This document shows, in pieces, positions 1 through 64,000 of a stretch of DNA of 64,000 bases; positions within the stretch are counted from its first letter, which is position 1; each line of letters starts with the position of its first letter. The DNA is from Spirochaetia bacterium. GTDB taxonomy: Bacteria; Spirochaetota; Spirochaetia; SZUA-6; Bin103. The stretch is from contig CBDBDQ010000005.1 in NCBI GenBank assembly GCA_965203905.1, positions 7,328,001 through 7,392,000 of the forward strand, written 5' to 3'. The translations under genes were made by a program, and so were the position numbers. A model generated the notes under the pieces. The model did no database searches, was not told the DNA's origin, and saw only the letters and a program-made list of their open reading frames with translations.

Positions 1-1
1 G

Positions 2-1231
2 GTGACCCAGTCGCGCCGCTCGGTGGGCGACGTCAGCGGTCACGTACACGAGACCATGAGCGGGATCGCGGTGGCCAAGTCGTTTCGCAAGGAGCAGCTC
101 CTGTATGACCAGTTCGCGCCGGTGAACGAGCGTTCGTTTCGCCTCGGCTGGCGCCACGACGTGGTGTTCGCCAGCTTCACGCCGCTGCTGGGCACCGTCG
201 CCGCGCTGGGCTCCGCGGCCCTGGTGTACGCGGGCGGGATGCGCGCGGAGTTGGGCGGCCTCACCATCGGCGAGTGGTACCTGTACCTGCTGACGGTGCG
301 CCTGCTGTGGTTCCGGCTCGCCCTGATCGCCGCGTTCTGGAACCGGTTCCAGCTCGGCCTGGCCGCCGGGGAACGGGTGTTCGCGCTGATCGATACCGAG
401 CCGCAGGTGGTGCAGACCGGTTCCGCACCGGTGCCCGCCGTGAACGGACACATCGAGCTGCGCAACGTGCGCTTCCACTACCGGGAAGGCGAAGGCGTAT
501 TCGACGATTTCTCCCTTACCGTTCAGCCCGGAGAGACCCTGGCGCTGGTGGGGCACACCGGTTCCGGCAAGTCGAGCATCACCAAGCTGGTGTCCCGCTT
601 CTACGAGTTCCAGGGCGGCGAGATCCTGGTTGACGGACGCGACATCCGCGGCCTGGACCTGGCCGGCTACCGCTCCCACCTGGGCTTCGTGACCCAGGTG
701 CCGTTCCTGTTCAACGGCAGCGTGCTGGACAACATCCGCTACGGCCGCGGCGACGCCGACGATGCCACCGTGGCGGCCACCGCGGCCCGGGTGGGCGGCG
801 GCGACTGGATCGACACCCTCCCCAACGGGCTCGCCACCGAGGTGACCGAGCGCGGGCGCAACCTGTCGCTCGGCCAGCGCCAGCTCATCGCCCTGAGCCG
901 CGTCCTGCTGCAGGACCCCGCCGTGCTGATCCTCGACGAGGCCACCGCAAGCATCGACCCTCTCACCGAGGCGCTGGTGCAGGAGGGCATGGACGAGCTG
1001 CTGCGCGAGCGCACCGCCGTCGTCATCGCCCACCGCCTGTCCACCATCAAGCGCGCCGACCGCATCGTCGTGCTGCGCTCCGGCACCATCATCGAACAGG
1101 GCACCCACGACGGGCTGCTGCAGGCCGGCGGCCACTACGCCGAGCTCTACAACGCCTACTTCCGCCACCAGAGCCTGGATTACGTCGAGACCGCCCCCGG
1201 CAGCGCGGCGCCCCTGCCGTCAGCGCGATGA
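2..1231 (+). CDS. ABC transporter permease/ATP-binding fusion (exporter type), 5'-truncated by window edge
   Basis: TM segments, then Walker A GHTGSGKS, signature LSLGQRQ, Walker B VLILDEAT and H-loop IAHRLST. Confidence 0.93.
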   Translation: MTQSRRSVGDVSGHVHETMSGIAVAKSFRKEQLLYDQFAPVNERSFRLGWRHDVVFASFTPLLGTVAALGSAALVYAGGMRAELGGLTIGEWYLYLLTVRLLWFRLALIAAFWNRFQLGLAAGERVFALIDTEPQVVQTGSAPVPAVNGHIELRNVRFHYREGEGVFDDFSLTVQPGETLALVGHTGSGKSSITKLVSRFYEFQGGEILVDGRDIRGLDLAGYRSHLGFVTQVPFLFNGSVLDNIRYGRGDADDATVAATAARVGGGDWIDTLPNGLATEVTERGRNLSLGQRQLIALSRVLLQDPAVLILDEATASIDPLTEALVQEGMDELLRERTAVVIAHRLSTIKRADRIVVLRSGTIIEQGTHDGLLQAGGHYAELYNAYFRHQSLDYVETAPGSAAPLPSAR

Positions 1232-2053
1232 GCCGGTGGTGAGGCCGGCGATGAAGTACTTGGACAGGAAGGAGAACAGCAGCAGCACCGGCAGGTAGGA
1301 GATGAAGCTCATGGCGTTCAGGCCGCCCCAGTTCTGGGTCAGGGTGGAGTGCATGGCGAAGAAGATCTTCACCGGCGCGGTGTGCTTCTCCACCGCGGCC
1401 TGCAGGTAGGTGCGCGCCGCGATGTACTCGTTCCAGTTGTTCAGGAACAGGAAGATGGTGGTGCTGATGATGCCGGGCGCGCTGATCGGCAGGATGATGC
1501 GCACCAGCGTCTGCAGCCGCGAGCAGCCGTCCACCCGCGCCGCGTCCTCCAGCTCCTTGGGCAGCGACTGGAAGAAGCCGCGCATGATCCACACCGTCCA
1601 CGGGATGCCCCAGCCGCCGTAGATCAGGATCAGCCCGGTGTAGGTGCTCAGCAGCTTCAGCTTGGCCAGCATCACGTAGATCGGGATCAGGTTGGTGAGC
1701 CCCGGCACCGTCATCGAGGCCAGGATCAGCACCAGCACCACGCTGTTGCCGACGAAGCGGAAGCGCGCCAGCGAGTACGCCGCCAGCACCCCGACGACCA
1801 GCGAGATGGCCGTCGCCACCCCGGAGATGAACAGGCTGTTGAGCACGTTGCGGTAGAACTGCCCCACGACGAAGGTGCTGTAGTAGTGCTGCAGGGTCGC
1901 CCGTTGCGGAATCCAGCGCGGCGGCGAGGTGAAGATGTCCTGGTCCACCTTGATCGAGGTGGAGACGCCCCACAGCAGCGGAAACAGCGACCACACCGAG
2001 ACCAGCACGATCAGGGCGTATACCAGGGTGGTGAGGGCTCTGCTACGCTGCAT
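1220..2053 (-). CDS. Carbohydrate ABC transporter permease (MalG-like)
   Basis: 6 TM helices; EAA loop 'PKELEDAARVDGCS'. Confidence 0.93.
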   Translation of the reverse strand: MQRSRALTTLVYALIVLVSVWSLFPLLWGVSTSIKVDQDIFTSPPRWIPQRATLQHYYSTFVVGQFYRNVLNSLFISGVATAISLVVGVLAAYSLARFRFVGNSVVLVLILASMTVPGLTNLIPIYVMLAKLKLLSTYTGLILIYGGWGIPWTVWIMRGFFQSLPKELEDAARVDGCSRLQTLVRIILPISAPGIISTTIFLFLNNWNEYIAARTYLQAAVEKHTAPVKIFFAMHSTLTQNWGGLNAMSFISYLPVLLLFSFLSKYFIAGLTTGSSR

Positions 2054-2068
2054 CCTCAGCCCTTCTCA

Positions 2069-2944
2069 TCAGTAGACGTTCTCCGCCTTGATCAGCTTGA
2101 TGTAGCCGATGGCGAGGCCGATGTTCACCACGAACAGCACCAGCGCGATCACCGAACCCAGACCCAGCCGCGTGTAGCGGAACGCCACCCGCCACATGTA
2201 CAGCGGCAGCGCCGTAGTGGCGCGCGACGGCCCCCCGTTGGTGATGGTCAGCGGCATCGTCAGCTCGTTGAAAAAGTTGATGGTGAGGATCACCAGCACT
2301 ACCAGGATCGCCGGCCGCAGCAGCGGCAGGGTGAGCCGCGCGAAGCGCTGCAGCGGCCCGGCGCCGTCGGTGAGCGCCGACTCGTAGATCTCCTGCGGCA
2401 GCGACAGCACCGCGGCGTAGAACAGCAAGGCGGTGAACGGCAGCGTCTTCCACACCCCGCCGGCGATGATCATGATCATCGCCGAGTTGGGCCGGCCGAG
2501 CCAGTTCACCCGCTCCAGCCCGAACATCAGCAGGGCCTCGTTCATGGCCCCGAACTCGGCGCTCAGGATCCACTTCCAGAGGATGCCCGCCACCACCGCG
2601 GAGATGATCCACGGCAGGATGGCGATGTACTTGAACACCTGGTTGCCGCGCTCCGGCTGCGCCAGCAGGATGCCCATCCCCAGGCTGGCCACCAGGGTCA
2701 GGCCCACGGTGAAGCAACAGTAGACCACCGAGATGCGCGCCGACTCCCAGAAGAAGTCGTCCTCCAGCAGCCAGGCGTAGTTGCCGATGCCGACGTACTT
2801 GAGCCGCGCCAGCCCGCCCTCGAAGAACGACAGGTAGATCGTGTATCCCAGCGGATAGAACGACACCATGAAGATCAGGAACAGGGCCGGCACCAGCGAC
2901 AGGTACTGGAACCGGTGCAGGTTGAGGTAGCGCAGTGGCGACAT
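2069..2944 (-). CDS. Carbohydrate ABC transporter permease (MalF-like)
   Basis: EAA loop 'PQEIYESALTDGAG', 'TNGGP' motif, TM pattern. Confidence 0.93.
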   Translation of the reverse strand: MSPLRYLNLHRFQYLSLVPALFLIFMVSFYPLGYTIYLSFFEGGLARLKYVGIGNYAWLLEDDFFWESARISVVYCCFTVGLTLVASLGMGILLAQPERGNQVFKYIAILPWIISAVVAGILWKWILSAEFGAMNEALLMFGLERVNWLGRPNSAMIMIIAGGVWKTLPFTALLFYAAVLSLPQEIYESALTDGAGPLQRFARLTLPLLRPAILVVLVILTINFFNELTMPLTITNGGPSRATTALPLYMWRVAFRYTRLGLGSVIALVLFVVNIGLAIGYIKLIKAENVY

Positions 2945-3104
2945 GGCGTCGCTCAGGGTTCAGGACGGCGCCGGTACCGGGCCCACCGGTGCGACGGCAG
3001 ACACGGTCCGGCGCGAGCCGACCCGCCCGCGGCACCGCCTGGCGGCGCCGCGCAACGGGTCGCGACTCTCGTCCGCTGGACGCGGGTCGTTGCCCGCCGG
3101 GCGT

Positions 3105-4376
3105 TCAGTTGGCGAACAGCGAGTCGTAGCGGTCCGCGGCGGCATCCAGGGCCGCCTGCGCCGTCTCGTCGCCCAGCAGCACCTTGCCCAGGGCGCTGGC
3201 CAGCAGGTCGTTCATCTCCGGCAGGTTCTCCAGCCGCGGCAGCGGCACCGCCGTCGGTGCGATCTCCTCCAGCATGATGCGCTTCACCTCGGGATCCTCG
3301 AAGTCGGGCGCCACGCTCTTGAGGATTGGCAGGAAGCCGCCCAGCTTGCCGTAGGGCGCGTCGGTGACGTTGATCCACAGCGTCATCAGCTCGAACGCCG
3401 TGGCGATCTTCTCGTCGGCGATGTTGGCGGGCATGAACAGCGCCCAGTTGTCGTTGTAGGTGACGTGCTTGCCCGACTCGATGGTCTTGGGAATCGGCGC
3501 CACGCCGACCTGCGGAAACATGTCGGCGGCCTGCTGCGCCATCTGCTTGTACTCCCAGATGCCGTCGATGTAGCTGCCGTAGACGCCGGCCCGGAACCCG
3601 GCCTCGATCTCGGCGTCGTCGGCGGCGGCAATGGTCTCCGGGCTGATGCCGTACTTGCCGATCCAGTCGCGCTGGAACTCCGCCACCTGCACCCCGATGT
3701 CGCTGTTGAACGCCGCCTTGCCGTCGGCACCGACCACCTCGCCGCCGGCGCTCAGCAGCATGAGCTGGAAGTAGGCGGGTCCCTGGTCGTAGCCGGGGCC
3801 GCCGGCGTGGCCGTAGGCCCAGCGGTTGTTGCCGGTCATCACCTGGCCGGCGCGGATCACGTCCTCCCAGGTCTTGGGGTTGGGGATGCCGGCGTCCGCG
3901 TACCAGTCCTTGCGGTAGTAGAAGATGTAGTGGTGGCCGCCGATGGCGGGAATGCCGTACAGCTTGCCGTCGTAGGTGTAGGCGTCCAGCGTGCCCTCGC
4001 GGAAGTTGTCCTTGCCCTCGTAGGTGGCGAACAGATCGTCGACCGCGCGGAAGTAGCCGCCATTGACCATCTTGGTGGTGCCGCTCGAATACTGCTGCAC
4101 GATGTCGGGCGGGTCGCCCGCACCGTAGGCGGCGATGAACTGCGGCACCAGGTCGCGCTCGCCCACCGTGGTGAAGGTCAGGTCGATGTTCGGGTAATTC
4201 TCCTCCACCGTGGCGATGAACTCGCGGCCGGGACCGCCCCAGAGCTGATCGGGCGACACGTCCACCGACAGCCACATGTCCATGTCGATGGTGGAACCCG
4301 CACCCTCCTGCTCGCCGGCGCCGAACGCCAGGCCGGCCGCGGCGAGCGCTACGATACCTATGGTCAGATACTTCAT
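3105..4376 (-). CDS. Sugar ABC transporter solute-binding protein
   Basis: Start MKYLTIG after GGAGG RBS; leader 'AFGAGEQE'; 'GDPPDI', 'YDGKLYGIP', 'YYRKDW..AGI..PKTWED' SBP motifs. Confidence 0.9.
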   Translation of the reverse strand: MKYLTIGIVALAAAGLAFGAGEQEGAGSTIDMDMWLSVDVSPDQLWGGPGREFIATVEENYPNIDLTFTTVGERDLVPQFIAAYGAGDPPDIVQQYSSGTTKMVNGGYFRAVDDLFATYEGKDNFREGTLDAYTYDGKLYGIPAIGGHHYIFYYRKDWYADAGIPNPKTWEDVIRAGQVMTGNNRWAYGHAGGPGYDQGPAYFQLMLLSAGGEVVGADGKAAFNSDIGVQVAEFQRDWIGKYGISPETIAAADDAEIEAGFRAGVYGSYIDGIWEYKQMAQQAADMFPQVGVAPIPKTIESGKHVTYNDNWALFMPANIADEKIATAFELMTLWINVTDAPYGKLGGFLPILKSVAPDFEDPEVKRIMLEEIAPTAVPLPRLENLPEMNDLLASALGKVLLGDETAQAALDAAADRYDSLFAN

Positions 4377-4459
4377 GCGCAAACCTCCGCGCCTAGCTCT
4401 ACCAGCGGGAGTATGGTCTGTCAACTGGAACGCGCTCGGCTTGCTCGGCCTGCCTTGCG

Positions 4460-5110
4460 CTACACGATCGGGCGCATGGCGAGGGCGATCGAGGCTTCGA
4501 TCTCCCACACCGCCTGCGACACCGCCTGGCCGATCAGGTCGAGCTTGCGTACCTGCTCGATGCGCTCCTCGGCATGTTGCCGCTCGCGGCGCGAAAGCAG
4601 TTCGCGGAACAGGCCGCAGGCATCCGCGAGGCAGATGATGACGATGTCGCGCGGGGCGGGGATCACGTCGCTGAACAGCACCTCCATGATGCGCAGCTTG
4701 ACCTCGCGCTCGGCCTTGCCGTCGACCACCGGATAGCGCCGCGACCGGAACACCCACAGGAAGCGGTCGTCGCGCCGCTGCAGGATGCCGCGCTCGATGA
4801 GCCGTTGCAGCACCGCCTCGCGGATGTAGCCGGCGTCCTCGGCGATCCGTTCCACCCAATAGCGGGCGTCCTGGGTCTCGGGCGCGCGCGCGATCCGGGC
4901 CAGCGTCGGGTCCAGCAGATTGTCCCCGACCGGCGTCGAATCGACCAGCATGAGCTGCTTCGGATCGGTGTCGATCCGGTTCGCCAGCGCCAGGTCCATC
5001 AGCACCGCGCCCGAGAGGGCACACTGCAGCGACGACTCGGGCACGCCCACGAATGTCCCGCCCTCGTCATCGAGCAGGAGCAGCATGATCTCTTCCGCAA
5101 ATCTCAGCAT
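4460..5110 (-). CDS. GPP34 (GOLPH3/VPS74-like) family phosphoprotein
   Basis: 'AEEIMLLLLDD', 'ALSGAVLMDLALANRI', 'L.ERGIL....RFLWVF..RRYP'; start chosen at 5110 because of the promoter position and RBS. Confidence 0.85.
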   Translation of the reverse strand: MLRFAEEIMLLLLDDEGGTFVGVPESSLQCALSGAVLMDLALANRIDTDPKQLMLVDSTPVGDNLLDPTLARIARAPETQDARYWVERIAEDAGYIREAVLQRLIERGILQRRDDRFLWVFRSRRYPVVDGKAEREVKLRIMEVLFSDVIPAPRDIVIICLADACGLFRELLSRRERQHAEERIEQVRKLDLIGQAVSQAVWEIEASIALAMRPIV

Positions 5111-5128
5111 CGCCTCGTTCCTGGACAT

Positions 5129-5157
5129 ACCGTAGGGGGCGACGCGCCCGCTGTCAA
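5129..5157 (-). promoter_or_regulatory. Putative sigma70 promoter of the GPP34 gene
   Basis: Minus strand TTGACA-17 nt-TACGGT, ~20 nt before the ATG at 5110. Confidence 0.55.
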
Positions 5158-5181
5158 ATGCTTGCGCGCCACCCCCGGGCG

Positions 5182-6825
5182 TCAGCCGTACTGGCGGTCG
5201 AACACCTTCTGGGCGATCTCCAGCATGCGCTCCAGGCCCATCCGCTCCAGCGTACCGACGTAGCCGTCCCAGTCCGCGTCCACGTCCAGGTCGCCGGTGA
5301 TGAACTTGACCCAGGCCTCGTTGTGGTAGGCCAGGATCTCCGTGCGCAGCGCCTGGTACTCGTCGTTCTCGTCCTCGGTCATGTTGAGCACCGGCAGCAC
5401 CAGGTTCTCGTCCGGCACGTACTCCCAGTACTTGAGAGACTGGCGGTACAGGCGGCCGGCGTCGTTGTATGGGTCGCCGTCGTCGACGGTGCGGAACTCG
5501 TAGCCCTGGCGCGGGTACATCCACAGCCAGGCGCGGTTCTGTTCCTGCTCGGCCCACATGAACACGTGCTCGATCAGGTTGGCCTGGGTGCCGTAGAAGC
5601 TCATCTCGCCTTCCGCCGGCCAGTCCCAGTCGGTGCCCTCCTCACCCTGGTAGATGCGCCACTGCGCCTCCTGGGTGGCCAGGAAGTCGAACCAGCGCCA
5701 GGCGATCAGCGGCTCCTCCGCCTCGCTGGTGATGGCGCCCCAGCCGGGCACCGTCGAGAACGGGTTGAAGGCGGCGGTGCGGTGGCCGTCCGGGCCTTCC
5801 AGCGCCGGGTAGTTGTTGAACCAGTTGTTGTAGGTCTCGTGGCCCGCGTCGATGAAGCGGTTCTTGATGTGCTGGGAGATGATCACCGGCCGCGCCGCGT
5901 CGCCGCCCATCACCAGTTGCTTCATCTGCTGCTGGTCCTGCACGAACTGCTCCCGGTCCCACAGCCCCTCGGCGTAGAGCTGGTGCTGGTAGCGCAGGCC
6001 GTCGCGGAACTGCTCGCTCACGATCGGGCTCCACAGCATGCCATTCTCGTCCACGTTGATGCGCCGCCAGTCGACGTACACGAACGCGTTCATGGTGAAG
6101 AGCTGGGGAATCTCGCCCTTCTCGCCGGTGAACGGGATCTCGTCGTTGGGGTCGCCGTTGCCGTTGACGTCGGTGACCTTGGCCTTGCGCAGCATCTCCA
6201 GGAAGCCGTCGGTGGTGTCGGGAATGCCCAGGCCCAGGGTCTCCATGAACTGGTCGTTGTACCACGCCTTGGCGTAGGGCCGGTTCTGGCGGATCAGCGA
6301 CATCGAGCCGATCGAGTAGATGTTGCCGTCCGGCATGGTCATCTGGCTGGCGGTGAGCGGAATCTGCTCGTACAGCTTCTTGATGTGCACCGACTCGTTC
6401 TCGATGTAGTCGTTCAATGGGACCAGCAACCCCTGCGACCCGTAGGCGAAGTCGACACCACGCACGATCTGGTTGCCCAGGAAGATGTCGGGCAGGTCGG
6501 CGCCGCTGGCCAGCATCAGGTTGGCCTTGTTGCGCCCCTCGCCGCCCCATTGCAGCGTCTGCCACTCGATCTTGACGTTGGTCTGCTCCTCCGCCCACTG
6601 CGTCGCGGTGTTGGTGCTGATGTCGACGATGTTGGGCGGGATGATCGCGGCCACGGTCAGGGTGTAGGGCTCGTCGACGATGGGGAGCTGACCCACGCCG
6701 TTGATCATCACCCCGGACGCCGCGGCGCCCTCCTCTTCGCCGCTGGCGAAGGCCGACTGCGCCCCCGCCAGGAGCAAGATGAGCAGCACCACGCCACTCC
6801 CCCGAAGCACACGTCTGGAATTCAT
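5182..6825 (-). CDS. ABC transporter solute-binding protein (LplA-like)
   Basis: Signal 'AFASGEEE', 'LMLASGADLPDI', 'PDGNIYS', 'DVNGNGDPNDEIP', C-terminal 'KFITGDLDVDADWDGYV..LERMGL'. Confidence 0.9.
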   Translation of the reverse strand: MNSRRVLRGSGVVLLILLLAGAQSAFASGEEEGAAASGVMINGVGQLPIVDEPYTLTVAAIIPPNIVDISTNTATQWAEEQTNVKIEWQTLQWGGEGRNKANLMLASGADLPDIFLGNQIVRGVDFAYGSQGLLVPLNDYIENESVHIKKLYEQIPLTASQMTMPDGNIYSIGSMSLIRQNRPYAKAWYNDQFMETLGLGIPDTTDGFLEMLRKAKVTDVNGNGDPNDEIPFTGEKGEIPQLFTMNAFVYVDWRRINVDENGMLWSPIVSEQFRDGLRYQHQLYAEGLWDREQFVQDQQQMKQLVMGGDAARPVIISQHIKNRFIDAGHETYNNWFNNYPALEGPDGHRTAAFNPFSTVPGWGAITSEAEEPLIAWRWFDFLATQEAQWRIYQGEEGTDWDWPAEGEMSFYGTQANLIEHVFMWAEQEQNRAWLWMYPRQGYEFRTVDDGDPYNDAGRLYRQSLKYWEYVPDENLVLPVLNMTEDENDEYQALRTEILAYHNEAWVKFITGDLDVDADWDGYVGTLERMGLERMLEIAQKVFDRQYG

Positions 6826-6978
6826 GTTCTTCTCCTTCTTGTTGCCCGCCGCACCGGCGACGGATCGATCGATGCCGCCCGACTCCGGGTCAGCCTGCAG
6901 GTGAGCCTATCACGACACCTGGATCAACCGCCAAGCACAATCACCCCAACACCCCAACGCCTCGGTGGCTCCCTCCCG

Positions 6979-7839
6979 CTACCCACCGTTCCACCGTTCC
7001 GGCTGAATCAGCGGGAAGCCGCGACCGACCAGGGCGTGCCCATCCTCGACCTCGAATCCCGGCACCAATGGATGGTTGGGGGTTTGCGAGAGCTTCACGC
7101 GCACGCCGTCGGCCATATAGATCATGACGTGGGCTCGACGTTGCCGGGAGGTCGTATTTGGGGGCGTCGCGTGAAAGTTGAGACAGTGGTGAAACATGCA
7201 CTCGCCCGCCTTGAGCTCGACGGGTGTACCAATGCCGATCGGTTCATGGCGCATCGCCTGCCGCGGCGTCTCGGGCAGAGCATCCGGATCCTTAGCCTGC
7301 TCCCTGGCCTGGAGCTCGGCGGCGTAGGCATCCAGACCGAAGCGGGGATCACGATGGCTCGCCGGCACCACGTGCATGCAGCCATTCACCGTCGTAACGT
7401 CATCGAGCGCCAGCCAACAACTCACCAGGCGAGGCTCGCCCAAAGGCCACAGGTAGAAATCCTGATGAAACTCGAAGTGCCCGTTGTCTCCCGGCGGCTT
7501 GGAGATGATCTGATCGTGCCACAGCCGCACCCGGGGAGTGTCGAGCAGCGCACCCACAATGCCTGATAGGACCGGGTGGTGCATGATGCGCGCGAACATC
7601 GCCTCCCGCTTCCACATGTTGATGAACTGGGTGATGGCCCGGCCCTCGGGATAATCTTCACCGCCGCGACGGTGGCCATATCCGAACTCGTGATGGCTGC
7701 CATCACCGCCCGCAGCCTCGAGCTCGATGACTCTATCCAGCCCGGCGCGCATCTCTTCGACCTGGTTCAAGTCGAGAATGCGGCCACACTTCAGATAGCC
7801 GTTTTCATGAAAAAACCGAATCTGTTCAGGGCTGATCAC
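6979..7839 (-). CDS. Phytanoyl-CoA dioxygenase (PhyH) family Fe(II)/2-oxoglutarate oxygenase
   Basis: 'FFHENGYL', HxD 'HQD', 'WLALDD....NGCM.VVPASH', distal His 'FHATPPN'; GTG start after AAGGAG. Confidence 0.9.
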   Translation of the reverse strand: MISPEQIRFFHENGYLKCGRILDLNQVEEMRAGLDRVIELEAAGGDGSHHEFGYGHRRGGEDYPEGRAITQFINMWKREAMFARIMHHPVLSGIVGALLDTPRVRLWHDQIISKPPGDNGHFEFHQDFYLWPLGEPRLVSCWLALDDVTTVNGCMHVVPASHRDPRFGLDAYAAELQAREQAKDPDALPETPRQAMRHEPIGIGTPVELKAGECMFHHCLNFHATPPNTTSRQRRAHVMIYMADGVRVKLSQTPNHPLVPGFEVEDGHALVGRGFPLIQPERWNGG

Positions 7840-7902
7840 AACCACTCCTTTCACCCGTAGTCCATCGGCAGAGCGCGGCGCGAGCGAACCCCGCGCCGTG
7901 AA

Positions 7903-7977
7903 TCACTGTTGGTGGATTCGTTCGAAGACCTCCGCCAGCTCCTCGATCGCCGCGTCATATCCTCCCTTTTCCCTGCG
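7903..7977 (-). pseudogene. Possible orphan C-terminal fragment of a solute-binding protein gene
   Basis: Reads RREKGGYDAAIEELAEVFERIHQQ* and starts at the edge of the AAA repeat; resembles SBP C-terminal helices. Confidence 0.35.
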
Positions 7978-8017
7978 CGCCGCCGCCTGGGCTGCGCACG
8001 TCGGTGCGGTCGTTGCG

Positions 8018-9790
8018 CTACGCCACCGCGTCGCTGAACACCATCTCCCAGCCGTGGAACACCACTGCCAAACCCGTGAACCGGACGGCCGGGAACTGCC
8101 GCGCCAGGCGCTCGTCCGCCAGGTAGCGCCGCAACTGCGCCGTGGCGTCGCCGGCCGCCGCCGCGACGGCCTCGTCGTCCGCCGGCTCGCCGCGAGCCAA
8201 GTACTTCAACTCGATCAGATAGCCGGTGCGCAGGTGCGGATAGCGCGCCAGCAACGGCTCCAGGCTGATGTCCGCGTGCCCCTTCCCCAGCTCCGCCTCC
8301 GACCGGAACACGTAGTAGCCTGCGACGCTCAAGTAGGCGGCCAGGAATCCCAGCGCCCCGGCACGGGGCGCCATGACCTTCTCCCCGCCGATGTAATCCC
8401 GTATCCCCGTCTGCGCCGCGATCGCCTCGCTCAGGTACTCCAGCACCGGCCGCCACTCGCCCTCGTTGGCCATCCCCAGCATCAGTTGCTCGAACCGGTG
8501 CAGGTCGACCCGGAACACCCCCACGTCCTTGTAGCCGTCGCGCAGGTAGCCGTACATCAGCCGCTTCACCGTCTGGTTCGGGATCGCCAGCGTCGGCGTC
8601 ACCCCCTGCACCTCGCGGATGCTCAGCAGCCCGAAGTAGTGCAGCAGCGACAGGAAGTTCTGCGGCTCGGCGAGCTCGTGCTGCGGAAAGCCGGGCTGGA
8701 TGTCGCTGTCCACCTGTTCCTCACCGATGATCGTCCGCAACAGGTCGAAGTTGCCGTTGAGCTGCCGCCCCACCACCAGCAGGTGGCGCAGCTTGCCGTA
8801 GTCGATGCGCACGTTGGTGTCGATCAGGTACTTCGGCACGCGTCGGTTCGGGATCGACTGGTCCAGGTAGTAGAGCACCATGTCGGTGTTGTAGAGGTCG
8901 GTCTCGGCCTCCTCCGCGAACCGGTAGCCGTTGTACCACTGGCCCATGATGCCCATGGCGGTGGCCACGTCCTGATTGAACACGCCGCAATCCCGGTAGG
9001 TCTCGACCAGGTTCCGCACCTCCGCCTCGGTGAAGCCGACCATCTCGTTGAAGTCGGGGTGCAGGCTGATGTTCTTGCCGATGTTGAAGCCGCTGGTGAC
9101 GTCGTCCATGGTCACCGGCGACACCCCGGTGATGAACAGGCGGTCGATGCCGCCGCCGCTGCGGTCCGTGCCGCCCTTGAGGGTGGCGAAGAAGCTGCGA
9201 AAGAAGCCGCCGCCGTGGGTGAAGGAGTGGTACGCCTCCGCGCCGTGGTGCGCCAGCACGGTGTTGGCGAAGTTGTCGTACTCGTCGATCAGCACGTACA
9301 GCGGAATGCCGTGGTCGCCGACGTAGCGGAACAGCTCTCCCAGCTTCTCGGTGATCGACGACGGTGCGAGGATCTCTCGCAGCGCCGCTTCGGGAAACAG
9401 GTCGGGATGCCGGCGCAGCGTCCCCCGCAGCTCCGTGTGGCAATGCCCCTCGAAGCGTTGCTCCAGGGTCTCCAGCTTGTCGCTTACCATCGAGAAGTTG
9501 AAGCGCAGGGTGACGTAGCGGCTGCGTTCCTCCGTCGGATCCCGACCGATGTCGGTGCCACCAAATGTGGCGTCGAAGTCGTCCGCCCAGAAGCGGTCGT
9601 AGTAGTTCTCCAGCAGCGACACCCACAGCGTCTTGCCGAACCGCCGCGGGCGGATCAGGAAGGCGTAGTGCTCCTGCTCCAGACGCCGCAGGAAGCGGGT
9701 CTTGTCCACGTACAGCCAGCGGTTCAGGCGAATGCGCCGGAAGTCGCCTTGACCGTAGGGAATGTGCGGATAAGCGGGAGTCTCGTCCAC
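8018..9790 (-). CDS. AAA-ATPase-like + C-terminal PD-(D/E)XK nuclease protein (AAA-ATPase_like/PDDEXK_9 architecture), copy 1
   Basis: 'YVDKT', Walker A RPRRFGKT, Walker B VLIDEYD, 'FITGV', 'WYNGYRF', nuclease 'GHADI...LIELKY'; GTG start equivalent to the ATG of copy 2. Confidence 0.9.
   Translation of the reverse strand: MDETPAYPHIPYGQGDFRRIRLNRWLYVDKTRFLRRLEQEHYAFLIRPRRFGKTLWVSLLENYYDRFWADDFDATFGGTDIGRDPTEERSRYVTLRFNFSMVSDKLETLEQRFEGHCHTELRGTLRRHPDLFPEAALREILAPSSITEKLGELFRYVGDHGIPLYVLIDEYDNFANTVLAHHGAEAYHSFTHGGGFFRSFFATLKGGTDRSGGGIDRLFITGVSPVTMDDVTSGFNIGKNISLHPDFNEMVGFTEAEVRNLVETYRDCGVFNQDVATAMGIMGQWYNGYRFAEEAETDLYNTDMVLYYLDQSIPNRRVPKYLIDTNVRIDYGKLRHLLVVGRQLNGNFDLLRTIIGEEQVDSDIQPGFPQHELAEPQNFLSLLHYFGLLSIREVQGVTPTLAIPNQTVKRLMYGYLRDGYKDVGVFRVDLHRFEQLMLGMANEGEWRPVLEYLSEAIAAQTGIRDYIGGEKVMAPRAGALGFLAAYLSVAGYYVFRSEAELGKGHADISLEPLLARYPHLRTGYLIELKYLARGEPADDEAVAAAAGDATAQLRRYLADERLARQFPAVRFTGLAVVFHGWEMVFSDAVA
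8353..8371. repeat. Intragenic perfect hairpin GCGCCCCG-GCA-CGGGGCGC (in-frame insertion encoding APRAGAL)
   Basis: 8-bp perfect stem; absent from the homologous fragment at 19480-19520. Confidence 0.8.
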
Positions 9791-9809
9791 TGAAGACCGT
9801 GCCGACGAC

Positions 9810-9838
9810 ACTCTATCGCCCGCGCGACGGCCCCTCAA
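9810..9838 (-). promoter_or_regulatory. Putative sigma70 promoter inside repeat copy 1
   Basis: TTGAGG-17 nt-TAGAGT on the minus strand, conserved in copy 2. Confidence 0.55.
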
Positions 9839-9879
9839 GCAGCGAACGGCCGCTCGGCGGCCCGCTCACTGGCGGCACG

Positions 9880-10062
9880 GTCAAGCCAGCCTGCTTGAGC
9901 ACTTGGCTCAGCGTACCGGCCCTCATGTCGTGCACCAGGATTCCCAGCCACCACCACTATGCCACGCTTGGTAGCGTGTCGCATCACCCGGTGGCTGCCC
10001 CGGCGACGAACCTCGTACCGACCGTCCTCGTGCAACTGCCTAAACACCTCCGCGCTACGTAC
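9880..10062 (-). pseudogene. hicA: Frameshifted HicA-family toxin
   Basis: VRSAEVFRQLHEDGRYEVRRRGSHRVMRH..KRGIVVVAG continues in a shifted frame as HDMRAGTLSQVLKQAGL; no proper start, no hicB. Confidence 0.8.
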
Positions 10063-10160
10063 GCCTCGCCTCAGTGGCGCCTCCGTCCGGCGTCACGACT
10101 GAAAGCGGGCCGGCGTCGTGGGCACCGCCCGGCACAGGGGACCTATGAACCTTGCTACCG

Positions 10161-10183
10161 AAAAGGACCGCCTGTAGGCGGTC
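10161..10183 (-). terminator. Putative intrinsic terminator
   Basis: Stem GACCGCCT/AGGCGGTC followed by CTTTT on the minus strand, downstream of the protease operon. Confidence 0.55.
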
Positions 10184-10327
10184 TAATCGGCGTCGCTGGC
10201 ATCGTCAAACGAATCCAGGTCGATGGTCTCGTCGCCTCTGGCTAACGTCACCCCATCGCTGTGCCCTATCAGCTCGAACCCGAGGGTCAGGGCACGCCTC
10301 TGAAGCATGTCCACGTAGTGTTTTGGC

Positions 10328-10837
10328 TCATGCTCCCTTGTCGGTATTGGGGGCTCTGGCTTTACCCTTTCTTACCCTAATTGCGTTCGGCGGCACATGC
10401 TTGGTGAAGTCCACTTCTGAATCGGACGGATATTGGAATGACACGACTGATCGACCATGCTTATGGGTGACGGCGAATCCGCTTTCCCTGATGATGTCCA
10501 TGCCAATCAGCATGTCATCTTCCATGATGCCGTCCATCACCTCGACTGCCTCAAAAAGCACTTCGTTCGGGAGTCGGATATTCACGGTGTAGAGATTCGC
10601 TTCCCGCGTTCCGTTCACCGTGTGCTGGATCTCTTGGTCAGTAGGCTGGAGATCCAACTTCTCCACGACCTGTTCGGAAATAACCGAAACCACGGCCCCG
10701 GTGGCCCAGACGGCCATGAACGGAAGATATGTCGGGGGGCTCCCCTCAGGCGGGCGCGGGGCTGCGATCTCCGCTTGGATCTCGAGAGTCCACTTGCGCT
10801 CCTTCGACCGCTCGGTGCACGATCTTACCGTAATCAT
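10328..10837 (-). CDS. Retropepsin-like (clan AA) aspartyl protease with catalytic Asp replaced by Ala
   Basis: 'AVWATGAVVSVIS' (canonical WDTGA) and 'DMLIGMDII'; ATGA overlap with the upstream gene. Confidence 0.8.
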   Translation of the reverse strand: MITVRSCTERSKERKWTLEIQAEIAAPRPPEGSPPTYLPFMAVWATGAVVSVISEQVVEKLDLQPTDQEIQHTVNGTREANLYTVNIRLPNEVLFEAVEVMDGIMEDDMLIGMDIIRESGFAVTHKHGRSVVSFQYPSDSEVDFTKHVPPNAIRVRKGKARAPNTDKGA

Positions 10838-11097
10838 TCAACGCGCAGTCTGCCGGAACGGAAGATTGCAGGGCGTTCTTCGTCTTTGCGGAGGCACTGC
10901 CGGATCAGGAAGATCGAATCGTCCGAGAAGTTTCTGACCGCGTGGAAGTATGCCTCCTTTCGGTCCGGGAAGAATCCAACGAAGTCCCCGCAGGCCAGCA
11001 GGTACTGGAGGTGGTGGTGACGGAGGTACTCCTCGCGCTCGGCCTCGATGCGGTCATTGAGCCGTCTGAGCTCCTTGATAGTTGCCGTGTCTGGCAT
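10834..11097 (-). CDS. Small hypothetical protein (DUF5678-like partner of the aspartyl protease)
   Basis: 87 aa, AGGAG RBS, translationally coupled; 'YLL...DFVGFF....EAY..AV..F' pattern. Confidence 0.65.
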   Translation of the reverse strand: MPDTATIKELRRLNDRIEAEREEYLRHHHLQYLLACGDFVGFFPDRKEAYFHAVRNFSDDSIFLIRQCLRKDEERPAIFRSGRLRVE

Positions 11098-11159
11098 GTG
11101 CTCTCTCTCCTGCAGGGCTGCTGGATGGTGGGTGTAGGGTAGCCGCTGCACCATCCGAC

Positions 11160-11198
11160 AAGTTATCCACAGGGTGGCAGACTGTCAAATCCCTTGAC
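11160..11198 (-). promoter_or_regulatory. Putative sigma70 promoter with overlapping DnaA-box consensus and inverted repeat
   Basis: TTGACA(11183-11188)-17 nt-TAACTT; TTATCCACA at 11163-11171; GTCAA-N5-TTGAC at 11184-11198. Confidence 0.55.
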
Positions 11199-11303
11199 GT
11201 TCAGCCGCGTGAGCGCGGCGACAGGTCCGGCGGCGAGGTTTACGCCCAAGGCGCATGGACGCGGGCCGCCGCCTGGGCTGCGCACGTCGGTTCGGTCGTT
11301 GCG

Positions 11304-13076
11304 CTACGCCACCGCGTCGCTGAACACCATCTCCCAGCCGTGGAACACCACCGCCAGACCCGTGAACCGCACCTCTGGGAACTGCCGCGCCAGGCGCTCG
11401 TCCGCCAGGTAGCGCCGCAACTGCGCCGTGGCGTCGCCGGCCGCCGCCGCGACGGCCTCGTCGTCCGCCGGCTCGCCGCGAGCCAAGTACTTCAACTCGA
11501 TCAGATAGCCGGTGCGCAGGTGCGGATAGCGCGCCAGCAACGGCTCCAGGCTGATGTCCGCGTGCCCCTTCCCCAGCTCCGCCTCCGACCGGAACACGTA
11601 GTAGCCTGCGACGCTCAAGTAGGCGGCCAGGAATCCCAGCGCCCCGGCACGGGGCGCCATGACCTTCTCCCCGCCGATGTAATCCCGTATCCCCGTCTGC
11701 GCCGCGATCGCCTCGCTCAGGTACTCCAGCACCGGCCGCCACTCGCCCTCGTTGGCCATCCCCAGCATCAGTTGCTCGAACCGGTGCAGGTCGACCCGGA
11801 ACACCCCCACGTCCTTGTAGCCGTCGCGCAGGTAGCCGTACATCAGCCGCTTCACCGTCTGGTTCGGGATCGCCAGCGTCGGCGTCACCCCCTGCACCTC
11901 GCGGATGCTCAGCAGCCCGAAGTAGTGCAGCAGCGACAGGAAGTTCTGCGGCTCGGCGAGCTCGTGCTGCGGAAAGCCGGGCTGGATGTCGCTGTCTACC
12001 CGCTCCTCACCGATGACGTTGCGCAGCAGATCGAAGTTGCCGTTCAACTGCCGGCCCACCACCAGCAGGTGGCGCAGCTTGCCGTAGTCGATGCGCACGT
12101 TGGTGTCGATCAGGTACTTCGGCACGCGTCGGTTCGGGATCGACTGGTCCAGGTAGTAGAGCACCATGTCGGTGTTGTAGAGGTCGGTCTCGGCCTCCTC
12201 CGCGAACCGGTAGCCGTTGTACCACTCGCCCATGATACCCATGGCGGTGTCTACGCCCTGATCGAACACGCCGTGGTCCTGGTAGGTTTCCACCAGGCGC
12301 CGTACCTCCGCCTCGGTGAAGCCGACCATCTCGTTGAAGTCGGGGTGCAGGCTGATGTTCTTGCCGATGTTGAAGCCGCTGGTGACGTCGTCCATGGTCA
12401 CCGGCGACACCCCGGTGATGAACAGGCGGTCGATGCCGCCGCCGCTCCGGTCCGTGCCGCCCTTGAGGGTGGCGAAGAAGCTGCGGAAGAAGCCGCCGCC
12501 GTGGGCGAAGGCGTGGTACGCCTCGGCGCCGTGGTGCGCCAGCACGGTGTTGGCGAAGTTGTCGTACTCGTCGATCAGCACGTACAGCGGGATGTCGTGG
12601 TCGGCCGCGTAGCGGAACAGTCGCCCGAGCTTGCCGGTGATCGACGGCGGCGCCAGGATGCGCTGCAACGCAGCCTCGGGAAACAGGTCGGGATGGCGCT
12701 CCAGCGTGCCCTCCAGCTCCGTGTGGCAGTGCATCTCGAATTCCCGCTCCAGCGTTTCGAGCTTGTCGTTGACCGCTGAGAAATCGAAGCGCAGAGTGAC
12801 GTAGCGGCTGCGTTCCTGCGTCGGGTCCTGCCCGATGTCCGTGCCGGCAAAGGTGGCGTCGAAGTCGCCGGCCCAGAAACGGTCGTAGTAGTTCTCCAGC
12901 AGCGACACCCACAGCGTCTTGCCAAACCGCCGCGGGCGAATCAGGAAGGCGTAGTGCTCCTGCTCCAGGCGCCGCAGGAAGCGGGTCTTGTCCACGTACA
13001 GCCAGCGGTTCAGGCGAATGCGCCGGAAGTCGCCTTGGCCGTATGGGATATGTGGGTACGCGGGAGTCTCGTCCAT
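11304..13076 (-). CDS. AAA-ATPase-like + PD-(D/E)XK nuclease protein, copy 2
   Basis: Same motifs as copy 1; ATG at 13076 (the longer ORF in the track is antisense read-through of the RTX gene). Confidence 0.9.
   Translation of the reverse strand: MDETPAYPHIPYGQGDFRRIRLNRWLYVDKTRFLRRLEQEHYAFLIRPRRFGKTLWVSLLENYYDRFWAGDFDATFAGTDIGQDPTQERSRYVTLRFDFSAVNDKLETLEREFEMHCHTELEGTLERHPDLFPEAALQRILAPPSITGKLGRLFRYAADHDIPLYVLIDEYDNFANTVLAHHGAEAYHAFAHGGGFFRSFFATLKGGTDRSGGGIDRLFITGVSPVTMDDVTSGFNIGKNISLHPDFNEMVGFTEAEVRRLVETYQDHGVFDQGVDTAMGIMGEWYNGYRFAEEAETDLYNTDMVLYYLDQSIPNRRVPKYLIDTNVRIDYGKLRHLLVVGRQLNGNFDLLRNVIGEERVDSDIQPGFPQHELAEPQNFLSLLHYFGLLSIREVQGVTPTLAIPNQTVKRLMYGYLRDGYKDVGVFRVDLHRFEQLMLGMANEGEWRPVLEYLSEAIAAQTGIRDYIGGEKVMAPRAGALGFLAAYLSVAGYYVFRSEAELGKGHADISLEPLLARYPHLRTGYLIELKYLARGEPADDEAVAAAAGDATAQLRRYLADERLARQFPEVRFTGLAVVFHGWEMVFSDAVA
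11639..11657. repeat. Intragenic perfect hairpin (APRAGAL insertion), copy 2
   Basis: Identical to 8353-8371. Confidence 0.8.
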
Positions 13077-13095
13077 TGAAGGCCGTGCCGACGAC

Positions 13096-13124
13096 ACTCT
13101 ATCGCCCGCGCGACGGCCCCTCAA
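13096..13124 (-). promoter_or_regulatory. Putative sigma70 promoter inside repeat copy 2
   Basis: TTGAGG-17 nt-TAGAGT. Confidence 0.55.
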
Positions 13125-13385
13125 GGAGCGAACGGCCGCTCGGCGGCCCGCTCGCTTGCGCGCGGCACGGCGCTCCTGCAGTTCCTCGAACCGGGCGCCA
13201 CATCCGCTATGGATGGCCCCCGCACCCCCCCTGGGTCGGCGGCGGGTTGTGTGATCTGTGTCCCCGCCGGCTGCTCCCGGGCGGGCGTAGATCACGTAAT
13301 ATTCTTGGTTTGCTCGCGTTTTGTCACGTTTCGAACACGAAGTTGGGAAATCGCATGCGGTACGCTTGGGGTGGAGGATAACGTA

Positions 13386-15098
13386 ATGCCAGAGACAACA
13401 GGCACTTCGGGCAACGACCAGATCTTCTCCGGCGACGGCGACCAGGAGATCTACGGCGGCGACGGCGACGACTTCATCTACTCCAGGGAGGGCGACGACG
13501 TACTCTACGGCGGCGACGGCAACGACAACGTGTCCGGCAACTGGGGTGACGACGAGGTCTACGGCGGTGCCGGCGAAGACAAAGTTTTTGGCGGGAGGGA
13601 CGACGACGAGGTCTACGGCGGTGCCGGCAACGACTGGGTCTCCGGCGGTCGCGGGAGCGACCGCGTCTACGGCGACGCCGGCGACGACACCGTTCTGGGC
13701 GGCACCGGCAACGACTACGTCTACGGCGGCACCGGCAACGACAAGGTCTACGGCGGCGGCGGCAACGACGAGGTCTACGGCGGCGAGGGGAGGGACACCA
13801 TCACCGGCGGTGAGGGTGACGACGTCCTGTATGGCGACGACCCCGATACGACTCCCGGCGACGGCAAGCCGACATTGCTCGACCGGAAGGGCGTCGTCGA
13901 CGACCAGGTCGGCGCGGACGAGATCTACGGCGGCGACGGTGCCGACACCATCTACGGTGGCATCGGCGCAGACACCATCCGGGGCGGCGGGGGTGCAGAC
14001 ACGATCCATGGCGGGGCAGGTGCAGACACGATCGAAGGTGATGTACTAGTCCTCAACCAGAACGACGCCCCGGCCGCCGACGAAATCTACGGTGGCGAAG
14101 GCGACGACACGATCCGCGCCAACCAAGGCGACGACACGGTCTACGGCGGTGAGGGCGCAGACACCATCTATGGTGGTGCGGGCGCAGACACGATCCATGG
14201 CGGTGACGGCGACGACACCATCTACGGTGGTGCGGGCGCAGACACGATCCGTGGCGATGCCGGCGCAGACACGATTCGTGGCGGTGCCGACGCCGACACC
14301 ATTCGTGGCGGTGCGGGCGCAGACATCATCCATGGCGATGGGGGCACCGACACCATCTATGGCGGTGACGGCGCCGATACGATCCATGGTGGCGAAGGCG
14401 GAGACAAGCTCTACGGTGGCGCCGGCAACGACACGGTGTACTCCGGCGGATACGGGGGCCTGGTCTACGGCGGTGACGGCGACGACACGCTCCACGCCGG
14501 CGGGGGCCGCGCCGGGCTTCAGGGTGACGCGGGCGACGACACGCTCATCGGCGGCGCCGGCGGTGACTCGATGTGGGGCGACAACAAGCTGAAGTACGGC
14601 CCGGCCGGCAACGACACGCTCGACGGCCGCGGCGGCAACGACAACCTCTTTGGCGGCCACGGAGACGACGTGTTGCGCGGTGGCTCCGGCCGTGACAGCC
14701 TCCACGGCGGCACCGGCACCGACACGCTCGACGGCGGTTCGGAGAACGACTGGCTCTACGGCTGGAAGGGCGACGACAGGATCGAGGGCGGCGGCGGCGA
14801 CGACAGCCTCACCGGCGGCGCGGGCGCGGATACGTTCGTGTTCGGTCCCGGACACGGGAACGACACCGTCAAGGACTTCGGCGACGGGGGCGACGTGATC
14901 GACCTCACGGCGCTGAGCGGCATTACCGGTTTCGACGACCTGACCATTACCGCGAGCGGCAACGACACCGTTATCGACTTGCGCGCGAACGGCGGGGGCA
15001 CGATCCGGCTGGAGGGCGTCAACGCCGCTGATCTGGATGCCGGCGACTTCCTGTTCCACGATCCGGCTACGGCGGACTCGGCTCAGGACGCCATGTAG
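13386..15098 (+). CDS. RTX-type (hemolysin-type) calcium-binding repeat protein, probable T1SS substrate
   Basis: GGAGG RBS; dozens of GGxGxDxxx nonapeptides; C-terminal 'GADTFVFG...DF...D.IDL...DFLF' secretion-type domain; no signal peptide. Confidence 0.9.
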   Translation: MPETTGTSGNDQIFSGDGDQEIYGGDGDDFIYSREGDDVLYGGDGNDNVSGNWGDDEVYGGAGEDKVFGGRDDDEVYGGAGNDWVSGGRGSDRVYGDAGDDTVLGGTGNDYVYGGTGNDKVYGGGGNDEVYGGEGRDTITGGEGDDVLYGDDPDTTPGDGKPTLLDRKGVVDDQVGADEIYGGDGADTIYGGIGADTIRGGGGADTIHGGAGADTIEGDVLVLNQNDAPAADEIYGGEGDDTIRANQGDDTVYGGEGADTIYGGAGADTIHGGDGDDTIYGGAGADTIRGDAGADTIRGGADADTIRGGAGADIIHGDGGTDTIYGGDGADTIHGGEGGDKLYGGAGNDTVYSGGYGGLVYGGDGDDTLHAGGGRAGLQGDAGDDTLIGGAGGDSMWGDNKLKYGPAGNDTLDGRGGNDNLFGGHGDDVLRGGSGRDSLHGGTGTDTLDGGSENDWLYGWKGDDRIEGGGGDDSLTGGAGADTFVFGPGHGNDTVKDFGDGGDVIDLTALSGITGFDDLTITASGNDTVIDLRANGGGTIRLEGVNAADLDAGDFLFHDPATADSAQDAM

Positions 15099-15103
15099 GA
15101 CGG

Positions 15104-15133
15104 CCCGCGGGCTAAGCGCCCGCGGGGTAAGCG
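15104..15133. repeat. 15-bp tandem repeat/hairpin between convergent genes
   Basis: CCCGCGGGCTAAGCG CCCGCGGGGTAAGCG; CCCGCGGG is self-complementary, possible terminator. Confidence 0.45.
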
Positions 15134-15195
15134 TATCGCCGCGCAACCCTCGCGCAGGGTCGTGGCGGTACGCACGCCCGCTACGATACGGACAA

Positions 15196-15987
15196 TCAGC
15201 GCGTCTTCTGGACCAGGAGGGTCCTGGGACGCCGTTCCTGTGCCGTCTTGAACAGCGAAAAGGTCTGGTTCACCAAGCTGACGGCACTGGAGATATGTTC
15301 GAGATAGGCATCGAGTTCGGGAGTGCGGGCGGCTTCGATGAGTTGTACCGCACGGTCCTGAGGAACGGTTTCGAATTGGCAGTAGAACAGCGGTTCACCG
15401 CGTGAGAGCCGCAATGGCCGCTCGAGGTCGTGCCACTCGAACGCCCACATCAACGGCCGCGGCCACACGTCGATGGGAAAACGGCCGCCGAAGATGGTGC
15501 CGGGCCAGGGTTCGCGGCGGTAGTGCATGAACGGGGCGATCTGCGACAGGTAGACCGGTTCATCCGCCACGAACACGTACGGAAGGACCACCTGAATCGT
15601 CGGCCGGTCGGCGTAACGCCACTCGACCTCATTGGTGATACTGATTAGGGATTGGAGCTTTCTCTGGCGCACCGGTGAGGCTTCGCCGAGCAGGTTGCGC
15701 AAACCGGGTCTGCCGTTCTCGCCCCGCACGAACGCGAGGTGCAGGTCGAATGGACACTTCACCTCAAAATACCGGCTCTCCAGATTGCGAATCGCAGGGC
15801 ACCGCGAGGCGGACTTCGCATGGTGCCTGTTGACCTCCACCGAGCGCACCCGCGCCGGCGCCCCGTAGACCACGCCCGTGCGTTCGTCCGTCAGCAGCCA
15901 GCCGACTTTGACCGGACCGGAATGCGGGCCGTCGAGCGGCAACGCGTGGGTAACGCGGAACTCCATCGCCTGATTCGCAGCAGCCAT
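15196..15987 (-). CDS. Conserved hypothetical protein, possible dUTPase-like beta-clip fold (DUF6065-like)
   Basis: 'SRCPA', 'PFDL', 'G.F.IDVWPRP', 'L.RGEPLF..QF'; AGGAAG RBS. Confidence 0.6.
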   Translation of the reverse strand: MAAANQAMEFRVTHALPLDGPHSGPVKVGWLLTDERTGVVYGAPARVRSVEVNRHHAKSASRCPAIRNLESRYFEVKCPFDLHLAFVRGENGRPGLRNLLGEASPVRQRKLQSLISITNEVEWRYADRPTIQVVLPYVFVADEPVYLSQIAPFMHYRREPWPGTIFGGRFPIDVWPRPLMWAFEWHDLERPLRLSRGEPLFYCQFETVPQDRAVQLIEAARTPELDAYLEHISSAVSLVNQTFSLFKTAQERRPRTLLVQKTR

Positions 15988-16146
15988 GGCTTCCTATATT
16001 GTAGTGACCTGCACCAAAACTGGCAACGGGAATGCCCGCCGGTAGTGTATCTGGCGTAACAGTGGTGAAACTAATAAAGAACTCGCCATTTCGCGAATAG
16101 ACCGATGCGGTGTCATCTTGAGTCTATAGAACGCTGGGGAACGCAA

Positions 16147-16240
16147 GTCCATGCTTTACAATACTTTCTGTAGAGAAGCATGGACCGCGAGGACCAGGGC
16201 AGGGCAAGAGGGGTTGCATAACATGCACCCCCGGGTGCAA
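16147..16240. other. Structured intergenic region with several inverted repeats
   Basis: GTCCATGCTT/AAGCATGGAC stem (16147-16185); overlapping alternative stems GGGGTTGCAT/ATGCACCCC and TGCACCC/GGGTGCA. Confidence 0.5.
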
Positions 16241-16361
16241 AATATCTGAGAGATAGGCGCCCGATCCCAACTCGGGCGCTCGCACCGAACTGGCGGCCCC
16301 TGGTATTCTTTGCCAGTGGAAGGAATTTGGGCCGCAGGTGGCCCCGAAGGAGGCACCACGG

Positions 16362-16427
16362 ATGCCTACGCCAAAGCGCCCCCGCGAGGTAGCCCGCAAG
16401 GCAGTTGCTGCCCGCTGGGCGAAGTAA
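16362..16427 (+). CDS. 21-aa basic micro-ORF MPTPKRPREVARKAVAARWAK
   Basis: AAGGAGG RBS upstream; joins the N-terminal PKRPR and C-terminal ARKAxAARW motifs of small basic mobile-element-associated proteins. Confidence 0.5.
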   Translation: MPTPKRPREVARKAVAARWAK

Positions 16428-16431
16428 AACC

Positions 16432-16647
16432 ATGACCGACCACGAGCGAGACGATCTGCTACTGGAAATCCGGGCCATGCTGGTTGAACACGGCGAGCGC
16501 CTGGAGCGCATTGAGCAAGACCACGGCGATAAGTTGGACCGCCTTCTTGCGGTTTCTCAAGGACAAGCGGCGGCGCGTGTGACGACAGATGAGCGCCTGG
16601 CCGTGTTGGAAGGGCGCGTTGCAGACTTAGAGCGCAACGCCGGGTAA
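16432..16647 (+). CDS. Small coiled-coil hypothetical protein (71 aa)
   Basis: Starts 4 nt after the micro-ORF stop; heptad pattern 'RLERIEQ..DKLDRL', 'RLAVLEGRVADLER'. Confidence 0.6.
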   Translation: MTDHERDDLLLEIRAMLVEHGERLERIEQDHGDKLDRLLAVSQGQAAARVTTDERLAVLEGRVADLERNAG

Positions 16648-16815
16648 ATGGCGAAGCGTATAGTGCCGGAGGTTTCCTTGTTCCGGTCGACCGAGTTACT
16701 ACGCTGGTCAATCACATCTGGAGTCCTGCCAGGGGAGCGCTCTGCGGGGCATGAACAGAGGGAACTATGAGCCGGCCATGCTACGCTCGCTTCAGACAGA
16801 CTTGACGCGTTGCGG

Positions 16816-17742
16816 TCAGCCTTTCAGGGAGCCAATCATGACCCCCTTGATGAAGTGCTTCTGCACGAACGGATAGATGCACAGCACCGGCACGCTGGCC
16901 ACGATGATGATCGCGAACTTGATCAGTTCCATCAGTCCGAGCCGGCCCTCGTCGATCAGCGCCGCGTCCAGGTCCTGCATCATGTCGACGTCGATGTCGT
17001 TGATGATCAGCACTTGGCGCAGAAAAAGCTGCAGCGGAAACAGGTTCTGATCGTGCAGGTAGAGCAGCGCGGGGAAGTAGGAGTTCCAGTGCCCGACCGC
17101 GTAGAACAGCACGTTCACCGCGGTGATCGCACCCGACAGCGGAATCACCACCCGCCACACGAACGAGAAGTCGTTGGCGCCGTCGATCTTGGCGGCCTCC
17201 AGCAGCTCGCTCGGGACGTAGGACTGGTAGTAGGTGCGGGTGATGATCACGTTCCACACCCCCAACGCGGTCGGCAGCAGCATCGCCCAGCGGGTGTTCA
17301 TGATGCCCAGCTTCTGAATCAGCACGTAGGTGGGGATCAGCCCGCCGTGAAACAGCAGGGTGAAGGTCATCAGGAACATGATGAAGCCGCGTCCGGCCAT
17401 GTCGCGCCGCGACAGCGGGTAGGCGGCCAGGATCGTCAGCACCACGTTGATGCCGGTGCCCACCACGGTGTAGACCAGCGTGTTGGCGTAACCGATCCAG
17501 GTCTTGGAGTAGTTGAGCACCGCGCGGTAGCCGTCCAGCGAGAGGTCCACCGGCCACAGCCACACGTGCCCGCTCAGCACCGCCTTCACCGAACTGAACG
17601 ACGAGCTGACGATGTACACCAGCGGATAGAGCACGATCAGCAGGGCGAAGGCCAGGAACAGGTGGTTGAACGCCGAGTAGACGCGGTCGCCGCGCGACAG
17701 GCGGATGCTGCGGCGCTCGGCGAGCTGCTGGTCGGCGATCAT
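16816..17742 (-). CDS. Carbohydrate ABC transporter permease (LplC-like)
   Basis: 'GGLIPTY', 'ELLEAAKIDGAND', 'YAVGHWNSYF', 'YPFVQKHFIKGVMIGSLKG'. Confidence 0.93.
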   Translation of the reverse strand: MIADQQLAERRSIRLSRGDRVYSAFNHLFLAFALLIVLYPLVYIVSSSFSSVKAVLSGHVWLWPVDLSLDGYRAVLNYSKTWIGYANTLVYTVVGTGINVVLTILAAYPLSRRDMAGRGFIMFLMTFTLLFHGGLIPTYVLIQKLGIMNTRWAMLLPTALGVWNVIITRTYYQSYVPSELLEAAKIDGANDFSFVWRVVIPLSGAITAVNVLFYAVGHWNSYFPALLYLHDQNLFPLQLFLRQVLIINDIDVDMMQDLDAALIDEGRLGLMELIKFAIIIVASVPVLCIYPFVQKHFIKGVMIGSLKG

Positions 17743-17752
17743 GCGGCCGCCC

Positions 17753-18808
17753 CTACCACAGGCTGGTGTCGCTGACCCGCCGCGCCAGGGCGTTCACCGC
17801 CACCAGCATGACCAGGTTCACCACCGAGTTGAACAGCCCCACCGCCGCGGCATAGGAGAAGTTGGGGGGCTGCCAGGCGATGCCGCGCTTGTAGACGAAG
17901 GTCTGGATCACCTCGCTGGTCTCCAGGTTCATGGCGTTCTGCAGCAGGAACACCTTCTCGAAGCCGACGCTCATCAGGTTGCCGACGTTGAGGATCAGCA
18001 GGATGATCGCGGTGGGCATGATCGCCGGCAGGTCGATGTGCCAGTTGCGCTGCAGCATGCCGGCGCCGTCCACGATCGCCGCCTCGTGCAGCTCCGGCGA
18101 CACCGAGGCCAGCGCCGCCAGGAAGATGATCGACGCGTAGCCCGCCTGCTGCCAGATGCCGGAGAACACGTAGATGGTCTGGAACCACTCCGGGCGCCCC
18201 ATGAAGCCGATCGGCTGCAGCCCGAACGCGGCGATGAACTTGTTGACGATGCCCACGCTCGGCGACAGGAACTGGATGATCATCCCGCACATCACCACCG
18301 TGGAGATGAAGTGGGGGGCGTAGGTGACGAGTTGCACCGTCTTCTTGAAGCGCCGCGCCTGGCTGTTGTTGAGCGCGATCGCCAGGATGATCGGCACCGG
18401 GAACCCGGCCACCAGCAAGTAGGCGCTGATGCTGATGGTGTTGCGCACGACGCGCTGGAACTGGAACGACTTGAAGAACGCGATGAAGTGATCCAGGCCG
18501 ATCCACTCGCTGCCCCAGATGCCGAGCGCGGCGCGGTACTTCTTGAACGCCAGTTGCGCCCCGTACATCGGCACGTAGTGAAAGATCACCAGGTACACCA
18601 GCGGCAGCGCCACCAGCACGTAGAGCTGCCAGTTGTGCGCCAGCGTCTTGCGCAGGCGGGCGGGAAGCGGCCTCCGGCCGGCCAGCGGCTCGGCCAACGT
18701 CGTGTCCCCTGGGCTTCGCATCGCCGTCATCGCGTTCTCCGGAGAGGGTGCCACATCGTCCCTCCCGTGGCCAGCGCACGCCGCCCCATTGTGCCCCGTG
18801 GCGGCCAC
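17753..18808 (-). CDS. Carbohydrate ABC transporter permease (LplB-like); start may be at 18730
   Basis: 'YVPMYG', 'PHFISTVV', 'ELHEAAIVDGAG', 'GFEKVFLLQN'. Confidence 0.92.
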   Translation of the reverse strand: MAATGHNGAACAGHGRDDVAPSPENAMTAMRSPGDTTLAEPLAGRRPLPARLRKTLAHNWQLYVLVALPLVYLVIFHYVPMYGAQLAFKKYRAALGIWGSEWIGLDHFIAFFKSFQFQRVVRNTISISAYLLVAGFPVPIILAIALNNSQARRFKKTVQLVTYAPHFISTVVMCGMIIQFLSPSVGIVNKFIAAFGLQPIGFMGRPEWFQTIYVFSGIWQQAGYASIIFLAALASVSPELHEAAIVDGAGMLQRNWHIDLPAIMPTAIILLILNVGNLMSVGFEKVFLLQNAMNLETSEVIQTFVYKRGIAWQPPNFSYAAAVGLFNSVVNLVMLVAVNALARRVSDTSLW

Positions 18809-19132
18809 CCGGCGGTGCGCGGGCTACGCGGAGACGGTCCTGGCGAGGCGGAGGCCGAGGTTGTTGTTGGCCGTGCGCATGTAGCCCGGCTTGGCATACC
18901 AGGAGCCGCCGCGGATCCCCCGGTTGGTGCAGTCGCCCTGCTGCTCCCGGCGCGTGGTTCAGGCGACGTCATCGCGCTACGAGTTCCGGGCCCGGTGTGA
19001 GTTCGAGCCCCAGGGTGGCGAGCGGAAGTGATGGCGTGGCGTACCCTCCCAACGCCCGGCTCCTGCCGGCGATCGAGGTCAAATGGTATAGTGCGCCGTT
19101 ACTTCCCCGGCGGACCGGCCGCCTTGCGTCGC

Positions 19133-19181
19133 TTGGCCAGGGCGGCCACGAAGCATGAACGACGCCAGTACGAGGTGAGCC
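19133..19181 (+). pseudogene. C-terminal remnant of a BrnT-family toxin
   Basis: LARAATKHERRQYE matches the BrnT C-terminal SARKATxxERxxYE motif, directly upstream of the antitoxin. Confidence 0.6.
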
Positions 19182-19382
19182 ATGAGACAAGAACATGACT
19201 TTTCGAAGGGAGAACGTGGCAGATTCTACCACGAAAGTACGAAGCTGAGCTTACCGGTCTATCTGGAGGAAGGCGTGTGGCGCTACCTCGATGAGCGGGC
19301 AGAATCGAAGGGCGTGGAGGTCTCCCAACTTGTCAACGAAATGCTGCGTCAGGACATAGCGTTGATCGAGACCGTGAAGTAG
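19182..19382 (+). CDS. BrnA-like/CopG-type antitoxin
   Basis: 'MRQEHDFSKGERGRFY...VYLE..V..YL..RAE.KG...SQLVNEML' typical of BrnT-associated antitoxins. Confidence 0.75.
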   Translation: MRQEHDFSKGERGRFYHESTKLSLPVYLEEGVWRYLDERAESKGVEVSQLVNEMLRQDIALIETVK

Positions 19383-19397
19383 GGTCAACCGGTTCCG

Positions 19398-19620
19398 GCG
19401 AACGAGGCGAGTGGCAACGGTCTTCGCGTTTTCTGAGCGACGTGATCACGGAGACGGGATCCACGACTGCATCGCCGGCGAGAAGGTGAAACAGGAATTC
19501 CTGGCGGCCTACCTGAGCATGACCGGAGTAGCCAGGCTCCTTGCACCAGCCTGATCGAAGCTGCAGTGTCGGGCCCTACCGAAGGGATGCCTCGTGAGCA
19601 GCTCAGGCCGCTGTTGGCCT
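19398..19620 (+). pseudogene. Degraded third copy (C-terminal part) of the AAA-ATPase/nuclease gene
   Basis: With frameshifts reads ANEGEW..VF.FLSDVITETGIHDCIAGEKVKQEFLAAYLSM, versus ANEGEWRPVLEYLSEAIAAQTGIRDYIGGEKVM[APRAGAL]GFLAAYLSV; right end approximate. Confidence 0.8.
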
Positions 19621-19839
19621 ACTGGCACGCTGCTATGGCGCCTCGCTACCGCTGCACATCGGTGACTCGGAGGATGCACGGATGAATGCCAGGTGATCGT
19701 CCTACCCCGGCGCGATCTCGACCCCATCCCGCAGCAAGATCAGGATAGTACCGCCGCAGCAAGCGTGGTTACTGCGACCGATTGCAGACGCCGGTGACAG
19801 ATGGGACGGAGCTAACACCGGAAGCGACTGTGCCTTGCC

Positions 19840-20405
19840 TCATGTTGTCCTCGGATGTATGGTAGCGGCAAACCTCCCCGCCGTCCGGGTCCACGTGGCT
19901 TGAACTGGCGGGCTTTTTCTTATTTCGAAACGCTGCGACACGTCATCGACCCACACCAGCGTTCGCCATGGCTTCCTGGAGGGATGAAAGAGCCTTGCAG
20001 TTTCATCCTGGCAGCGACGGAGCGCAGTACGGATGGCGTTCGGCTCTGCAGCACCGGCTCTGAGCAGGGACGGGATGACCGGAGCAACCGTCGACTGATC
20101 TGTGTTGCGATACCGGTGTATTGCGTGCAGAGGAGACCAGGGATTCCATGCTGATAGCACGCCGCGACTATCTCGTCACCGTCGAATGACGAGTATCCAC
20201 AGCGGGACTTCAATCGATAGGTGCACAGCACTGCCTGCGCTCTGTGCTGCACTCCTGCGACGAAATGGTCGAGATCCGCTATGGGTCCTGCTTCAGGGAC
20301 CGGTGTGATCCCCAGGTCCTCGATCGAGTACGCGTATCCCTCCCGCGCTCTCGCATCGTCGTCGATCACCAGAATCCGGTCGATCGCGTCCGCGCTCCTG
20401 GTCAC
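19840..20405 (-). pseudogene. Frameshifted atypical receiver-domain protein
   Basis: 'RILVIDDDARAREGY...AVLCTYRL....FDGDEIV' continues in another frame as 'IPSLL...FHPSRKPWRTLVWVDDV'. Confidence 0.6.
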
Positions 20406-20544
20406 GTCAGGTCCCCAGGAGCGGAAGTTGCCCGGTGATCTCCGCCGCTCCGAGGTCGCCGTGCCCTCGGGCGGCGACTTCACCTTTCCAGTCGACGCCC
20501 GCCGCCGACGCGTTTCCTGCTTCGTTCACTGTACCTGCAGTTTA

Positions 20545-21171
20545 TCAGTTCGGCGTGTCCCGTCCGGCAGCCGGCTTCGATGGAGAAGGCGTAGTCTGCG
20601 CCGGTGGGCTGTTATTGCGTAGCGGCTCCATCCGGGGATACAGAGTAGATTGCTTGGGATCGTTGACCTTAGGCGCCTCCCCTATACGGGAACGGGAACG
20701 GATCGCATCCGCTATTGGTGCGAGTCGTGATGGACCTGAGAACATTCCTTCCGTGGCGATCCTTCGAATTTCAGCGACTTCCATCGTCGCCATGAACTTG
20801 AACACTCTAGCAACGGAGTCGCGTCTCGATTTCGGTTCGGCCTGATCGATCCTATAGATCTGATAGAAATTGCGAACATCACCAAGGCTTGGCAGGAAAG
20901 ACTTGCTCTCGAACAGTTCCGCAAGCTCCACCAGTACTGTTCTCGTTTCCTCATCAAGTTCCATCTTGGCGACACACTCTAGTGCGTTCATCCTGCTCCT
21001 ATTCTTCTTCTTGGAAGTAGCGGAGTCAGCGTTGTCTACTTCTCTGTGTGGTTCTCGGCGATTGGTGGAATCGCGTGATGCAGCAACATCACGAAGATTC
21101 TCTTGAACCCTATCCAATCCGTATTGACGAACCAATGAACGCAATGAGTCTCTGAGTTTCGTGTCCCTCAT
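20545..21171 (-). CDS. Hypothetical protein coupled to ParA
   Basis: 208-aa ORF in lower-GC DNA; ATGA overlap with the parA stop. Confidence 0.7.
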   Translation of the reverse strand: MRDTKLRDSLRSLVRQYGLDRVQENLRDVAASRDSTNRREPHREVDNADSATSKKKNRSRMNALECVAKMELDEETRTVLVELAELFESKSFLPSLGDVRNFYQIYRIDQAEPKSRRDSVARVFKFMATMEVAEIRRIATEGMFSGPSRLAPIADAIRSRSRIGEAPKVNDPKQSTLYPRMEPLRNNSPPAQTTPSPSKPAAGRDTPN

Positions 21172-22040
21172 GACTGCGTACCACCCGTATCTGTTGTGCC
21201 GTGTAAGAGTTTCTCGAAGAACTCCCGTGCGAAGTGTTCAAAGAGGATAGCATCGCCGAGATGATGGTAGTCTCCGCGCATCATCTTTGGAAAGCCGCGC
21301 GAGAACGGGATCTGGTTGTCGAATACGAACCATCCGCTCTGGCGTGCTTCGGAACGTATCTCCATAATCGATCTCTTTCTTTCGGGGCCACCTCTGTTCC
21401 CACTGTAGTGATAGGAAGAGTTGATGATGACAACGCCAATCACATCAATCTGATGGCCTCGGTTGTCGTTTCTGAACTTGCTGAGGGAGTCATTCAGCAG
21501 CGGAAATCCAATGGTTGCGAAGTACTCCGGTCTAACAGGAACTAGGACGTAGCGTGAGGCATGATATGCGGCTTGTGTGAATATGGACTCGGTCGGGGCA
21601 CAATCGACGATGATGAGATCCATGTCCTGAAAGTTCTGGGAGATGATTCGTGCCAAGATCCGTGCATCGGGTCTGATCGATCCAATCAGGTGATCCGAGA
21701 AATCGAATCTTGATGGAATAAGCCGTAAGTTAGGCTCAACATCCTTCGTCGCTTGATCGATGTCAAGTGACGTCGGTGATGACGCCGAGCCCGATGGAGG
21801 CTGGTATCCGTTGAACATCTCGACAATAGACGGTGAATGATCCCTCAGAAACCGCCGATATGAATGATCTCCCAGCAAAGCCTGCGAAAGATTCGCCTGC
21901 GGGTCGAGGTCAACTGCTAGAACCTTCAAATCGGCTTCCCTTGACGCGTGTCGGCACAGCAGCGAAGCGACGGTGGTCTTACCAACTCCGCCCTTCATGT
22001 TGATCACGGAAACGCAGATTGGACGATGATTAGCTATCAT
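21168..22040 (-). CDS. ParA/Soj-family ATPase
   Basis: Deviant Walker A 'NMKGGVGKTT', 'VDLDPQANLS', 'IVDCAP'; GAAGGA RBS. Confidence 0.9.
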   Translation of the reverse strand: MIANHRPICVSVINMKGGVGKTTVASLLCRHASREADLKVLAVDLDPQANLSQALLGDHSYRRFLRDHSPSIVEMFNGYQPPSGSASSPTSLDIDQATKDVEPNLRLIPSRFDFSDHLIGSIRPDARILARIISQNFQDMDLIIVDCAPTESIFTQAAYHASRYVLVPVRPEYFATIGFPLLNDSLSKFRNDNRGHQIDVIGVVIINSSYHYSGNRGGPERKRSIMEIRSEARQSGWFVFDNQIPFSRGFPKMMRGDYHHLGDAILFEHFAREFFEKLLHGTTDTGGTQS

Positions 22041-22186
22041 TAGGAATTCCTTCTCGAATCCGCCATCGACTCGTCGAAGATGAGTCGTTCGAACGCGACA
22101 TAACACCGATGGCGCGTGGATTAGCCTGACTGGTCTACAGGGCAACGTGCCACTACGGAAAAGGGACGGCGCGTGATCGGCTGCAA

Positions 22187-22780
22187 CTATGCCAGGCACG
22201 TCTCTCCATTCCCTTGTCGCGATACGCTCGGCTTGAGCAGTGGCAGACGTACCGTGTCGCATCTGTTCCAGCGAGTGTCGGAAGATCGCAACTGGATTGA
22301 ACGCCATAGGCGCAGCCTCAGATCGGACAGCGGTGGTGCCGTATGGGGGCCGGGGTGCCCATGCGGATGCCTCTCGAACAGAAGATCCCACAGGTAGCGG
22401 TAGCTCTGTCCGTGCAGGCTCTCACTGATGACGTGCATCCCGCCGGGCAGCGGCAGCTCGGCGAGCTTCGCGTTGCCGAGCCGATCCGCCCATGTCCACA
22501 GCCCGCTGCGCGCGGGCTCCGGCGCGATGAAGGTGTGGTACAGCATTGCCATCAGGTGCGACTTGCCCTGTCCGCGCTCGCCGATCAGCACGAAGGGCCG
22601 CCCGTGCCCGGCGCCCACCGTCTCGATCGCGGCGAGAGCGTCCGCCGACGGATAGGTGATCTCGAGGAAGTCTGCGGCCGCGATCTGCGTGGCGCCCGTG
22701 TTGCTGGAGTTGGTCAGCTCGATCGCCGTGCCCTTGAGCCGGCGCCCGCGAAACTCCTTGCGCAGCGTCAGATGAAGCAT
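22187..22780 (-). pseudogene. Truncated DUF499-family AAA+ ATPase (N-terminal ~140 aa)
   Basis: 'FLEITYPSAD', Walker A 'GERGQGKSHLMA'; similarity ends at 'FERHPHG' (~22355); full members are far longer. Confidence 0.7.
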
Positions 22781-22900
22781 TGCGTCAGTCTACCCCACCA
22801 CAGCCCACCTTGCCCTCTCGCTGATGGTCCGTTGCGTGCCATGCGGGCCCGATGATAGCCCAACCGGCGCACGCTGGCAGTGCCAACGGCGAATCTAAGG

Positions 22901-23608
22901 TCAGTGCGGCATCTGATCCCAGGTTCGGCCGTCGAGCGTCCGCCCCGTCCGCTTCTTGAACACGCCTCCCCACTGTTTGAAGAAGAACGGCACCTCGCTG
23001 GTTACACAGTTGTCGCGGATGGCGCGTACCCAATCAGCGTCCATGGGCCGTGCGCCCGGGCCCGACTCACCGCCGACGATCACCCAGTCGATACCCTCCA
23101 GCGCAAGGTGCGGCAACGGTCCGAGCAGGGGCTCGATTGACAGGAACCTCGTTTGGGCGCCGGTCTCCTTGAGTGCCGCCAGCCGTCCGAGCCACTGTTC
23201 CGACTCTATGCTCGTACCGAGCCAGATGTTCGGAGTCCAGTGCAAACGACGGTTCAACTCGACGACGCGGCGCGGCCGCTTGGTAAGCACCTGAAAGGTG
23301 TGGCGGGATGCCCGGTTCATGACCTCGAAGACGGCTTCGATGAACGCGGACGGTACCGAGTCGTGGAACAGGTCGGACATGGAATTGACGAACACGAGCC
23401 TTGGCCGACGCCACTTCAGCGGCTCTCCGAGAGTCGACTCGTGTACGGCGACCGAGAATCCGCCCCGGTACTTAGCCACTCCCATGGCCTGCAGTCTCCT
23501 GGACAACCGCTCCGCGTAGCAGAACTTGCACCCCGGGCTGATCTTCGAGCAGCCCGTGACCGGGTTCCAGGTGACCTCGGTCCACTCGATCGCGGAGCGC
23601 GTCGACAC
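22901..23608 (-). CDS. DUF5131 (phage Gp37/Gp68) family three-Cys radical-SAM-like protein
   Basis: 'IEWT..TWNPVTGCSKISPGCKFCYAE', 'FVNSMSDLFH', 'LTKRP', 'WVIVGGESG', 'FFFKQWGG'. Confidence 0.93.
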   Translation of the reverse strand: MSTRSAIEWTEVTWNPVTGCSKISPGCKFCYAERLSRRLQAMGVAKYRGGFSVAVHESTLGEPLKWRRPRLVFVNSMSDLFHDSVPSAFIEAVFEVMNRASRHTFQVLTKRPRRVVELNRRLHWTPNIWLGTSIESEQWLGRLAALKETGAQTRFLSIEPLLGPLPHLALEGIDWVIVGGESGPGARPMDADWVRAIRDNCVTSEVPFFFKQWGGVFKKRTGRTLDGRTWDQMPH

Positions 23609-23610
23609 CG

Positions 23611-24445
23611 TTACAGGTTCTCCAGGATGTGGCCCGCGATACGCTGCGCGGCGCCGATAGCCTTGCCACTACGACTGCCGACGCAGAACAGAAACTCGAA
23701 CAGCGGCGCGCTCGTGGAGTTTCGCAGAGTTCGCGACCGCTTGAGAAACCGGGCACCGAACAACATCGCAAGTTTGTTCTTGTAGATGTCGAGTAGTCCG
23801 TCCACGCCAGGATCCCTTTCATGCTCGACATTGCCAAACAGAGTCTGCTGCGGGTTTTGCCGGTACAACTCACGCCAACTGTCATCGCCGAACACCGTGG
23901 TCAGCCGGGCAACCCAGCCGGGTGCGATGTCGTCCGGTCTCCTCGCCGTCGGTAGCATTCGCGCTATCGCGGATACCGGAAACAGAATCCACGTGTCCAA
24001 CGCGTCGAATCCAGCTATCCGTTCGATGGTGGACCACTCCACCTCCGTAGCGAAGGGGTCAAGAAACAGGACGCCGCGCCAGCGACGCCAATCCTGATGA
24101 AGATCATGCAGAAACCTGTTCGCATCCGCGTTTACGATTTTAATGTCGCGGTCAGGCCACCCTGCTCTGAGACGTTCAAGCTCATCGCATCGCGCCGGTC
24201 CTTCTCGACGAATATCAACCTGTCGAATTGTTTGTCGCCTACGTCCAACGCTATCGTTGCCGGAACCGCGCATGAAGTCGGTAGCCTCAGGATCATCCTG
24301 CTGGAGCTCTACGTAACCGCTACCGCGAAGGCGTCGATATACATGAGCTGGAACGGCTGATTCTTCAGAGCCGTGGTATATGCGTTCAGGTACGTTTCGA
24401 GTATACCGAGCTTCTCGCGGGTCCATCGTCCGCCGTAGCGGGCTC
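23611..24445 (-). pseudogene. tcmP: Three-Cys-motif partner protein TcmP, multiple frameshifts
   Basis: GGRWTREKLGILETYLNAYTTALKNQPFQLMYIDAFA/GSG (shift near 24325); a second shifted stretch ATIALDVGDKQFDRLIFVEKD; intact 'FLDPFA' C-terminal half; adjacent to DUF5131. Confidence 0.8.
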
Positions 24446-24489
24446 TTGCTCCGGCTACGCGATCAGCCACTCCAGTTCCACCCGCTGAA

Positions 24490-25551
24490 TCAGCCCGCGC
24501 TGCCCTGGACCGCGATCTTGATCACGGTCTCGCCGCCGAGGCGGTAGTCGCCGTTGAGGGCCTGGAAGCCGTTCTTCACCTCGGCCAGCGGCAGGATGTG
24601 GCTCACCAGGTCGGCGAACGGGAACTCCTGCTTCTCCAGGATCGGCATGGCGCGCACGAAGTGCTCGTAACGGGTGCCCCACACGGCCTCCAGGGTCAGG
24701 TTCTTGCGCATCAGGAGCTGGTTGATGTTGAAGTCGAGCGAGCCCATGTCGACGAAGTGCCCCACCTCGACGAAGGTGCCGCTGCGGCGCAGGTACTGCA
24801 GCCCCTCGGGGGTGGCCGGGAGGAAGCCGGCGCACTCCAGCACCACGTCCGCGCCCTCGCTCCGCGGCGTGTGCGACTTGACCAGCTCGATACGCTCCTC
24901 GACGGAGGTGACCTCGGCAATGTCGATGGTGACATCCGCGCCGCAGCGCCGCGCCAGCTCCAGCCGCTCCGGCGGCCCGCCCACCACGATCAGGGTGCCC
25001 GCGCCGCGCAACCTGGCGGCGATCAGGGTGAGCAGGCCGATAGCACCGCTGCCCTGCACCACCACCGTATCGCCGATCAGGATGTTGCCGCGCAGTGCCG
25101 CGTGCACGCCGACCGTGAACGGCTCGGTAATCACCGCCACGCGGGTAGGCGCGCCGGTCTTGATGAAGCAGGTAGTCGGAAGATTCAGGTAGATGTACTC
25201 GGCGAAGCCGCCGTTGAAGTGCGGCGCGCGGTCCGGGTCGGGAAGAAAGCCGTAGGCGCCGTAGCGGCCCTCGGTGCCGGGAGCGAAGATCACCCGGTCG
25301 CCCTCGCGCACCCGGTTGCCCACGTAGTCATGGGTGACGCCGGCCCCTAGCGAATCGATGATGCCGACGTTCTCGTGGCCCATGATCACTTCGCTCTCCA
25401 CCCCGTTCTGCCAGTTGTGCAGGTCGGTGCCGCAGATGCCGCCCAGCTCCTGGCGCAGCAGCACGGTGCCCGGCTCCGGATCCGGCACCGGGTACTCCCG
25501 CACGTCGAATTCCTGCCCCAACGCCACCACGGCGCGTCCGGTTCTGGCCAT
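24490..25551 (-). CDS. Zinc-binding (MDR) alcohol dehydrogenase
   Basis: 'GICGTDLH', 'GHENVG', Rossmann 'GSGAIG'. Confidence 0.92.
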   Translation of the reverse strand: MARTGRAVVALGQEFDVREYPVPDPEPGTVLLRQELGGICGTDLHNWQNGVESEVIMGHENVGIIDSLGAGVTHDYVGNRVREGDRVIFAPGTEGRYGAYGFLPDPDRAPHFNGGFAEYIYLNLPTTCFIKTGAPTRVAVITEPFTVGVHAALRGNILIGDTVVVQGSGAIGLLTLIAARLRGAGTLIVVGGPPERLELARRCGADVTIDIAEVTSVEERIELVKSHTPRSEGADVVLECAGFLPATPEGLQYLRRSGTFVEVGHFVDMGSLDFNINQLLMRKNLTLEAVWGTRYEHFVRAMPILEKQEFPFADLVSHILPLAEVKNGFQALNGDYRLGGETVIKIAVQGSAG

Positions 25552-25730
25552 TGCCACCTCCGCGGACCAGCATGCCGCGAACCCGCGCCGAGTATCTACC
25601 GCACGTGGCGCGCCCGGCGGGCCGGGCCGGTCACGGCTCACGCCCCTTTGCCGGTGGTCCGCTCGCCGGTAAGCTGAAGCCGTCGCGGTGGCGGGTTCCC
25701 GGTACCGGCGGCGACGCAAGGAGGAGCGGT

Positions 25731-27164
25731 GTGAGTGATCTCGATCTGTGCCTGCGACCCGCCGTGGAGCAGGCGGCCCTGGTGCGGGCGCGGAAGCTGA
25801 GCGCCGGCGAGCTGCTGGCCGCCCACCTGGCGCAGATCGAGCGCCTCAATCCACGGGTCAACGCCATCTGCACCCTGGATGCCGAGGGCGCCACGGCTGC
25901 GGCGGCGCGGCTCGACGCCGAACTCGCAGCAGGGGCAGAGCCGGGCCCGCTCGCCGGGCTGCCGGTCGCGGTCAAGGATCTGGTCGACGTGGCCGGGCTG
26001 CCCACCACCCGCGGATCGCCCATCTTTCGGAGTGCCGTCGCCGACCACGACGACCTGATGGTGCAGCGCATGCGCGCCGCCGGAGCCGTGATCGTGGGCA
26101 AGAGCAACGTGCCCGAGTTCGGCGCCGGGTCGCACACCTTCAACACCGTGTTCGGAGTGACCCGCAATCCCTGGGACCTGGGTCGCTCCGCGGGCGGCAG
26201 CAGCGGCGGCGGCGCCGCGGCACTGACCAGCGGCATGGTGGCCGTGGCGGACGGCAGCGACTACGGCGGCTCGGTCCGCAATCCGCCCAACTTCAACAGC
26301 GTGGTGGGGCTGCGGCCCACGCCCGGGCGCATTCCCAAGGTACCGGCGGGCGACCCGTGGGAGACCCTCAGCGTACTCGGTCCCATGGGCCGTACCGTGG
26401 CCGACGCCGCACTGCTGCTCAGCGCGATCGCCGGACCCGACCCGCGCGACCCCACGGCCATCTGCGCAGCTCCCGGATCGTTCGCCGACGTAACGCCCGC
26501 CGACCTCAAGGGCTGCCGGGTCGCATACAGCCCCGACCTCGGGATGCTGCCGGTGGAACCGGCCGTGACCGCCGCGATCGAAGGTGCCCTGCCCCTGCTC
26601 AGCGACCTCGGCTGCGTCGTGGAGCAGGCGCACCCCGATCTCTCCGGCGGCGCGGAGGCGTTCGACGTGATCCGCGCCCTGCGCTTCGCCGCCGACCATG
26701 CCGAGACCCTTCGCCACCACCGCGCGCAGCTCAAGGACACCGTAATCTGGAACATCGAGCGCGGTCTGGCCCTGACCGTGGACCAGATACTCTGCGCCCA
26801 GGAGTTGCGTGCAGTTCAGTTCCTGCGCATGAGCGCGTTCCTGGAACGGTTCGATGTGCTGATCCTTCCGGTTTCGCAGGTGCTTCCGTTTCCAGTCGAG
26901 GTGGACTGGGTGCGCTCCATCGAGGGCGTGTCGATGGCGACCTACATCGACTGGATGCAGAGTTGCTCGCTGATCACCATGACCTCGCACCCGGCGCTGT
27001 CGCTGCCCTGCGGCTTCACCCCCGAGGGTCTGCCGGTGGGCGCCCAGATCGTCGGCCGTTACCGCGGCGAAGCGGACCTGCTGGCCTTCGCCGCCGCCTG
27101 GGAGGCCGCCCTCGGCGTCTCCTCCCGCCGCCCCGCACTGGCGTATGCCGGCGCTCCAGTGTGA
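25731..27164 (+). CDS. Amidase signature family protein
   Basis: 'GLPVAVKD', 'GGSSGG', 'GSDYGGSVRNP'; AAGGAGG RBS. Confidence 0.93.
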   Translation: MSDLDLCLRPAVEQAALVRARKLSAGELLAAHLAQIERLNPRVNAICTLDAEGATAAAARLDAELAAGAEPGPLAGLPVAVKDLVDVAGLPTTRGSPIFRSAVADHDDLMVQRMRAAGAVIVGKSNVPEFGAGSHTFNTVFGVTRNPWDLGRSAGGSSGGGAAALTSGMVAVADGSDYGGSVRNPPNFNSVVGLRPTPGRIPKVPAGDPWETLSVLGPMGRTVADAALLLSAIAGPDPRDPTAICAAPGSFADVTPADLKGCRVAYSPDLGMLPVEPAVTAAIEGALPLLSDLGCVVEQAHPDLSGGAEAFDVIRALRFAADHAETLRHHRAQLKDTVIWNIERGLALTVDQILCAQELRAVQFLRMSAFLERFDVLILPVSQVLPFPVEVDWVRSIEGVSMATYIDWMQSCSLITMTSHPALSLPCGFTPEGLPVGAQIVGRYRGEADLLAFAAAWEAALGVSSRRPALAYAGAPV

Positions 27165-27236
27165 CGTACGCCACCGGGTCACGTACCCGACCGCTGTCTG
27201 GCAAACCAGCGGGAATCAGTACATGCTGGAGGCGCC

Positions 27237-27491
27237 GTGGCACCTCGATTGAAGGCAACGGAACTGCGCGAGTATGCCCGCCGTGACTGGGGTGCGCCGG
27301 CAAGGTTGGCACGAGGTCAGCGGGCGATGCTACCGGTCGAGCACAAGGTCAGGCTGGGCATCGAGCTGTACGAAGCGGCGCGAGCCACGCGGCGCGACTG
27401 GCCCGACGAGGCCTCGCGCCGCGCCGACCTGGCGCACCACCGGCGGGTACGCGCGCTCCTGGACCGCGCGGCGCATGTCGGCGCTCGCTGA
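27237..27491 (+). CDS. Small hypothetical protein, possible antitoxin-like partner
   Basis: GGAGG RBS; overlaps the downstream nucleotidyltransferase. Confidence 0.6.
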   Translation: MAPRLKATELREYARRDWGAPARLARGQRAMLPVEHKVRLGIELYEAARATRRDWPDEASRRADLAHHRRVRALLDRAAHVGAR

Positions 27492-28041
27492 CACGCTGGC
27501 CGCCCTGGTCCGGGTATTTGACGGGCAGGGGCTGCCGTGGTTCGTGTTTGGAGCGCAGGCTATCGCGGTACGCGGAGCCCCGCGGGCGACCCAGGACGTC
27601 GACGTAACCGTCCAGGTAGCTCGGCGTCATCTCCCGGACCTCCTGGCCGGGCTCCAGGCCGCGGGGTTACGTCACCGTTATCCCGACCTGGCGGATGAGC
27701 TGGTCGCCGACGGAGCGGTGCTGCCGCTCTCTCACGCCTCCGGCATGGAAGTGGATCTGGTGCTCGCGGGATCCGGGCTGGAAGCGCTTGCCCTCGCCCG
27801 CGCGACGAAAGTCGCAATTGACGGCGTGGCAGTACCGGTAGCCCATGCCACCGACCTCGCCGTGATGAAGGTGCTTGCCGGCCGCGGCAAGGACCTGGAC
27901 GATTTGCGTTCGCTACTGGCAGGCGGCGAGGTCGATCTCGACGAGGCGCGCGACCTCCTCGGCCAACTCGAGGAAGCACTGGCGCAGAGCGACCTGCTGC
28001 CCCGGCTGGAGCAGGCGATTGCCGAACGCCGCGAGCGTTGA
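27475..28041 (+). CDS. Nucleotidyltransferase (DUF6036/AbiEii-like)
   Basis: 'VFGAQA...G.PRATQDVDV', 'DL.VMK..AGR.KDLDD'. Confidence 0.8.
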   Translation: MSALADTLAALVRVFDGQGLPWFVFGAQAIAVRGAPRATQDVDVTVQVARRHLPDLLAGLQAAGLRHRYPDLADELVADGAVLPLSHASGMEVDLVLAGSGLEALALARATKVAIDGVAVPVAHATDLAVMKVLAGRGKDLDDLRSLLAGGEVDLDEARDLLGQLEEALAQSDLLPRLEQAIAERRER

Positions 28042-28113
28042 AGGGAGCGGCAACGGGAACAGCGGGATCGACGGGTCGCCGCAGGCGAGCGTGCAGAGTT
28101 ATAGTTTGTGGCG

Positions 28114-29058
28114 ATGGCAGTTCTCGGCACCAGCACACGGATGGCGCACGCCGTGTCGCAGCAGCCGCTGTTGGAGGCGATCTCCGAACGCGTGCTGCTG
28201 GCGGACGGAGCCATGGGGACGCAACTGCAGCGGGCAGGCCTCGAACCGGGCGGTGCCGGCGAGGCGTGGAATATCGACAACCCGGACGCGGTGCTGGCGA
28301 TCCAGCGCGGCTACGTCGAGGCCGGTTCGGACTGTCTGCTCAGCAATACGTTCGGTGCCTGCCGCGTCATGCTGGAGCGGCACTCGCTGGCCGACCGCGT
28401 TGCGCCGATCAACGCGCAGGGAGTGGCGCTCGCGCGCGCCGCGTTCGGCGGCCGGCCGGGCTACGTGATCGGCGACATCGGACCGTTCGGCGGCTTGATG
28501 GAGCCGTACGGCGAGGTGCCGCAGGAAGCGGTGCTGGCGGCCTTCCGCGAGCAGGCGGCGGCCCTGGTGGGCGCCGGCGCCGACGCGGTGATCATCGAGA
28601 CCCAGACCGCGCTGGAGGAGATCGGCCTGGGCATCGCCGCCGCCAGGGAAGCCGGTGCCGCCTGCGTCATCGCCTCCATGGCCTTCGACCTGAACCGCGA
28701 CGGCAGGGACGTGCGTACCATGATGGGCGTGCGGGTGGAACAGGCGGCCGAGGTGCTGCAGGATGCCGGCGCCGATATCCTGGCCATCAACTGCGGCACC
28801 GGGGTGGACATGGCCTGGGCCGCGCGGATCCTCGAACGCTACCGCTCGGCCTCCGATCTGCCGCTCATGGCCAAGCCCAACAACGGCCTTCCGGAGCTTG
28901 TCGACATGGAGGTGGTGTACCGCCAGACCCCGGAGCAGATGGTGGTCGGCCTCGACGCGGTGCTCGCCGCCGGCGCCCGCATCGTCGGCGGCTGCTGCGG
29001 CACCACCGCCGAGCACGTGCGCCGCCTCCGGGGCGTGGTCGACGCCTGGAACGAATAG
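28114..29058 (+). CDS. Homocysteine S-methyltransferase family protein (stand-alone Hcy-binding domain)
   Basis: 'DGAMGTQL', 'IGPFG', 'IIETQ', 'INCG', 'GGCCGTT'; start uncertain. Confidence 0.9.
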   Translation: MAVLGTSTRMAHAVSQQPLLEAISERVLLADGAMGTQLQRAGLEPGGAGEAWNIDNPDAVLAIQRGYVEAGSDCLLSNTFGACRVMLERHSLADRVAPINAQGVALARAAFGGRPGYVIGDIGPFGGLMEPYGEVPQEAVLAAFREQAAALVGAGADAVIIETQTALEEIGLGIAAAREAGAACVIASMAFDLNRDGRDVRTMMGVRVEQAAEVLQDAGADILAINCGTGVDMAWAARILERYRSASDLPLMAKPNNGLPELVDMEVVYRQTPEQMVVGLDAVLAAGARIVGGCCGTTAEHVRRLRGVVDAWNE

Positions 29059-29075
29059 GGCGTCCCAGGCTCCCG

Positions 29076-30266
29076 CTACGCCGGCACCTCGTTCACCACG
29101 AGCCGCAGTTCCGCCGCCACCAGGCGGCGCTCCGCCTCGGTTCCCACGCTCAGGCGGATGCAACGGTCGAGGGGCGGCGCCCCCGGCTTGCGCACGAACA
29201 CCCCGCGTTCGATGAGGGCACCCATCACCGCTTCCGCCCGCCCCCGGGTGCCGAGATCGAAGCACACGAAGTTGGTCTCCGACGGCAGGGTCGGCAGCCC
29301 CAGCGCGCGCCCCAGCTCGTGGTACGCGGCGCGGCCGGCGGCGACCTCGCGGGCCACCCCGGCCACGAACGCCGCATCCGCCAGTGAGGCCCGGGCCGCC
29401 TCCTGGGCCACCCGGCTCACCCCGAACTGCAGGCGCAGCTTGTTCAGCCCCGTGCACACCGCGGGGGCGCCCACCGCGTACGCGATGCGCGCCCCCGCCA
29501 TGCCATGCGCCTTGGAGAAGGTGCGCAGGACCACTACCCGGGGATCGTCCGTGAGCAGGGAGCGCGCCGGGGCGGTGGGCGCATAGTCGATGTACGCCTC
29601 GTCCAGCGCCAGGATGCAGCCGCTGGGAAGCGCGGCGACGAAATCCCGCACCGCGCCCTCCGCCTGCCAGGTGCCGGAAGGATTGTCCGGGTTCGCCAGG
29701 TACACCACGGTGGCGCCGGACGCGGCGCCGGCGGCGCGGGCGCGGATGCTCTCGCTGGCCCGTGCCTGGGCCGCCAGCGCGGCCAGGTCCACGTGGTCGT
29801 CGGCACCGTACGGCACGGCATCCAGCGGCACGCCGAAGGTCGCCGTGTGGTAGGCGAAGGTGGGATAGGAGCCGAAGGCCATCACCGCCCGGCCGCCGTC
29901 AGTCGCGAAGGCCCGAACCACGAGGGCGAGCAGATCGTCGATGCCGGCGCCTACCAGCACCTGGTCCACGTCGACCCCGTGATGCGCCGCCAGATCGGCG
30001 CGCAGGTCGTAGTTCTCCGGATCCCCGTACCAGGAGAGCCGCTCGATGGCGGCAGCGGCGGCGGCCCGCGCGCGCGGCGACATGCCGAAAGCGCTCTCGT
30101 TGGCCCCGACCCGGACCCGGAACCTGCGGCCGGTGTCGCGCTCCAGTGCCTCCGGCCCGACGAAGGGGTTGGCCGCATCCAGGCCGGCCACCAGCCTGGC
30201 AAACGGGGGCGCGCCCTGCGCCGCCGGGTCACGCTGACTAGGTTCCACGGCTGCCGATCCTAACAC
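29076..30266 (-). CDS. PLP-dependent aminotransferase (HisC-like)
   Basis: 'GANES', 'ANPDNPSG', 'LDEAY', 'RTFSKAHGMAGARI'. Confidence 0.9.
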   Translation of the reverse strand: MLGSAAVEPSQRDPAAQGAPPFARLVAGLDAANPFVGPEALERDTGRRFRVRVGANESAFGMSPRARAAAAAAIERLSWYGDPENYDLRADLAAHHGVDVDQVLVGAGIDDLLALVVRAFATDGGRAVMAFGSYPTFAYHTATFGVPLDAVPYGADDHVDLAALAAQARASESIRARAAGAASGATVVYLANPDNPSGTWQAEGAVRDFVAALPSGCILALDEAYIDYAPTAPARSLLTDDPRVVVLRTFSKAHGMAGARIAYAVGAPAVCTGLNKLRLQFGVSRVAQEAARASLADAAFVAGVAREVAAGRAAYHELGRALGLPTLPSETNFVCFDLGTRGRAEAVMGALIERGVFVRKPGAPPLDRCIRLSVGTEAERRLVAAELRLVVNEVPA

Positions 30267-30295
30267 ACCCCGTGCCGCCCGCGACGCCGACGGGA

Positions 30296-30748
30296 TCAGT
30301 TGTCAGCCTCGTCCTTGTCCCCGTCCTCGTCCTGAGACGTGGCCTTGATGAGCGTCACGACGTTGCAGCCCTCTTCCCGGCGGTATTCGACGGTGTCCAT
30401 CATCTGGTGCACCAGGAACAGCCCCAGACCGCCAAGGGGAGTGTCTTCGAGCGACGTATCGAGGTCGCGTTCCGGCACCAGCGCCAGATCGAACGGCATG
30501 CTGTCGTCCACGATCACCACCACCAGGGACTGCTCTTCCAGGCGCACGATGATCTCGATCTGGTGGCGCTCGTCATCCTCGTAGCCGTAGCTGATGGTGT
30601 TGGTCAGGATCTCGTCGATCGCCAGGTTGAGCGCGTAGGCGGCGTGCTGCAGGTCATGCGCCGCGCAGAACCCGTCGATCTGTGCCGCGGCACCCGCAAT
30701 CTCGCGCAGCTCATTGGCGAGCGAGATCTCCAGCCACTGGTCACTCAT
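30296..30748 (-). CDS. RsbW/SpoIIAB-like anti-sigma factor Ser/Thr kinase (HATPase_c_2)
   Basis: 'LAIDEILTNTISYGY', 'DDSMPFD', 'GGLGLFLV..MMD.VEY'; ATGA overlap with hlyD. Confidence 0.88.
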   Translation of the reverse strand: MSDQWLEISLANELREIAGAAAQIDGFCAAHDLQHAAYALNLAIDEILTNTISYGYEDDERHQIEIIVRLEEQSLVVVIVDDSMPFDLALVPERDLDTSLEDTPLGGLGLFLVHQMMDTVEYRREEGCNVVTLIKATSQDEDGDKDEADN

Positions 30749-32061
30749 TCTTCACGCAGGGAGCGCAGGAAGTAATCGCTCAGCGGCTTGGCCAGATAGC
30801 TGAGCGGAGAACGCTCTCCGGTCTGGATGTGGATCTCCACCGGCATGCCGGGCGTCAGGGTGAGGCCGGCGGTCCGCAGCCTGCCGGACTCCGCGGGCCC
30901 GCCCAGGGTCACTTCGACCACGTACCACGCCCGGCCGCTGTCGTCGTCGCGCACGGCGTCTCCCGAGACCCGCCGTACCTGCCCCTCGTACTCCGGCGTC
31001 GTACGCGCCGGAAAGGCGCTGAAGCGCAGCTTTGCCGGCTGCCCCGGGTACACCTGGTCGACGTGGATCGGCGCGAGCTGCGCCTTCGCCACCAGGTCCG
31101 CTCCCGCCGGCACGATCTGCAGGATCGGCTCACCCGGCAGCACCACCTCGCGCGGCGCGAATACCCGCATGCCGAACACCTCACCCGTCACCGGGGCGCG
31201 CACCTCCAGCCGCCCCAGGCGCTCGCGGACCGCGGCCAGCCGCTCCCGCACCTCGTTCTCGCGGGAGTGGACCTCGCGCGCCTGCTCCTCCGCCTCCTCG
31301 ATCCGCCTGGTGTCGATCTGCAGGATCAGGAGCTCGTATTCCGCGATGCGGCTGCGCGTGCGGGCGATGGCGGCGGTGTTGGTCCCCGCCTGTCCCCGCA
31401 GGTTCTCCGCGGCGCGCTCCAGTGAGAGCAGCGCGCTGCGGTCCATGCCGCCCTGCTCGACCAGCCTGCGCCTGGCGCCGAGTTCCTCGGCGAGCAGCAC
31501 GCTCTGCTGCTGCAGCGCCGCGGCCCGCGCCTCCAGCCCGGCGATCTCCTGCCGCGCCTGCGCGATCCGTTCGCGCAGCCGCGCCACTTCGCCGGTGCGC
31601 GCGTCGTTACGCGCCCGGAACAGCCGCTCCTGCCCCGCGAGGATCTCCCGTACGTCCGCGTCGCTGGTGCCGAGCGCGGCGAGCTCCGGGTCCCACGCCA
31701 CGGTGTCCGCGTTGCGGAACTCCGCCTCCAGCCGGTTGCGCCGTGCCACCAGCTCGACATGCTGCGCCCGCAGGATCGCCGCTTCCGAGCGCGGCAGCGC
31801 ATCGTCGAACCGCAGCAGCACGTCACCGGCCGCTACCTCGGCACCGTCCCGCACCATGATCTCGCTCACCGTGCCGCCGTCGATGTGCTCCACGACCTGG
31901 TTGTGGCTCTCGGTCGCCACCCAGCCGCTCACGATCACGGCGCCGGAAATCGAGGCGAGCACGCTCCAGCCGGCGATTCCGCCAACCAGCACCGCCAGCG
32001 CACCGAAGCCGAGGCTCAGCGCGGCGCGCGCCGACGACCAGCGTGTCGCGGCCCGTTCCAC
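30745..32061 (-). CDS. HlyD/PrtE-family type I secretion membrane fusion protein
   Basis: N-terminal TM, 'VEHIDGGTV', coiled coil, 'RAPVTGEV', 'PGMPVEIHIQTGERS..SYL.KP'. Confidence 0.93.
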   Translation of the reverse strand: MERAATRWSSARAALSLGFGALAVLVGGIAGWSVLASISGAVIVSGWVATESHNQVVEHIDGGTVSEIMVRDGAEVAAGDVLLRFDDALPRSEAAILRAQHVELVARRNRLEAEFRNADTVAWDPELAALGTSDADVREILAGQERLFRARNDARTGEVARLRERIAQARQEIAGLEARAAALQQQSVLLAEELGARRRLVEQGGMDRSALLSLERAAENLRGQAGTNTAAIARTRSRIAEYELLILQIDTRRIEEAEEQAREVHSRENEVRERLAAVRERLGRLEVRAPVTGEVFGMRVFAPREVVLPGEPILQIVPAGADLVAKAQLAPIHVDQVYPGQPAKLRFSAFPARTTPEYEGQVRRVSGDAVRDDDSGRAWYVVEVTLGGPAESGRLRTAGLTLTPGMPVEIHIQTGERSPLSYLAKPLSDYFLRSLREE

Positions 32062-32070
32062 CGCCGTCCG

Positions 32071-33942
32071 CTACGACGCGCCGGGCTGCGCGCCCGGCTC
32101 GGGGAGTGTCTCGGTGGCGGCCGCGTCCGAGGGAGCGGCGCGAGCGCCCACCACGCGCTCGATGGCACGGGCAATCTGCTTCTCCCGTGCCGGGTCAGGG
32201 GTGGCGGAGCGTCCATTCGCGGGCTGCCTGGTGGGCACTCTGCGCCCACCCGCGGCCGGTGCGCGCCGCGCCGGCGGCGGGCGGCGCCGCGCCCGCGCCG
32301 GGACCGGCCGTCCGCCCTCCATCAGGTACACCCGGTCGCACTGGGCGAAGGCGCCGTGGCGGTGCGCCACGATCACCGCCGCGCCCGCGCGCGCCTTGTG
32401 CTCCTTTACCGCTGCGGCGAGCGCCATGGTGCCCTCGGCGTCCAGGTTGGAGTCCGGTTCGTCCATCACCACCACCACCGGGGAGCCGTAGAACGCGCGC
32501 GCCAGGGCGATGCGCTGGCGCTGACCGCCCGACAGCGCCGCGCCGCCCGCCGACACCTGGAAGTCGTACCCGCCGGGCAGCTTCAGGATCATTTCGTGCG
32601 CCCCGGTACGCTTGGCGGCCTCGACCACCGCCGCGGCGTCGGGCACCGGTGCCAGGCGCGCGATGTTTTCCGCCACGGTACCGTCGAACAGCACCACTTC
32701 CTGTGGCAGGTAGCCGATGTGGCGCCCCAGCTCAGCCGTGCCGTAGTGGTCCAGCTCGGCGCCGTCGAGCCGCACCGACCCCGCGAGCGGCCGCCACACC
32801 CCGGCAAGGGCGCGCGCCAATGTCGACTTGCCCGAGGCGGAGGCGCCGGCGATCCCCGCCGCCTGCCCGGCCTCCAGCCGCAACGACGCTCCCCGCACCA
32901 CCGCGTACCGCGTGCCCGGCGGCGCCACGATGAGGTTCTGCGCCTCCAGCCTGGCGCGCGGCGCAGGCAGCGCCGTCCGCGGCTCCTCCGACGGCGTATC
33001 GCCGAGCAGCTTTCCGAGCTCGCGCCACGCCTCCACCGCGCGCTGCAGCCGCGGCCAGTACCCGACCGCCTGGTCGATCGGAGCCAGCGCCCGCCCCAGC
33101 AGGATCGAACCGGCGATCATGATCCCGGGCGTCACCTCGCCGCGCAGCGCCAGCAACGCCCCCAGACCCAGCATCATCGACTGCAGGAACAGGCGCAGGG
33201 TCTTGGTGAGCGCCAGGTAGAGCCCGTTGCGATCGGATGCCGCGAGGGTCTTGTCGAGGAGGCGGTTGCGCAGCGCCCGAGAACGCGCCAGCACGGCGTC
33301 GAGCATGCCGAGGCCCTGTACCGTCTCGCCTCCGGCACGCACCTGCTCGATGAAGTGGGTGGCATGTGCGGTGGCCTCCCCCGCCTCGCGCTGCAGCGCC
33401 CCGGTGCGGGCCTGGTTGATCAGCGCCACCGCGAGCAGCAGGAAGCCCGAGAACACGGCCAGCACGCCCAGCATCCAGTGGAACACGAACAGCACGAACA
33501 GGAACACCGGAGTCCACGGGGCATCGAAGAAGGTGAACGCCCCCGGACTGGACGCGAACCGTTGAATCGCCTCCAGATCGTTCAGGCCGGTGGCCGGGCG
33601 CGAGCGCTCGGCCGGCGCCACGGAGCGCACCATGATCGCCCGCAGCACGCGCGGGTCGAGCCGTTCCTGCAGGCGCGCTCCGACCCGGGCGAGGACCCGC
33701 CCGCGGGCATGATCGAGCACACCCATGAGCAGGAACAGGAACGCCACCAGGGCGGCGAGGGTAGCCAGCGTCGCGTCCGAACGGGAACTCAGCACCCGGT
33801 CGTAGATCTGCAGCATGAACAGCGGCCCGGTCAGCATCAGCACGTTCACCGCCATGCTGAACAGGCCGCATGCCACGAACAGCCGCCGGCTCTCCGCGAG
33901 CGCCGCGCGGATCTCCCGGTCGCCGTTTCGGTTGTCCGTCAT
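32071..33942 (-). CDS. PrtD-family type I secretion permease/ATPase
   Basis: 'FMLQIYDRVLSSRS', 'FFDAPWTP', GASASGKST, LSGGQRQR, 'MDEPDSNLD'. Confidence 0.93.
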   Translation of the reverse strand: MTDNRNGDREIRAALAESRRLFVACGLFSMAVNVLMLTGPLFMLQIYDRVLSSRSDATLATLAALVAFLFLLMGVLDHARGRVLARVGARLQERLDPRVLRAIMVRSVAPAERSRPATGLNDLEAIQRFASSPGAFTFFDAPWTPVFLFVLFVFHWMLGVLAVFSGFLLLAVALINQARTGALQREAGEATAHATHFIEQVRAGGETVQGLGMLDAVLARSRALRNRLLDKTLAASDRNGLYLALTKTLRLFLQSMMLGLGALLALRGEVTPGIMIAGSILLGRALAPIDQAVGYWPRLQRAVEAWRELGKLLGDTPSEEPRTALPAPRARLEAQNLIVAPPGTRYAVVRGASLRLEAGQAAGIAGASASGKSTLARALAGVWRPLAGSVRLDGAELDHYGTAELGRHIGYLPQEVVLFDGTVAENIARLAPVPDAAAVVEAAKRTGAHEMILKLPGGYDFQVSAGGAALSGGQRQRIALARAFYGSPVVVVMDEPDSNLDAEGTMALAAAVKEHKARAGAAVIVAHRHGAFAQCDRVYLMEGGRPVPARARRRPPPARRAPAAGGRRVPTRQPANGRSATPDPAREKQIARAIERVVGARAAPSDAAATETLPEPGAQPGAS

Positions 33943-33988
33943 TCGTTACGGTATCGGCAGCCCCGTGAAGCTGGCCGCTGCGACGGGA

Positions 33989-35596
33989 TCACATACCGTC
34001 CTCGACGGTCGCCTCCGCGAACACGAAGTCGGCGGCGTCCAGGTCGGAGACGGCGACGTTCTCCAGCCGTACGGAGCCGGCGCCGTGCGAGCTGAGGTCG
34101 ATCACCACGTCGCCGCCGTCGGCGCTGATGCTCAGGTCGTCGAACCCGGTGATGCCGGAAAGGTTGCTGAGGTCGATGTGATCCTTGCCGTCGGTAAAGT
34201 CGCCGATCGTGGTCAGGGTCTGTCCCGCCTCGACCACGAAGGTGTCGGCACCCGCGCCGCCGTGCGCGTAGTTGCTGCCGGTGCCGGCGTTGATGGTGTC
34301 GTCGCCGGCGCCGCCGAAGATCGTGTCGTCACCGGCACCGCCCCGGAGGTCGTCGGCTCCCTCGTTGCCGAAGATCCAGTCGTCGCCGCCGCCGCCATCG
34401 AGCGTATCGGCGCCCTCGGCCCCGATGAGGGTGTCGTGGAACTCGCCTCCCGTCGCCTCCGTTTCGGCCTCGCTGCCGATGAACAGCGTGCCGGAGGTGC
34501 TCTCCGTGGCGAACTGGAAGATGTCGGCCGTGACATCGGTGGAGGCCACGCCCTGCAGCGTGATGGTGCCGGCGTCGTCCCCGGGCAGGGTGATGACCGT
34601 CCCGGTGCCGTCTTCGGTGGCGGCGATGGTCAGGTCGTCGAAGTCGACGTCGGTGCCGAACGCGGTGAGGTCGATCCTGTCGTCGGCGGTGCTGAAGTCG
34701 GTGATGGTATCGGCGCCGTCCCCCGGCTCGAACACGAAGATGTCGCGGCCGCCGCCGCCGGTCATGGTGTCGTCGCCGGTGCCGCCGGTGATGATCTCGT
34801 TCGCCGTGGTCCCGGTAATCGTGTCGTCGCCGGCGTTCGAGAACTCGAACAGGTCCCGGGTGACGTTTTCGGGAGCGATGCCCTCCAACGTAATGGTGAC
34901 GGCGTCGCCGGTCATGGCTCCCGGCACCGTGATGACCGATCCGGTGCCGTACGCAGTCGCGGTGATGGTCAGGTCGTCGAACGAGAGGTCCGTGCCGAAC
35001 TGCGACAGGTTGATGGTGTCCGCGGCCGTGTCGAAGTCGGTGATGGAATCGGCGCCGTCGCCCGGACCGAACACAAAGGTGTCGGCGCCCGCTCCGCCGG
35101 TGAGAGCGTCGGTGCCGCTGCCGCCCACAAGGATGTCGTTACCTTCGCCGCCGTAGAGTACGTCGTGGCCAGCGCCACCGACCAGGAGATCCCCCTGGTC
35201 ACCGCCCCTGATGGTGTCGTTCCCGCTGTCGCCCAGAAGGAGGTCGGAGCCGGTGCCGCCCTTGATGAGGTCGTCACCGCTGCCACCGCGAATGATGTCG
35301 CTACCGGCCTGCCCGCTCAGGGTGTCGTCACCGCTGCCGCCCATGATGACGTCGTGGCCGGCGCCACCCTTGACGGTGTCGTCACCGCTGCCGCCGAACA
35401 GGAAGTCGGTGTTGCTGCCGCCGGAGATGGTATCGTTACCGCCCTCGCCCATGACGACGTCGACGCCGCCCTCGGCGTGAATCTCGTCGGCTCCTTCCGT
35501 ACCGACGATGATGTCGGTGCCTTGGGTGCCGTAGTAAGCCTCGGAGGTCTGCTGATCCTCCGTGTTCTGGGAGTCGGGATTCTGTGGATCCGACAT
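33989..35596 (-). CDS. RTX calcium-binding protein, T1SS substrate
   Basis: GGxGxD repeats plus three ~85-aa 'DTFVF..GDG.D.ITDF....D.IDL...FDDL.I...' modules; GAGGAGG RBS; first gene of the T1SS operon. Confidence 0.9.
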   Translation of the reverse strand: MSDPQNPDSQNTEDQQTSEAYYGTQGTDIIVGTEGADEIHAEGGVDVVMGEGGNDTISGGSNTDFLFGGSGDDTVKGGAGHDVIMGGSGDDTLSGQAGSDIIRGGSGDDLIKGGTGSDLLLGDSGNDTIRGGDQGDLLVGGAGHDVLYGGEGNDILVGGSGTDALTGGAGADTFVFGPGDGADSITDFDTAADTINLSQFGTDLSFDDLTITATAYGTGSVITVPGAMTGDAVTITLEGIAPENVTRDLFEFSNAGDDTITGTTANEIITGGTGDDTMTGGGGRDIFVFEPGDGADTITDFSTADDRIDLTAFGTDVDFDDLTIAATEDGTGTVITLPGDDAGTITLQGVASTDVTADIFQFATESTSGTLFIGSEAETEATGGEFHDTLIGAEGADTLDGGGGDDWIFGNEGADDLRGGAGDDTIFGGAGDDTINAGTGSNYAHGGAGADTFVVEAGQTLTTIGDFTDGKDHIDLSNLSGITGFDDLSISADGGDVVIDLSSHGAGSVRLENVAVSDLDAADFVFAEATVEDGM

Positions 35597-35699
35597 GATT
35601 GCCTCCTCGAATTAGATTATTGAACAGCCTATTTTCATAGTACCGGATCATGTGAGCCGCCCGATTGACCCCCGATAGCCCCGAATCCTCGCCGACGGT

Positions 35700-35850
35700 A
35701 CGCGATTTCGTAAGTTTGCACGCGACTTCGTAAAATGGTCACGATATACTTTCACAGTGCAATTGTGTTGGACTTTCAGCACTCGCGAATGGAAGAAAAA
35801 TTCGCGAAGTTCACCAAATAGTTCGCCATTTCGTCATTTCGTCATTTCGC
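35700..35850. promoter_or_regulatory. AT-richer control region with direct and tandem repeats upstream of the RTX/T1SS operon
   Basis: ACGCGA(T/C)TTCGTAA x2 with 20-bp period (35700-35733); TTCGCGAA palindrome at 35801; 8-bp tandem CATTTCG(T/C) x3. Confidence 0.45.
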
Positions 35851-36005
35851 AAGTTGACCGGAATCGATCGACGGTGCGATGAGCGGACGCCGGGGTCAAA
35901 TCCGGCTGCTGCTGGAGCCGGCGCGGCTCCGGTGCCTGGGTCAACCTCCGGTGGTTGCGCCCGCGCCACGATCCGGCCACAATACCGGCCGTCCGATCCA
36001 TAACT

Positions 36006-37451
36006 ATGAGCACTCAGACGCAGGCAGATATCGGCGTCGTCGGTATGGCAGTCATGGGCCAGAACCTGGCCCTCAACATCGAGAGCCGCGGCTACACCGT
36101 GGCGGTCTACAATCGCACCCAGAGCACGCTGCAGGAGTTCGTGCAGCGCGCCGCCGGCAGGCGCCTGGTGCCGGCCACGTCGCTGGCGGCGCTGGCCGCT
36201 TCACTCGCGCGGCCGCGCAGGGTGCTGCTGATGGTGCAGGCCGGCGCCGCCGTCGACCGCGTGATCGCCGACCTGCAGCCCCACCTGGAGCCCGGTGACA
36301 TCCTGATCGACGGCGGCAACTCCTACTTCGTCGACACCGTCAGGCGCGCGCGGCAGGCAACCGAGTCGGGGCTGCGTTACATCGGCACCGGCGTCTCCGG
36401 CGGCGAGGAGGGCGCCCTGCACGGGCCCAGCATCATGCCCGGCGGCGACCGCGACGCCTACGAGGAGCTGGCGCCGATCCTCGGCGCCATCGCCGCCCGG
36501 GTCGACGACGAGCCCTGCTGCACCTACATCGGCGCCGACGGCGCCGGACATTACGTGAAGATGGTGCACAACGGGATCGAGTACGGCGACATGCAGCTCA
36601 TCGGCGAGGCCTACGCGTTCATGAAGCTGGCCCTGGGCATGAGCCACGCCGAGATGCAGGCCACCTTCGCCGAGTGGAACCGCGGCGAGCTGGACTCCTA
36701 CCTGATCGAGATCACCGCCGACATCCTCGCCAAGACCGACCCGGAGACCGGCAGGCCGCTGGTGGAGGTGATCCTGGACCAGGCCGGGCAGAAGGGCACC
36801 GGCAAGTGGACCAGCCAGTCGGCGCTGGACCTGGGGGTGCCGGCACCCACCATCGCGGAAGCGGTGTTCGCGCGCTTCGTGTCCGCCCTGAAGCAGGAGC
36901 GGGTTGCCGCCGCCGAACGTCTGCAAGGCCCCGCCCGCTCGTTCTCCGGTGACCCCGACAAATTCCTGGAGGCGCTACGCAAGGCGCTGTACGCCTCCAA
37001 GATCTGCTCCTACGCCCAGGGGTTCGGCCTGATGCGGGCAGCCGCGCAGGAACATGGGTGGGACCTGGACTACGGTGCCATCGCCATGATCTGGCGCGGC
37101 GGCTGCATCATCCGCGCCAAGTTCCTCGGCAAGATCAAGGAGGCCTACGACCGCGACCCGGCCCTGGCCAACCTGCTGCTGGATCCCTACTTCACCGACA
37201 TCGTGCATGACGGCCAGCGCGAGTGGCGCGAGGTCGTGGCCACTGCCGCCACCATCGGTATACCGGTGCCCGCGTTCTCGTCCGCGCTGAGCTACTACGA
37301 CAGCTACCGCTCGGCCACGCTGTCGGCCAACATGATTCAGGCGCAGCGCGACTACTTCGGCGCCCACACCTACGGGCGGGTGGACCGCCCGGGCGTGTTC
37401 CACACCGAATGGCTGGCCGGCGCGCAGCCGCCGGCACGACAACTAAGATGA
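36006..37451 (+). CDS. gnd: 6-phosphogluconate dehydrogenase, decarboxylating
   Basis: '[12 protein letters not shown]', 'VSGGEEGA', '[13 protein letters not shown]', 'QKGTGKWT', '[10 protein letters not shown]'. Confidence 0.97.
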
Positions 37452-38284
37452 GCGAGATGACAGACAAGAGCTACGTGGAACGCACCTTCGGGCTGCACGA
37501 CCAGGTGGTGGCACTGGCCGGCGGGGGCGGCACCATCGCCCTGGCCCTGGCCGAGGCGTTTCTCGAAGCCGGTGCCCGGGTAGCGATCTGGAGTCGCCGG
37601 CAGGAGACGGTGGACGCCGCCCTGGAGCAGCTCGGCAGCGACGCCGAGCGCCGCGGACGGCTGTGCGGCGTGCAGGCCGACGCCGGTCAAGAGGCCGCCG
37701 TGGACGCGGCCCTGGAGGCGACCGTCGCGGCGCTCGGCGCGCCCACGGTGCTGCTCAACGGGGTTGGCGGCAACCGCGGGAAGGGTGCGTTCAACGACAT
37801 CGACGTGCCCCTGTTCGAGGAGGTGCTGCGGCTCAACCTGGTGGCCGGCCTGGTGGTGCCGACCAAGCGCACCGCGGCGTTCTGGATCGCGCGCGGCAGC
37901 GGCGGCTGCATCATCAACGTCGCCTCGATGGCATCCTACGTCCCGCTCTCGGGGGTGTGGGCCTACAATGCCGCCAAGGCGGGCGTCGTCAACCTCACCA
38001 TGGCCTGCGCCAAGGAGTACGCCGCACACGGGATCCGCGTCAACGCGATCGCCCCGGGGTTCATCGTCGCCAACCAGAACCGGCGCCTGCTGATCAAGGA
38101 CGACGCCACCGGCGAGCTGACCGAGCGCGGCCGGCAGATCATCGACCACACCCCGTTCGGACGCTTCGCGGATGCCGGGGAGATGACCGGTGCCGCCCTG
38201 TTCCTGGCCAGCGCGGCGGCGGCCGGCTTCATCACCGGCGTCACCATTCCCATCGACGGTGGCTACCTGATCGACAACGTATGA
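37448..38284 (+). CDS. SDR oxidoreductase (D-mannonate oxidoreductase/gluconate 5-dehydrogenase-like)
   Basis: 'GGGGTI', 'LNGVGGN', YxxxK 'YNAAKA', 'IAPGF....QNR.LL', '[10 protein letters not shown]'. Confidence 0.85.
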
Positions 38285-38303
38285 GCTACCCTGTGAGCGC
38301 AAC

Positions 38304-39218
38304 ATGAGTGACGGCAGCCACGGCAACGAGCTGCGTGACCTGCAGCCCGAGCATTCCTTTTTCGTCGGCATAGACTCCGACGGCTGTGCTTTTCCCAGCA
38401 TGGAGCTGAAGCACAAGGAGTGCTTCATCCCCGAAATCGTGCGCCATTTCGCGCTGCAGCCGATCTCGAAGTACGTGCGCGAGGCGGCCGAATTCGTCAA
38501 CCTGTACTCGCAGTGGCGCGGCGCGAACCGGTTCCAGGCGCTGCTCAAGGTGATGGACCTGTTGCTGGAGCGCCCCGAGGTACAGCGCACGACGACCGCG
38601 GTGCCGCGCCTGTCGCGGCTGCGGGAGTGGGCGCGGAGCGCCCCCAGCCTGGCCAACCCGGAGTTGATGGTAGCGGTGCGCGAGAGCAACGACGCGGAGC
38701 TGCGCCAGGTGCTCGACTGGTCCAACGCCGTGAACGCCGCCATCGCACGCATGGTGCAGGGAGTCCCGCCGTTTCCCGGCGTGGAGCAGATCCTGCGGCG
38801 CCTGCAGGGACAGGCGGACGTGGTGGTGGTCTCGGCGACCCCCGGCGACGCGCTGCAACGCGAGTGGGAGGAACACCGGCTCGACCGTTACGTGCGGGCC
38901 ATCGCCGGCCAGGAGATGGGCAGCAAGAGCGAGCACCTGAAGCAGGCGGCCGGCGGCAAGTACGCGCCCGGCCATATTCTGATGGTGGGCGACGCGCCCG
39001 GAGACTGGCGCGCGGCGCAGACCGTGGAGGCCCGGTTCTTCCCCATCGTGCCGGGGTTGGAAGAGGAGTGCTGGCAGCGGCTGCAGGACGAGGCACTGGC
39101 CCGGTTCTTCGCCGGCACCTATGCCGGCACCTACGAGACGGCCCAGGTGCAGGAGTTCCAGCGCCTGTTGCCGGAGCAGCCGCCGTGGACGGAGAGCGCC
39201 GCCGGAGCGGCGGGCTGA
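38304..39218 (+). CDS. HAD-family hydrolase
   Basis: Motif I 'IDSDGC', 'VVSAT', 'MVGDAPGD'. Confidence 0.88.
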   Translation: MSDGSHGNELRDLQPEHSFFVGIDSDGCAFPSMELKHKECFIPEIVRHFALQPISKYVREAAEFVNLYSQWRGANRFQALLKVMDLLLERPEVQRTTTAVPRLSRLREWARSAPSLANPELMVAVRESNDAELRQVLDWSNAVNAAIARMVQGVPPFPGVEQILRRLQGQADVVVVSATPGDALQREWEEHRLDRYVRAIAGQEMGSKSEHLKQAAGGKYAPGHILMVGDAPGDWRAAQTVEARFFPIVPGLEEECWQRLQDEALARFFAGTYAGTYETAQVQEFQRLLPEQPPWTESAAGAAG

Positions 39219-39234
39219 GCGAGGAGGCAGGCAG

Positions 39235-40500
39235 GTGGCACAGGTAGAGGTAACGACCCCGCGGAACACCGCAACGCAGTGGGACCTTGCTGCGGTGTGT
39301 GCGCAGATCGAGGCCGGCACGCCCGCCCACCTGGTGGAGAACCGGCGGGTGCTGGCGGTGACCCCCGACACCACGCGCACCGCGCCGATGCCGTTGCTGG
39401 TACGCGCGGTCCAGGAGGTGATCGGATCACGCGCCGCACGGCTCGACTACATGGTGGCGCTGGGCACGCACCCCGTGATGAGCGAGCAGGGCATTCTCGA
39501 CCTCTTCGGCGTCTCCGCCGCCGCCAGGGAGCGCGACTTCGCCGGTTCCCGGTTCATGAACCACCGTTGGGACCTGGACGATACGCTGGTCCGGATCGGC
39601 CGCTTCGAGGAACGCGAGATCTCCGAGCTCACCGGCGGCCTGTTCGCGGAGGCGATCGACGTCACCATCAACCGCGCCATTTTCGAGTACGACCTGATCC
39701 TGATCGTCGGACCGGTGTTTCCGCACGAGATCGTCGGCTTCTCGGGCGGCCACAAGTACCTGTTCCCCGGTATCTCGGGCGGCGAGTTCCTGGACTTCTT
39801 CCACTGGCTGTCGGCGGTGATTACCTGCCGCAAGACCATCGGCCAACGCGACACGCCCGCCCGCGCGGTGGTGGAGCGGGCCGCCGAGATGGTGGACGTG
39901 CCGCGCCACCTGATCGCCATGGTGGTGACCTCCGGCAGCGGGCTGGAGGGCCTCTACGTCGGCGCCCCCGAGTCCGCCTGGCCGCAGGCGGTGGCGCACT
40001 CGGCGCGGGTGCACGTGGTACGCAAGCCGCGCGCATTCCACACCGTGTTCGGCCACGCGCCGGCCATGTACGACGAGATGTGGGTCGGCGGCAAGGTCAT
40101 GTACAAGCTGGAGCCGGTAGTGGCCGACGGCGGCACCCTGATCGTCTACGGTCCCCACATCCACGAGATCTCGCGCACCTGGGGCAGCTACCTGGAACAG
40201 GTGGGGTACCACGTGGCCGACTACTTCCAGACCCGCATGCAGCAGTTCCGGAACGTACCGCGCGGGGTGCTGGCCCACTCCGCCCTGGTAAAGGGCGAGG
40301 GCAGCTACCGGGACGGTGTCGAGCAGCCGCGCATCGACGTAGCCCTCGCCACCGGGCTGAGCGCGGAAGTGTGCGCACGCATCAACCTCGGCTACCTCGA
40401 TCCCGCCACGCTCGACCCGAACGACTACCGCAACCGCGAACAGGAGGGGATCCTCTACGTGGACCATGCCGGCGAGACGTTGCACCTGGTCGGCGACTGA
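39235..40500 (+). CDS. LarA (lactate racemase) superfamily nickel-pincer racemase/epimerase
   Basis: 'PDTTR', 'ALGTH', 'PHEIVGFSGGHK..FPG', 'FFHW'. Confidence 0.88.
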   Translation: MAQVEVTTPRNTATQWDLAAVCAQIEAGTPAHLVENRRVLAVTPDTTRTAPMPLLVRAVQEVIGSRAARLDYMVALGTHPVMSEQGILDLFGVSAAARERDFAGSRFMNHRWDLDDTLVRIGRFEEREISELTGGLFAEAIDVTINRAIFEYDLILIVGPVFPHEIVGFSGGHKYLFPGISGGEFLDFFHWLSAVITCRKTIGQRDTPARAVVERAAEMVDVPRHLIAMVVTSGSGLEGLYVGAPESAWPQAVAHSARVHVVRKPRAFHTVFGHAPAMYDEMWVGGKVMYKLEPVVADGGTLIVYGPHIHEISRTWGSYLEQVGYHVADYFQTRMQQFRNVPRGVLAHSALVKGEGSYRDGVEQPRIDVALATGLSAEVCARINLGYLDPATLDPNDYRNREQEGILYVDHAGETLHLVGD

Positions 40501-41320
40501 GAGCCGCGCCGGCAGCCGCGCCGGCCGCTGCCTCCTGTTCCTCGACTTCGACGGCGTGGTCTGCGACTCGGAGCGGGAGTGCTTCGTCAGCAGCTGGCTC
40601 ACCTACCGCGAGTTGTGCGCGCCGGACAGCGGCCCCGAGCGGATCTCGCTGCAGTCGCGGCGCCGGTTCCGCGAGCTGCGCCCGCTGATTCGCTCGGGCG
40701 AGGACTACGTGGTGATTCAGCACATCCTGGCACGCGAGGCGGCGCAGCCCGAATACCGCGGCCCGGCGTCCCAGGATGCCTTCGACGCCTGCCGCCGCGC
40801 CCTCGGGGCACAACGCATCGCCACCTACAAGCGAGCCATGGCGGCGACCCGCGACCGTTTTCTGCAGCAGGACAAGGCGGGCTGGCTGGCGCTCAACCGC
40901 ATCTATCCTCACATGCGAGCCCTGCTGACCGGGTCCGACCTGGACAGCGTGCGCATCCTCTCCACCAAGGCGGCGCCGCTGGTGTGCGAGATCCTGCGGG
41001 CGCATGCGATCCCGCTCCCGGATGACGCCGTGTTCCATGCCGCCAGCAACCCGGACGGCACCGACACCCGCAAGCTGGACTTGATCGCCGCCCAGCTCGA
41101 TGCGGTTCCCGGCGCGCACGCCCTGTTCGTCGAGGACCAGCTCGATCACCTGCTCGACAACGAGGATGCGCGCATCGCCACCTTTCTCGCCGACTGGGGA
41201 TACGTCCTGCCGCACTGGCTGGGGCAGGCCGACCACCTCCTGCGCCACGGAGTGCAGGTGATCGACAGCGCCCGGATGGCTGCCCTGTTCCAACGCGCAA
41301 CGCGCCGCGCGAGCGGTTGA
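40466..41320 (+). CDS. HAD-like hypothetical protein
   Basis: 'LDFDGVVCDS', 'LSTK', 'FVEDQ', 'ADWGY'; start uncertain. Confidence 0.75.
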   Translation: MPARRCTWSATESRAGSRAGRCLLFLDFDGVVCDSERECFVSSWLTYRELCAPDSGPERISLQSRRRFRELRPLIRSGEDYVVIQHILAREAAQPEYRGPASQDAFDACRRALGAQRIATYKRAMAATRDRFLQQDKAGWLALNRIYPHMRALLTGSDLDSVRILSTKAAPLVCEILRAHAIPLPDDAVFHAASNPDGTDTRKLDLIAAQLDAVPGAHALFVEDQLDHLLDNEDARIATFLADWGYVLPHWLGQADHLLRHGVQVIDSARMAALFQRATRRASG

Positions 41321-42144
41321 TGTCGGCGCCCGGAAATCGGCCGCCTCCCGGCGGCACGGCAGCGGCGCTGACCTATCTCGTCATCATGTTCCTGTTCGAT
41401 GAGCTGCGCCTCGCCCTGGTAATGCGCTGGGGTCCGCATCGGCGGCAGCGAGTGGAGCGCTTCATGGCGATTCAGGGCCGGCGCATGCTGGCCACGGTGA
41501 ATCGCCTGTGCGGCCTGCGCTACTCCTTCGACACCGGTGGTGCAGGGTCCCTGCCGCGCCGCTTCATTCTGGTTACCAACCATCAGAGCCTGGCGGACAT
41601 CCTGATGCTGATAGCGGCGTTTCCGCGCCATCCGCTGAAATTCGTCGCCAAGCGTGAGCTGCAGCGCGGCATTCCCACCCTCTCGAAGTGCCTGCGCTAC
41701 GGCTGCCACGCCATCATCGACCGCACCGGAGCGCTGCATCGCACCCGCCGTGCCCTGGTCAGGCTCACCCGGCTCGATCGGCGGCCGCTGCCGCCGGACT
41801 CCCCGTTTCCGCCCTGCAGCCTGGCGTTGTTTCCGGAGGGAACGCGGTCCCGCGACGGCCGCGTCGGAGCGTTTCACCGCGCCGGGATGCGGATCCTCGC
41901 GGAGCAAACCGGGCTGCCGGTAGTGGTGGCCGCGCTGGACGGCGGCACCGGCATCTCCCGTCTCCACACCCTGCGCAACCTCAGCGGCGTCCACTATCGG
42001 GTGAAGGTGCTGGAGATCCTTGCGCCGGCCCTGGACCGGCGCGCGGTGACGGAGGTGCTGGGCAGGGCGCGGCAGGCCATTGCCAGCCAGGTAGCGTCCT
42101 GGCGGGGCGACGCTGCCGGCGAGCCGGCCGTGGCACCGAGGTAG
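41320..42144 (+). CDS. Lysophospholipid acyltransferase (PlsC family)
   Basis: 'NHQSLAD', 'FVAKREL', 'FPEGTRS'. Confidence 0.9.
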   Translation: MSAPGNRPPPGGTAAALTYLVIMFLFDELRLALVMRWGPHRRQRVERFMAIQGRRMLATVNRLCGLRYSFDTGGAGSLPRRFILVTNHQSLADILMLIAAFPRHPLKFVAKRELQRGIPTLSKCLRYGCHAIIDRTGALHRTRRALVRLTRLDRRPLPPDSPFPPCSLALFPEGTRSRDGRVGAFHRAGMRILAEQTGLPVVVAALDGGTGISRLHTLRNLSGVHYRVKVLEILAPALDRRAVTEVLGRARQAIASQVASWRGDAAGEPAVAPR

Positions 42145-42190
42145 TCGACCTGGCAGGTAGCCGGCGGCTCGGCCTACCTGCAACGGCCGG

Positions 42191-43225
42191 TCAGCGTACC
42201 GCGGCGCCGCCGCGCGAACTGGCCACGATGGACAGGAACTGCCGCGGGTTCACCACCTGCTCCGCGATCCGCACCTCGTAGTGCAGGTGAGGCCCGGTCG
42301 ACAGTCCGGTACTCCCCAGGTAGCCCAGCACCGCACCCCGTTCCACCTGCTGCCCCGGCTGCACCAGGGGTCTCTGATTCAGGTGTCCGTACACCGTGAC
42401 GAAGCCGTACTTGTGCTTGATGACCACGAAGTGGCCGAGGTTGTAGGGCTCGTACGCGACGCGCTGCACCTTGCCATTGGCGGTGGCCACCACCTCGGTG
42501 CCGCGCAGCCAGGCGATGTCGATGCCCTTGTGGATGGCCCAGCGCCGGGTGTAGGGGTGGATTCGGGGTCCGAAGTCGGAGGTGATGTACCCCTTGCCGG
42601 CCTGAATCGGCCACAGGCTGGGGATATCCACCAGCAGCTCCTTCTGCGCCAGCAGTGCGTTCTCGATCTCTCGCAGGGGTCCGATGGCGCCTTCCAGATA
42701 GGCGCGCAGGCTGCGCAGCTCGGTCAGGCTGCGAACGTCGTTGGCGATTACCAGCGACTCGCTCACGAACGAGGCAAGGTCGCCGCCTACGCCGCCGGTC
42801 AGGTAGCCGCGCGCCGTGTCGGTGCCAACCACGTTGAGCACGCTCTCCAGCGACTGGCGGAACTCGGTAACCACCCGCTGCAGTTCTTTCACCTCGTCAC
42901 CGATGCTCTCGACGGCGGCCTCGCTGGCGGCCAGAGAACGGCTTTCGGCCAGAAACCGCTCGTGGGTGTGCGTGAAGTCGGTGGACAGGGCAACGAACAC
43001 CACCAGCACGGCGGCCAGCAGCAGCCCCGCAAACACCAGCCCGACCAGCGACAGGCGCAGGTTGAAGATCTTCCGCTCCGAGTGCGGAATGATCATCACG
43101 GTGAACTTCTGGTTGCCGAGCCGTACCAGTCCGCGCCAGACGTTCGAAACGAAACGGGCCGCGCTTCCGGCCCGACTTCGAGCCGCGTTCACCGCGCGTA
43201 CTTCGGCCGCCTTGTACCGCTGCAC
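42191..43225 (-). CDS. M23-family metallopeptidase with N-terminal TM and coiled coil
   Basis: 'HKGIDI', 'YGHL', 'STGLSTGPHLHYE'; start uncertain (43225-43333). Confidence 0.9.
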   Translation of the reverse strand: MQRYKAAEVRAVNAARSRAGSAARFVSNVWRGLVRLGNQKFTVMIIPHSERKIFNLRLSLVGLVFAGLLLAAVLVVFVALSTDFTHTHERFLAESRSLAASEAAVESIGDEVKELQRVVTEFRQSLESVLNVVGTDTARGYLTGGVGGDLASFVSESLVIANDVRSLTELRSLRAYLEGAIGPLREIENALLAQKELLVDIPSLWPIQAGKGYITSDFGPRIHPYTRRWAIHKGIDIAWLRGTEVVATANGKVQRVAYEPYNLGHFVVIKHKYGFVTVYGHLNQRPLVQPGQQVERGAVLGYLGSTGLSTGPHLHYEVRIAEQVVNPRQFLSIVASSRGGAAVR

Positions 43226-43392
43226 CGCGCCGGGGTGCGCCTCGGACGGGGATGTGGGGGAGTGCTGGCGGCGGATCACCGGATATCGTTGACGATGCTG
43301 CGACGGAGGGTTACGCTTGGCCCGGTTCGGCAACGGCAGGCCACCCCCGCGTGGCTACGCGGGGGCCCACTATCTTCTCCCGATTGAGCAAC

Positions 43393-44169
43393 ATGCGATT
43401 CTTCGATACCCATGCACATATCGGCCTGATCCACGACGACCCGGTCGAACAGCTTATCATCTGCGAGGAAGCGAAACAAGCCGGAGTATGCGGCATTTTG
43501 AGCATATCCAGCAACTTACGCGATTTCTCGATCATTCATGACAACCTGAGAAGCCTCTCGCACATCCACTACGGAGTCGGCATCGCCCCCTCCGAGGTGG
43601 GCACCCTCAACGGAGACTGGGAAGGGTTGGTGGAGGAACACGCCCAGCGCGAGCGGGTCGTGGCGATCGGCGAGATCGGGCTCGACTACTTCCGCAAGTA
43701 CGGCGATCGCGACTCCCAGGTGGAGTTGTTCGTGCGGCAACTGGAAGTGGCGGAACGGCTGCACCTCCCCGTGGTCATTCACAACCGGGATGCGGGTGGG
43801 GACACCCTGCAGATCCTGCGCGACAAGCTGCCGTCGCGCGGCGGCGTGCTGCACTGCTACTCCGAGGACAGCGACTATGCGCGCAAGGCTCTGGAGCTCA
43901 ACCTGTTCATCTCGTTCGCCGGCAATGTCACCTACCGCAACGCCCGCAACCTGCACGACACCCTGAAGCAGATTCCGGTCGAGCGCATGCTGATCGAGAC
44001 GGAGTCGCCGTTCATGGTCCCCTCCGCCCACCGCGGGAAGCGCAACCGGCCGGCCTACATCGCCGACACCGCGCACTTCATCGCGCAACAGCGCAGCATG
44101 GACGTGGAGGAACTGGCCGAGGTGCTGTACCAGAACAGTCTCACGTTCTTCGCCCTGGACGGCGCCTGA
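43393..44169 (+). CDS. tatD: TatD-family deoxyribonuclease
   Basis: 'DTHAH', 'GEIGLDY', 'HNRDA', 'HCYS', 'ETESP'. Confidence 0.93.
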   Translation: MRFFDTHAHIGLIHDDPVEQLIICEEAKQAGVCGILSISSNLRDFSIIHDNLRSLSHIHYGVGIAPSEVGTLNGDWEGLVEEHAQRERVVAIGEIGLDYFRKYGDRDSQVELFVRQLEVAERLHLPVVIHNRDAGGDTLQILRDKLPSRGGVLHCYSEDSDYARKALELNLFISFAGNVTYRNARNLHDTLKQIPVERMLIETESPFMVPSAHRGKRNRPAYIADTAHFIAQQRSMDVEELAEVLYQNSLTFFALDGA

Positions 44170-44180
44170 GCGTCGCCGCC

Positions 44181-45437
44181 GTGCGCGTCCTGGTAGTGGG
44201 CAGCGGCGCCCGCGAACACGCGCTGGCGTGGAAGCTCGCAGCCGCCGCCGGCGTGCAGTCGGTGTGGACCGCCCCCGGCAACGCCGGCACCGCCGAGGTG
44301 GGCCGCAACCTGCCGCAGGTGGCGGCTGAGGACGGCGCCGCCCTCAGCGCGGCGGCGCGGAGCCAGGCCATCGATCTGGCGGTGATCGGCCCCGACGACG
44401 CGCTGGCGGCGGGCGTCGCCGACCGCCTGCGCGCGGCCGGTGTGGCGGTAGTCGGGCCGTCCGCCGCCGAGGCGCGCCTGGAGAGCAGCAAGGCGTTCTG
44501 CAAGTCGTTCCTGATCCGCCATGGAATCCCGACGGCCCAGGCGACGGAACTGCACGACCGGGAGGAACTGCAACGCCACCTGCGCTCCCGCAGCGGTCCG
44601 GTGGTGCTCAAGATGGATGGACTGGCGCAGGGCAAGGGCGTGCTGGTCTCCGACGACGGCGCCGCCCTGCTGCGTTTCGGACACGCCGCGCTGGCCCGCG
44701 GCACGGTGCTGGCGGAGGAGTTTCTGAGCGGCTACGAGGTGTCGCTGTTCCTGCTGCTCGACGGCACCTGCGCCGTGGCCCTGCCACTGTGCTCCGATTT
44801 CAAGCGCGCGGGGACCGGAGACACCGGACCCAACACCGGCGGCATGGGGGCGATATGTCCCGTGCCGTGGGTGGACGCGGCGCTGGCGGCACGCATCGAC
44901 CGGGAGATCACCCAGCCCACGGTACGCGGCCTGCAACAGGACGGCCTGCGGTATCGGGGCGTCCTGTACATCGGCCTGATGATTACCAGCGCCGGTCCCA
45001 AGGTGCTGGAGTTCAACGTGCGTCTGGGAGACCCCGAGGCCCAGGTGCTGCTGCCGCTCCTGACCACCGACGCCGGCGAGCTGATGGCGGCGGTGGCCAC
45101 CGGCACCCTGTCGCAGGTCGAGGTGACCTGCAGCAACCGCAGCGCGGTGACCGTGGTGGTGGCGGCGCAAGGCTATCCGGGAAGCTACGAGAAGGGCTTG
45201 ACAGTGGCGTCCCTGCCGGCCGCCGACCGCCGCGGCGTCGTGTTCCATGCCACCACCTCCCGCGACGGCGGCACCCTGCGCACCGGCGGCGGGCGCAGCT
45301 TCGCCGTGACCGGCCTGGGCCAGGACCTGGCCACCGCACAGGCCAACGCCTACGAGCTGGTGCGGCAGGTTCGCTTCCCCGGCGCCTGGTGGCGCACCGA
45401 CATCGGCACCCGCTTCCTCACCCCGGCGCCCGCCTGA
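44181..45437 (+). CDS. purD: Phosphoribosylamine--glycine ligase
   Basis: 'GSGAREHAL', 'APGNAG', 'LESSKAF', 'GPNTGGMG', 'EFNVRLGDPE'. Confidence 0.96.
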   Translation: MRVLVVGSGAREHALAWKLAAAAGVQSVWTAPGNAGTAEVGRNLPQVAAEDGAALSAAARSQAIDLAVIGPDDALAAGVADRLRAAGVAVVGPSAAEARLESSKAFCKSFLIRHGIPTAQATELHDREELQRHLRSRSGPVVLKMDGLAQGKGVLVSDDGAALLRFGHAALARGTVLAEEFLSGYEVSLFLLLDGTCAVALPLCSDFKRAGTGDTGPNTGGMGAICPVPWVDAALAARIDREITQPTVRGLQQDGLRYRGVLYIGLMITSAGPKVLEFNVRLGDPEAQVLLPLLTTDAGELMAAVATGTLSQVEVTCSNRSAVTVVVAAQGYPGSYEKGLTVASLPAADRRGVVFHATTSRDGGTLRTGGGRSFAVTGLGQDLATAQANAYELVRQVRFPGAWWRTDIGTRFLTPAPA

Positions 45438-45444
45438 CGGCGCC

Positions 45445-46350
45445 TCAGCGGCGCGCGGCCGCCGCGGCAGCGCGCCGCTGGCGGCGCACTTCGTACATCA
45501 GGATACCCGCCGCGACCCCCACGTTCAGGGACTCCACCTGGCCGGCGGTGGGGATTCGCACCAGGTGATCGCAGCGGCTGCGCACCAGCGCATGCAGGCC
45601 ACCGCCTTCGGCGCCCACCACCAGGGCCACGCGCGGGGGAAACCGCACCTGGTCGAGCGGGTCTCCCTTCAGGTCGGCACCGTAGATCCAGCATCCGAAG
45701 GCCTTGAGCTGGGCCAGCGCGGCCGCGACGTTGGCCACGGTGACGGTGGCCACGTGGGCCGCAGCGCCGGCCGACATTCGCATTACCGTGTCGGTGACGC
45801 GCGCCGCGCGGCGCCGCGGAACCAGCACCAGGTCGGCCGCGAACTGGTCTGCGCTGCGGGTAATGCTGCCCAGGTTCGCGGGATCGGTGACGCCGTCGGC
45901 CACCACCGCCAGCACCTCCGGCCGCTGCGCCAGCGCCGCCAGGTGCTCGCGCAACCCCTCGCGGCCGGCTCCTGCGCCCGCCGCGGCGGTGCGCGCCGCC
46001 TCCGCACCATCCCCCGCGCCGCCGCGGCCTGGCCCGGAACCGCGGGCGGGGCCGTCCGCCGGCACGCGCGGAGCACCTCCCGCGGCCACCCGATCCGGTG
46101 CCCGCGGCGCACCGGCCGGTGCGGTGATCAGGGCCACCCCGCGGTGGGCGGGACTGCCGCACCGGGCGGACAGCTCCGCAACGGTAACCGAACGCACGGA
46201 GATGCCGAGCGCCTGCGCCTGTCCCCTCAGCCTGCGCAGGGCGGCGTTGTCGCGCGCCAGCAGCAGCGTCAGTCCCGCCTGCCCGCCCCGCCGTTCGGTG
46301 CGAAGCCGGCGCAGCAGCTCCGCCACCGGATGCACGCCGTACAGCAACAC
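45445..46350 (-). CDS. rlmB: TrmH/SpoU-family RNA methyltransferase (RlmB-like)
   Basis: 'YGVHPV', 'DPANLGSI.RSA', 'GAEGGGL', 'ESLNVGVA'. Confidence 0.85.
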   Translation of the reverse strand: MLLYGVHPVAELLRRLRTERRGGQAGLTLLLARDNAALRRLRGQAQALGISVRSVTVAELSARCGSPAHRGVALITAPAGAPRAPDRVAAGGAPRVPADGPARGSGPGRGGAGDGAEAARTAAAGAGAGREGLREHLAALAQRPEVLAVVADGVTDPANLGSITRSADQFAADLVLVPRRRAARVTDTVMRMSAGAAAHVATVTVANVAAALAQLKAFGCWIYGADLKGDPLDQVRFPPRVALVVGAEGGGLHALVRSRCDHLVRIPTAGQVESLNVGVAAGILMYEVRRQRRAAAAAARR

Positions 46351-46363
46351 CTGCAGCCGTCCG

Positions 46364-47287
46364 TTATTGCTGCTTGCGGAACACCAGCACGTTCTGGTGC
46401 ACCAGCGAGGGGATGTAGCGATAGCGGTAGCCGTAGATGTGGAGCTTCTTGGACACGTCGTACCAGATCAGGTTGGCCTGCCACGCCAGCGGCTCGATGC
46501 TGCTGAGCACCGCCGCCAACTCGGCCGACAGCGCGTGGTAGGCACCGTCAGCGTACATGTCGCCGATGAAGGAGAGCAGATAGCCGCCGTTCTTGAGACG
46601 GGCTGCGGCGAGGCGGAACACCTGCTCCATGGCCGCCAGCCAGGCCGCCTTGTCGGGATAGCCGGAGGCGCTGCCGAACTCACCCAGGCGCGTGGCAGGC
46701 GCCGGCCGCGCCCGCTCCCCCACCCGCTTGTAACTGCCCTTGGAACGCCGCGCGACATCCATGTTCCAGTACGGGACATCCGTGAGCACCAGGTCGAAGG
46801 GCCCGGCTATCTGCTCCAGCACGGTGCCGGCGTCGCCCACCCGCGTAGTCAGCTCCCGGATCCCTTCGCGGCGACACACTTCGCGGTAGATCTCGATCCA
46901 GCGCGGGTTGATCTCCACGCCCACCGCGCTCCGTCCCGCCTGCGCCGCTCCCAACAGCACGCCTCCCACCCCCATGAACGGATCGAGCACCCGCTGTCCA
47001 CGCTTGCTGAACACGCGAATCAGGTCGGCACACAGATCGGGTGGCTTCTGTCCGCCGTGGGCGCGGCGCAGGGCATGCTGGCAGTTCGCCGGGTAGGGCC
47101 GGTTGATCACCGACCGGGTCCAGTACAGCCACTCGCGGCCGGTAAGGTCGTTGAGCCGGTTGTGCGGTGAGTAGTAGCCGCGGCTGCGCCCCTGGTCGTC
47201 GAACAGCTCCTGGGGGGAGGCCTCACCGCCACCGGTTCCGACCGGCTCGGGGAACAGCTCGTGCTGTCCGCTCTCCGCTTCAGCCAC
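46364..47287 (-). CDS. Orphan amino-methyltransferase (N4C/N6A DNA or Trm11-like)
   Basis: 'NDLTGREW', 'VLDPFMGVG', 'GVEIN', motif IV variant 'TDVPY'. Confidence 0.8.
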   Translation of the reverse strand: MAEAESGQHELFPEPVGTGGGEASPQELFDDQGRSRGYYSPHNRLNDLTGREWLYWTRSVINRPYPANCQHALRRAHGGQKPPDLCADLIRVFSKRGQRVLDPFMGVGGVLLGAAQAGRSAVGVEINPRWIEIYREVCRREGIRELTTRVGDAGTVLEQIAGPFDLVLTDVPYWNMDVARRSKGSYKRVGERARPAPATRLGEFGSASGYPDKAAWLAAMEQVFRLAAARLKNGGYLLSFIGDMYADGAYHALSAELAAVLSSIEPLAWQANLIWYDVSKKLHIYGYRYRYIPSLVHQNVLVFRKQQ

Positions 47288-47299
47288 GGCGTTCCCGCT

Positions 47300-48643
47300 T
47301 CACGCCGCCTGCCGCGGCATCGTGATGCGGAAGCAGCTGCCTCCGGGAAGCGGGTGGTAGGTCAAGGTGCCCCCGTTGCGCTCCACCAGGCGGCGCGCGA
47401 GGTGCAGTCCCAGGCCGGTGCCGGAACCCGTGGTGTACCCCCACTCGAACAGGCGTGCGGCGGCCTCGGGGGCCACGCCCCCGGCCGCGTCGGTCACCTC
47501 CAGTATGCACCGCTCGGGGGTGACCCGTCCGCCAACCGTCACCGTGCCGCCCCCCGGAACCTCTTGCGCGGTGATCTGCGCCCCGTTCTGAATCAGATTC
47601 AGCAGCGCCAGCAGCAACTCCCGCTTACGGGCGACCACCGTGAGGGTCGGCGGCACCTGCAGATCCACGGTCACGCGCTCGGCCTGAAACGAGGCCGTCA
47701 CCATCCCCAGCATCTGCCTGAGTTGCTCGCGTACCGCGACCTCGGTGCGCCGCTCCGGGCCGCCGCGCAACACGGTGGCAAGCATCTCATTGATCCCCGC
47801 GACCCCTGCGCCCACGTGGCTGCTGATGAGTCGCAGGGCACGCGTCGCGTCAGGCTGAGCCGTGGCGTCCAGCCCCCACTCGGCCGTGGTCTTGATGTGA
47901 GACAGAATGTTCCTGAACTCGTGGGCTACGCCGGCGGTGAGGTAACCGACGGTCTCGAGGCGATTTTGCAGCAGCAGGTTCTCTTCAGCGGTCTCCAGCC
48001 GGCGGCGCAGCCGCTGCAGGCGCCGCATCTGGCCGCTGAGACCGGCGCCGGGGGCCCCGCGCAGGTAGTCCAGCTGGGCGAGGAAAAAACCCGAACCGAG
48101 CGCCACCAGGCCGACGCCGGCCACGGCGAGGGAGAGCGCCGGGGCGCCCAGGAGCTGCACCAGCTGGTCGGCCATCGATCCCGCTACCGGCAGCAGGCCG
48201 GTGCCGCAGAGGTACCAGTCGGCGGCCCCCTTGCGCAGGTGGCGCCGGCCGCACAGCCGACGCCACGGGTAGATCGCGAGGGCCGCAATGCACGCCATGG
48301 GAACCAGCCAGCGGTAGGTCCCCCACCAACCGATTACCAGGCACCCCAGCACCACGCCGTTCGCCGCCGCCGCGAGCAGGTGCCAACCGGGCGCCACCCG
48401 CTCGCCGTCACGCGCGGTGAGGTACGCGCCGGCCACCCACAGCAACAGACCGGTGGCCGGCAGACCCGCCGGTCCGCTGGCCGGAGCGAGGGTGACACAC
48501 AGCATGGCGCCGAGAAAGATGATGAACCAGACCGCCTCGGCGCGACGCGGTGCGGCGCGGGTACGCAGCGCCGCCACCACGACCTGGGAGCAGAGCAACG
48601 CGGCCACGGCTGCGCTTGCCGCAAGAGCTGCGGCGCCGGGCAT
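47300..48643 (-). CDS. Membrane sensor histidine kinase
   Basis: Multi-TM N-terminus; H-box 'VAHEFRNIL', 'NLIQNG', 'DAAGG', 'GTGLGL'. Confidence 0.88.
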   Translation of the reverse strand: MPGAAALAASAAVAALLCSQVVVAALRTRAAPRRAEAVWFIIFLGAMLCVTLAPASGPAGLPATGLLLWVAGAYLTARDGERVAPGWHLLAAAANGVVLGCLVIGWWGTYRWLVPMACIAALAIYPWRRLCGRRHLRKGAADWYLCGTGLLPVAGSMADQLVQLLGAPALSLAVAGVGLVALGSGFFLAQLDYLRGAPGAGLSGQMRRLQRLRRRLETAEENLLLQNRLETVGYLTAGVAHEFRNILSHIKTTAEWGLDATAQPDATRALRLISSHVGAGVAGINEMLATVLRGGPERRTEVAVREQLRQMLGMVTASFQAERVTVDLQVPPTLTVVARKRELLLALLNLIQNGAQITAQEVPGGGTVTVGGRVTPERCILEVTDAAGGVAPEAAARLFEWGYTTGSGTGLGLHLARRLVERNGGTLTYHPLPGGSCFRITMPRQAA

Positions 48644-48648
48644 CGCGA

Positions 48649-49776
48649 CTACTCGAGTTCGGACAGGGGGACGGGTTGCGGGGTGCTGTCGTCCGCCACG
48701 ACGCGGGCGAATTCCTCCAGGAGACCGCGCGCCCGTGCCGGCATCTTGTCCGGAACCTTGACCAGTACCCGGATGTAGAGGTTGCCCCGGCGATTGCGCT
48801 CGCCCCGGTAGGGAACGCCCTCGTTGCGCAACCGCAGCATCTTGCCGTTCTGGGTGCCGGCCGGAATCTTGACCTTGACGCGCCGTCGATCCAGGGTGGG
48901 GACCACGATCTCCGCACCCAGCGCGGCCTGGACGATACCCACCCGGATCACGCAGTACAGGTCGTTGCCATGGCGCTCGAAGAACTCGTGCGGCTGGATG
49001 TGGATGTATACGTACAGGTCGCCGGGCGGCCGGCTGCCGGCGGCTCCATCGCCCTCACCGGGAATCTGAATCCGCTTGCCCGGCTCGATGCCGGCCGGAA
49101 TGGTGATCTTGATGCGCCGGTTGCGGCGCTGGCGGCCGCTGCCGCGACAGTGCTGGCACGGGTGCTCGACGACGTCGCCGGCACCTTCGCACTGCGGGCA
49201 GGTTGACGCGATCGAGAAGAACCCCGAACTGCGCCGCACCTGGCCGCTGCCGCCACAGCTCGGACAGATGGTACGCCGCGCCCCTCCGGCGACTCCGGTA
49301 CCGTGGCACGGATCGCAGGCCTCATGACGGGTAAACGTGATCTCGGCATCGCTGCCGAACACCGCATCGGCGAACGCCACCTCCAGGTCGTAGCGCAAAT
49401 CGTCGCCGCGCATGGCACCGTGGCGGGCCCCGGGAGAACGCCGCCGGCCACCTCCGAACAGCGAATCGAAGATGCCCCCGAAGTCTCCGAAGATGTCCTC
49501 GAAATCGCGGAACACATGGGAAAAGTCCTGCGCTCCCCCACCGCGCATACCATCCACGCCGGCGAATCCGAACTGGTCGTAAGCCTGCCGCTTACGAGTA
49601 TCGGAGAGCACGTCGTAGGCTTCGGTCGCCTCTTTGAATTTCTCCTCGGCGGCGTGGTCGCCGGGATTCCGGTCGGGGTGATAGCGGATCGCGAGTTTGC
49701 GGTACGCCTTCTTTACGTCATCGAGGGCAGCGCTCTTGTCGACCCCAAGTACTTCGTAGTAATCCCGCTTGGCCAC
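48649..49776 (-). CDS. dnaJ: Chaperone DnaJ
   Basis: 'KRDYYEVLG', HPD, G/F region, four CxxCxGxG. Confidence 0.97.
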   Translation of the reverse strand: MAKRDYYEVLGVDKSAALDDVKKAYRKLAIRYHPDRNPGDHAAEEKFKEATEAYDVLSDTRKRQAYDQFGFAGVDGMRGGGAQDFSHVFRDFEDIFGDFGGIFDSLFGGGRRRSPGARHGAMRGDDLRYDLEVAFADAVFGSDAEITFTRHEACDPCHGTGVAGGARRTICPSCGGSGQVRRSSGFFSIASTCPQCEGAGDVVEHPCQHCRGSGRQRRNRRIKITIPAGIEPGKRIQIPGEGDGAAGSRPPGDLYVYIHIQPHEFFERHGNDLYCVIRVGIVQAALGAEIVVPTLDRRRVKVKIPAGTQNGKMLRLRNEGVPYRGERNRRGNLYIRVLVKVPDKMPARARGLLEEFARVVADDSTPQPVPLSELE

Positions 49777-49807
49777 CCGCTCACGATCCTGCCGGGAGCA
49801 AGCCCGG

Positions 49808-51802
<1,995 letters not shown>

Positions 51803-51807
51803 ACTTG

Positions 51808-52713
51808 CTAAGCTCCTTCCTCCAGACTGGCCTCGGTGTCGGCGGGCGAACCGCTGTCGGCGGCGGAACCCCGGTCGGTCGGTGAACCGTCGGCCGGTGA
51901 TCCATTGTCGCCGGCGGCTCGCTCCAGCGGAGTGGCGACGCGCACCCGGGCTGCGCGAATCACGCGGCCATGCAGCGTGTACCCCTTCTGGTAGTCCTCG
52001 ATCACGGTCGCCTCGGTGTGCTCGGTCGAGGGTTCGGTGGCCAGTGCTTCGTGGCGCTCGGGATCGAACGGCTGGCCGGCCGAATCGAAGCGGGTCAGGC
52101 CCCACTTGCGCTGCAGGGTGCTCAAGAGCTGCTTCTCGATCAACTCGATGCCGCTGTGCAGGGTGGGGAAGTCCTCGCTCTGCGCGGCCGCCGAGATGGC
52201 CCGCTGGAAGTCATCCAGCACCGCGGTAAGATCGAGGAGCAGACCGGTATTGGCGAACTTGATCGCCTCCTCCTTGTCGCGGTTGATGCGTTTACGGAAG
52301 TTCTCGAAGTCGGCCTGCTTGCGCAGCAACTCGTCCTCCAGCGTGGCGAGCCGATCCTGGAGTTGCTCGAATTGCTCCGCCTGCGCGGTATCGGAATCCG
52401 CAGTGCCGCTACCGGCTTCGCCGGCAGTTTCCGGACCCGCGGCCTCGCCGCCGGTGGCGGCATCCCGTTCGCCAGCGCCTCGAGGCGCCGTGTCCGGTTC
52501 CGAAGCCGGGTTTGCGCCCGTTCCGGCGGGGCGGCTGTTGGCATGGCGCGTGGCGCCGGCGTCGGTATCGCTGCCTTCCGTGCCGCCCGTTCGTTCCGCT
52601 GACGCGGCACCGCCGGTCGCCTGCGAAGCCGCGCGCTGCGCCTCGTTACGACGCTTTCCCCTGGCCGAGCGGCCACCCCGCGAACCACCGTTGCCGAAAC
52701 GATTCTTCGTCAT
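51808..52713 (-). CDS. grpE: Nucleotide exchange factor GrpE with long disordered N-terminus
   Basis: 'ADFENFRKR', 'FDPERHEA', '[16 protein letters not shown]'. Confidence 0.95.
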
Positions 52714-52792
52714 CTGCGTAGTGCGCTACGGAGGTGAGATCAGGGAATCCATCACTCGCCCGCCTTCGGAATGACGGCTGAAGCGCAACGGT

Positions 52793-52822
52793 AAGGTAAT
52801 AACCTGCTTTCATCACGGTCAA
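52793..52822 (-). promoter_or_regulatory. Putative promoter of grpE-dnaK-dnaJ
   Basis: TTGACC-18 nt-TACCTT; small palindrome AGGT-N4-ACCT over the -10. Confidence 0.35.
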
Positions 52823-52940
52823 GGAGTTTCCCCGGCCGGCAGCACCCCGAAGCGAGCCCGAGATCGCTGTCAGACCGTGGCGCAACCGCGGCTGCATTCG
52901 AGCGCCGCTCCCGGTGCGACGCCGGGTTCGCTACGGGCTG

Positions 52941-54119
52941 CTAAGCGGTTGCCGACGGTGTCGCTCCGATGGAACCCATAGCCGGAGCCGGATCGCCGTG
53001 CTCGGCGCCGGACCCGGATTCCGGAAGGGTCACCTGGGCGGTGGCCCCGACCTCCAGAATGAGTTCCACTTCACCGCGGCTGAGCCTGGTGGCACGGGCG
53101 ATCTCGGGCACCGACCAACCTTGCCCGGACAGCTTGAGCACGGTTTCACGCTTGCCGAGCGTAACGGCTCCACCCTGTGCGGCGGTCGAACCGCGCTCTT
53201 CTCTGAGCAGAGCCTCCAGCAGGCGAACCTGCTCCTGAGCGCCGGCGCCGAGCTCCGCGAGCCGGGTCTCGGTCCGTGCCAGCCACTCCCGGGCCACCTG
53301 CAGCCGTTGCGCGCGCCGTTCGGTCTCGGCCATCGCCGTGTCGATCCGGCGCAGAGCCCCGAGTGCCGCCTCGGCTCGGTCCGAGCCGGCCGCCAATGTC
53401 TGCACCTGGTGCTGCAGCGTCCCGACGTTTTCCCGTACTTCGTCGACTCCGGGCTGCAGCCGCTCCAGATCCTGCTCCAGACTGCCCACCGTATCCGCCA
53501 GCGCCTCGACGTCACCCCGTTGTTGCTGCAGCTGGGCGACCTTCTGCACGATGTCGTCGCCGGTGGCGCGCGCCTGCGCCAGCTCTCGGTGGACCCCCCG
53601 CAGCTCCTCCCGCTGCGCCAGCAAGCCGCTGATACGCTCATCGAGATCGGCCACCGACGCCGCTGCCCCCAGGACCCGCGTCTGGAGGCTGGAGGCATCC
53701 CCCCGCACGCCGGCGAGATGCTCCTTGAGCGTGGGAATCGCGGCGCACTCAGACTCCACCAGGCGCAGACTTCCTTCCACGGCCTGGGTACGCTCCCCCA
53801 GTTGCGTCACCGCCACGTCGTGCGCCTGCAGACGCTCGCCGAGGCGATCCACTTCGGCGGCACGTTCGGCAAGTCCCTCCGCGACCGAGCGCACCCGCTT
53901 CAGCAACTCCGCGCCGGTCTTGAGGTTGACCTGCAGCTCGATGGCCAGATCCTGGACCTCCGCCGCCTTCCGATCAACCGCCTGCGCCACGCCCTTGGCC
54001 ACGCGGTCGGCGTAGCGCTTCACCTTTTCCAGAGAGCGGCGCCGCGTATCCAGGTGGCGATAGACGAAGAGTATTGCAACCACCACCAGCAGGGTGATGA
54101 GGTTGCCGATTGAGAACAT
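52941..54119 (-). CDS. SpiroCoCo-type membrane-anchored coiled-coil protein with C-terminal HTH-like motif
   Basis: TM + 'YRHLDTRRRSLEKVKRYAD'; long coiled coil; 'QGWSVPEIARATRLSRGEVELILE'. Confidence 0.8.
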   Translation of the reverse strand: MFSIGNLITLLVVVAILFVYRHLDTRRRSLEKVKRYADRVAKGVAQAVDRKAAEVQDLAIELQVNLKTGAELLKRVRSVAEGLAERAAEVDRLGERLQAHDVAVTQLGERTQAVEGSLRLVESECAAIPTLKEHLAGVRGDASSLQTRVLGAAASVADLDERISGLLAQREELRGVHRELAQARATGDDIVQKVAQLQQQRGDVEALADTVGSLEQDLERLQPGVDEVRENVGTLQHQVQTLAAGSDRAEAALGALRRIDTAMAETERRAQRLQVAREWLARTETRLAELGAGAQEQVRLLEALLREERGSTAAQGGAVTLGKRETVLKLSGQGWSVPEIARATRLSRGEVELILEVGATAQVTLPESGSGAEHGDPAPAMGSIGATPSATA

Positions 54120-54175
54120 GGTGTGTCCCCCTCCCCGAGCCGCCGCGCGCAGGGACTGTCGCACGCGGCAGCGCC

Positions 54176-54205
54176 ATGATAGCCACCGGCACCGGCGGCT
54201 GTCAA
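54176..54205 (-). promoter_or_regulatory. Putative sigma70 promoter of the coiled-coil gene
   Basis: TTGACA-18 nt-TATCAT. Confidence 0.5.
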
Positions 54206-54273
54206 ATCCAGTGCCCGCCCGCCCCCGCACACGCTCTCGGTGCGACGCCGGGTTTCACCACGGGCTGCTTAGC

Positions 54274-54972
54274 CTATGACCTGGTCGGATAGACGGGCCG
54301 GGCTGCCAGCGGCAGGTCGGGGAAGGCTCGGTAGTTGGGGAACGAAACGGCGGCTACTCCGGAGGTCACCGGATGGCGCGTCAGATGCGCCGCGCGCATC
54401 CCCACGCGGTGGGCGCCGATCATGTCGTGCGCATAGCTGTTGCCCACGAACAGCACCTCTTCCGGCCTCACCTGCAGCAACCGCAGTATCAACAGGAACG
54501 GCTCCGGGTTGGGCTTCAGCGCCCCCGCCTGGTCGGCGCTCACGACACCGCGCCAGCCGGTCTCGAGCCCCAGCGCAGCCAGTTTCTCATGGGTAAACGG
54601 GGAGTCGGAGACCACTCCCAGGCGCAGGCCCTCGGCCCGCAGTCGGGAGAGGGTGGCGGCTACCTCGGAGTAGGGCTGCAGCCGGCGGAAGGTACCTGGC
54701 CATTCCCGGTATACCACGCGCTCCACCGCCTCGGCGGCGGTCACGGTGTCGATCCCGAGGAAGCCCGCCACCAGCTCGGCCTGCCGCTGCCGCAACCCGC
54801 TCCCGGGCCGCTCGCCGCGCAGCACCCGTCGGGCGCGTCCGAAGGCCGCGAACAGCCGCGCGTGGCGACACACCAGGGGCCACGAGCGGCGGACGATCTG
54901 CCGGATGGGATACAGCGTTCCGTCGATGTCGAAGACTACGGCGCGTAACGGGGGACCGGGGAGAGTAGCCAT
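54274..54972 (-). CDS. HAD-family hydrolase
   Basis: 'FDIDGTLY', 'VVSD', 'KPNP', 'FVGNS..HD..GA'. Confidence 0.88.
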   Translation of the reverse strand: MATLPGPPLRAVVFDIDGTLYPIRQIVRRSWPLVCRHARLFAAFGRARRVLRGERPGSGLRQRQAELVAGFLGIDTVTAAEAVERVVYREWPGTFRRLQPYSEVAATLSRLRAEGLRLGVVSDSPFTHEKLAALGLETGWRGVVSADQAGALKPNPEPFLLILRLLQVRPEEVLFVGNSYAHDMIGAHRVGMRAAHLTRHPVTSGVAAVSFPNYRAFPDLPLAARPVYPTRS

Positions 54973-55035
54973 AGCGTGCGTTCGCCGCCGCAACCTTAAC
55001 ACAGGTTGCCGCGGCGGTTGCCGCGGGGGCAGCTG

Positions 55036-56085
55036 CTATCTCCCTCCCGGCTTGATCTCGTAGGTCCGCCGTCCCCGTGCCTCGGCGTTGCAGTCGAACC
55101 GCATGCCGCGCGCCGCGCTCAGCACCGCGCTGTTCAGCGCACTGCTGCCGCCCCGCACGATATCCACGCCGGTTACGAGTCCGCTCGCATCCAGTCTGAA
55201 TTGGACTTCGATGTGGAAGGTCACACCGCCGCCGGAGATGCCGGAGACATCGGGCCTCGGATCCACCACCGGCTCGCCGCAGCCGGCACCGTTGCCGTCC
55301 CACACCACGCCCGAGGAGCCGCCTCCTAGCGCACTCCCCCGCTCGGTACCGTCGGCGAGATAGCCGTCGGCAGGGGCGCTGCCGCCATCTGACGGGCTGC
55401 CCGCGGCCAGCGCCTCGTCGAGGCCGGAGATCTTCTTCTGTGTGGCTGCCTCGTCGTAGCTGGCCGCCGGACCGCCGACCGAGGGACGCTGACTCTCCGC
55501 CGAGACCGGCGCCGGCGCCGCGTCGGCCGGCGCCGCCACCGGCGTGCCGAAGTTGGTGGGCGCCTCGCCGACGTCGGGGGTCGGAGCCAGTGGCTTGAGC
55601 GCCGCACGGGCAAGCGCTTGCGCGGCCGCGGCGGCCTGTTTGAGGGAAACCGCGGGCGGTGGGGGCTCCCGGTTGGCTATCACCGGCGCAGGTGCCGGCT
55701 GCACCGGCGCCGTGGGCTTGGGTGCCGCCGGAAGATCGGCGCTCGGCGTCTGCGACGGGGCCGGTGGCGTGGGCACCGGCTGCGAGCGCGGCTTCGCGAC
55801 CGGCTTCTCCTGCGTCTTCACCGGTGCCTTGGCGGCGGGCTCGGGCGTCGCCGCGGGGGCCTCCTTGCGCGGCGCCGGTGCCGGCTTGGGGGCCGGCTTC
55901 GGCGGCACTTCCCGTTCCGTCTGCAACTGCACCGTGAGCGGTCCCCGGGGCTTCTCTTTGGCCACCGCCGCCGCGTGCAGCTGCACCGCGATGAGCAGCA
56001 CCACGTGCAGGATCACGGCCACCAGGAGGGCGACCTTGAGCCGCGCGTTGAGGCGCGGATCCTGCCATTCGAGGGCGGTGGTCAT
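55036..56085 (-). CDS. tonB: TonB/TolA-like energy transducer
   Basis: Single N-terminal TM with His ('VILHVVL'), Pro/Lys/Ala-rich linker, TonB_C-like 'V.F.LDASG.V..V.I..G.S.ALN.A...A.R..RF'. Confidence 0.75.
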   Translation of the reverse strand: MTTALEWQDPRLNARLKVALLVAVILHVVLLIAVQLHAAAVAKEKPRGPLTVQLQTEREVPPKPAPKPAPAPRKEAPAATPEPAAKAPVKTQEKPVAKPRSQPVPTPPAPSQTPSADLPAAPKPTAPVQPAPAPVIANREPPPPAVSLKQAAAAAQALARAALKPLAPTPDVGEAPTNFGTPVAAPADAAPAPVSAESQRPSVGGPAASYDEAATQKKISGLDEALAAGSPSDGGSAPADGYLADGTERGSALGGGSSGVVWDGNGAGCGEPVVDPRPDVSGISGGGVTFHIEVQFRLDASGLVTGVDIVRGGSSALNSAVLSAARGMRFDCNAEARGRRTYEIKPGGR

Positions 56086-56510
56086 GACCTCCCAGGCAAC
56101 GGTGAGCGCGGGTCACGAGTGCGCAGGCTGGCGGCCTCGAAACCGAGGATGCGGAGCACGTCGAGCACGTCCACCATCAGGTCGTAGGGAACCGAGGCAT
56201 CGCCCTCCACCACTACCGGATGGGTGCTCGGCGAGTCACCGCCGATGTTCTCGCGCAATGCCGCGTCCAGACTGCGAATCGATACCTGGCGGTCATTCAC
56301 GTAGATCTCGTCGCGGTCGCCGATCGACACCACCAGCGGTGTCAGCGCGACCGGCTCGGCCGTCTTCGAGGCGGGCAGCTCAAGGTCGATGCCCGGCACG
56401 ATCTTGAACGTCGTGGACACCATGAAGAAGATGACGAGCTGGAACACCACGTCGATCATGGGCACCAGGTTGGCGCTGGTCTGCGCCTTGAGGCCGCGCC
56501 GGGCTCTCAT
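56082..56510 (-). CDS. exbD: ExbD/TolR
   Basis: '[18 protein letters not shown]', 'GD..VPY...V.V.D'. Confidence 0.93.
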
Positions 56511-57712
56511 GTGACCGCCGCCGCCTGCGGTAGCGGCGCCGCGCCGCTATTGGGTGGGGCAGCAGCGACGGCACCCGGCTGCGGCGTCCCCACTCCAGGA
56601 TGGGGCAGCGCAGCGCCAGTGTGGGCGATCGCTACCCCGGGTTGCGGTGCCAAACCGGGATGTGCCGCCACTCCGGGTTGCGGGACTGGCACCCCGGGAT
56701 GCGGGACCGCCACCCCGGGATGCGGCGCCGCCACTCCGGGTTGCGGGACCGCCACTCCAGGATGCGGCGCCGCCACTCCGGGTTGCGGGACCGCCACGCC
56801 CGGTTGCGGCGCCGCTACGCCGGGTTGTGGGGCCGCTACGCCCGGTTGCGGGGCCGTCACCCCAGGTTGTGGAGCGGCCACTCCCGGATGCGGCGGCGCG
56901 ACTCCCGGATGCGCAGGTGCCACTCCCGGGTGGGCTGGCGCCGCTACGGGTTGCGCGACCCCTACCCCGGGTTGCCGTGCATCGGTCTCCGGACGGGTCG
57001 CCTCCGCATTCGGCTGAGCGCTCTCCGGTTTCGGCTGCGCCGCCTCCGTGCCGACGTTCGTGCTTTCGGCGGCCTGCTCCGCCGCCACCAGCATCGCGAC
57101 CATCTCGCTGACGCGATGCTCCAGTCGGATCATGCGGTGACTCACCTTGCTGACCAGGAAGTTGTAGAAGATGACCGCCGGAATAGATACGACGATGCCG
57201 GCGGCGGTGGTCAGCAGCGCCTCCGAGATGCCCCCCGCCAACAGCGAGGCGTCGGCGATCGCCCCCATGTCACCCAGCACGCCGAAGGCCCGGATGTTTC
57301 CCGTGACCGTTCCCAGCAGGCCCAGCAGGGGTGCGATGTGAGCGATCGTGCCCAGCGCGGAGAGAAACCGTTCTTCTTTCGGAATCTCCATGTTGGCGGC
57401 ATCGAGGATCACTTCGCGCAGCTCCGTCGTCGAAGCGTGGCGATGGTTGATCCCCACCTGCATCATTGCCGCGAGCGCCGAAGGATGGTCTTCGCAGATC
57501 GCGAGCGCCTCTTCGTAGTGCCCCTTGCGCAGCGTCGCCGTGAGCCGTTGCAGCAGCTTCGCCTCATCGGCACGGCGGCTGCGGAAGTACAGCAGGCGCT
57601 CGATCACGATCACGGCGGCGATGACTGATAGCATGACGATCAGCACCATCACCACGCCGCCCTTCTCGATTAACTGTAGCTGGATGAACTCCATCATCGC
57701 GGTCGTCTCCAC
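56507..57712 (-). CDS. exbB: ExbB/MotA/TolQ proton-channel protein with repetitive C-terminal tail
   Basis: '[13 protein letters not shown]', '[15 protein letters not shown]'. Confidence 0.92.
56570..56975. repeat. 21-bp coding tandem repeat (~19 degenerate units) encoding (Q/H)PGVA(A/V)P
   Basis: Repeated units such as CCGGGTTGCGGGACCGCCACT. Confidence 0.9.
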
Positions 57713-57742
57713 CCTATAATGCTCGGTCGCTTTGCCGGCGCC

Positions 57743-59503
57743 CTACAACGCCAACTGCACGGTTACCGCCGCGCCGAACCCGGGCCGCAGATACGGCTCC
57801 CAGTCCTTGCGCGGTCCGTCGGCGAGTTCGAGGATATCGGTCAGGCTCAGCTTTACCGTCGTGGCACCCTGCCGCCAGAGGCCCTCTAGCTCCACCTCCG
57901 GCACCTGCAACCCGAGTTCCGGTACATGATCCATGGTGGCATGCAGGCGCACGCCCAGCCCGCCGTCGGCGGTACGCGCCTCCACCTCCAGCTCCGACTG
58001 CAGCAGCGGCGCGAACTGGCTGACATGTTGCCGCAGCACCTCGCCACTGACGTTGGCACGGATCTGCAGGGTGTCGCCGAATCCCAGCCCCAGGCCCAGA
58101 CCCGGTACGAAGCTCAACTCCACGGGCCGCTGATTCAGGTCGTACAGGTTGCGATGGTTCGGTTCCTCAACCGGCCACAGGGCTGCCGAATGGGTTCCCA
58201 GCCGCGTGGTTGCAACGATGGTCAGCTCGCTCAGTCCGGCCAGCTCGCCCAGTCCGAACTGGGCACGCCCGAATGCGAACCAGCCGTCGTCGTCCACCAC
58301 CCGGTCCGGCTCCACGTAGGAGTAGCGTTCGGTGACCGACCCCACCCCCAACTCGCGCACCTCGAAGCCGCCCGCCAACCGGTACGTGAACCAGGAAGCC
58401 GGAGTCCCGCTGATTACCGCTTGCGGCACGAAGCGGTGGCCGTCGAAGTCCACGCCTTCGTCGGAGCGCCACGACCAGCCGAGAGAGAGCTCCAGACCGG
58501 TCTGGGCGCCCAGGTCGATGCGCCCGGTGACGCCGGCGTTCACCTTGTGCCGGAGGAGCTCCTCGGTGGCACGTCCCAACTCGGCGTAACGCCGCAACAG
58601 GTAGCGCGCGCTGAACTGCAGATCGATGGGAGCGGTGCTCCAATCGAGCACCAGCTCCGGTGCCGCCCACAGCTCCGAGTGCGTCTCCGGATTGCGGCCG
58701 GTCAGCGTAGTGGCATCGGCTTGCAGATCCAATGCCGGGGTGAGTTGAATCAGCTCGCCAAGCTGAATGCGATAGCTGGCGGCCCCCGCCACTGCCTGGG
58801 ACTCCGCCGCGTTGCGCCGCTCCGACTCGTCGATTCCGTTGTCCGCGCCCTTCGGCAGGAAGCCGAAACCATGCTCCGAGTTCACCATGCTCGCCTCGGC
58901 GTCGAACTGGCCGCTGCCCAGCCCCAGGCCCACCGAACCCGCCAGTTCGTGGCGCTGAGTCTTGGCACCCTCTCCCGGACGCCGGTGGTTGCGTATCCCG
59001 TCCCGCAGGCTGTGGGTGAACACCAGCGAGAAGTCGCCGCCGGGGCCGGTACCCAGTACCGACAGCCCGCTGTCCAGCTGCGACAGCGGCAGTCCGGCGG
59101 GAGCGTCCTTGCCGGTGCTGACCGTGGTGCCCACGCTGACGTAGGTCTCCGCCACCAGCGTGTGCGCCGGTCCGTCATCGCCCCCCAGCGCGAACTCCAT
59201 GGCCGGAGCGGCGACCGCGGTGCGCAGGTCGATGTCGAGATCGCCCGCCTCCGGCAGCGGTGGCCAGCTCTCGGGCGCCACCACCTGAATATCCACCGGC
59301 AGGGCAACCTCCAGGCCGCCCGACGCCGGCTCGTCCAGCTCCAGCACCACCGTCGGGAGGACGATGTCGTCGTCCTCGACCGCGCTCACGTCCTGCTGAC
59401 TCGCCACCCGGCTGATGGGGGCGCCAACCAGCATGAGCCACGCCAGGATGCCGCCTACGATCCGGCTGCCGCTCCCGCGGCGTCGTTTCCGCGTCATGCT
59501 CAA
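57743..59503 (-). CDS. Predicted outer-membrane beta-barrel protein
   Basis: Signal peptide, acidic/Pro N-terminus, many amphipathic strands, terminal strand 'FGAAVTVQLAL'. Confidence 0.65.
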   Translation of the reverse strand: MSMTRKRRRGSGSRIVGGILAWLMLVGAPISRVASQQDVSAVEDDDIVLPTVVLELDEPASGGLEVALPVDIQVVAPESWPPLPEAGDLDIDLRTAVAAPAMEFALGGDDGPAHTLVAETYVSVGTTVSTGKDAPAGLPLSQLDSGLSVLGTGPGGDFSLVFTHSLRDGIRNHRRPGEGAKTQRHELAGSVGLGLGSGQFDAEASMVNSEHGFGFLPKGADNGIDESERRNAAESQAVAGAASYRIQLGELIQLTPALDLQADATTLTGRNPETHSELWAAPELVLDWSTAPIDLQFSARYLLRRYAELGRATEELLRHKVNAGVTGRIDLGAQTGLELSLGWSWRSDEGVDFDGHRFVPQAVISGTPASWFTYRLAGGFEVRELGVGSVTERYSYVEPDRVVDDDGWFAFGRAQFGLGELAGLSELTIVATTRLGTHSAALWPVEEPNHRNLYDLNQRPVELSFVPGLGLGLGFGDTLQIRANVSGEVLRQHVSQFAPLLQSELEVEARTADGGLGVRLHATMDHVPELGLQVPEVELEGLWRQGATTVKLSLTDILELADGPRKDWEPYLRPGFGAAVTVQLAL

Positions 59504-62500
59504 CTCGCCTCTCTCAGCAGCGCTGCCGCCTGCTGCGCCCAGTCGCTGCCGGGAAACGAGTCCTCCAGGCGCTGCACCAGACCGGCGGCGTCGTCGCGCC
59601 GCCCGATCAGCAACAGCACCTCCGCCGCGCGCACCATCGACTTGGCCATCAGCTCGCGGTCGTTCTCTGCCAACAACGCGGCTTCCAGGTAATGATCGGT
59701 GGCCGACACCGGATCGCCGGTGCGGCGGTAGTACTCGCCGGCGAGAAACTCGGCCTCGGCGGCAGTCTCGGGGTCGCGGTCGTACTCCGCCACGTCCATC
59801 AACATCGCCAGCGCCAGTGCCTTCGGCTGATCCACGTCGACCACGTAGATGCGCGCCAGCTCCAACATCGCCTCGCGCCCGTCGCGGGTGTCGACCCCAC
59901 CGGCGCCGATGACCGCCATCAGCGACGCTTCTTCCTCTGCCACGCCGGAGGCCACCAGGCGCATCTCCTTCAGCCGCGCCTCACCGAGCTTGCCCACGGG
60001 CTCCTCGCTGTAGCGACCCGCGAGTTCGCTCAGGTGCGCAATAGCGGGCTGATGGCTGCCCTGGGCCGCGTGGCCCTCCGCCGTCTGCAGCAGCGCATTG
60101 GGACGGAAGGTGCTGTCGGGAAACTCGTCGATCAGCAGTTCCCACAGCAGAATGGCGCGCAACGGCTCACCGGCGCGGCTGCTCGCGACCCCGCCCCAGT
60201 ACAGGGCGCCGTCACGGAACCGGCCGTCCGGATACTCGTTGCGGTACGTGGCGAATGCATCCCGCGCCGCGGCGGCGGCGTCCTGCTCCAGCAACAGCTC
60301 GGCACGGCGGAATGCGGCATCCTCCGCCAGCGCGCTGGTGGGATACCTGAACATGACGTCGGCGTAGGCCTGGGTGGAGGCCTTCAGGTGGCCGTCCAGC
60401 GCCAGCACGCCGGCCAGCTCGAAGGTGGCGTCGGCAGCCTCGTCGGCGCGCGGAAAGCGGGCCACCACCGCGCGGTACTGCCGCTCCGCCGCACGCAGGT
60501 CCCCTGCGTTGGCCAGACTGCGCCCGGCAAACAGGCCGGCCCGTGCAGCCCGTGGATGGTCGCCGCCTGCGGCGCGGGAGAAGGCCCCCGCCGCGGTCGT
60601 GTAGTTGCCGGTGCTGAAGGCGGCCTGGCCGGCGAGGAACGCGGCGTGGTACTCCAGTTCGTGGCCGGGGTACTGCGCGTCCAGGTCGGCCAGCAGGGTC
60701 CCGGCCACCGCATAGGCGCCTTGGCGGTAGTGGGCCGCGGCGCGGTAGTACTGTGCGTAGGGCACGATGTCGCCAAGGCCCTGACGCTCCGCCAGGTCGC
60801 GCGTCACCGCCGCCAGGGTGTCCGCCGCCGCCCCATGCTCGCCACGTGCCACGTAGGCCAACCCCTTCAGATACGAGGTCAGCACGAACGCCCGCGGCGC
60901 ACGAAAACGCAGCGCCGGCACGCGCTCGGTAAGCGCCGTTGCCGCCACCAGCAGGTCCTGCCACTGTTCCAGGCGGTACAGCAGACGCAGGTGGTCCACC
61001 CGCGCAGGAATGTCATCGGGAAACCGGTCCACGTAGTTGCGGGCGCTGCGTTCCGCCGCCACAGTGTCGCCGGTGCGCCACAGCAGCACCGTTTCCAGCC
61101 GCCGCAGCTCGCCCAGGCGCGCGCCCGGCTCAGCCTCCGCGGCGATCACGCGCACCTGCCGCAACGCGTCGTCGTAGCGGCCCTGGCGGTACAGGGCGTA
61201 GGCCATCAGGTAGCGGGCGTGCTCCACCTCGTCGGCGCCGATGCTGGGGTCGCCGGAGGCGCTCCTGACAAAGCTCTCGTACTGTTGCGCGGCCCCGGCG
61301 TAATCCTCCTGGCGCAGCATCACGTCACCGAGCCGCAGCACCACGGGCCACGGGTCGCCGGCGCCGCGCCCCTGCTGCGAGGCGAGCACCCGTGCCGCCT
61401 CGTCCAGGCCTTCGGCGTCGGATTCGCTAAGGTAGGTCTCGGCCAGGTACAGCACCGCCGCGTTACCCACCTCGCTGTTGGTCCCCAGGTCGGCGGCCCG
61501 CTTCAGAAAGAAGCGCGCCAACTCGTAACTGCCGCGGCGGTAGTTTTCGATGCCCAGCCGCAGCCAGAAGTTGGCGAGCTGTTGCGGCGAGTCCCGAAAA
61601 CGCAGCTCCGCATCCAGGGTCGCCGAGTCCATCAGGTCGAAGTCACCGCGCCGCTCGGCGCCGATGAAGAGCCTGCGCAAGGCGACGGAAGCGATGCTGT
61701 CATCCACTTCCTCCGCTTCCGCGATGGTGGTGTAGTCGAGTTCCGCCGCGGCGTACTGCTCAAGCTGCCAGTATGCTTCCGCACGATAGGCCAGGTACTC
61801 GGCACGCCAGCGGGGGTCCATCGCTTCCGGCGGATGCCGCTCCATCAGGCGCAGAAGCTGGTGGTAGCGCCCCTGCAGCGCGTATACGTAGCCAAGCAGC
61901 ACCGTGCCATAGGCGCTGGAGTCGAACTCGATCGCCGGCTCCTGGAGCCGTTCCAGGGCGTCGGCCGCGGCGCTGAGGTCGCCGAGCGCGACATCGGCCA
62001 GGGCGAGGTAGAGGAGCGCCCGGGGCACCAGGTCGGGGTCCTCGGACTCGGATACGAACGCCCCCAGGCTGGCCGAGGCGCGATCGAACTGCTCCAGCTC
62101 GTAGAGCGAGACACCGGCCCAGAAGTTTACGAACGGCAGATACCTGGTGCCGCGATGGCGGAGCTGGACCTCCTCGAAGGTGGCTACCGCGTCGTGGTGC
62201 CGGCCGAGCTGGGCCTGGGCCACCCCGACACGGTAGGTGGCGTCGGCGCTCAACTCCGAGAGCGGGTAGCGCTCGAGAAAGTCCTGGTACGCCTCCAGGG
62301 CAAACGCGTAGTTGCCGCCGCGGAAGCGCTGCTCGGCTTCGTTGAACAGGTCAAGCTCGGCGCTGGCCGCACCCGCCTGCAGAGCGACGGCGGCGAAGAT
62401 ACCGGACAGCCAGAAAACAACCGGACGGCGGACACCGCGCCGGCTGCCCTGGTGCTCGGCGGAACATGCGGCTGTTGGCTGCACCATAGTAGTCGCTGCG

Positions 62501-62544
62501 CCGACGCGGTGCGGGGGCGCAGACTGGGACCTCCCGGTCATCAC
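59500..62544 (-). CDS. Large exported TPR protein (BamD/CpoB-like repeats)
   Basis: Signal peptide; many 'A..AY..F...YP.S..A.DA.Y..G' repeats; start uncertain. Confidence 0.88.
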   Translation of the reverse strand: MMTGRSQSAPPHRVGAATTMVQPTAACSAEHQGSRRGVRRPVVFWLSGIFAAVALQAGAASAELDLFNEAEQRFRGGNYAFALEAYQDFLERYPLSELSADATYRVGVAQAQLGRHHDAVATFEEVQLRHRGTRYLPFVNFWAGVSLYELEQFDRASASLGAFVSESEDPDLVPRALLYLALADVALGDLSAAADALERLQEPAIEFDSSAYGTVLLGYVYALQGRYHQLLRLMERHPPEAMDPRWRAEYLAYRAEAYWQLEQYAAAELDYTTIAEAEEVDDSIASVALRRLFIGAERRGDFDLMDSATLDAELRFRDSPQQLANFWLRLGIENYRRGSYELARFFLKRAADLGTNSEVGNAAVLYLAETYLSESDAEGLDEAARVLASQQGRGAGDPWPVVLRLGDVMLRQEDYAGAAQQYESFVRSASGDPSIGADEVEHARYLMAYALYRQGRYDDALRQVRVIAAEAEPGARLGELRRLETVLLWRTGDTVAAERSARNYVDRFPDDIPARVDHLRLLYRLEQWQDLLVAATALTERVPALRFRAPRAFVLTSYLKGLAYVARGEHGAAADTLAAVTRDLAERQGLGDIVPYAQYYRAAAHYRQGAYAVAGTLLADLDAQYPGHELEYHAAFLAGQAAFSTGNYTTAAGAFSRAAGGDHPRAARAGLFAGRSLANAGDLRAAERQYRAVVARFPRADEAADATFELAGVLALDGHLKASTQAYADVMFRYPTSALAEDAAFRRAELLLEQDAAAAARDAFATYRNEYPDGRFRDGALYWGGVASSRAGEPLRAILLWELLIDEFPDSTFRPNALLQTAEGHAAQGSHQPAIAHLSELAGRYSEEPVGKLGEARLKEMRLVASGVAEEEASLMAVIGAGGVDTRDGREAMLELARIYVVDVDQPKALALAMLMDVAEYDRDPETAAEAEFLAGEYYRRTGDPVSATDHYLEAALLAENDRELMAKSMVRAAEVLLLIGRRDDAAGLVQRLEDSFPGSDWAQQAAALLREAS

Positions 62545-62742
62545 TCCCTGTACGGACAGGGTGTGGTCGTCGATCCTAGTAACGGCAGCTGAACGGCGTT
62601 GCTGTAGGGTGGCCGGAGCGGCGGGTTGGCGCGGAGCAGTCTCGGCGCCAAAGGGGTGCCGGGCAAGACCGGTTCACGGCCCGAGCGGCAGCCGGGAATG
62701 GCGGTGCCCGTCCCCGGTAGGTGGCGCCACCGAGCGCCGGTC

Positions 62743-64000
62743 TCAGCGCGACGAACTGGCCCGGAATTCTACGGTCAGCGGGACCTCGGCGAATCCGAGT
62801 TCGCTGCGGATGCGGTTCTCCAGAAAGCGCCGGTAACTGGCGCCGGCACCGCGTATCTGATTGACGAAGCACACGAAACGGACCGGATTGCTGCCGGTCT
62901 GCGTCGCGTAGCGTACCCGGATCTCGCGGCCACGTGCGGTCGGTACGTACTCCCTGGCCCAGCGCGCCAGCGCCTGGTTGAGCTTCGCCGTGGGTACCGT
63001 GCGGCAGAGCTGGCGATGCAGCGCCACCACCTTGCCGAGCAGCGCCTCCACTCCGTACCCGGTGCGACCCGACAGCGGCAGCACCGGCGCAAAACGCATC
63101 ACCGGAAACTGAAACCGGATCCGGTCCACCATGGCCGTCAGCAGGTTCGGCTGGTCGGCCAGCAAGTCCCACTTGCTGAGCGCCACCAGCACCGCCACAC
63201 CGCGGCGGATGGCAATGGCGGCGATGCGTTTGTCCTGCTCGGAGAGGCCGACGCCCGCATCCACCAGCAGCAGGGCGACGTCCACCTCCCCCAGCATCGC
63301 GGCGGTGCGGTTAACGGCGAAGTACTCGACGTCACTCTCCACCTTGGAACGGCGGCGCATCCCCGCCGTGTCGATGATCTCGATGTCGGTGCCGCCATGG
63401 GTGATGCGGCCGGCGAGCGGGTCGCGGGTGGTCCCGGGTGCGGCGTCGACCAGCGCTCGTTCCTCGCCGAGGAGCCGATTGAGCAGGGTGGACTTCCCCG
63501 TGTTGGGCTTGCCCGCGATCGCCAGGCGGACTGCCGGGGTGGGCGCGGGCGCCGCCACCGCCCCGGACTCCGCCGGCGCGCGCCGCAAGCGCTCCGCCAA
63601 TGCGGCCAGAAGCTCGGTGACGTTGCGCCCATGTGCGGCCGACACGCCGACGACCGGCTCGTAGCCCAGGCGGTAGAAGTCCCACACCGCTGCTTCCCGC
63701 CCGGCGTGGTCGACCTTGTTGACCACCAGCAGCACGCGCTCGCTCAGCGCCCGCAACCGCTCGGCGAGCTGCTCATCCTCGGGCGTCAGACCGGCGACAT
63801 CCACCACCAGGAGCACCGCCGCCGCCGCGGTCGTAGCTCCCAGCGCACGCTCGCCAACCATGCGCCCGAGGTCGTCCGACACGGCGCCGATGCCGCCGGT
63901 GTCGACCAGCCGCACCGCGACTCCGGCGAGCGTGGCGCGCTCCTCCACCGGGTCGCGGGTCACCCCGGGGGTAGCGGCGGTGATGGCGCGGCGGCGGCCG
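62743..64000 (-). CDS. der: Ribosome biogenesis GTPase Der (EngA), 5'-truncated by window edge
   Basis: 'PGVTRD', 'DTGG', 'NKVD', second G-domain 'GKPNTGKST', 'DTAG', KH-like 'Y.RFLEN.IR'. Confidence 0.96.
   Translation of the reverse strand, partial: GRRRAITAATPGVTRDPVEERATLAGVAVRLVDTGGIGAVSDDLGRMVGERALGATTAAAAVLLVVDVAGLTPEDEQLAERLRALSERVLLVVNKVDHAGREAAVWDFYRLGYEPVVGVSAAHGRNVTELLAALAERLRRAPAESGAVAAPAPTPAVRLAIAGKPNTGKSTLLNRLLGEERALVDAAPGTTRDPLAGRITHGGTDIEIIDTAGMRRRSKVESDVEYFAVNRTAAMLGEVDVALLLVDAGVGLSEQDKRIAAIAIRRGVAVLVALSKWDLLADQPNLLTAMVDRIRFQFPVMRFAPVLPLSGRTGYGVEALLGKVVALHRQLCRTVPTAKLNQALARWAREYVPTARGREIRVRYATQTGSNPVRFVCFVNQIRGAGASYRRFLENRIRSELGFAEVPLTVEFRASSSR

Follow-up and report, generated by a model that had tools for sequence, protein, structure and literature searches.

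The window, a stretch of 64,000 nucleotides, contains two DUF1703-type genes and a short remnant of a further family member, with the features given in Table 1. In its database form (P0003) the product of copy 1 is 590 aa long, and its ORF remains open upstream to a TTG at 9838. A Pfam search of copy 1 gave the DUF1703 architecture, with PF09820 (AAA-ATPase_like; E 2.6e-44, 151.9 bits, cut-off 26.1) N-terminal and PF08011 (PDDEXK_9; E 2.8e-11, 43.7 bits, cut-off 25.5) C-terminal, and structure comparison of its AF2 model (pLDDT 91.3) yielded fold matches to Cdc6/ORC, Apaf-1/NLR and Avs3. For these genes, a PADLOC search for defence-system membership and a search of NCBIfam returned no match, and no sequence relatives with a solved structure were found. 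The two duplication units are separated by a spacer of 1.4 kb containing an aspartyl-protease-like ORF. Outside the 620-nt identical tract the copies show 115 differences, which fall in dense patches and resemble a gene-conversion mosaic. The insert-bearing genes are intact and remain under purifying selection, with a dN/dS ratio of 0.23 for the window copies compared with each other and of 0.36 for the window compared with L011, a 21.8-kb locus with a second DNA haplotype of the insert. Paralogues of the same architecture, expanded in symbionts, are described in the available portion of PMC6387759. They resemble the present family in their number per genome and in their reticulate evolution, and differ in being far more divergent (39% mean identity, against about 80-94% here); palindromic indels are not described in that portion.

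Table 1. Features of the window and variable sites of the DUF1703-type proteins.
Feature	Position	Strand	Remarks
DUF1703-type gene, copy 1	8018..9790	-	ORC/STAND-like ATPase (N-terminal) and PD-(D/E)XK nuclease (C-terminal); insert present
DUF1703-type gene, copy 2	11304..13076	-	94% identical to copy 1; identical insert
Direct duplication, 1.9 kb	unit 1 7975..9874; unit 2 11261-13160		94% identity
Difference-free tract between the two copies, 620 nt	8091..8710; partner 11377-11996		contains the insert
Seven codons GCG CCC CGT GCC GGG GCG CTG (APRAGAL), copy 1	8351..8371	-	net +18 nt, in place of the ancestral single Gln codon
Hairpin GCGCCCCG-TGC-CGGGGCGC, copy 1	8353-8371	-	perfect 8-bp GC stem
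Same seven codons and hairpin, copy 2	11637..11657	-	same event, duplicated or converted
Family-member remnant	19456..19527	+	GIHDCIAGEKVKQE-FLAAYLSMTG; empty at the insert site
Variable site A (APRAGAL insert)	begins 4 residues after E470
Variable site B	3-4 residues before invariant D507
Variable site C	2 residues after E527-x-K529

Both intact genes encode KVM-APRAGAL-GFL, as the initial annotation had read, with the minus-strand sequence AAG GTC ATG GCG CCC CGT GCC GGG GCG CTG GGA TTC in either copy, and the insert preserves the reading frame. The hairpin said to coincide with the additional 18 nt was found on the plus strand as GCGCCCCG-GCA-CGGGGCGC at 8353-8371 and 11639-11657. These are the only two exact matches of the palindrome in the window, a third at 3045 with 2 mismatches being at chance level (expected 0.85). 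They were not counted as independent occurrences, but as one event within a duplication or conversion tract (1.9 kb, with the 620-nt identical tract). The degraded third copy that had been described as empty (GEKVKQE-FLAAY, 19456-19527) does lack the insert, and consists only of a remnant of 24 residues (30 alignment columns including a 6-column gap), 16 of them identical, with a tblastn E of 0.058. Perfect hairpins with a stem of at least 8 bp are common as such, with 16 matches at 13 places in the window against 10.6 +/- 4.3 in 30 dinucleotide shuffles; exact overlap of such a hairpin with an indel is not, as a perfect stem of at least 8 bp occurs in only 0.3% of in-frame 30-nt pieces drawn at random from family genes, and a chance hairpin was therefore rejected. 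The insert recurs, still in frame, in many independent assemblies, which makes an assembly artefact unlikely. An internal start codon, the ATG of A-type alleles behind a GGAG-like run, was dropped as a candidate because an ATG is missing from E-type alleles and the hairpin starts immediately after it. A known RNA family was likewise rejected, as Rfam gave no match at the gathering threshold for the whole window and none at E up to 1 for 8250-8480.

That the seven codons are an insertion relative to the ancestral state, as had been proposed, is supported by the wider family. Among 83 distant full-length representatives, 80 align without extra residues at the site and three (P0130, P0224, P0263) are unaligned there; the fetched loci contain 85 family copies, of which 84 are empty. 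As the insert is missing from every distant relative alignable at the site and from all but one of the fetched copies, the empty state is ancestral. Close homologues were classified into about 26 filled and 147 empty protein clusters; the filled ones are all close Spirochaetia-type relatives and fall into two insert haplotypes, A-PRAGAL and E-PRAGAL, and all 147 empty alleles carry Gln, His or Lys at the site. Formation of the empty allele by simple deletion of the hairpin was rejected, as loss of 18 nt would give Met-Leu or Leu-Leu.

Carriers of the insert are scattered on the gene tree. With 151 rows, 18 carriers require 15 changes, 13 of them forced by well-supported branches, against a mean of 17.2 for shuffled carrier labels, and restricting the tree to the C-terminal part or to the local +/-50 columns still leaves 14 changes. 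Of the 18 carriers, 11 have an empty allele as their nearest relative, and six of the seven exceptions are three near-duplicate pairs; filled P0009 and empty P0019, for instance, have 13 differences in 596 residues. The number of changes (15 or 14) and the empty nearest relatives rule out a single clade with a simple vertical indel. Among the paralogues apparently on the window's chromosome, both window copies, P0007, P0117 and P0283 are filled and P0004, P0005 and P0055 are empty, such that about five of eight are filled, in different gene backgrounds and with the identical VM-APRAGAL haplotype.

Presence and absence between genes as similar as P0009 and P0019, together with the mixture of filled and empty paralogues apparently sharing one chromosome, would be expected of a miniature, target-specific palindromic mobile element, or of the footprint of an excised inverted-repeat transposon, whose two ends and target duplication leave a palindrome. 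This had been the proposal of the initial annotation; we consider it very unlikely. The palindrome was found at one site of one gene family only, and the search for dispersed copies in 1.61 Mb (window and loci) found none outside this site. Its core, CCCCG-N3-CGGGG, occurs 11 times in 1,613,104 nt; three occurrences lie at the insert site and have common flanks, whereas the other eight have none, and none of these lies elsewhere in the window. Querying plasmids (7.3 Gb) with 49 nt around the insert returned 56 records, all partial, chance-level matches in unrelated genes (best E 0.02). Neither a HUH/RAYT-type transposase, which had been suggested as a check, nor a transposase of any other kind was detected among the 60 window ORFs scanned with Pfam, in 64 kb of an apparently 7.8-Mb genome. 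In the window, no element was seen whose ends match the palindrome arms; reading by eye, the GTAG or CGTC tag was absent on both strands of the window and L011 inserts and their adjoining bases; in the fetched loci, the site was interrupted by a larger element in 0 of 85 family copies. A mobile element is further disfavoured by the lack of sequence relationship with other palindromic inserts of the family, by the linkage of filled alleles with the preceding codon and the -5 site, and by a patchiness in line with the recombination-driven patchiness of ordinary family polymorphisms (see below).

Two known classes of palindromic element may be compared. Rickettsia palindromic elements are about 100-150 bp long and form sequence families dispersed over many unrelated genes and intergenic sites; the present insert measures 18 nt and occupies one site in one gene family, with no recurrence of the same element in frame in unrelated genes. 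REPs, according to the parts of PMC3733652 available, are high-copy, extragenic sequences of 20-40 bp with a GTAG or CGTC tag, associated with RAYT transposases. The insert shares with REP/BIME sequences a short GC-rich palindrome of about 20 nt, but is confined to one site within coding sequence, carries no tag and has no RAYT in the window; instead of many dispersed, mostly extragenic copies there are two in the window, both in the duplicated gene.

The DUF1703 family recombines heavily. For 16 genes the PHI statistic was 0.525, against 0.567 +/- 0.004 after permutation, with 0 of 300 permutations as low; linkage (r2) was 0.14 for sites 1-5 residues apart and 0.04 for sites more than 160 residues apart, decaying within about 10 residues. 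With the 620-nt tract between mosaic paralogues of the same genome, these statistics fit gene conversion among paralogues. Recombination among DUF1703 paralogues has been published, with detection by PHI and RDP4 in the available portion of PMC6387759. Ordinary substitutions of the family are nearly as scattered as the insert, with a median of 0.59 changes per carrier (90th percentile 0.81) for 148 ordinary residue states with 12-26 carriers, compared with 0.83 for the insert. A control indel of one residue at alignment column 488, on the other hand, was cleanly tree-like (6 changes for 49 carriers), so the tree is not pure noise. Since substitutions are nearly as scattered, linkage decays and PHI is positive, the insert probably spread among paralogues by gene conversion.

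The surroundings of the insert bear on such a spread in both directions. Against it, no linkage was seen between the insert and flanking polymorphisms (r2 at most 0.06), and in DNA flanks of +/-60 nt the window and L011 resemble different empty alleles and have no flank in common; L011 ranks 5th-6th of 14 for the window and the window 14th of 15 for L011. The mismatched flanks and absent flanking linkage imply that conversion tracts are very short, or that the insert was re-made at the same site. A-type inserts occur with Gly at -5 in 10 of 15 cases and E-type inserts with Ala in 9 of 11 (Fisher p = 0.021), and a Val-Ile codon precedes the site in 106 of 147 empty alleles and in 1 of 26 filled ones. 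From these two associations, which amount to weak linkage, descent seems favoured over random re-insertion.

The reading we prefer, and hold with about even confidence, is that the insert is an in-frame palindromic allele, and not an element, which arose once or a few times and spread by gene conversion. One Spirochaetia lineage of the multi-copy DUF1703 ATPase-nuclease family would have gained the 18-nt indel, in a single event or very few, with replacement of the ancestral Gln codon at the first turn of the core helix of the nuclease. Short-tract gene conversion may then carry it from paralogue to paralogue and between related genomes, which would result in a patchy pattern, present here and absent in a near-identical copy. 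The palindromic form could stem from template switching or fold-back synthesis in recombination-associated DNA synthesis, and the arms may subsequently have been kept complementary by quasi-palindrome correction, possibly aided by selection on an mRNA hairpin. If this reading is true, heavy gene conversion both creates hairpin-coding insertions, as in five of eight insertion events, and spreads them, and a mobility-like pattern of presence and absence can stem from recombination alone, which calls for caution in hunts for miniature mobile elements based on filled versus empty sites.

The insert is not the only one of its kind. Grouped by ourselves, insertions of at least 3 residues in the family amount to eight events, five of which have a perfect stem of at least 6, compared with 2.6-5.9% of random in-frame segments of the same genes; the other palindromic inserts are unrelated in sequence to APRAGAL. 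Palindromic insertions thus appear to be a habit of the family, for which recombination-associated template switching is the most likely origin. In the parts of PMC8794818, PMC7202029 and bioRxiv 10.1101/2023.08.09.552703 available, single template-switch events yield a perfect inverted repeat with clustered flanking substitutions, as well as multi-base 'compensatory' changes without selection, and are tied to replication and double-strand-break repair synthesis; the cases given there concern RNA and reporter genes, whereas here in-frame inserts occur in a paralogous protein family. A perfect inverted repeat with clustered junction substitutions is also present here: along with the gain of 18 nt, 3-4 bases differ at the 3' junction (window, TCAG to GCTG; L011, ACAA/GCAG to TTTA), and the third base of the codon preceding the insert is changed as well. 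The insert is not the reverse complement of a nearby template, however. A search near the site for matches of at least 10 nt, direct or reverse-complement, returned the other gene copy and nothing else in the 10 kb surrounding the window genes or in the L011 locus, and as both arms are new, simple fold-back copying of the flanks does not yield them. A compromise between protein and nucleic-acid structure is also met in Nematomorpha mitochondria, where translated genes contain perfect inverted repeats (PMC6649704, in the portion available); those palindromes reach 284 bp and both arms encode conserved regions, whereas the insert here is short and adds new residues.

The initial annotation had allowed that the hairpin might be an ordinary loop-length variant, restricted to this gene family and with a stem broken by synonymous changes. 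The restriction to the family was confirmed in the DNA searched; the stem, on the other hand, is kept in the only independent comparison of DNA, that of the window with L011. There, stem pair 7 shows a double change from C-G to A-T (GCG..GCG versus GAG..GCT), pair 8 changes from G-C to G.U, and in L011 the helix is extended to 11 bp by CTG...TTA; in either haplotype, wobble pairs read G.U on the sense strand. The two inserts contain codons that are rare in 17 family genes (TTA, 3 of 1064 Leu; GCT, 5.2% of Ala; CGT, 5.5% of Arg; GGG, 18.8% of Gly). From helix position, rare codons and compensatory change in two independent DNA haplotypes, the hairpin is not an ordinary loop variant.

A functional hairpin, in mRNA, single-stranded DNA or cruciform DNA, kept by nucleotide-level selection, would account for the compensatory pair 7, the G.U at pair 8 and the 11-bp helix of L011, and for the rare codons TTA, GCT and CGT; it could act, for instance, as a translational pause at the ATPase/nuclease domain border, as a binding site for an RNase or protein, or as a recombination initiator. 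RNA folding fits such a role, with -35.2 kcal/mol (z -2.65) for the window insert and z -3.49 for L011, as opposed to +0.72 for an empty paralogue. Synonymous recoding gave P = 0.003-0.08, depending on the set-up (0.003 and 0.010 in one, 0.026 and 0.082 in another). Protein variation is concentrated in the loop codon, where Ala is replaced by Ser or Pro in 4 of 26 clusters (P0037, P0280, P0281, P0282). Yet we regard selection on the hairpin as unlikely: it is seen in only two independent DNA haplotypes, most family members lack it, filled P0281 (APRPGPL) implies one broken stem pair, and there is no Rfam family match and no U-tract after the hairpin, which is hence not an intrinsic terminator. 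Quasi-palindrome correction, moreover, gives the same 'compensatory' pattern without selection, and one template-switch event can both create and repair hairpins (PMC8794818, in the portion available).

A more far-reaching variant, in which the hairpin would be a self-propagating cassette of this nuclease family, its structure maintained and gene conversion biased in its own favour, is highly improbable. The insert might remove a site at which the family's own PD-(D/E)XK nuclease, structure- or sequence-specific, cleaves empty alleles, in a minimal, intron-free form of 'homing'; or the hairpin might be a break-prone recombination initiator that diversifies active-site loops. Either route would account for the identical VM-APRAGAL in the filled paralogues of different backgrounds. 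Were the hairpin selected or conversion-biasing, it would represent a novel type of selfish or regulatory cassette, very small and located within coding sequence.

In the protein, the insert is located where the PD-(D/E)XK domain begins, as had been stated; it falls in the first turn of the core helix of the nuclease, 4 residues after a Glu that at least 90% of 93 aligned family proteins have in common. In the model, it would re-register the helix start and push this Glu into a flexible loop, and for this reason probably alters nuclease activity or specificity. All three variable sites of the family are within 2-4 residues of conserved catalytic-type residues, which, like the resemblance of the fold to STAND/ORC ATPases including Avs3, would suit insertions that remodel the active-site loops of a conflict-type (defence- or toxin-like) protein, with palindromy incidental to a GC-rich filler rich in Ala, Pro, Arg and Gly. 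The other inserts often stay palindromic when recoded for the same peptides (stems P 0.09-0.19), in keeping with such diversification. We nonetheless find it quite improbable, as insert peptides derive from palindromes much more frequently than random gene segments do, site A contains rare codons that improve pairing, and PADLOC gave no matches for these genes. Given that the insertions adjoin catalytic residues of DUF1703, a widespread nuclease, work on the role of this protein can draw on the natural filled and empty alleles as ready-made variants.

The pairing of PF09820 with PF08011 in both window genes is the DUF1703 architecture according to PMC6387759. The AlphaFold2 model of the protein is confident (mean pLDDT 91.3) and resembles in fold Cdc6/ORC and the STAND ATPases (Apaf-1, NLRs, Avs3); searches of PADLOC, NCBIfam and PDB sequences gave no match. 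A 1.9-kb direct duplication of 94% identity contains the two genes, whose 115 differences are patchily spread, with none in the tract 8091-8710, which contains the insert. As the genes are duplicated and the insert lies inside this difference-free tract, its two occurrences are one event. The genes are under purifying selection (dN/dS 0.23-0.36). At 58-69% protein identity the family also occurs in loci L016-L075, from MAGs labelled Vicinamibacterales, Latescibacterota, Gammaproteobacteria, Longimicrobiales and Spirochaetia, often in tandem arrays (three copies each in L062 and L020, spaced at about 1.85 kb), which suggests horizontal spread and local amplification.

Features of the window, and palindromic insertions in the family
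Feature	Position	Strand	Properties
DUF1703-type gene copy 1	8018-9790	minus	590 residues; N-terminal PF09820 'AAA-ATPase_like', C-terminal PF08011 PD-(D/E)XK
DUF1703-type gene copy 2	11304-13076	minus	590 residues; N-terminal PF09820, C-terminal PF08011
Insert hairpin, both genes	8353-8371, 11639-11657	plus	perfect, 8 bp
Spacer between gene copies	9875-11260		1.4 kb
ORF in spacer	10328-10837		weak retroviral-type aspartyl-protease match, PF13975, E 8.8e-7
ORF in spacer	10834-11154		106 aa, no family
Family remnant ('third copy')	19456-19527		24 residues, 30 alignment columns including gap; tblastn E = 0.058; without insert
Insert event, site A			stems of 8 and 7
L009 insert, 27 nt	about 11500-11560 of locus L009		turn before invariant Asp507; GTCGGT-GCCA-ACCGAC, outer GGCCA/TGGCC stem
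RSERFQ units, 18 nt			just after Glu527-x-Lys529 motif; AGCGCTC-N-GAGCGCT
RRGRLQ unit			GTCGCC-GTG-GGCGAC
RSERFQ/RRGRLQ units	about 11600-11700 of each locus		in L003, L004, L007, L008, L012, L014, L015
L073 insert, 10 residues			GGCGGC-AGTAC-GCCGCC
RTX nonapeptide-repeat proteins (PF00353)	13209-15098, 33989-35596	plus, minus	27-nt periodicity
Terminator-like hairpin	15104-15126		3' of first RTX gene
HlyD-like and ABC exporter genes	30745-33942		near RTX proteins
Low-GC patch	19800-23700		55% at 20001-22000, 63-73% elsewhere
ParA/AAA_31-like gene	21168-22391		in low-GC patch
DUF5131 gene	22901-23608		in low-GC patch; E 5e-99
N6_N4 DNA methyltransferase domain gene	46364-47287		
MotA/ExbB-family gene	56507-57712		
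21-nt tandem periodicity	56591-57041		about 15-20 units, 61-87% alike

Both window genes read AAG GTC ATG GCG CCC CGT GCC GGG GCG CTG GGA TTC at the site, and GCGCCCCG-TGC-CGGGGCGC forms a perfect hairpin, exactly as initially annotated. The empty 'third copy' does lack the insert, but what had been taken for a degraded gene is a mere remnant.

Close homologues comprised 7782 proteins at E <= 0.001, the best 120 of them at 79-100% identity; 105 of 122 aligned rows read EK[VI]xQ-GFL, the form anticipated for most homologues, and 17 read EKVx[A/E]PR[A/S]GAL-GFL. In a search scored on residues 462-530 only, filled proteins (those with the insert) ranked first, at 112 bits or more, with the empty ones below a drop. 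Classification of the protein clusters gave 26 filled (15 A-type, A-PRAGAL, and 11 E-type, E-PRAGAL) and 147 empty. Among 83 distant full-length representatives (32-60% identity), 80 align across the site and show no extra residues, and 3 are unaligned there; in 75 loci drawn from Spirochaetia, Vicinamibacterales, Latescibacterota and Gammaproteobacteria genomes, 84 of the 85 family copies spanning the site are empty, the filled one being L011, from a Spirochaetia MAG. Given these two distributions, the empty state is ancestral and the insert derived, which upholds the claim of a true insertion, and the insert is confined to a single sub-lineage among close relatives of Spirochaetia type.

For this recombining family, a 151-row tree with 18 carriers was built in FastTree without the insert columns. 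The carriers need 15 changes, 13 of them forced by well-supported branches, while shuffled carrier labels average 17.2 (21 of 500 shuffles as low as observed); partial trees gave 17 changes (N-terminal part), 14 (C-terminal part) and 14 (local, +/-50 columns). Of the 18 carriers, 11 have an empty allele as their nearest relative, 6 of the other 7 falling in three near-duplicate pairs, and filled P0009 differs from empty P0019 in 13 of 596 residues. This scatter resembles mobility but is not read as such, because ordinary residue states are nearly as scattered: 148 states with 12-26 carriers have a median of 0.59 changes per carrier (90th percentile 0.81), the insert 0.83. Two further nuclease-domain indels scatter as widely as the insert does (12 changes for 18 carriers, 5 for 5), and a one-residue indel at column 488 is tree-like (6 changes for 49 carriers), so that the tree is more than noise. 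Between polymorphic sites, linkage decays from an r2 of 0.14 at separations of 1-5 residues to one of 0.04 at more than 160 residues, and PHI (own implementation, 16 Spirochaetia-type genes) is 0.525 against 0.567 +/- 0.004 under permutation, none of 300 permutations giving so low a value. The DUF1703-type family recombines heavily, recombination among DUF1703 paralogues is also reported in Cardinium and Rickettsia (PMC6387759), and the insert shows the distribution of an ordinary recombining polymorphism.

Placement into empty backgrounds appears non-random, since the flanking residues associate with the insert state: residue -5 is Gly in 10 of 15 A-type and Ala in 9 of 11 E-type proteins (Fisher p = 0.021), and Val-Ile precedes the site in 106 of 147 empty alleles vs 1 of 26 filled ones. 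Of the copies apparently on the window's chromosome, five are filled (the two window genes, P0007, P0117 and the fragment P0283) and three empty (P0004, P0005, P0055); the filled ones come from separate regions of the tree, and each reads VM-APRAGAL. A 2.97-Mb contig encodes two filled proteins, both IV-EPRAGAL. This pattern looks like within-genome spread. A target-specific mini-element, or the footprint of an excised one, is a rival explanation of low probability. Within the 64-kb window the palindrome occurs only in the two gene copies; its core CCCCG-N3-CGGGG occurs 11 times in 1,613,104 nt (window and loci), 3 times at the insert site and 8 times with no shared flanks, and 7.3 Gb of plasmids gave only partial matches at chance level. 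No transposase or HUH domain was found among 60 window ORFs scanned, and the REP tags GTAG and CGTC (PMC3733652) are on neither strand of the window and L011 inserts. With the palindrome confined to one site in all DNA searched and neither transposase nor tag seen, the mobile palindromic element proposed in the initial annotation was not adopted as a classification; in the defining tests that could be run, the insert departed from the mobile palindromic families.

DNA was available for two independent filled haplotypes, the window and L011, which reads GTG CTG GAG CCC CGT GCC GGG GCT TTA GGA. Between them stem pair 7 changes on both sides (C-G to A-T) and pair 8 from G-C to G.U, and CTG...TTA extends the L011 helix to 11 bp. 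Predicted folds reach -36.6 kcal/mol (z -3.49) for L011 and -35.2 (z -2.65) for the window; an empty paralogue has z +0.72. In 17 family genes, 3 of 1064 Leu codons are TTA; GCT accounts for 5.2% of Ala codons, CGT for 5.5% of Arg, GGG for 18.8% of Gly and CCC for 27.6% of Pro. When the peptides were recoded with family codon usage, folds at least as stable as observed arose in 0.3% (window) and 1.0% (L011) of draws for 36-nt segments with the usage of the 17 Spirochaetia-type genes, in 2.6% and 8.2% for 30-nt segments with that of all 77 genes, and perfect stems of at least the observed length in 0.6-1.5%. The codon-level signal, drawn from these two haplotypes, is real but modest. The two genes have a synonymous divergence of 0.35, so the palindrome has persisted while appreciable change accumulated; a hairpin under selection, as mRNA or as DNA, is a rival explanation here.

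In-frame insertions were surveyed in 16 genes by DNA alignment and, guided by protein, in 77 intact genes. Eight events of at least 3 residues were distinguished (our own grouping), five with a perfect stem of at least 6 (see table), the L009 insert and the RSERFQ/RRGRLQ units lying at columns 1515-1542 and 1621-1692 of the DNA alignment. The three events without such a stem are a 4-residue insert in a gammaproteobacterial group, the 15-nt form that L012 has where L009 carries its insert, and a short insert in L003. The tandem 18-nt RSERFQ/RRGRLQ units after the ELK motif number 0 to 3 per gene; the window genes have none of these other GC-rich palindromic insertions. When in-frame segments of 30-48 nt were drawn at random from the family genes, 2.6-5.9% reached a stem of 6; by hand arithmetic, the chance of five in eight is about 2e-5 if p = 0.05 and about 0.003 if p = 0.15, a value close to the rate seen when insert peptides are recoded. 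The palindromes share no sequence and so are not one element family. Most of those beyond site A are unsurprising at codon level given their peptides; the oddity lies in the choice of inserted peptides. Protein-level diversification of active-site loops is a rival here, and the three variable sites are each 2-4 residues from conserved catalytic-type residues.

Structural statements refer to models viewed without coordinates, whose underlying alignment is mostly of empty sequences. In the empty P0004 model, helix 470-481 starts at E470, a Glu shared by 90% or more of 93 family proteins in an alignment, and runs on to the first core strand; in filled P0003, window copy 1, it starts at the inserted Pro475, with E470 in a loop of pLDDT below 50. 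Scores for the 10-residue blocks 461-470 and 471-480 are 49 and 63 in P0003 vs 61 and 86 in P0004. Because of its helix-start position, its stem-keeping nucleotides and the company of other palindromic insertions, the insert is no ordinary loop variant. Of the counter-reading foreseen initially, a family-only hairpin in an ordinary variant with a broken stem, confinement to the family holds, but the stem is kept in L011.

Most likely the insert arose once or a few times through a DNA-synthesis error that makes inverted repeats, and short-tract gene conversion would then have moved it among paralogues. Template-switch or quasi-palindrome events are described as able to produce, in a single step, both a perfect stem and 'compensatory' changes of several bases (PMC8794818), and are tied to break-repair synthesis in bioRxiv 10.1101/2023.08.09.552703. 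One of two tested features of such hairpins was found, junction substitutions with a perfect repeat. Weak points of this explanation are that no donor template was found near the insert site, that both arms are new sequence, and that the window and L011 haplotypes have unlike flanks over +/-60 nt. Template-switch hairpins, Rickettsia palindromic elements, REP/RAYT elements and the mobile GC clusters of yeast mitochondria are among the nearest known things; coding palindromes in Nematomorpha mitochondria are a near comparison (PMC6649704). A narrow literature search found no description of palindromic indels in DUF1703 genes.

Elsewhere in the window, the methyltransferase gene stands among the housekeeping genes dnaK, dnaJ, purD and der, with no partner nuclease noticed. 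The low-GC patch, which adjoins the family remnant and also holds ORFs without family, may be a decayed mobile island. Together with the RTX proteins encoded near them, the HlyD-like and exporter genes form a type I secretion set, and the 21-nt periodicity inside the MotA/ExbB-family gene encodes a heptapeptide repeat.
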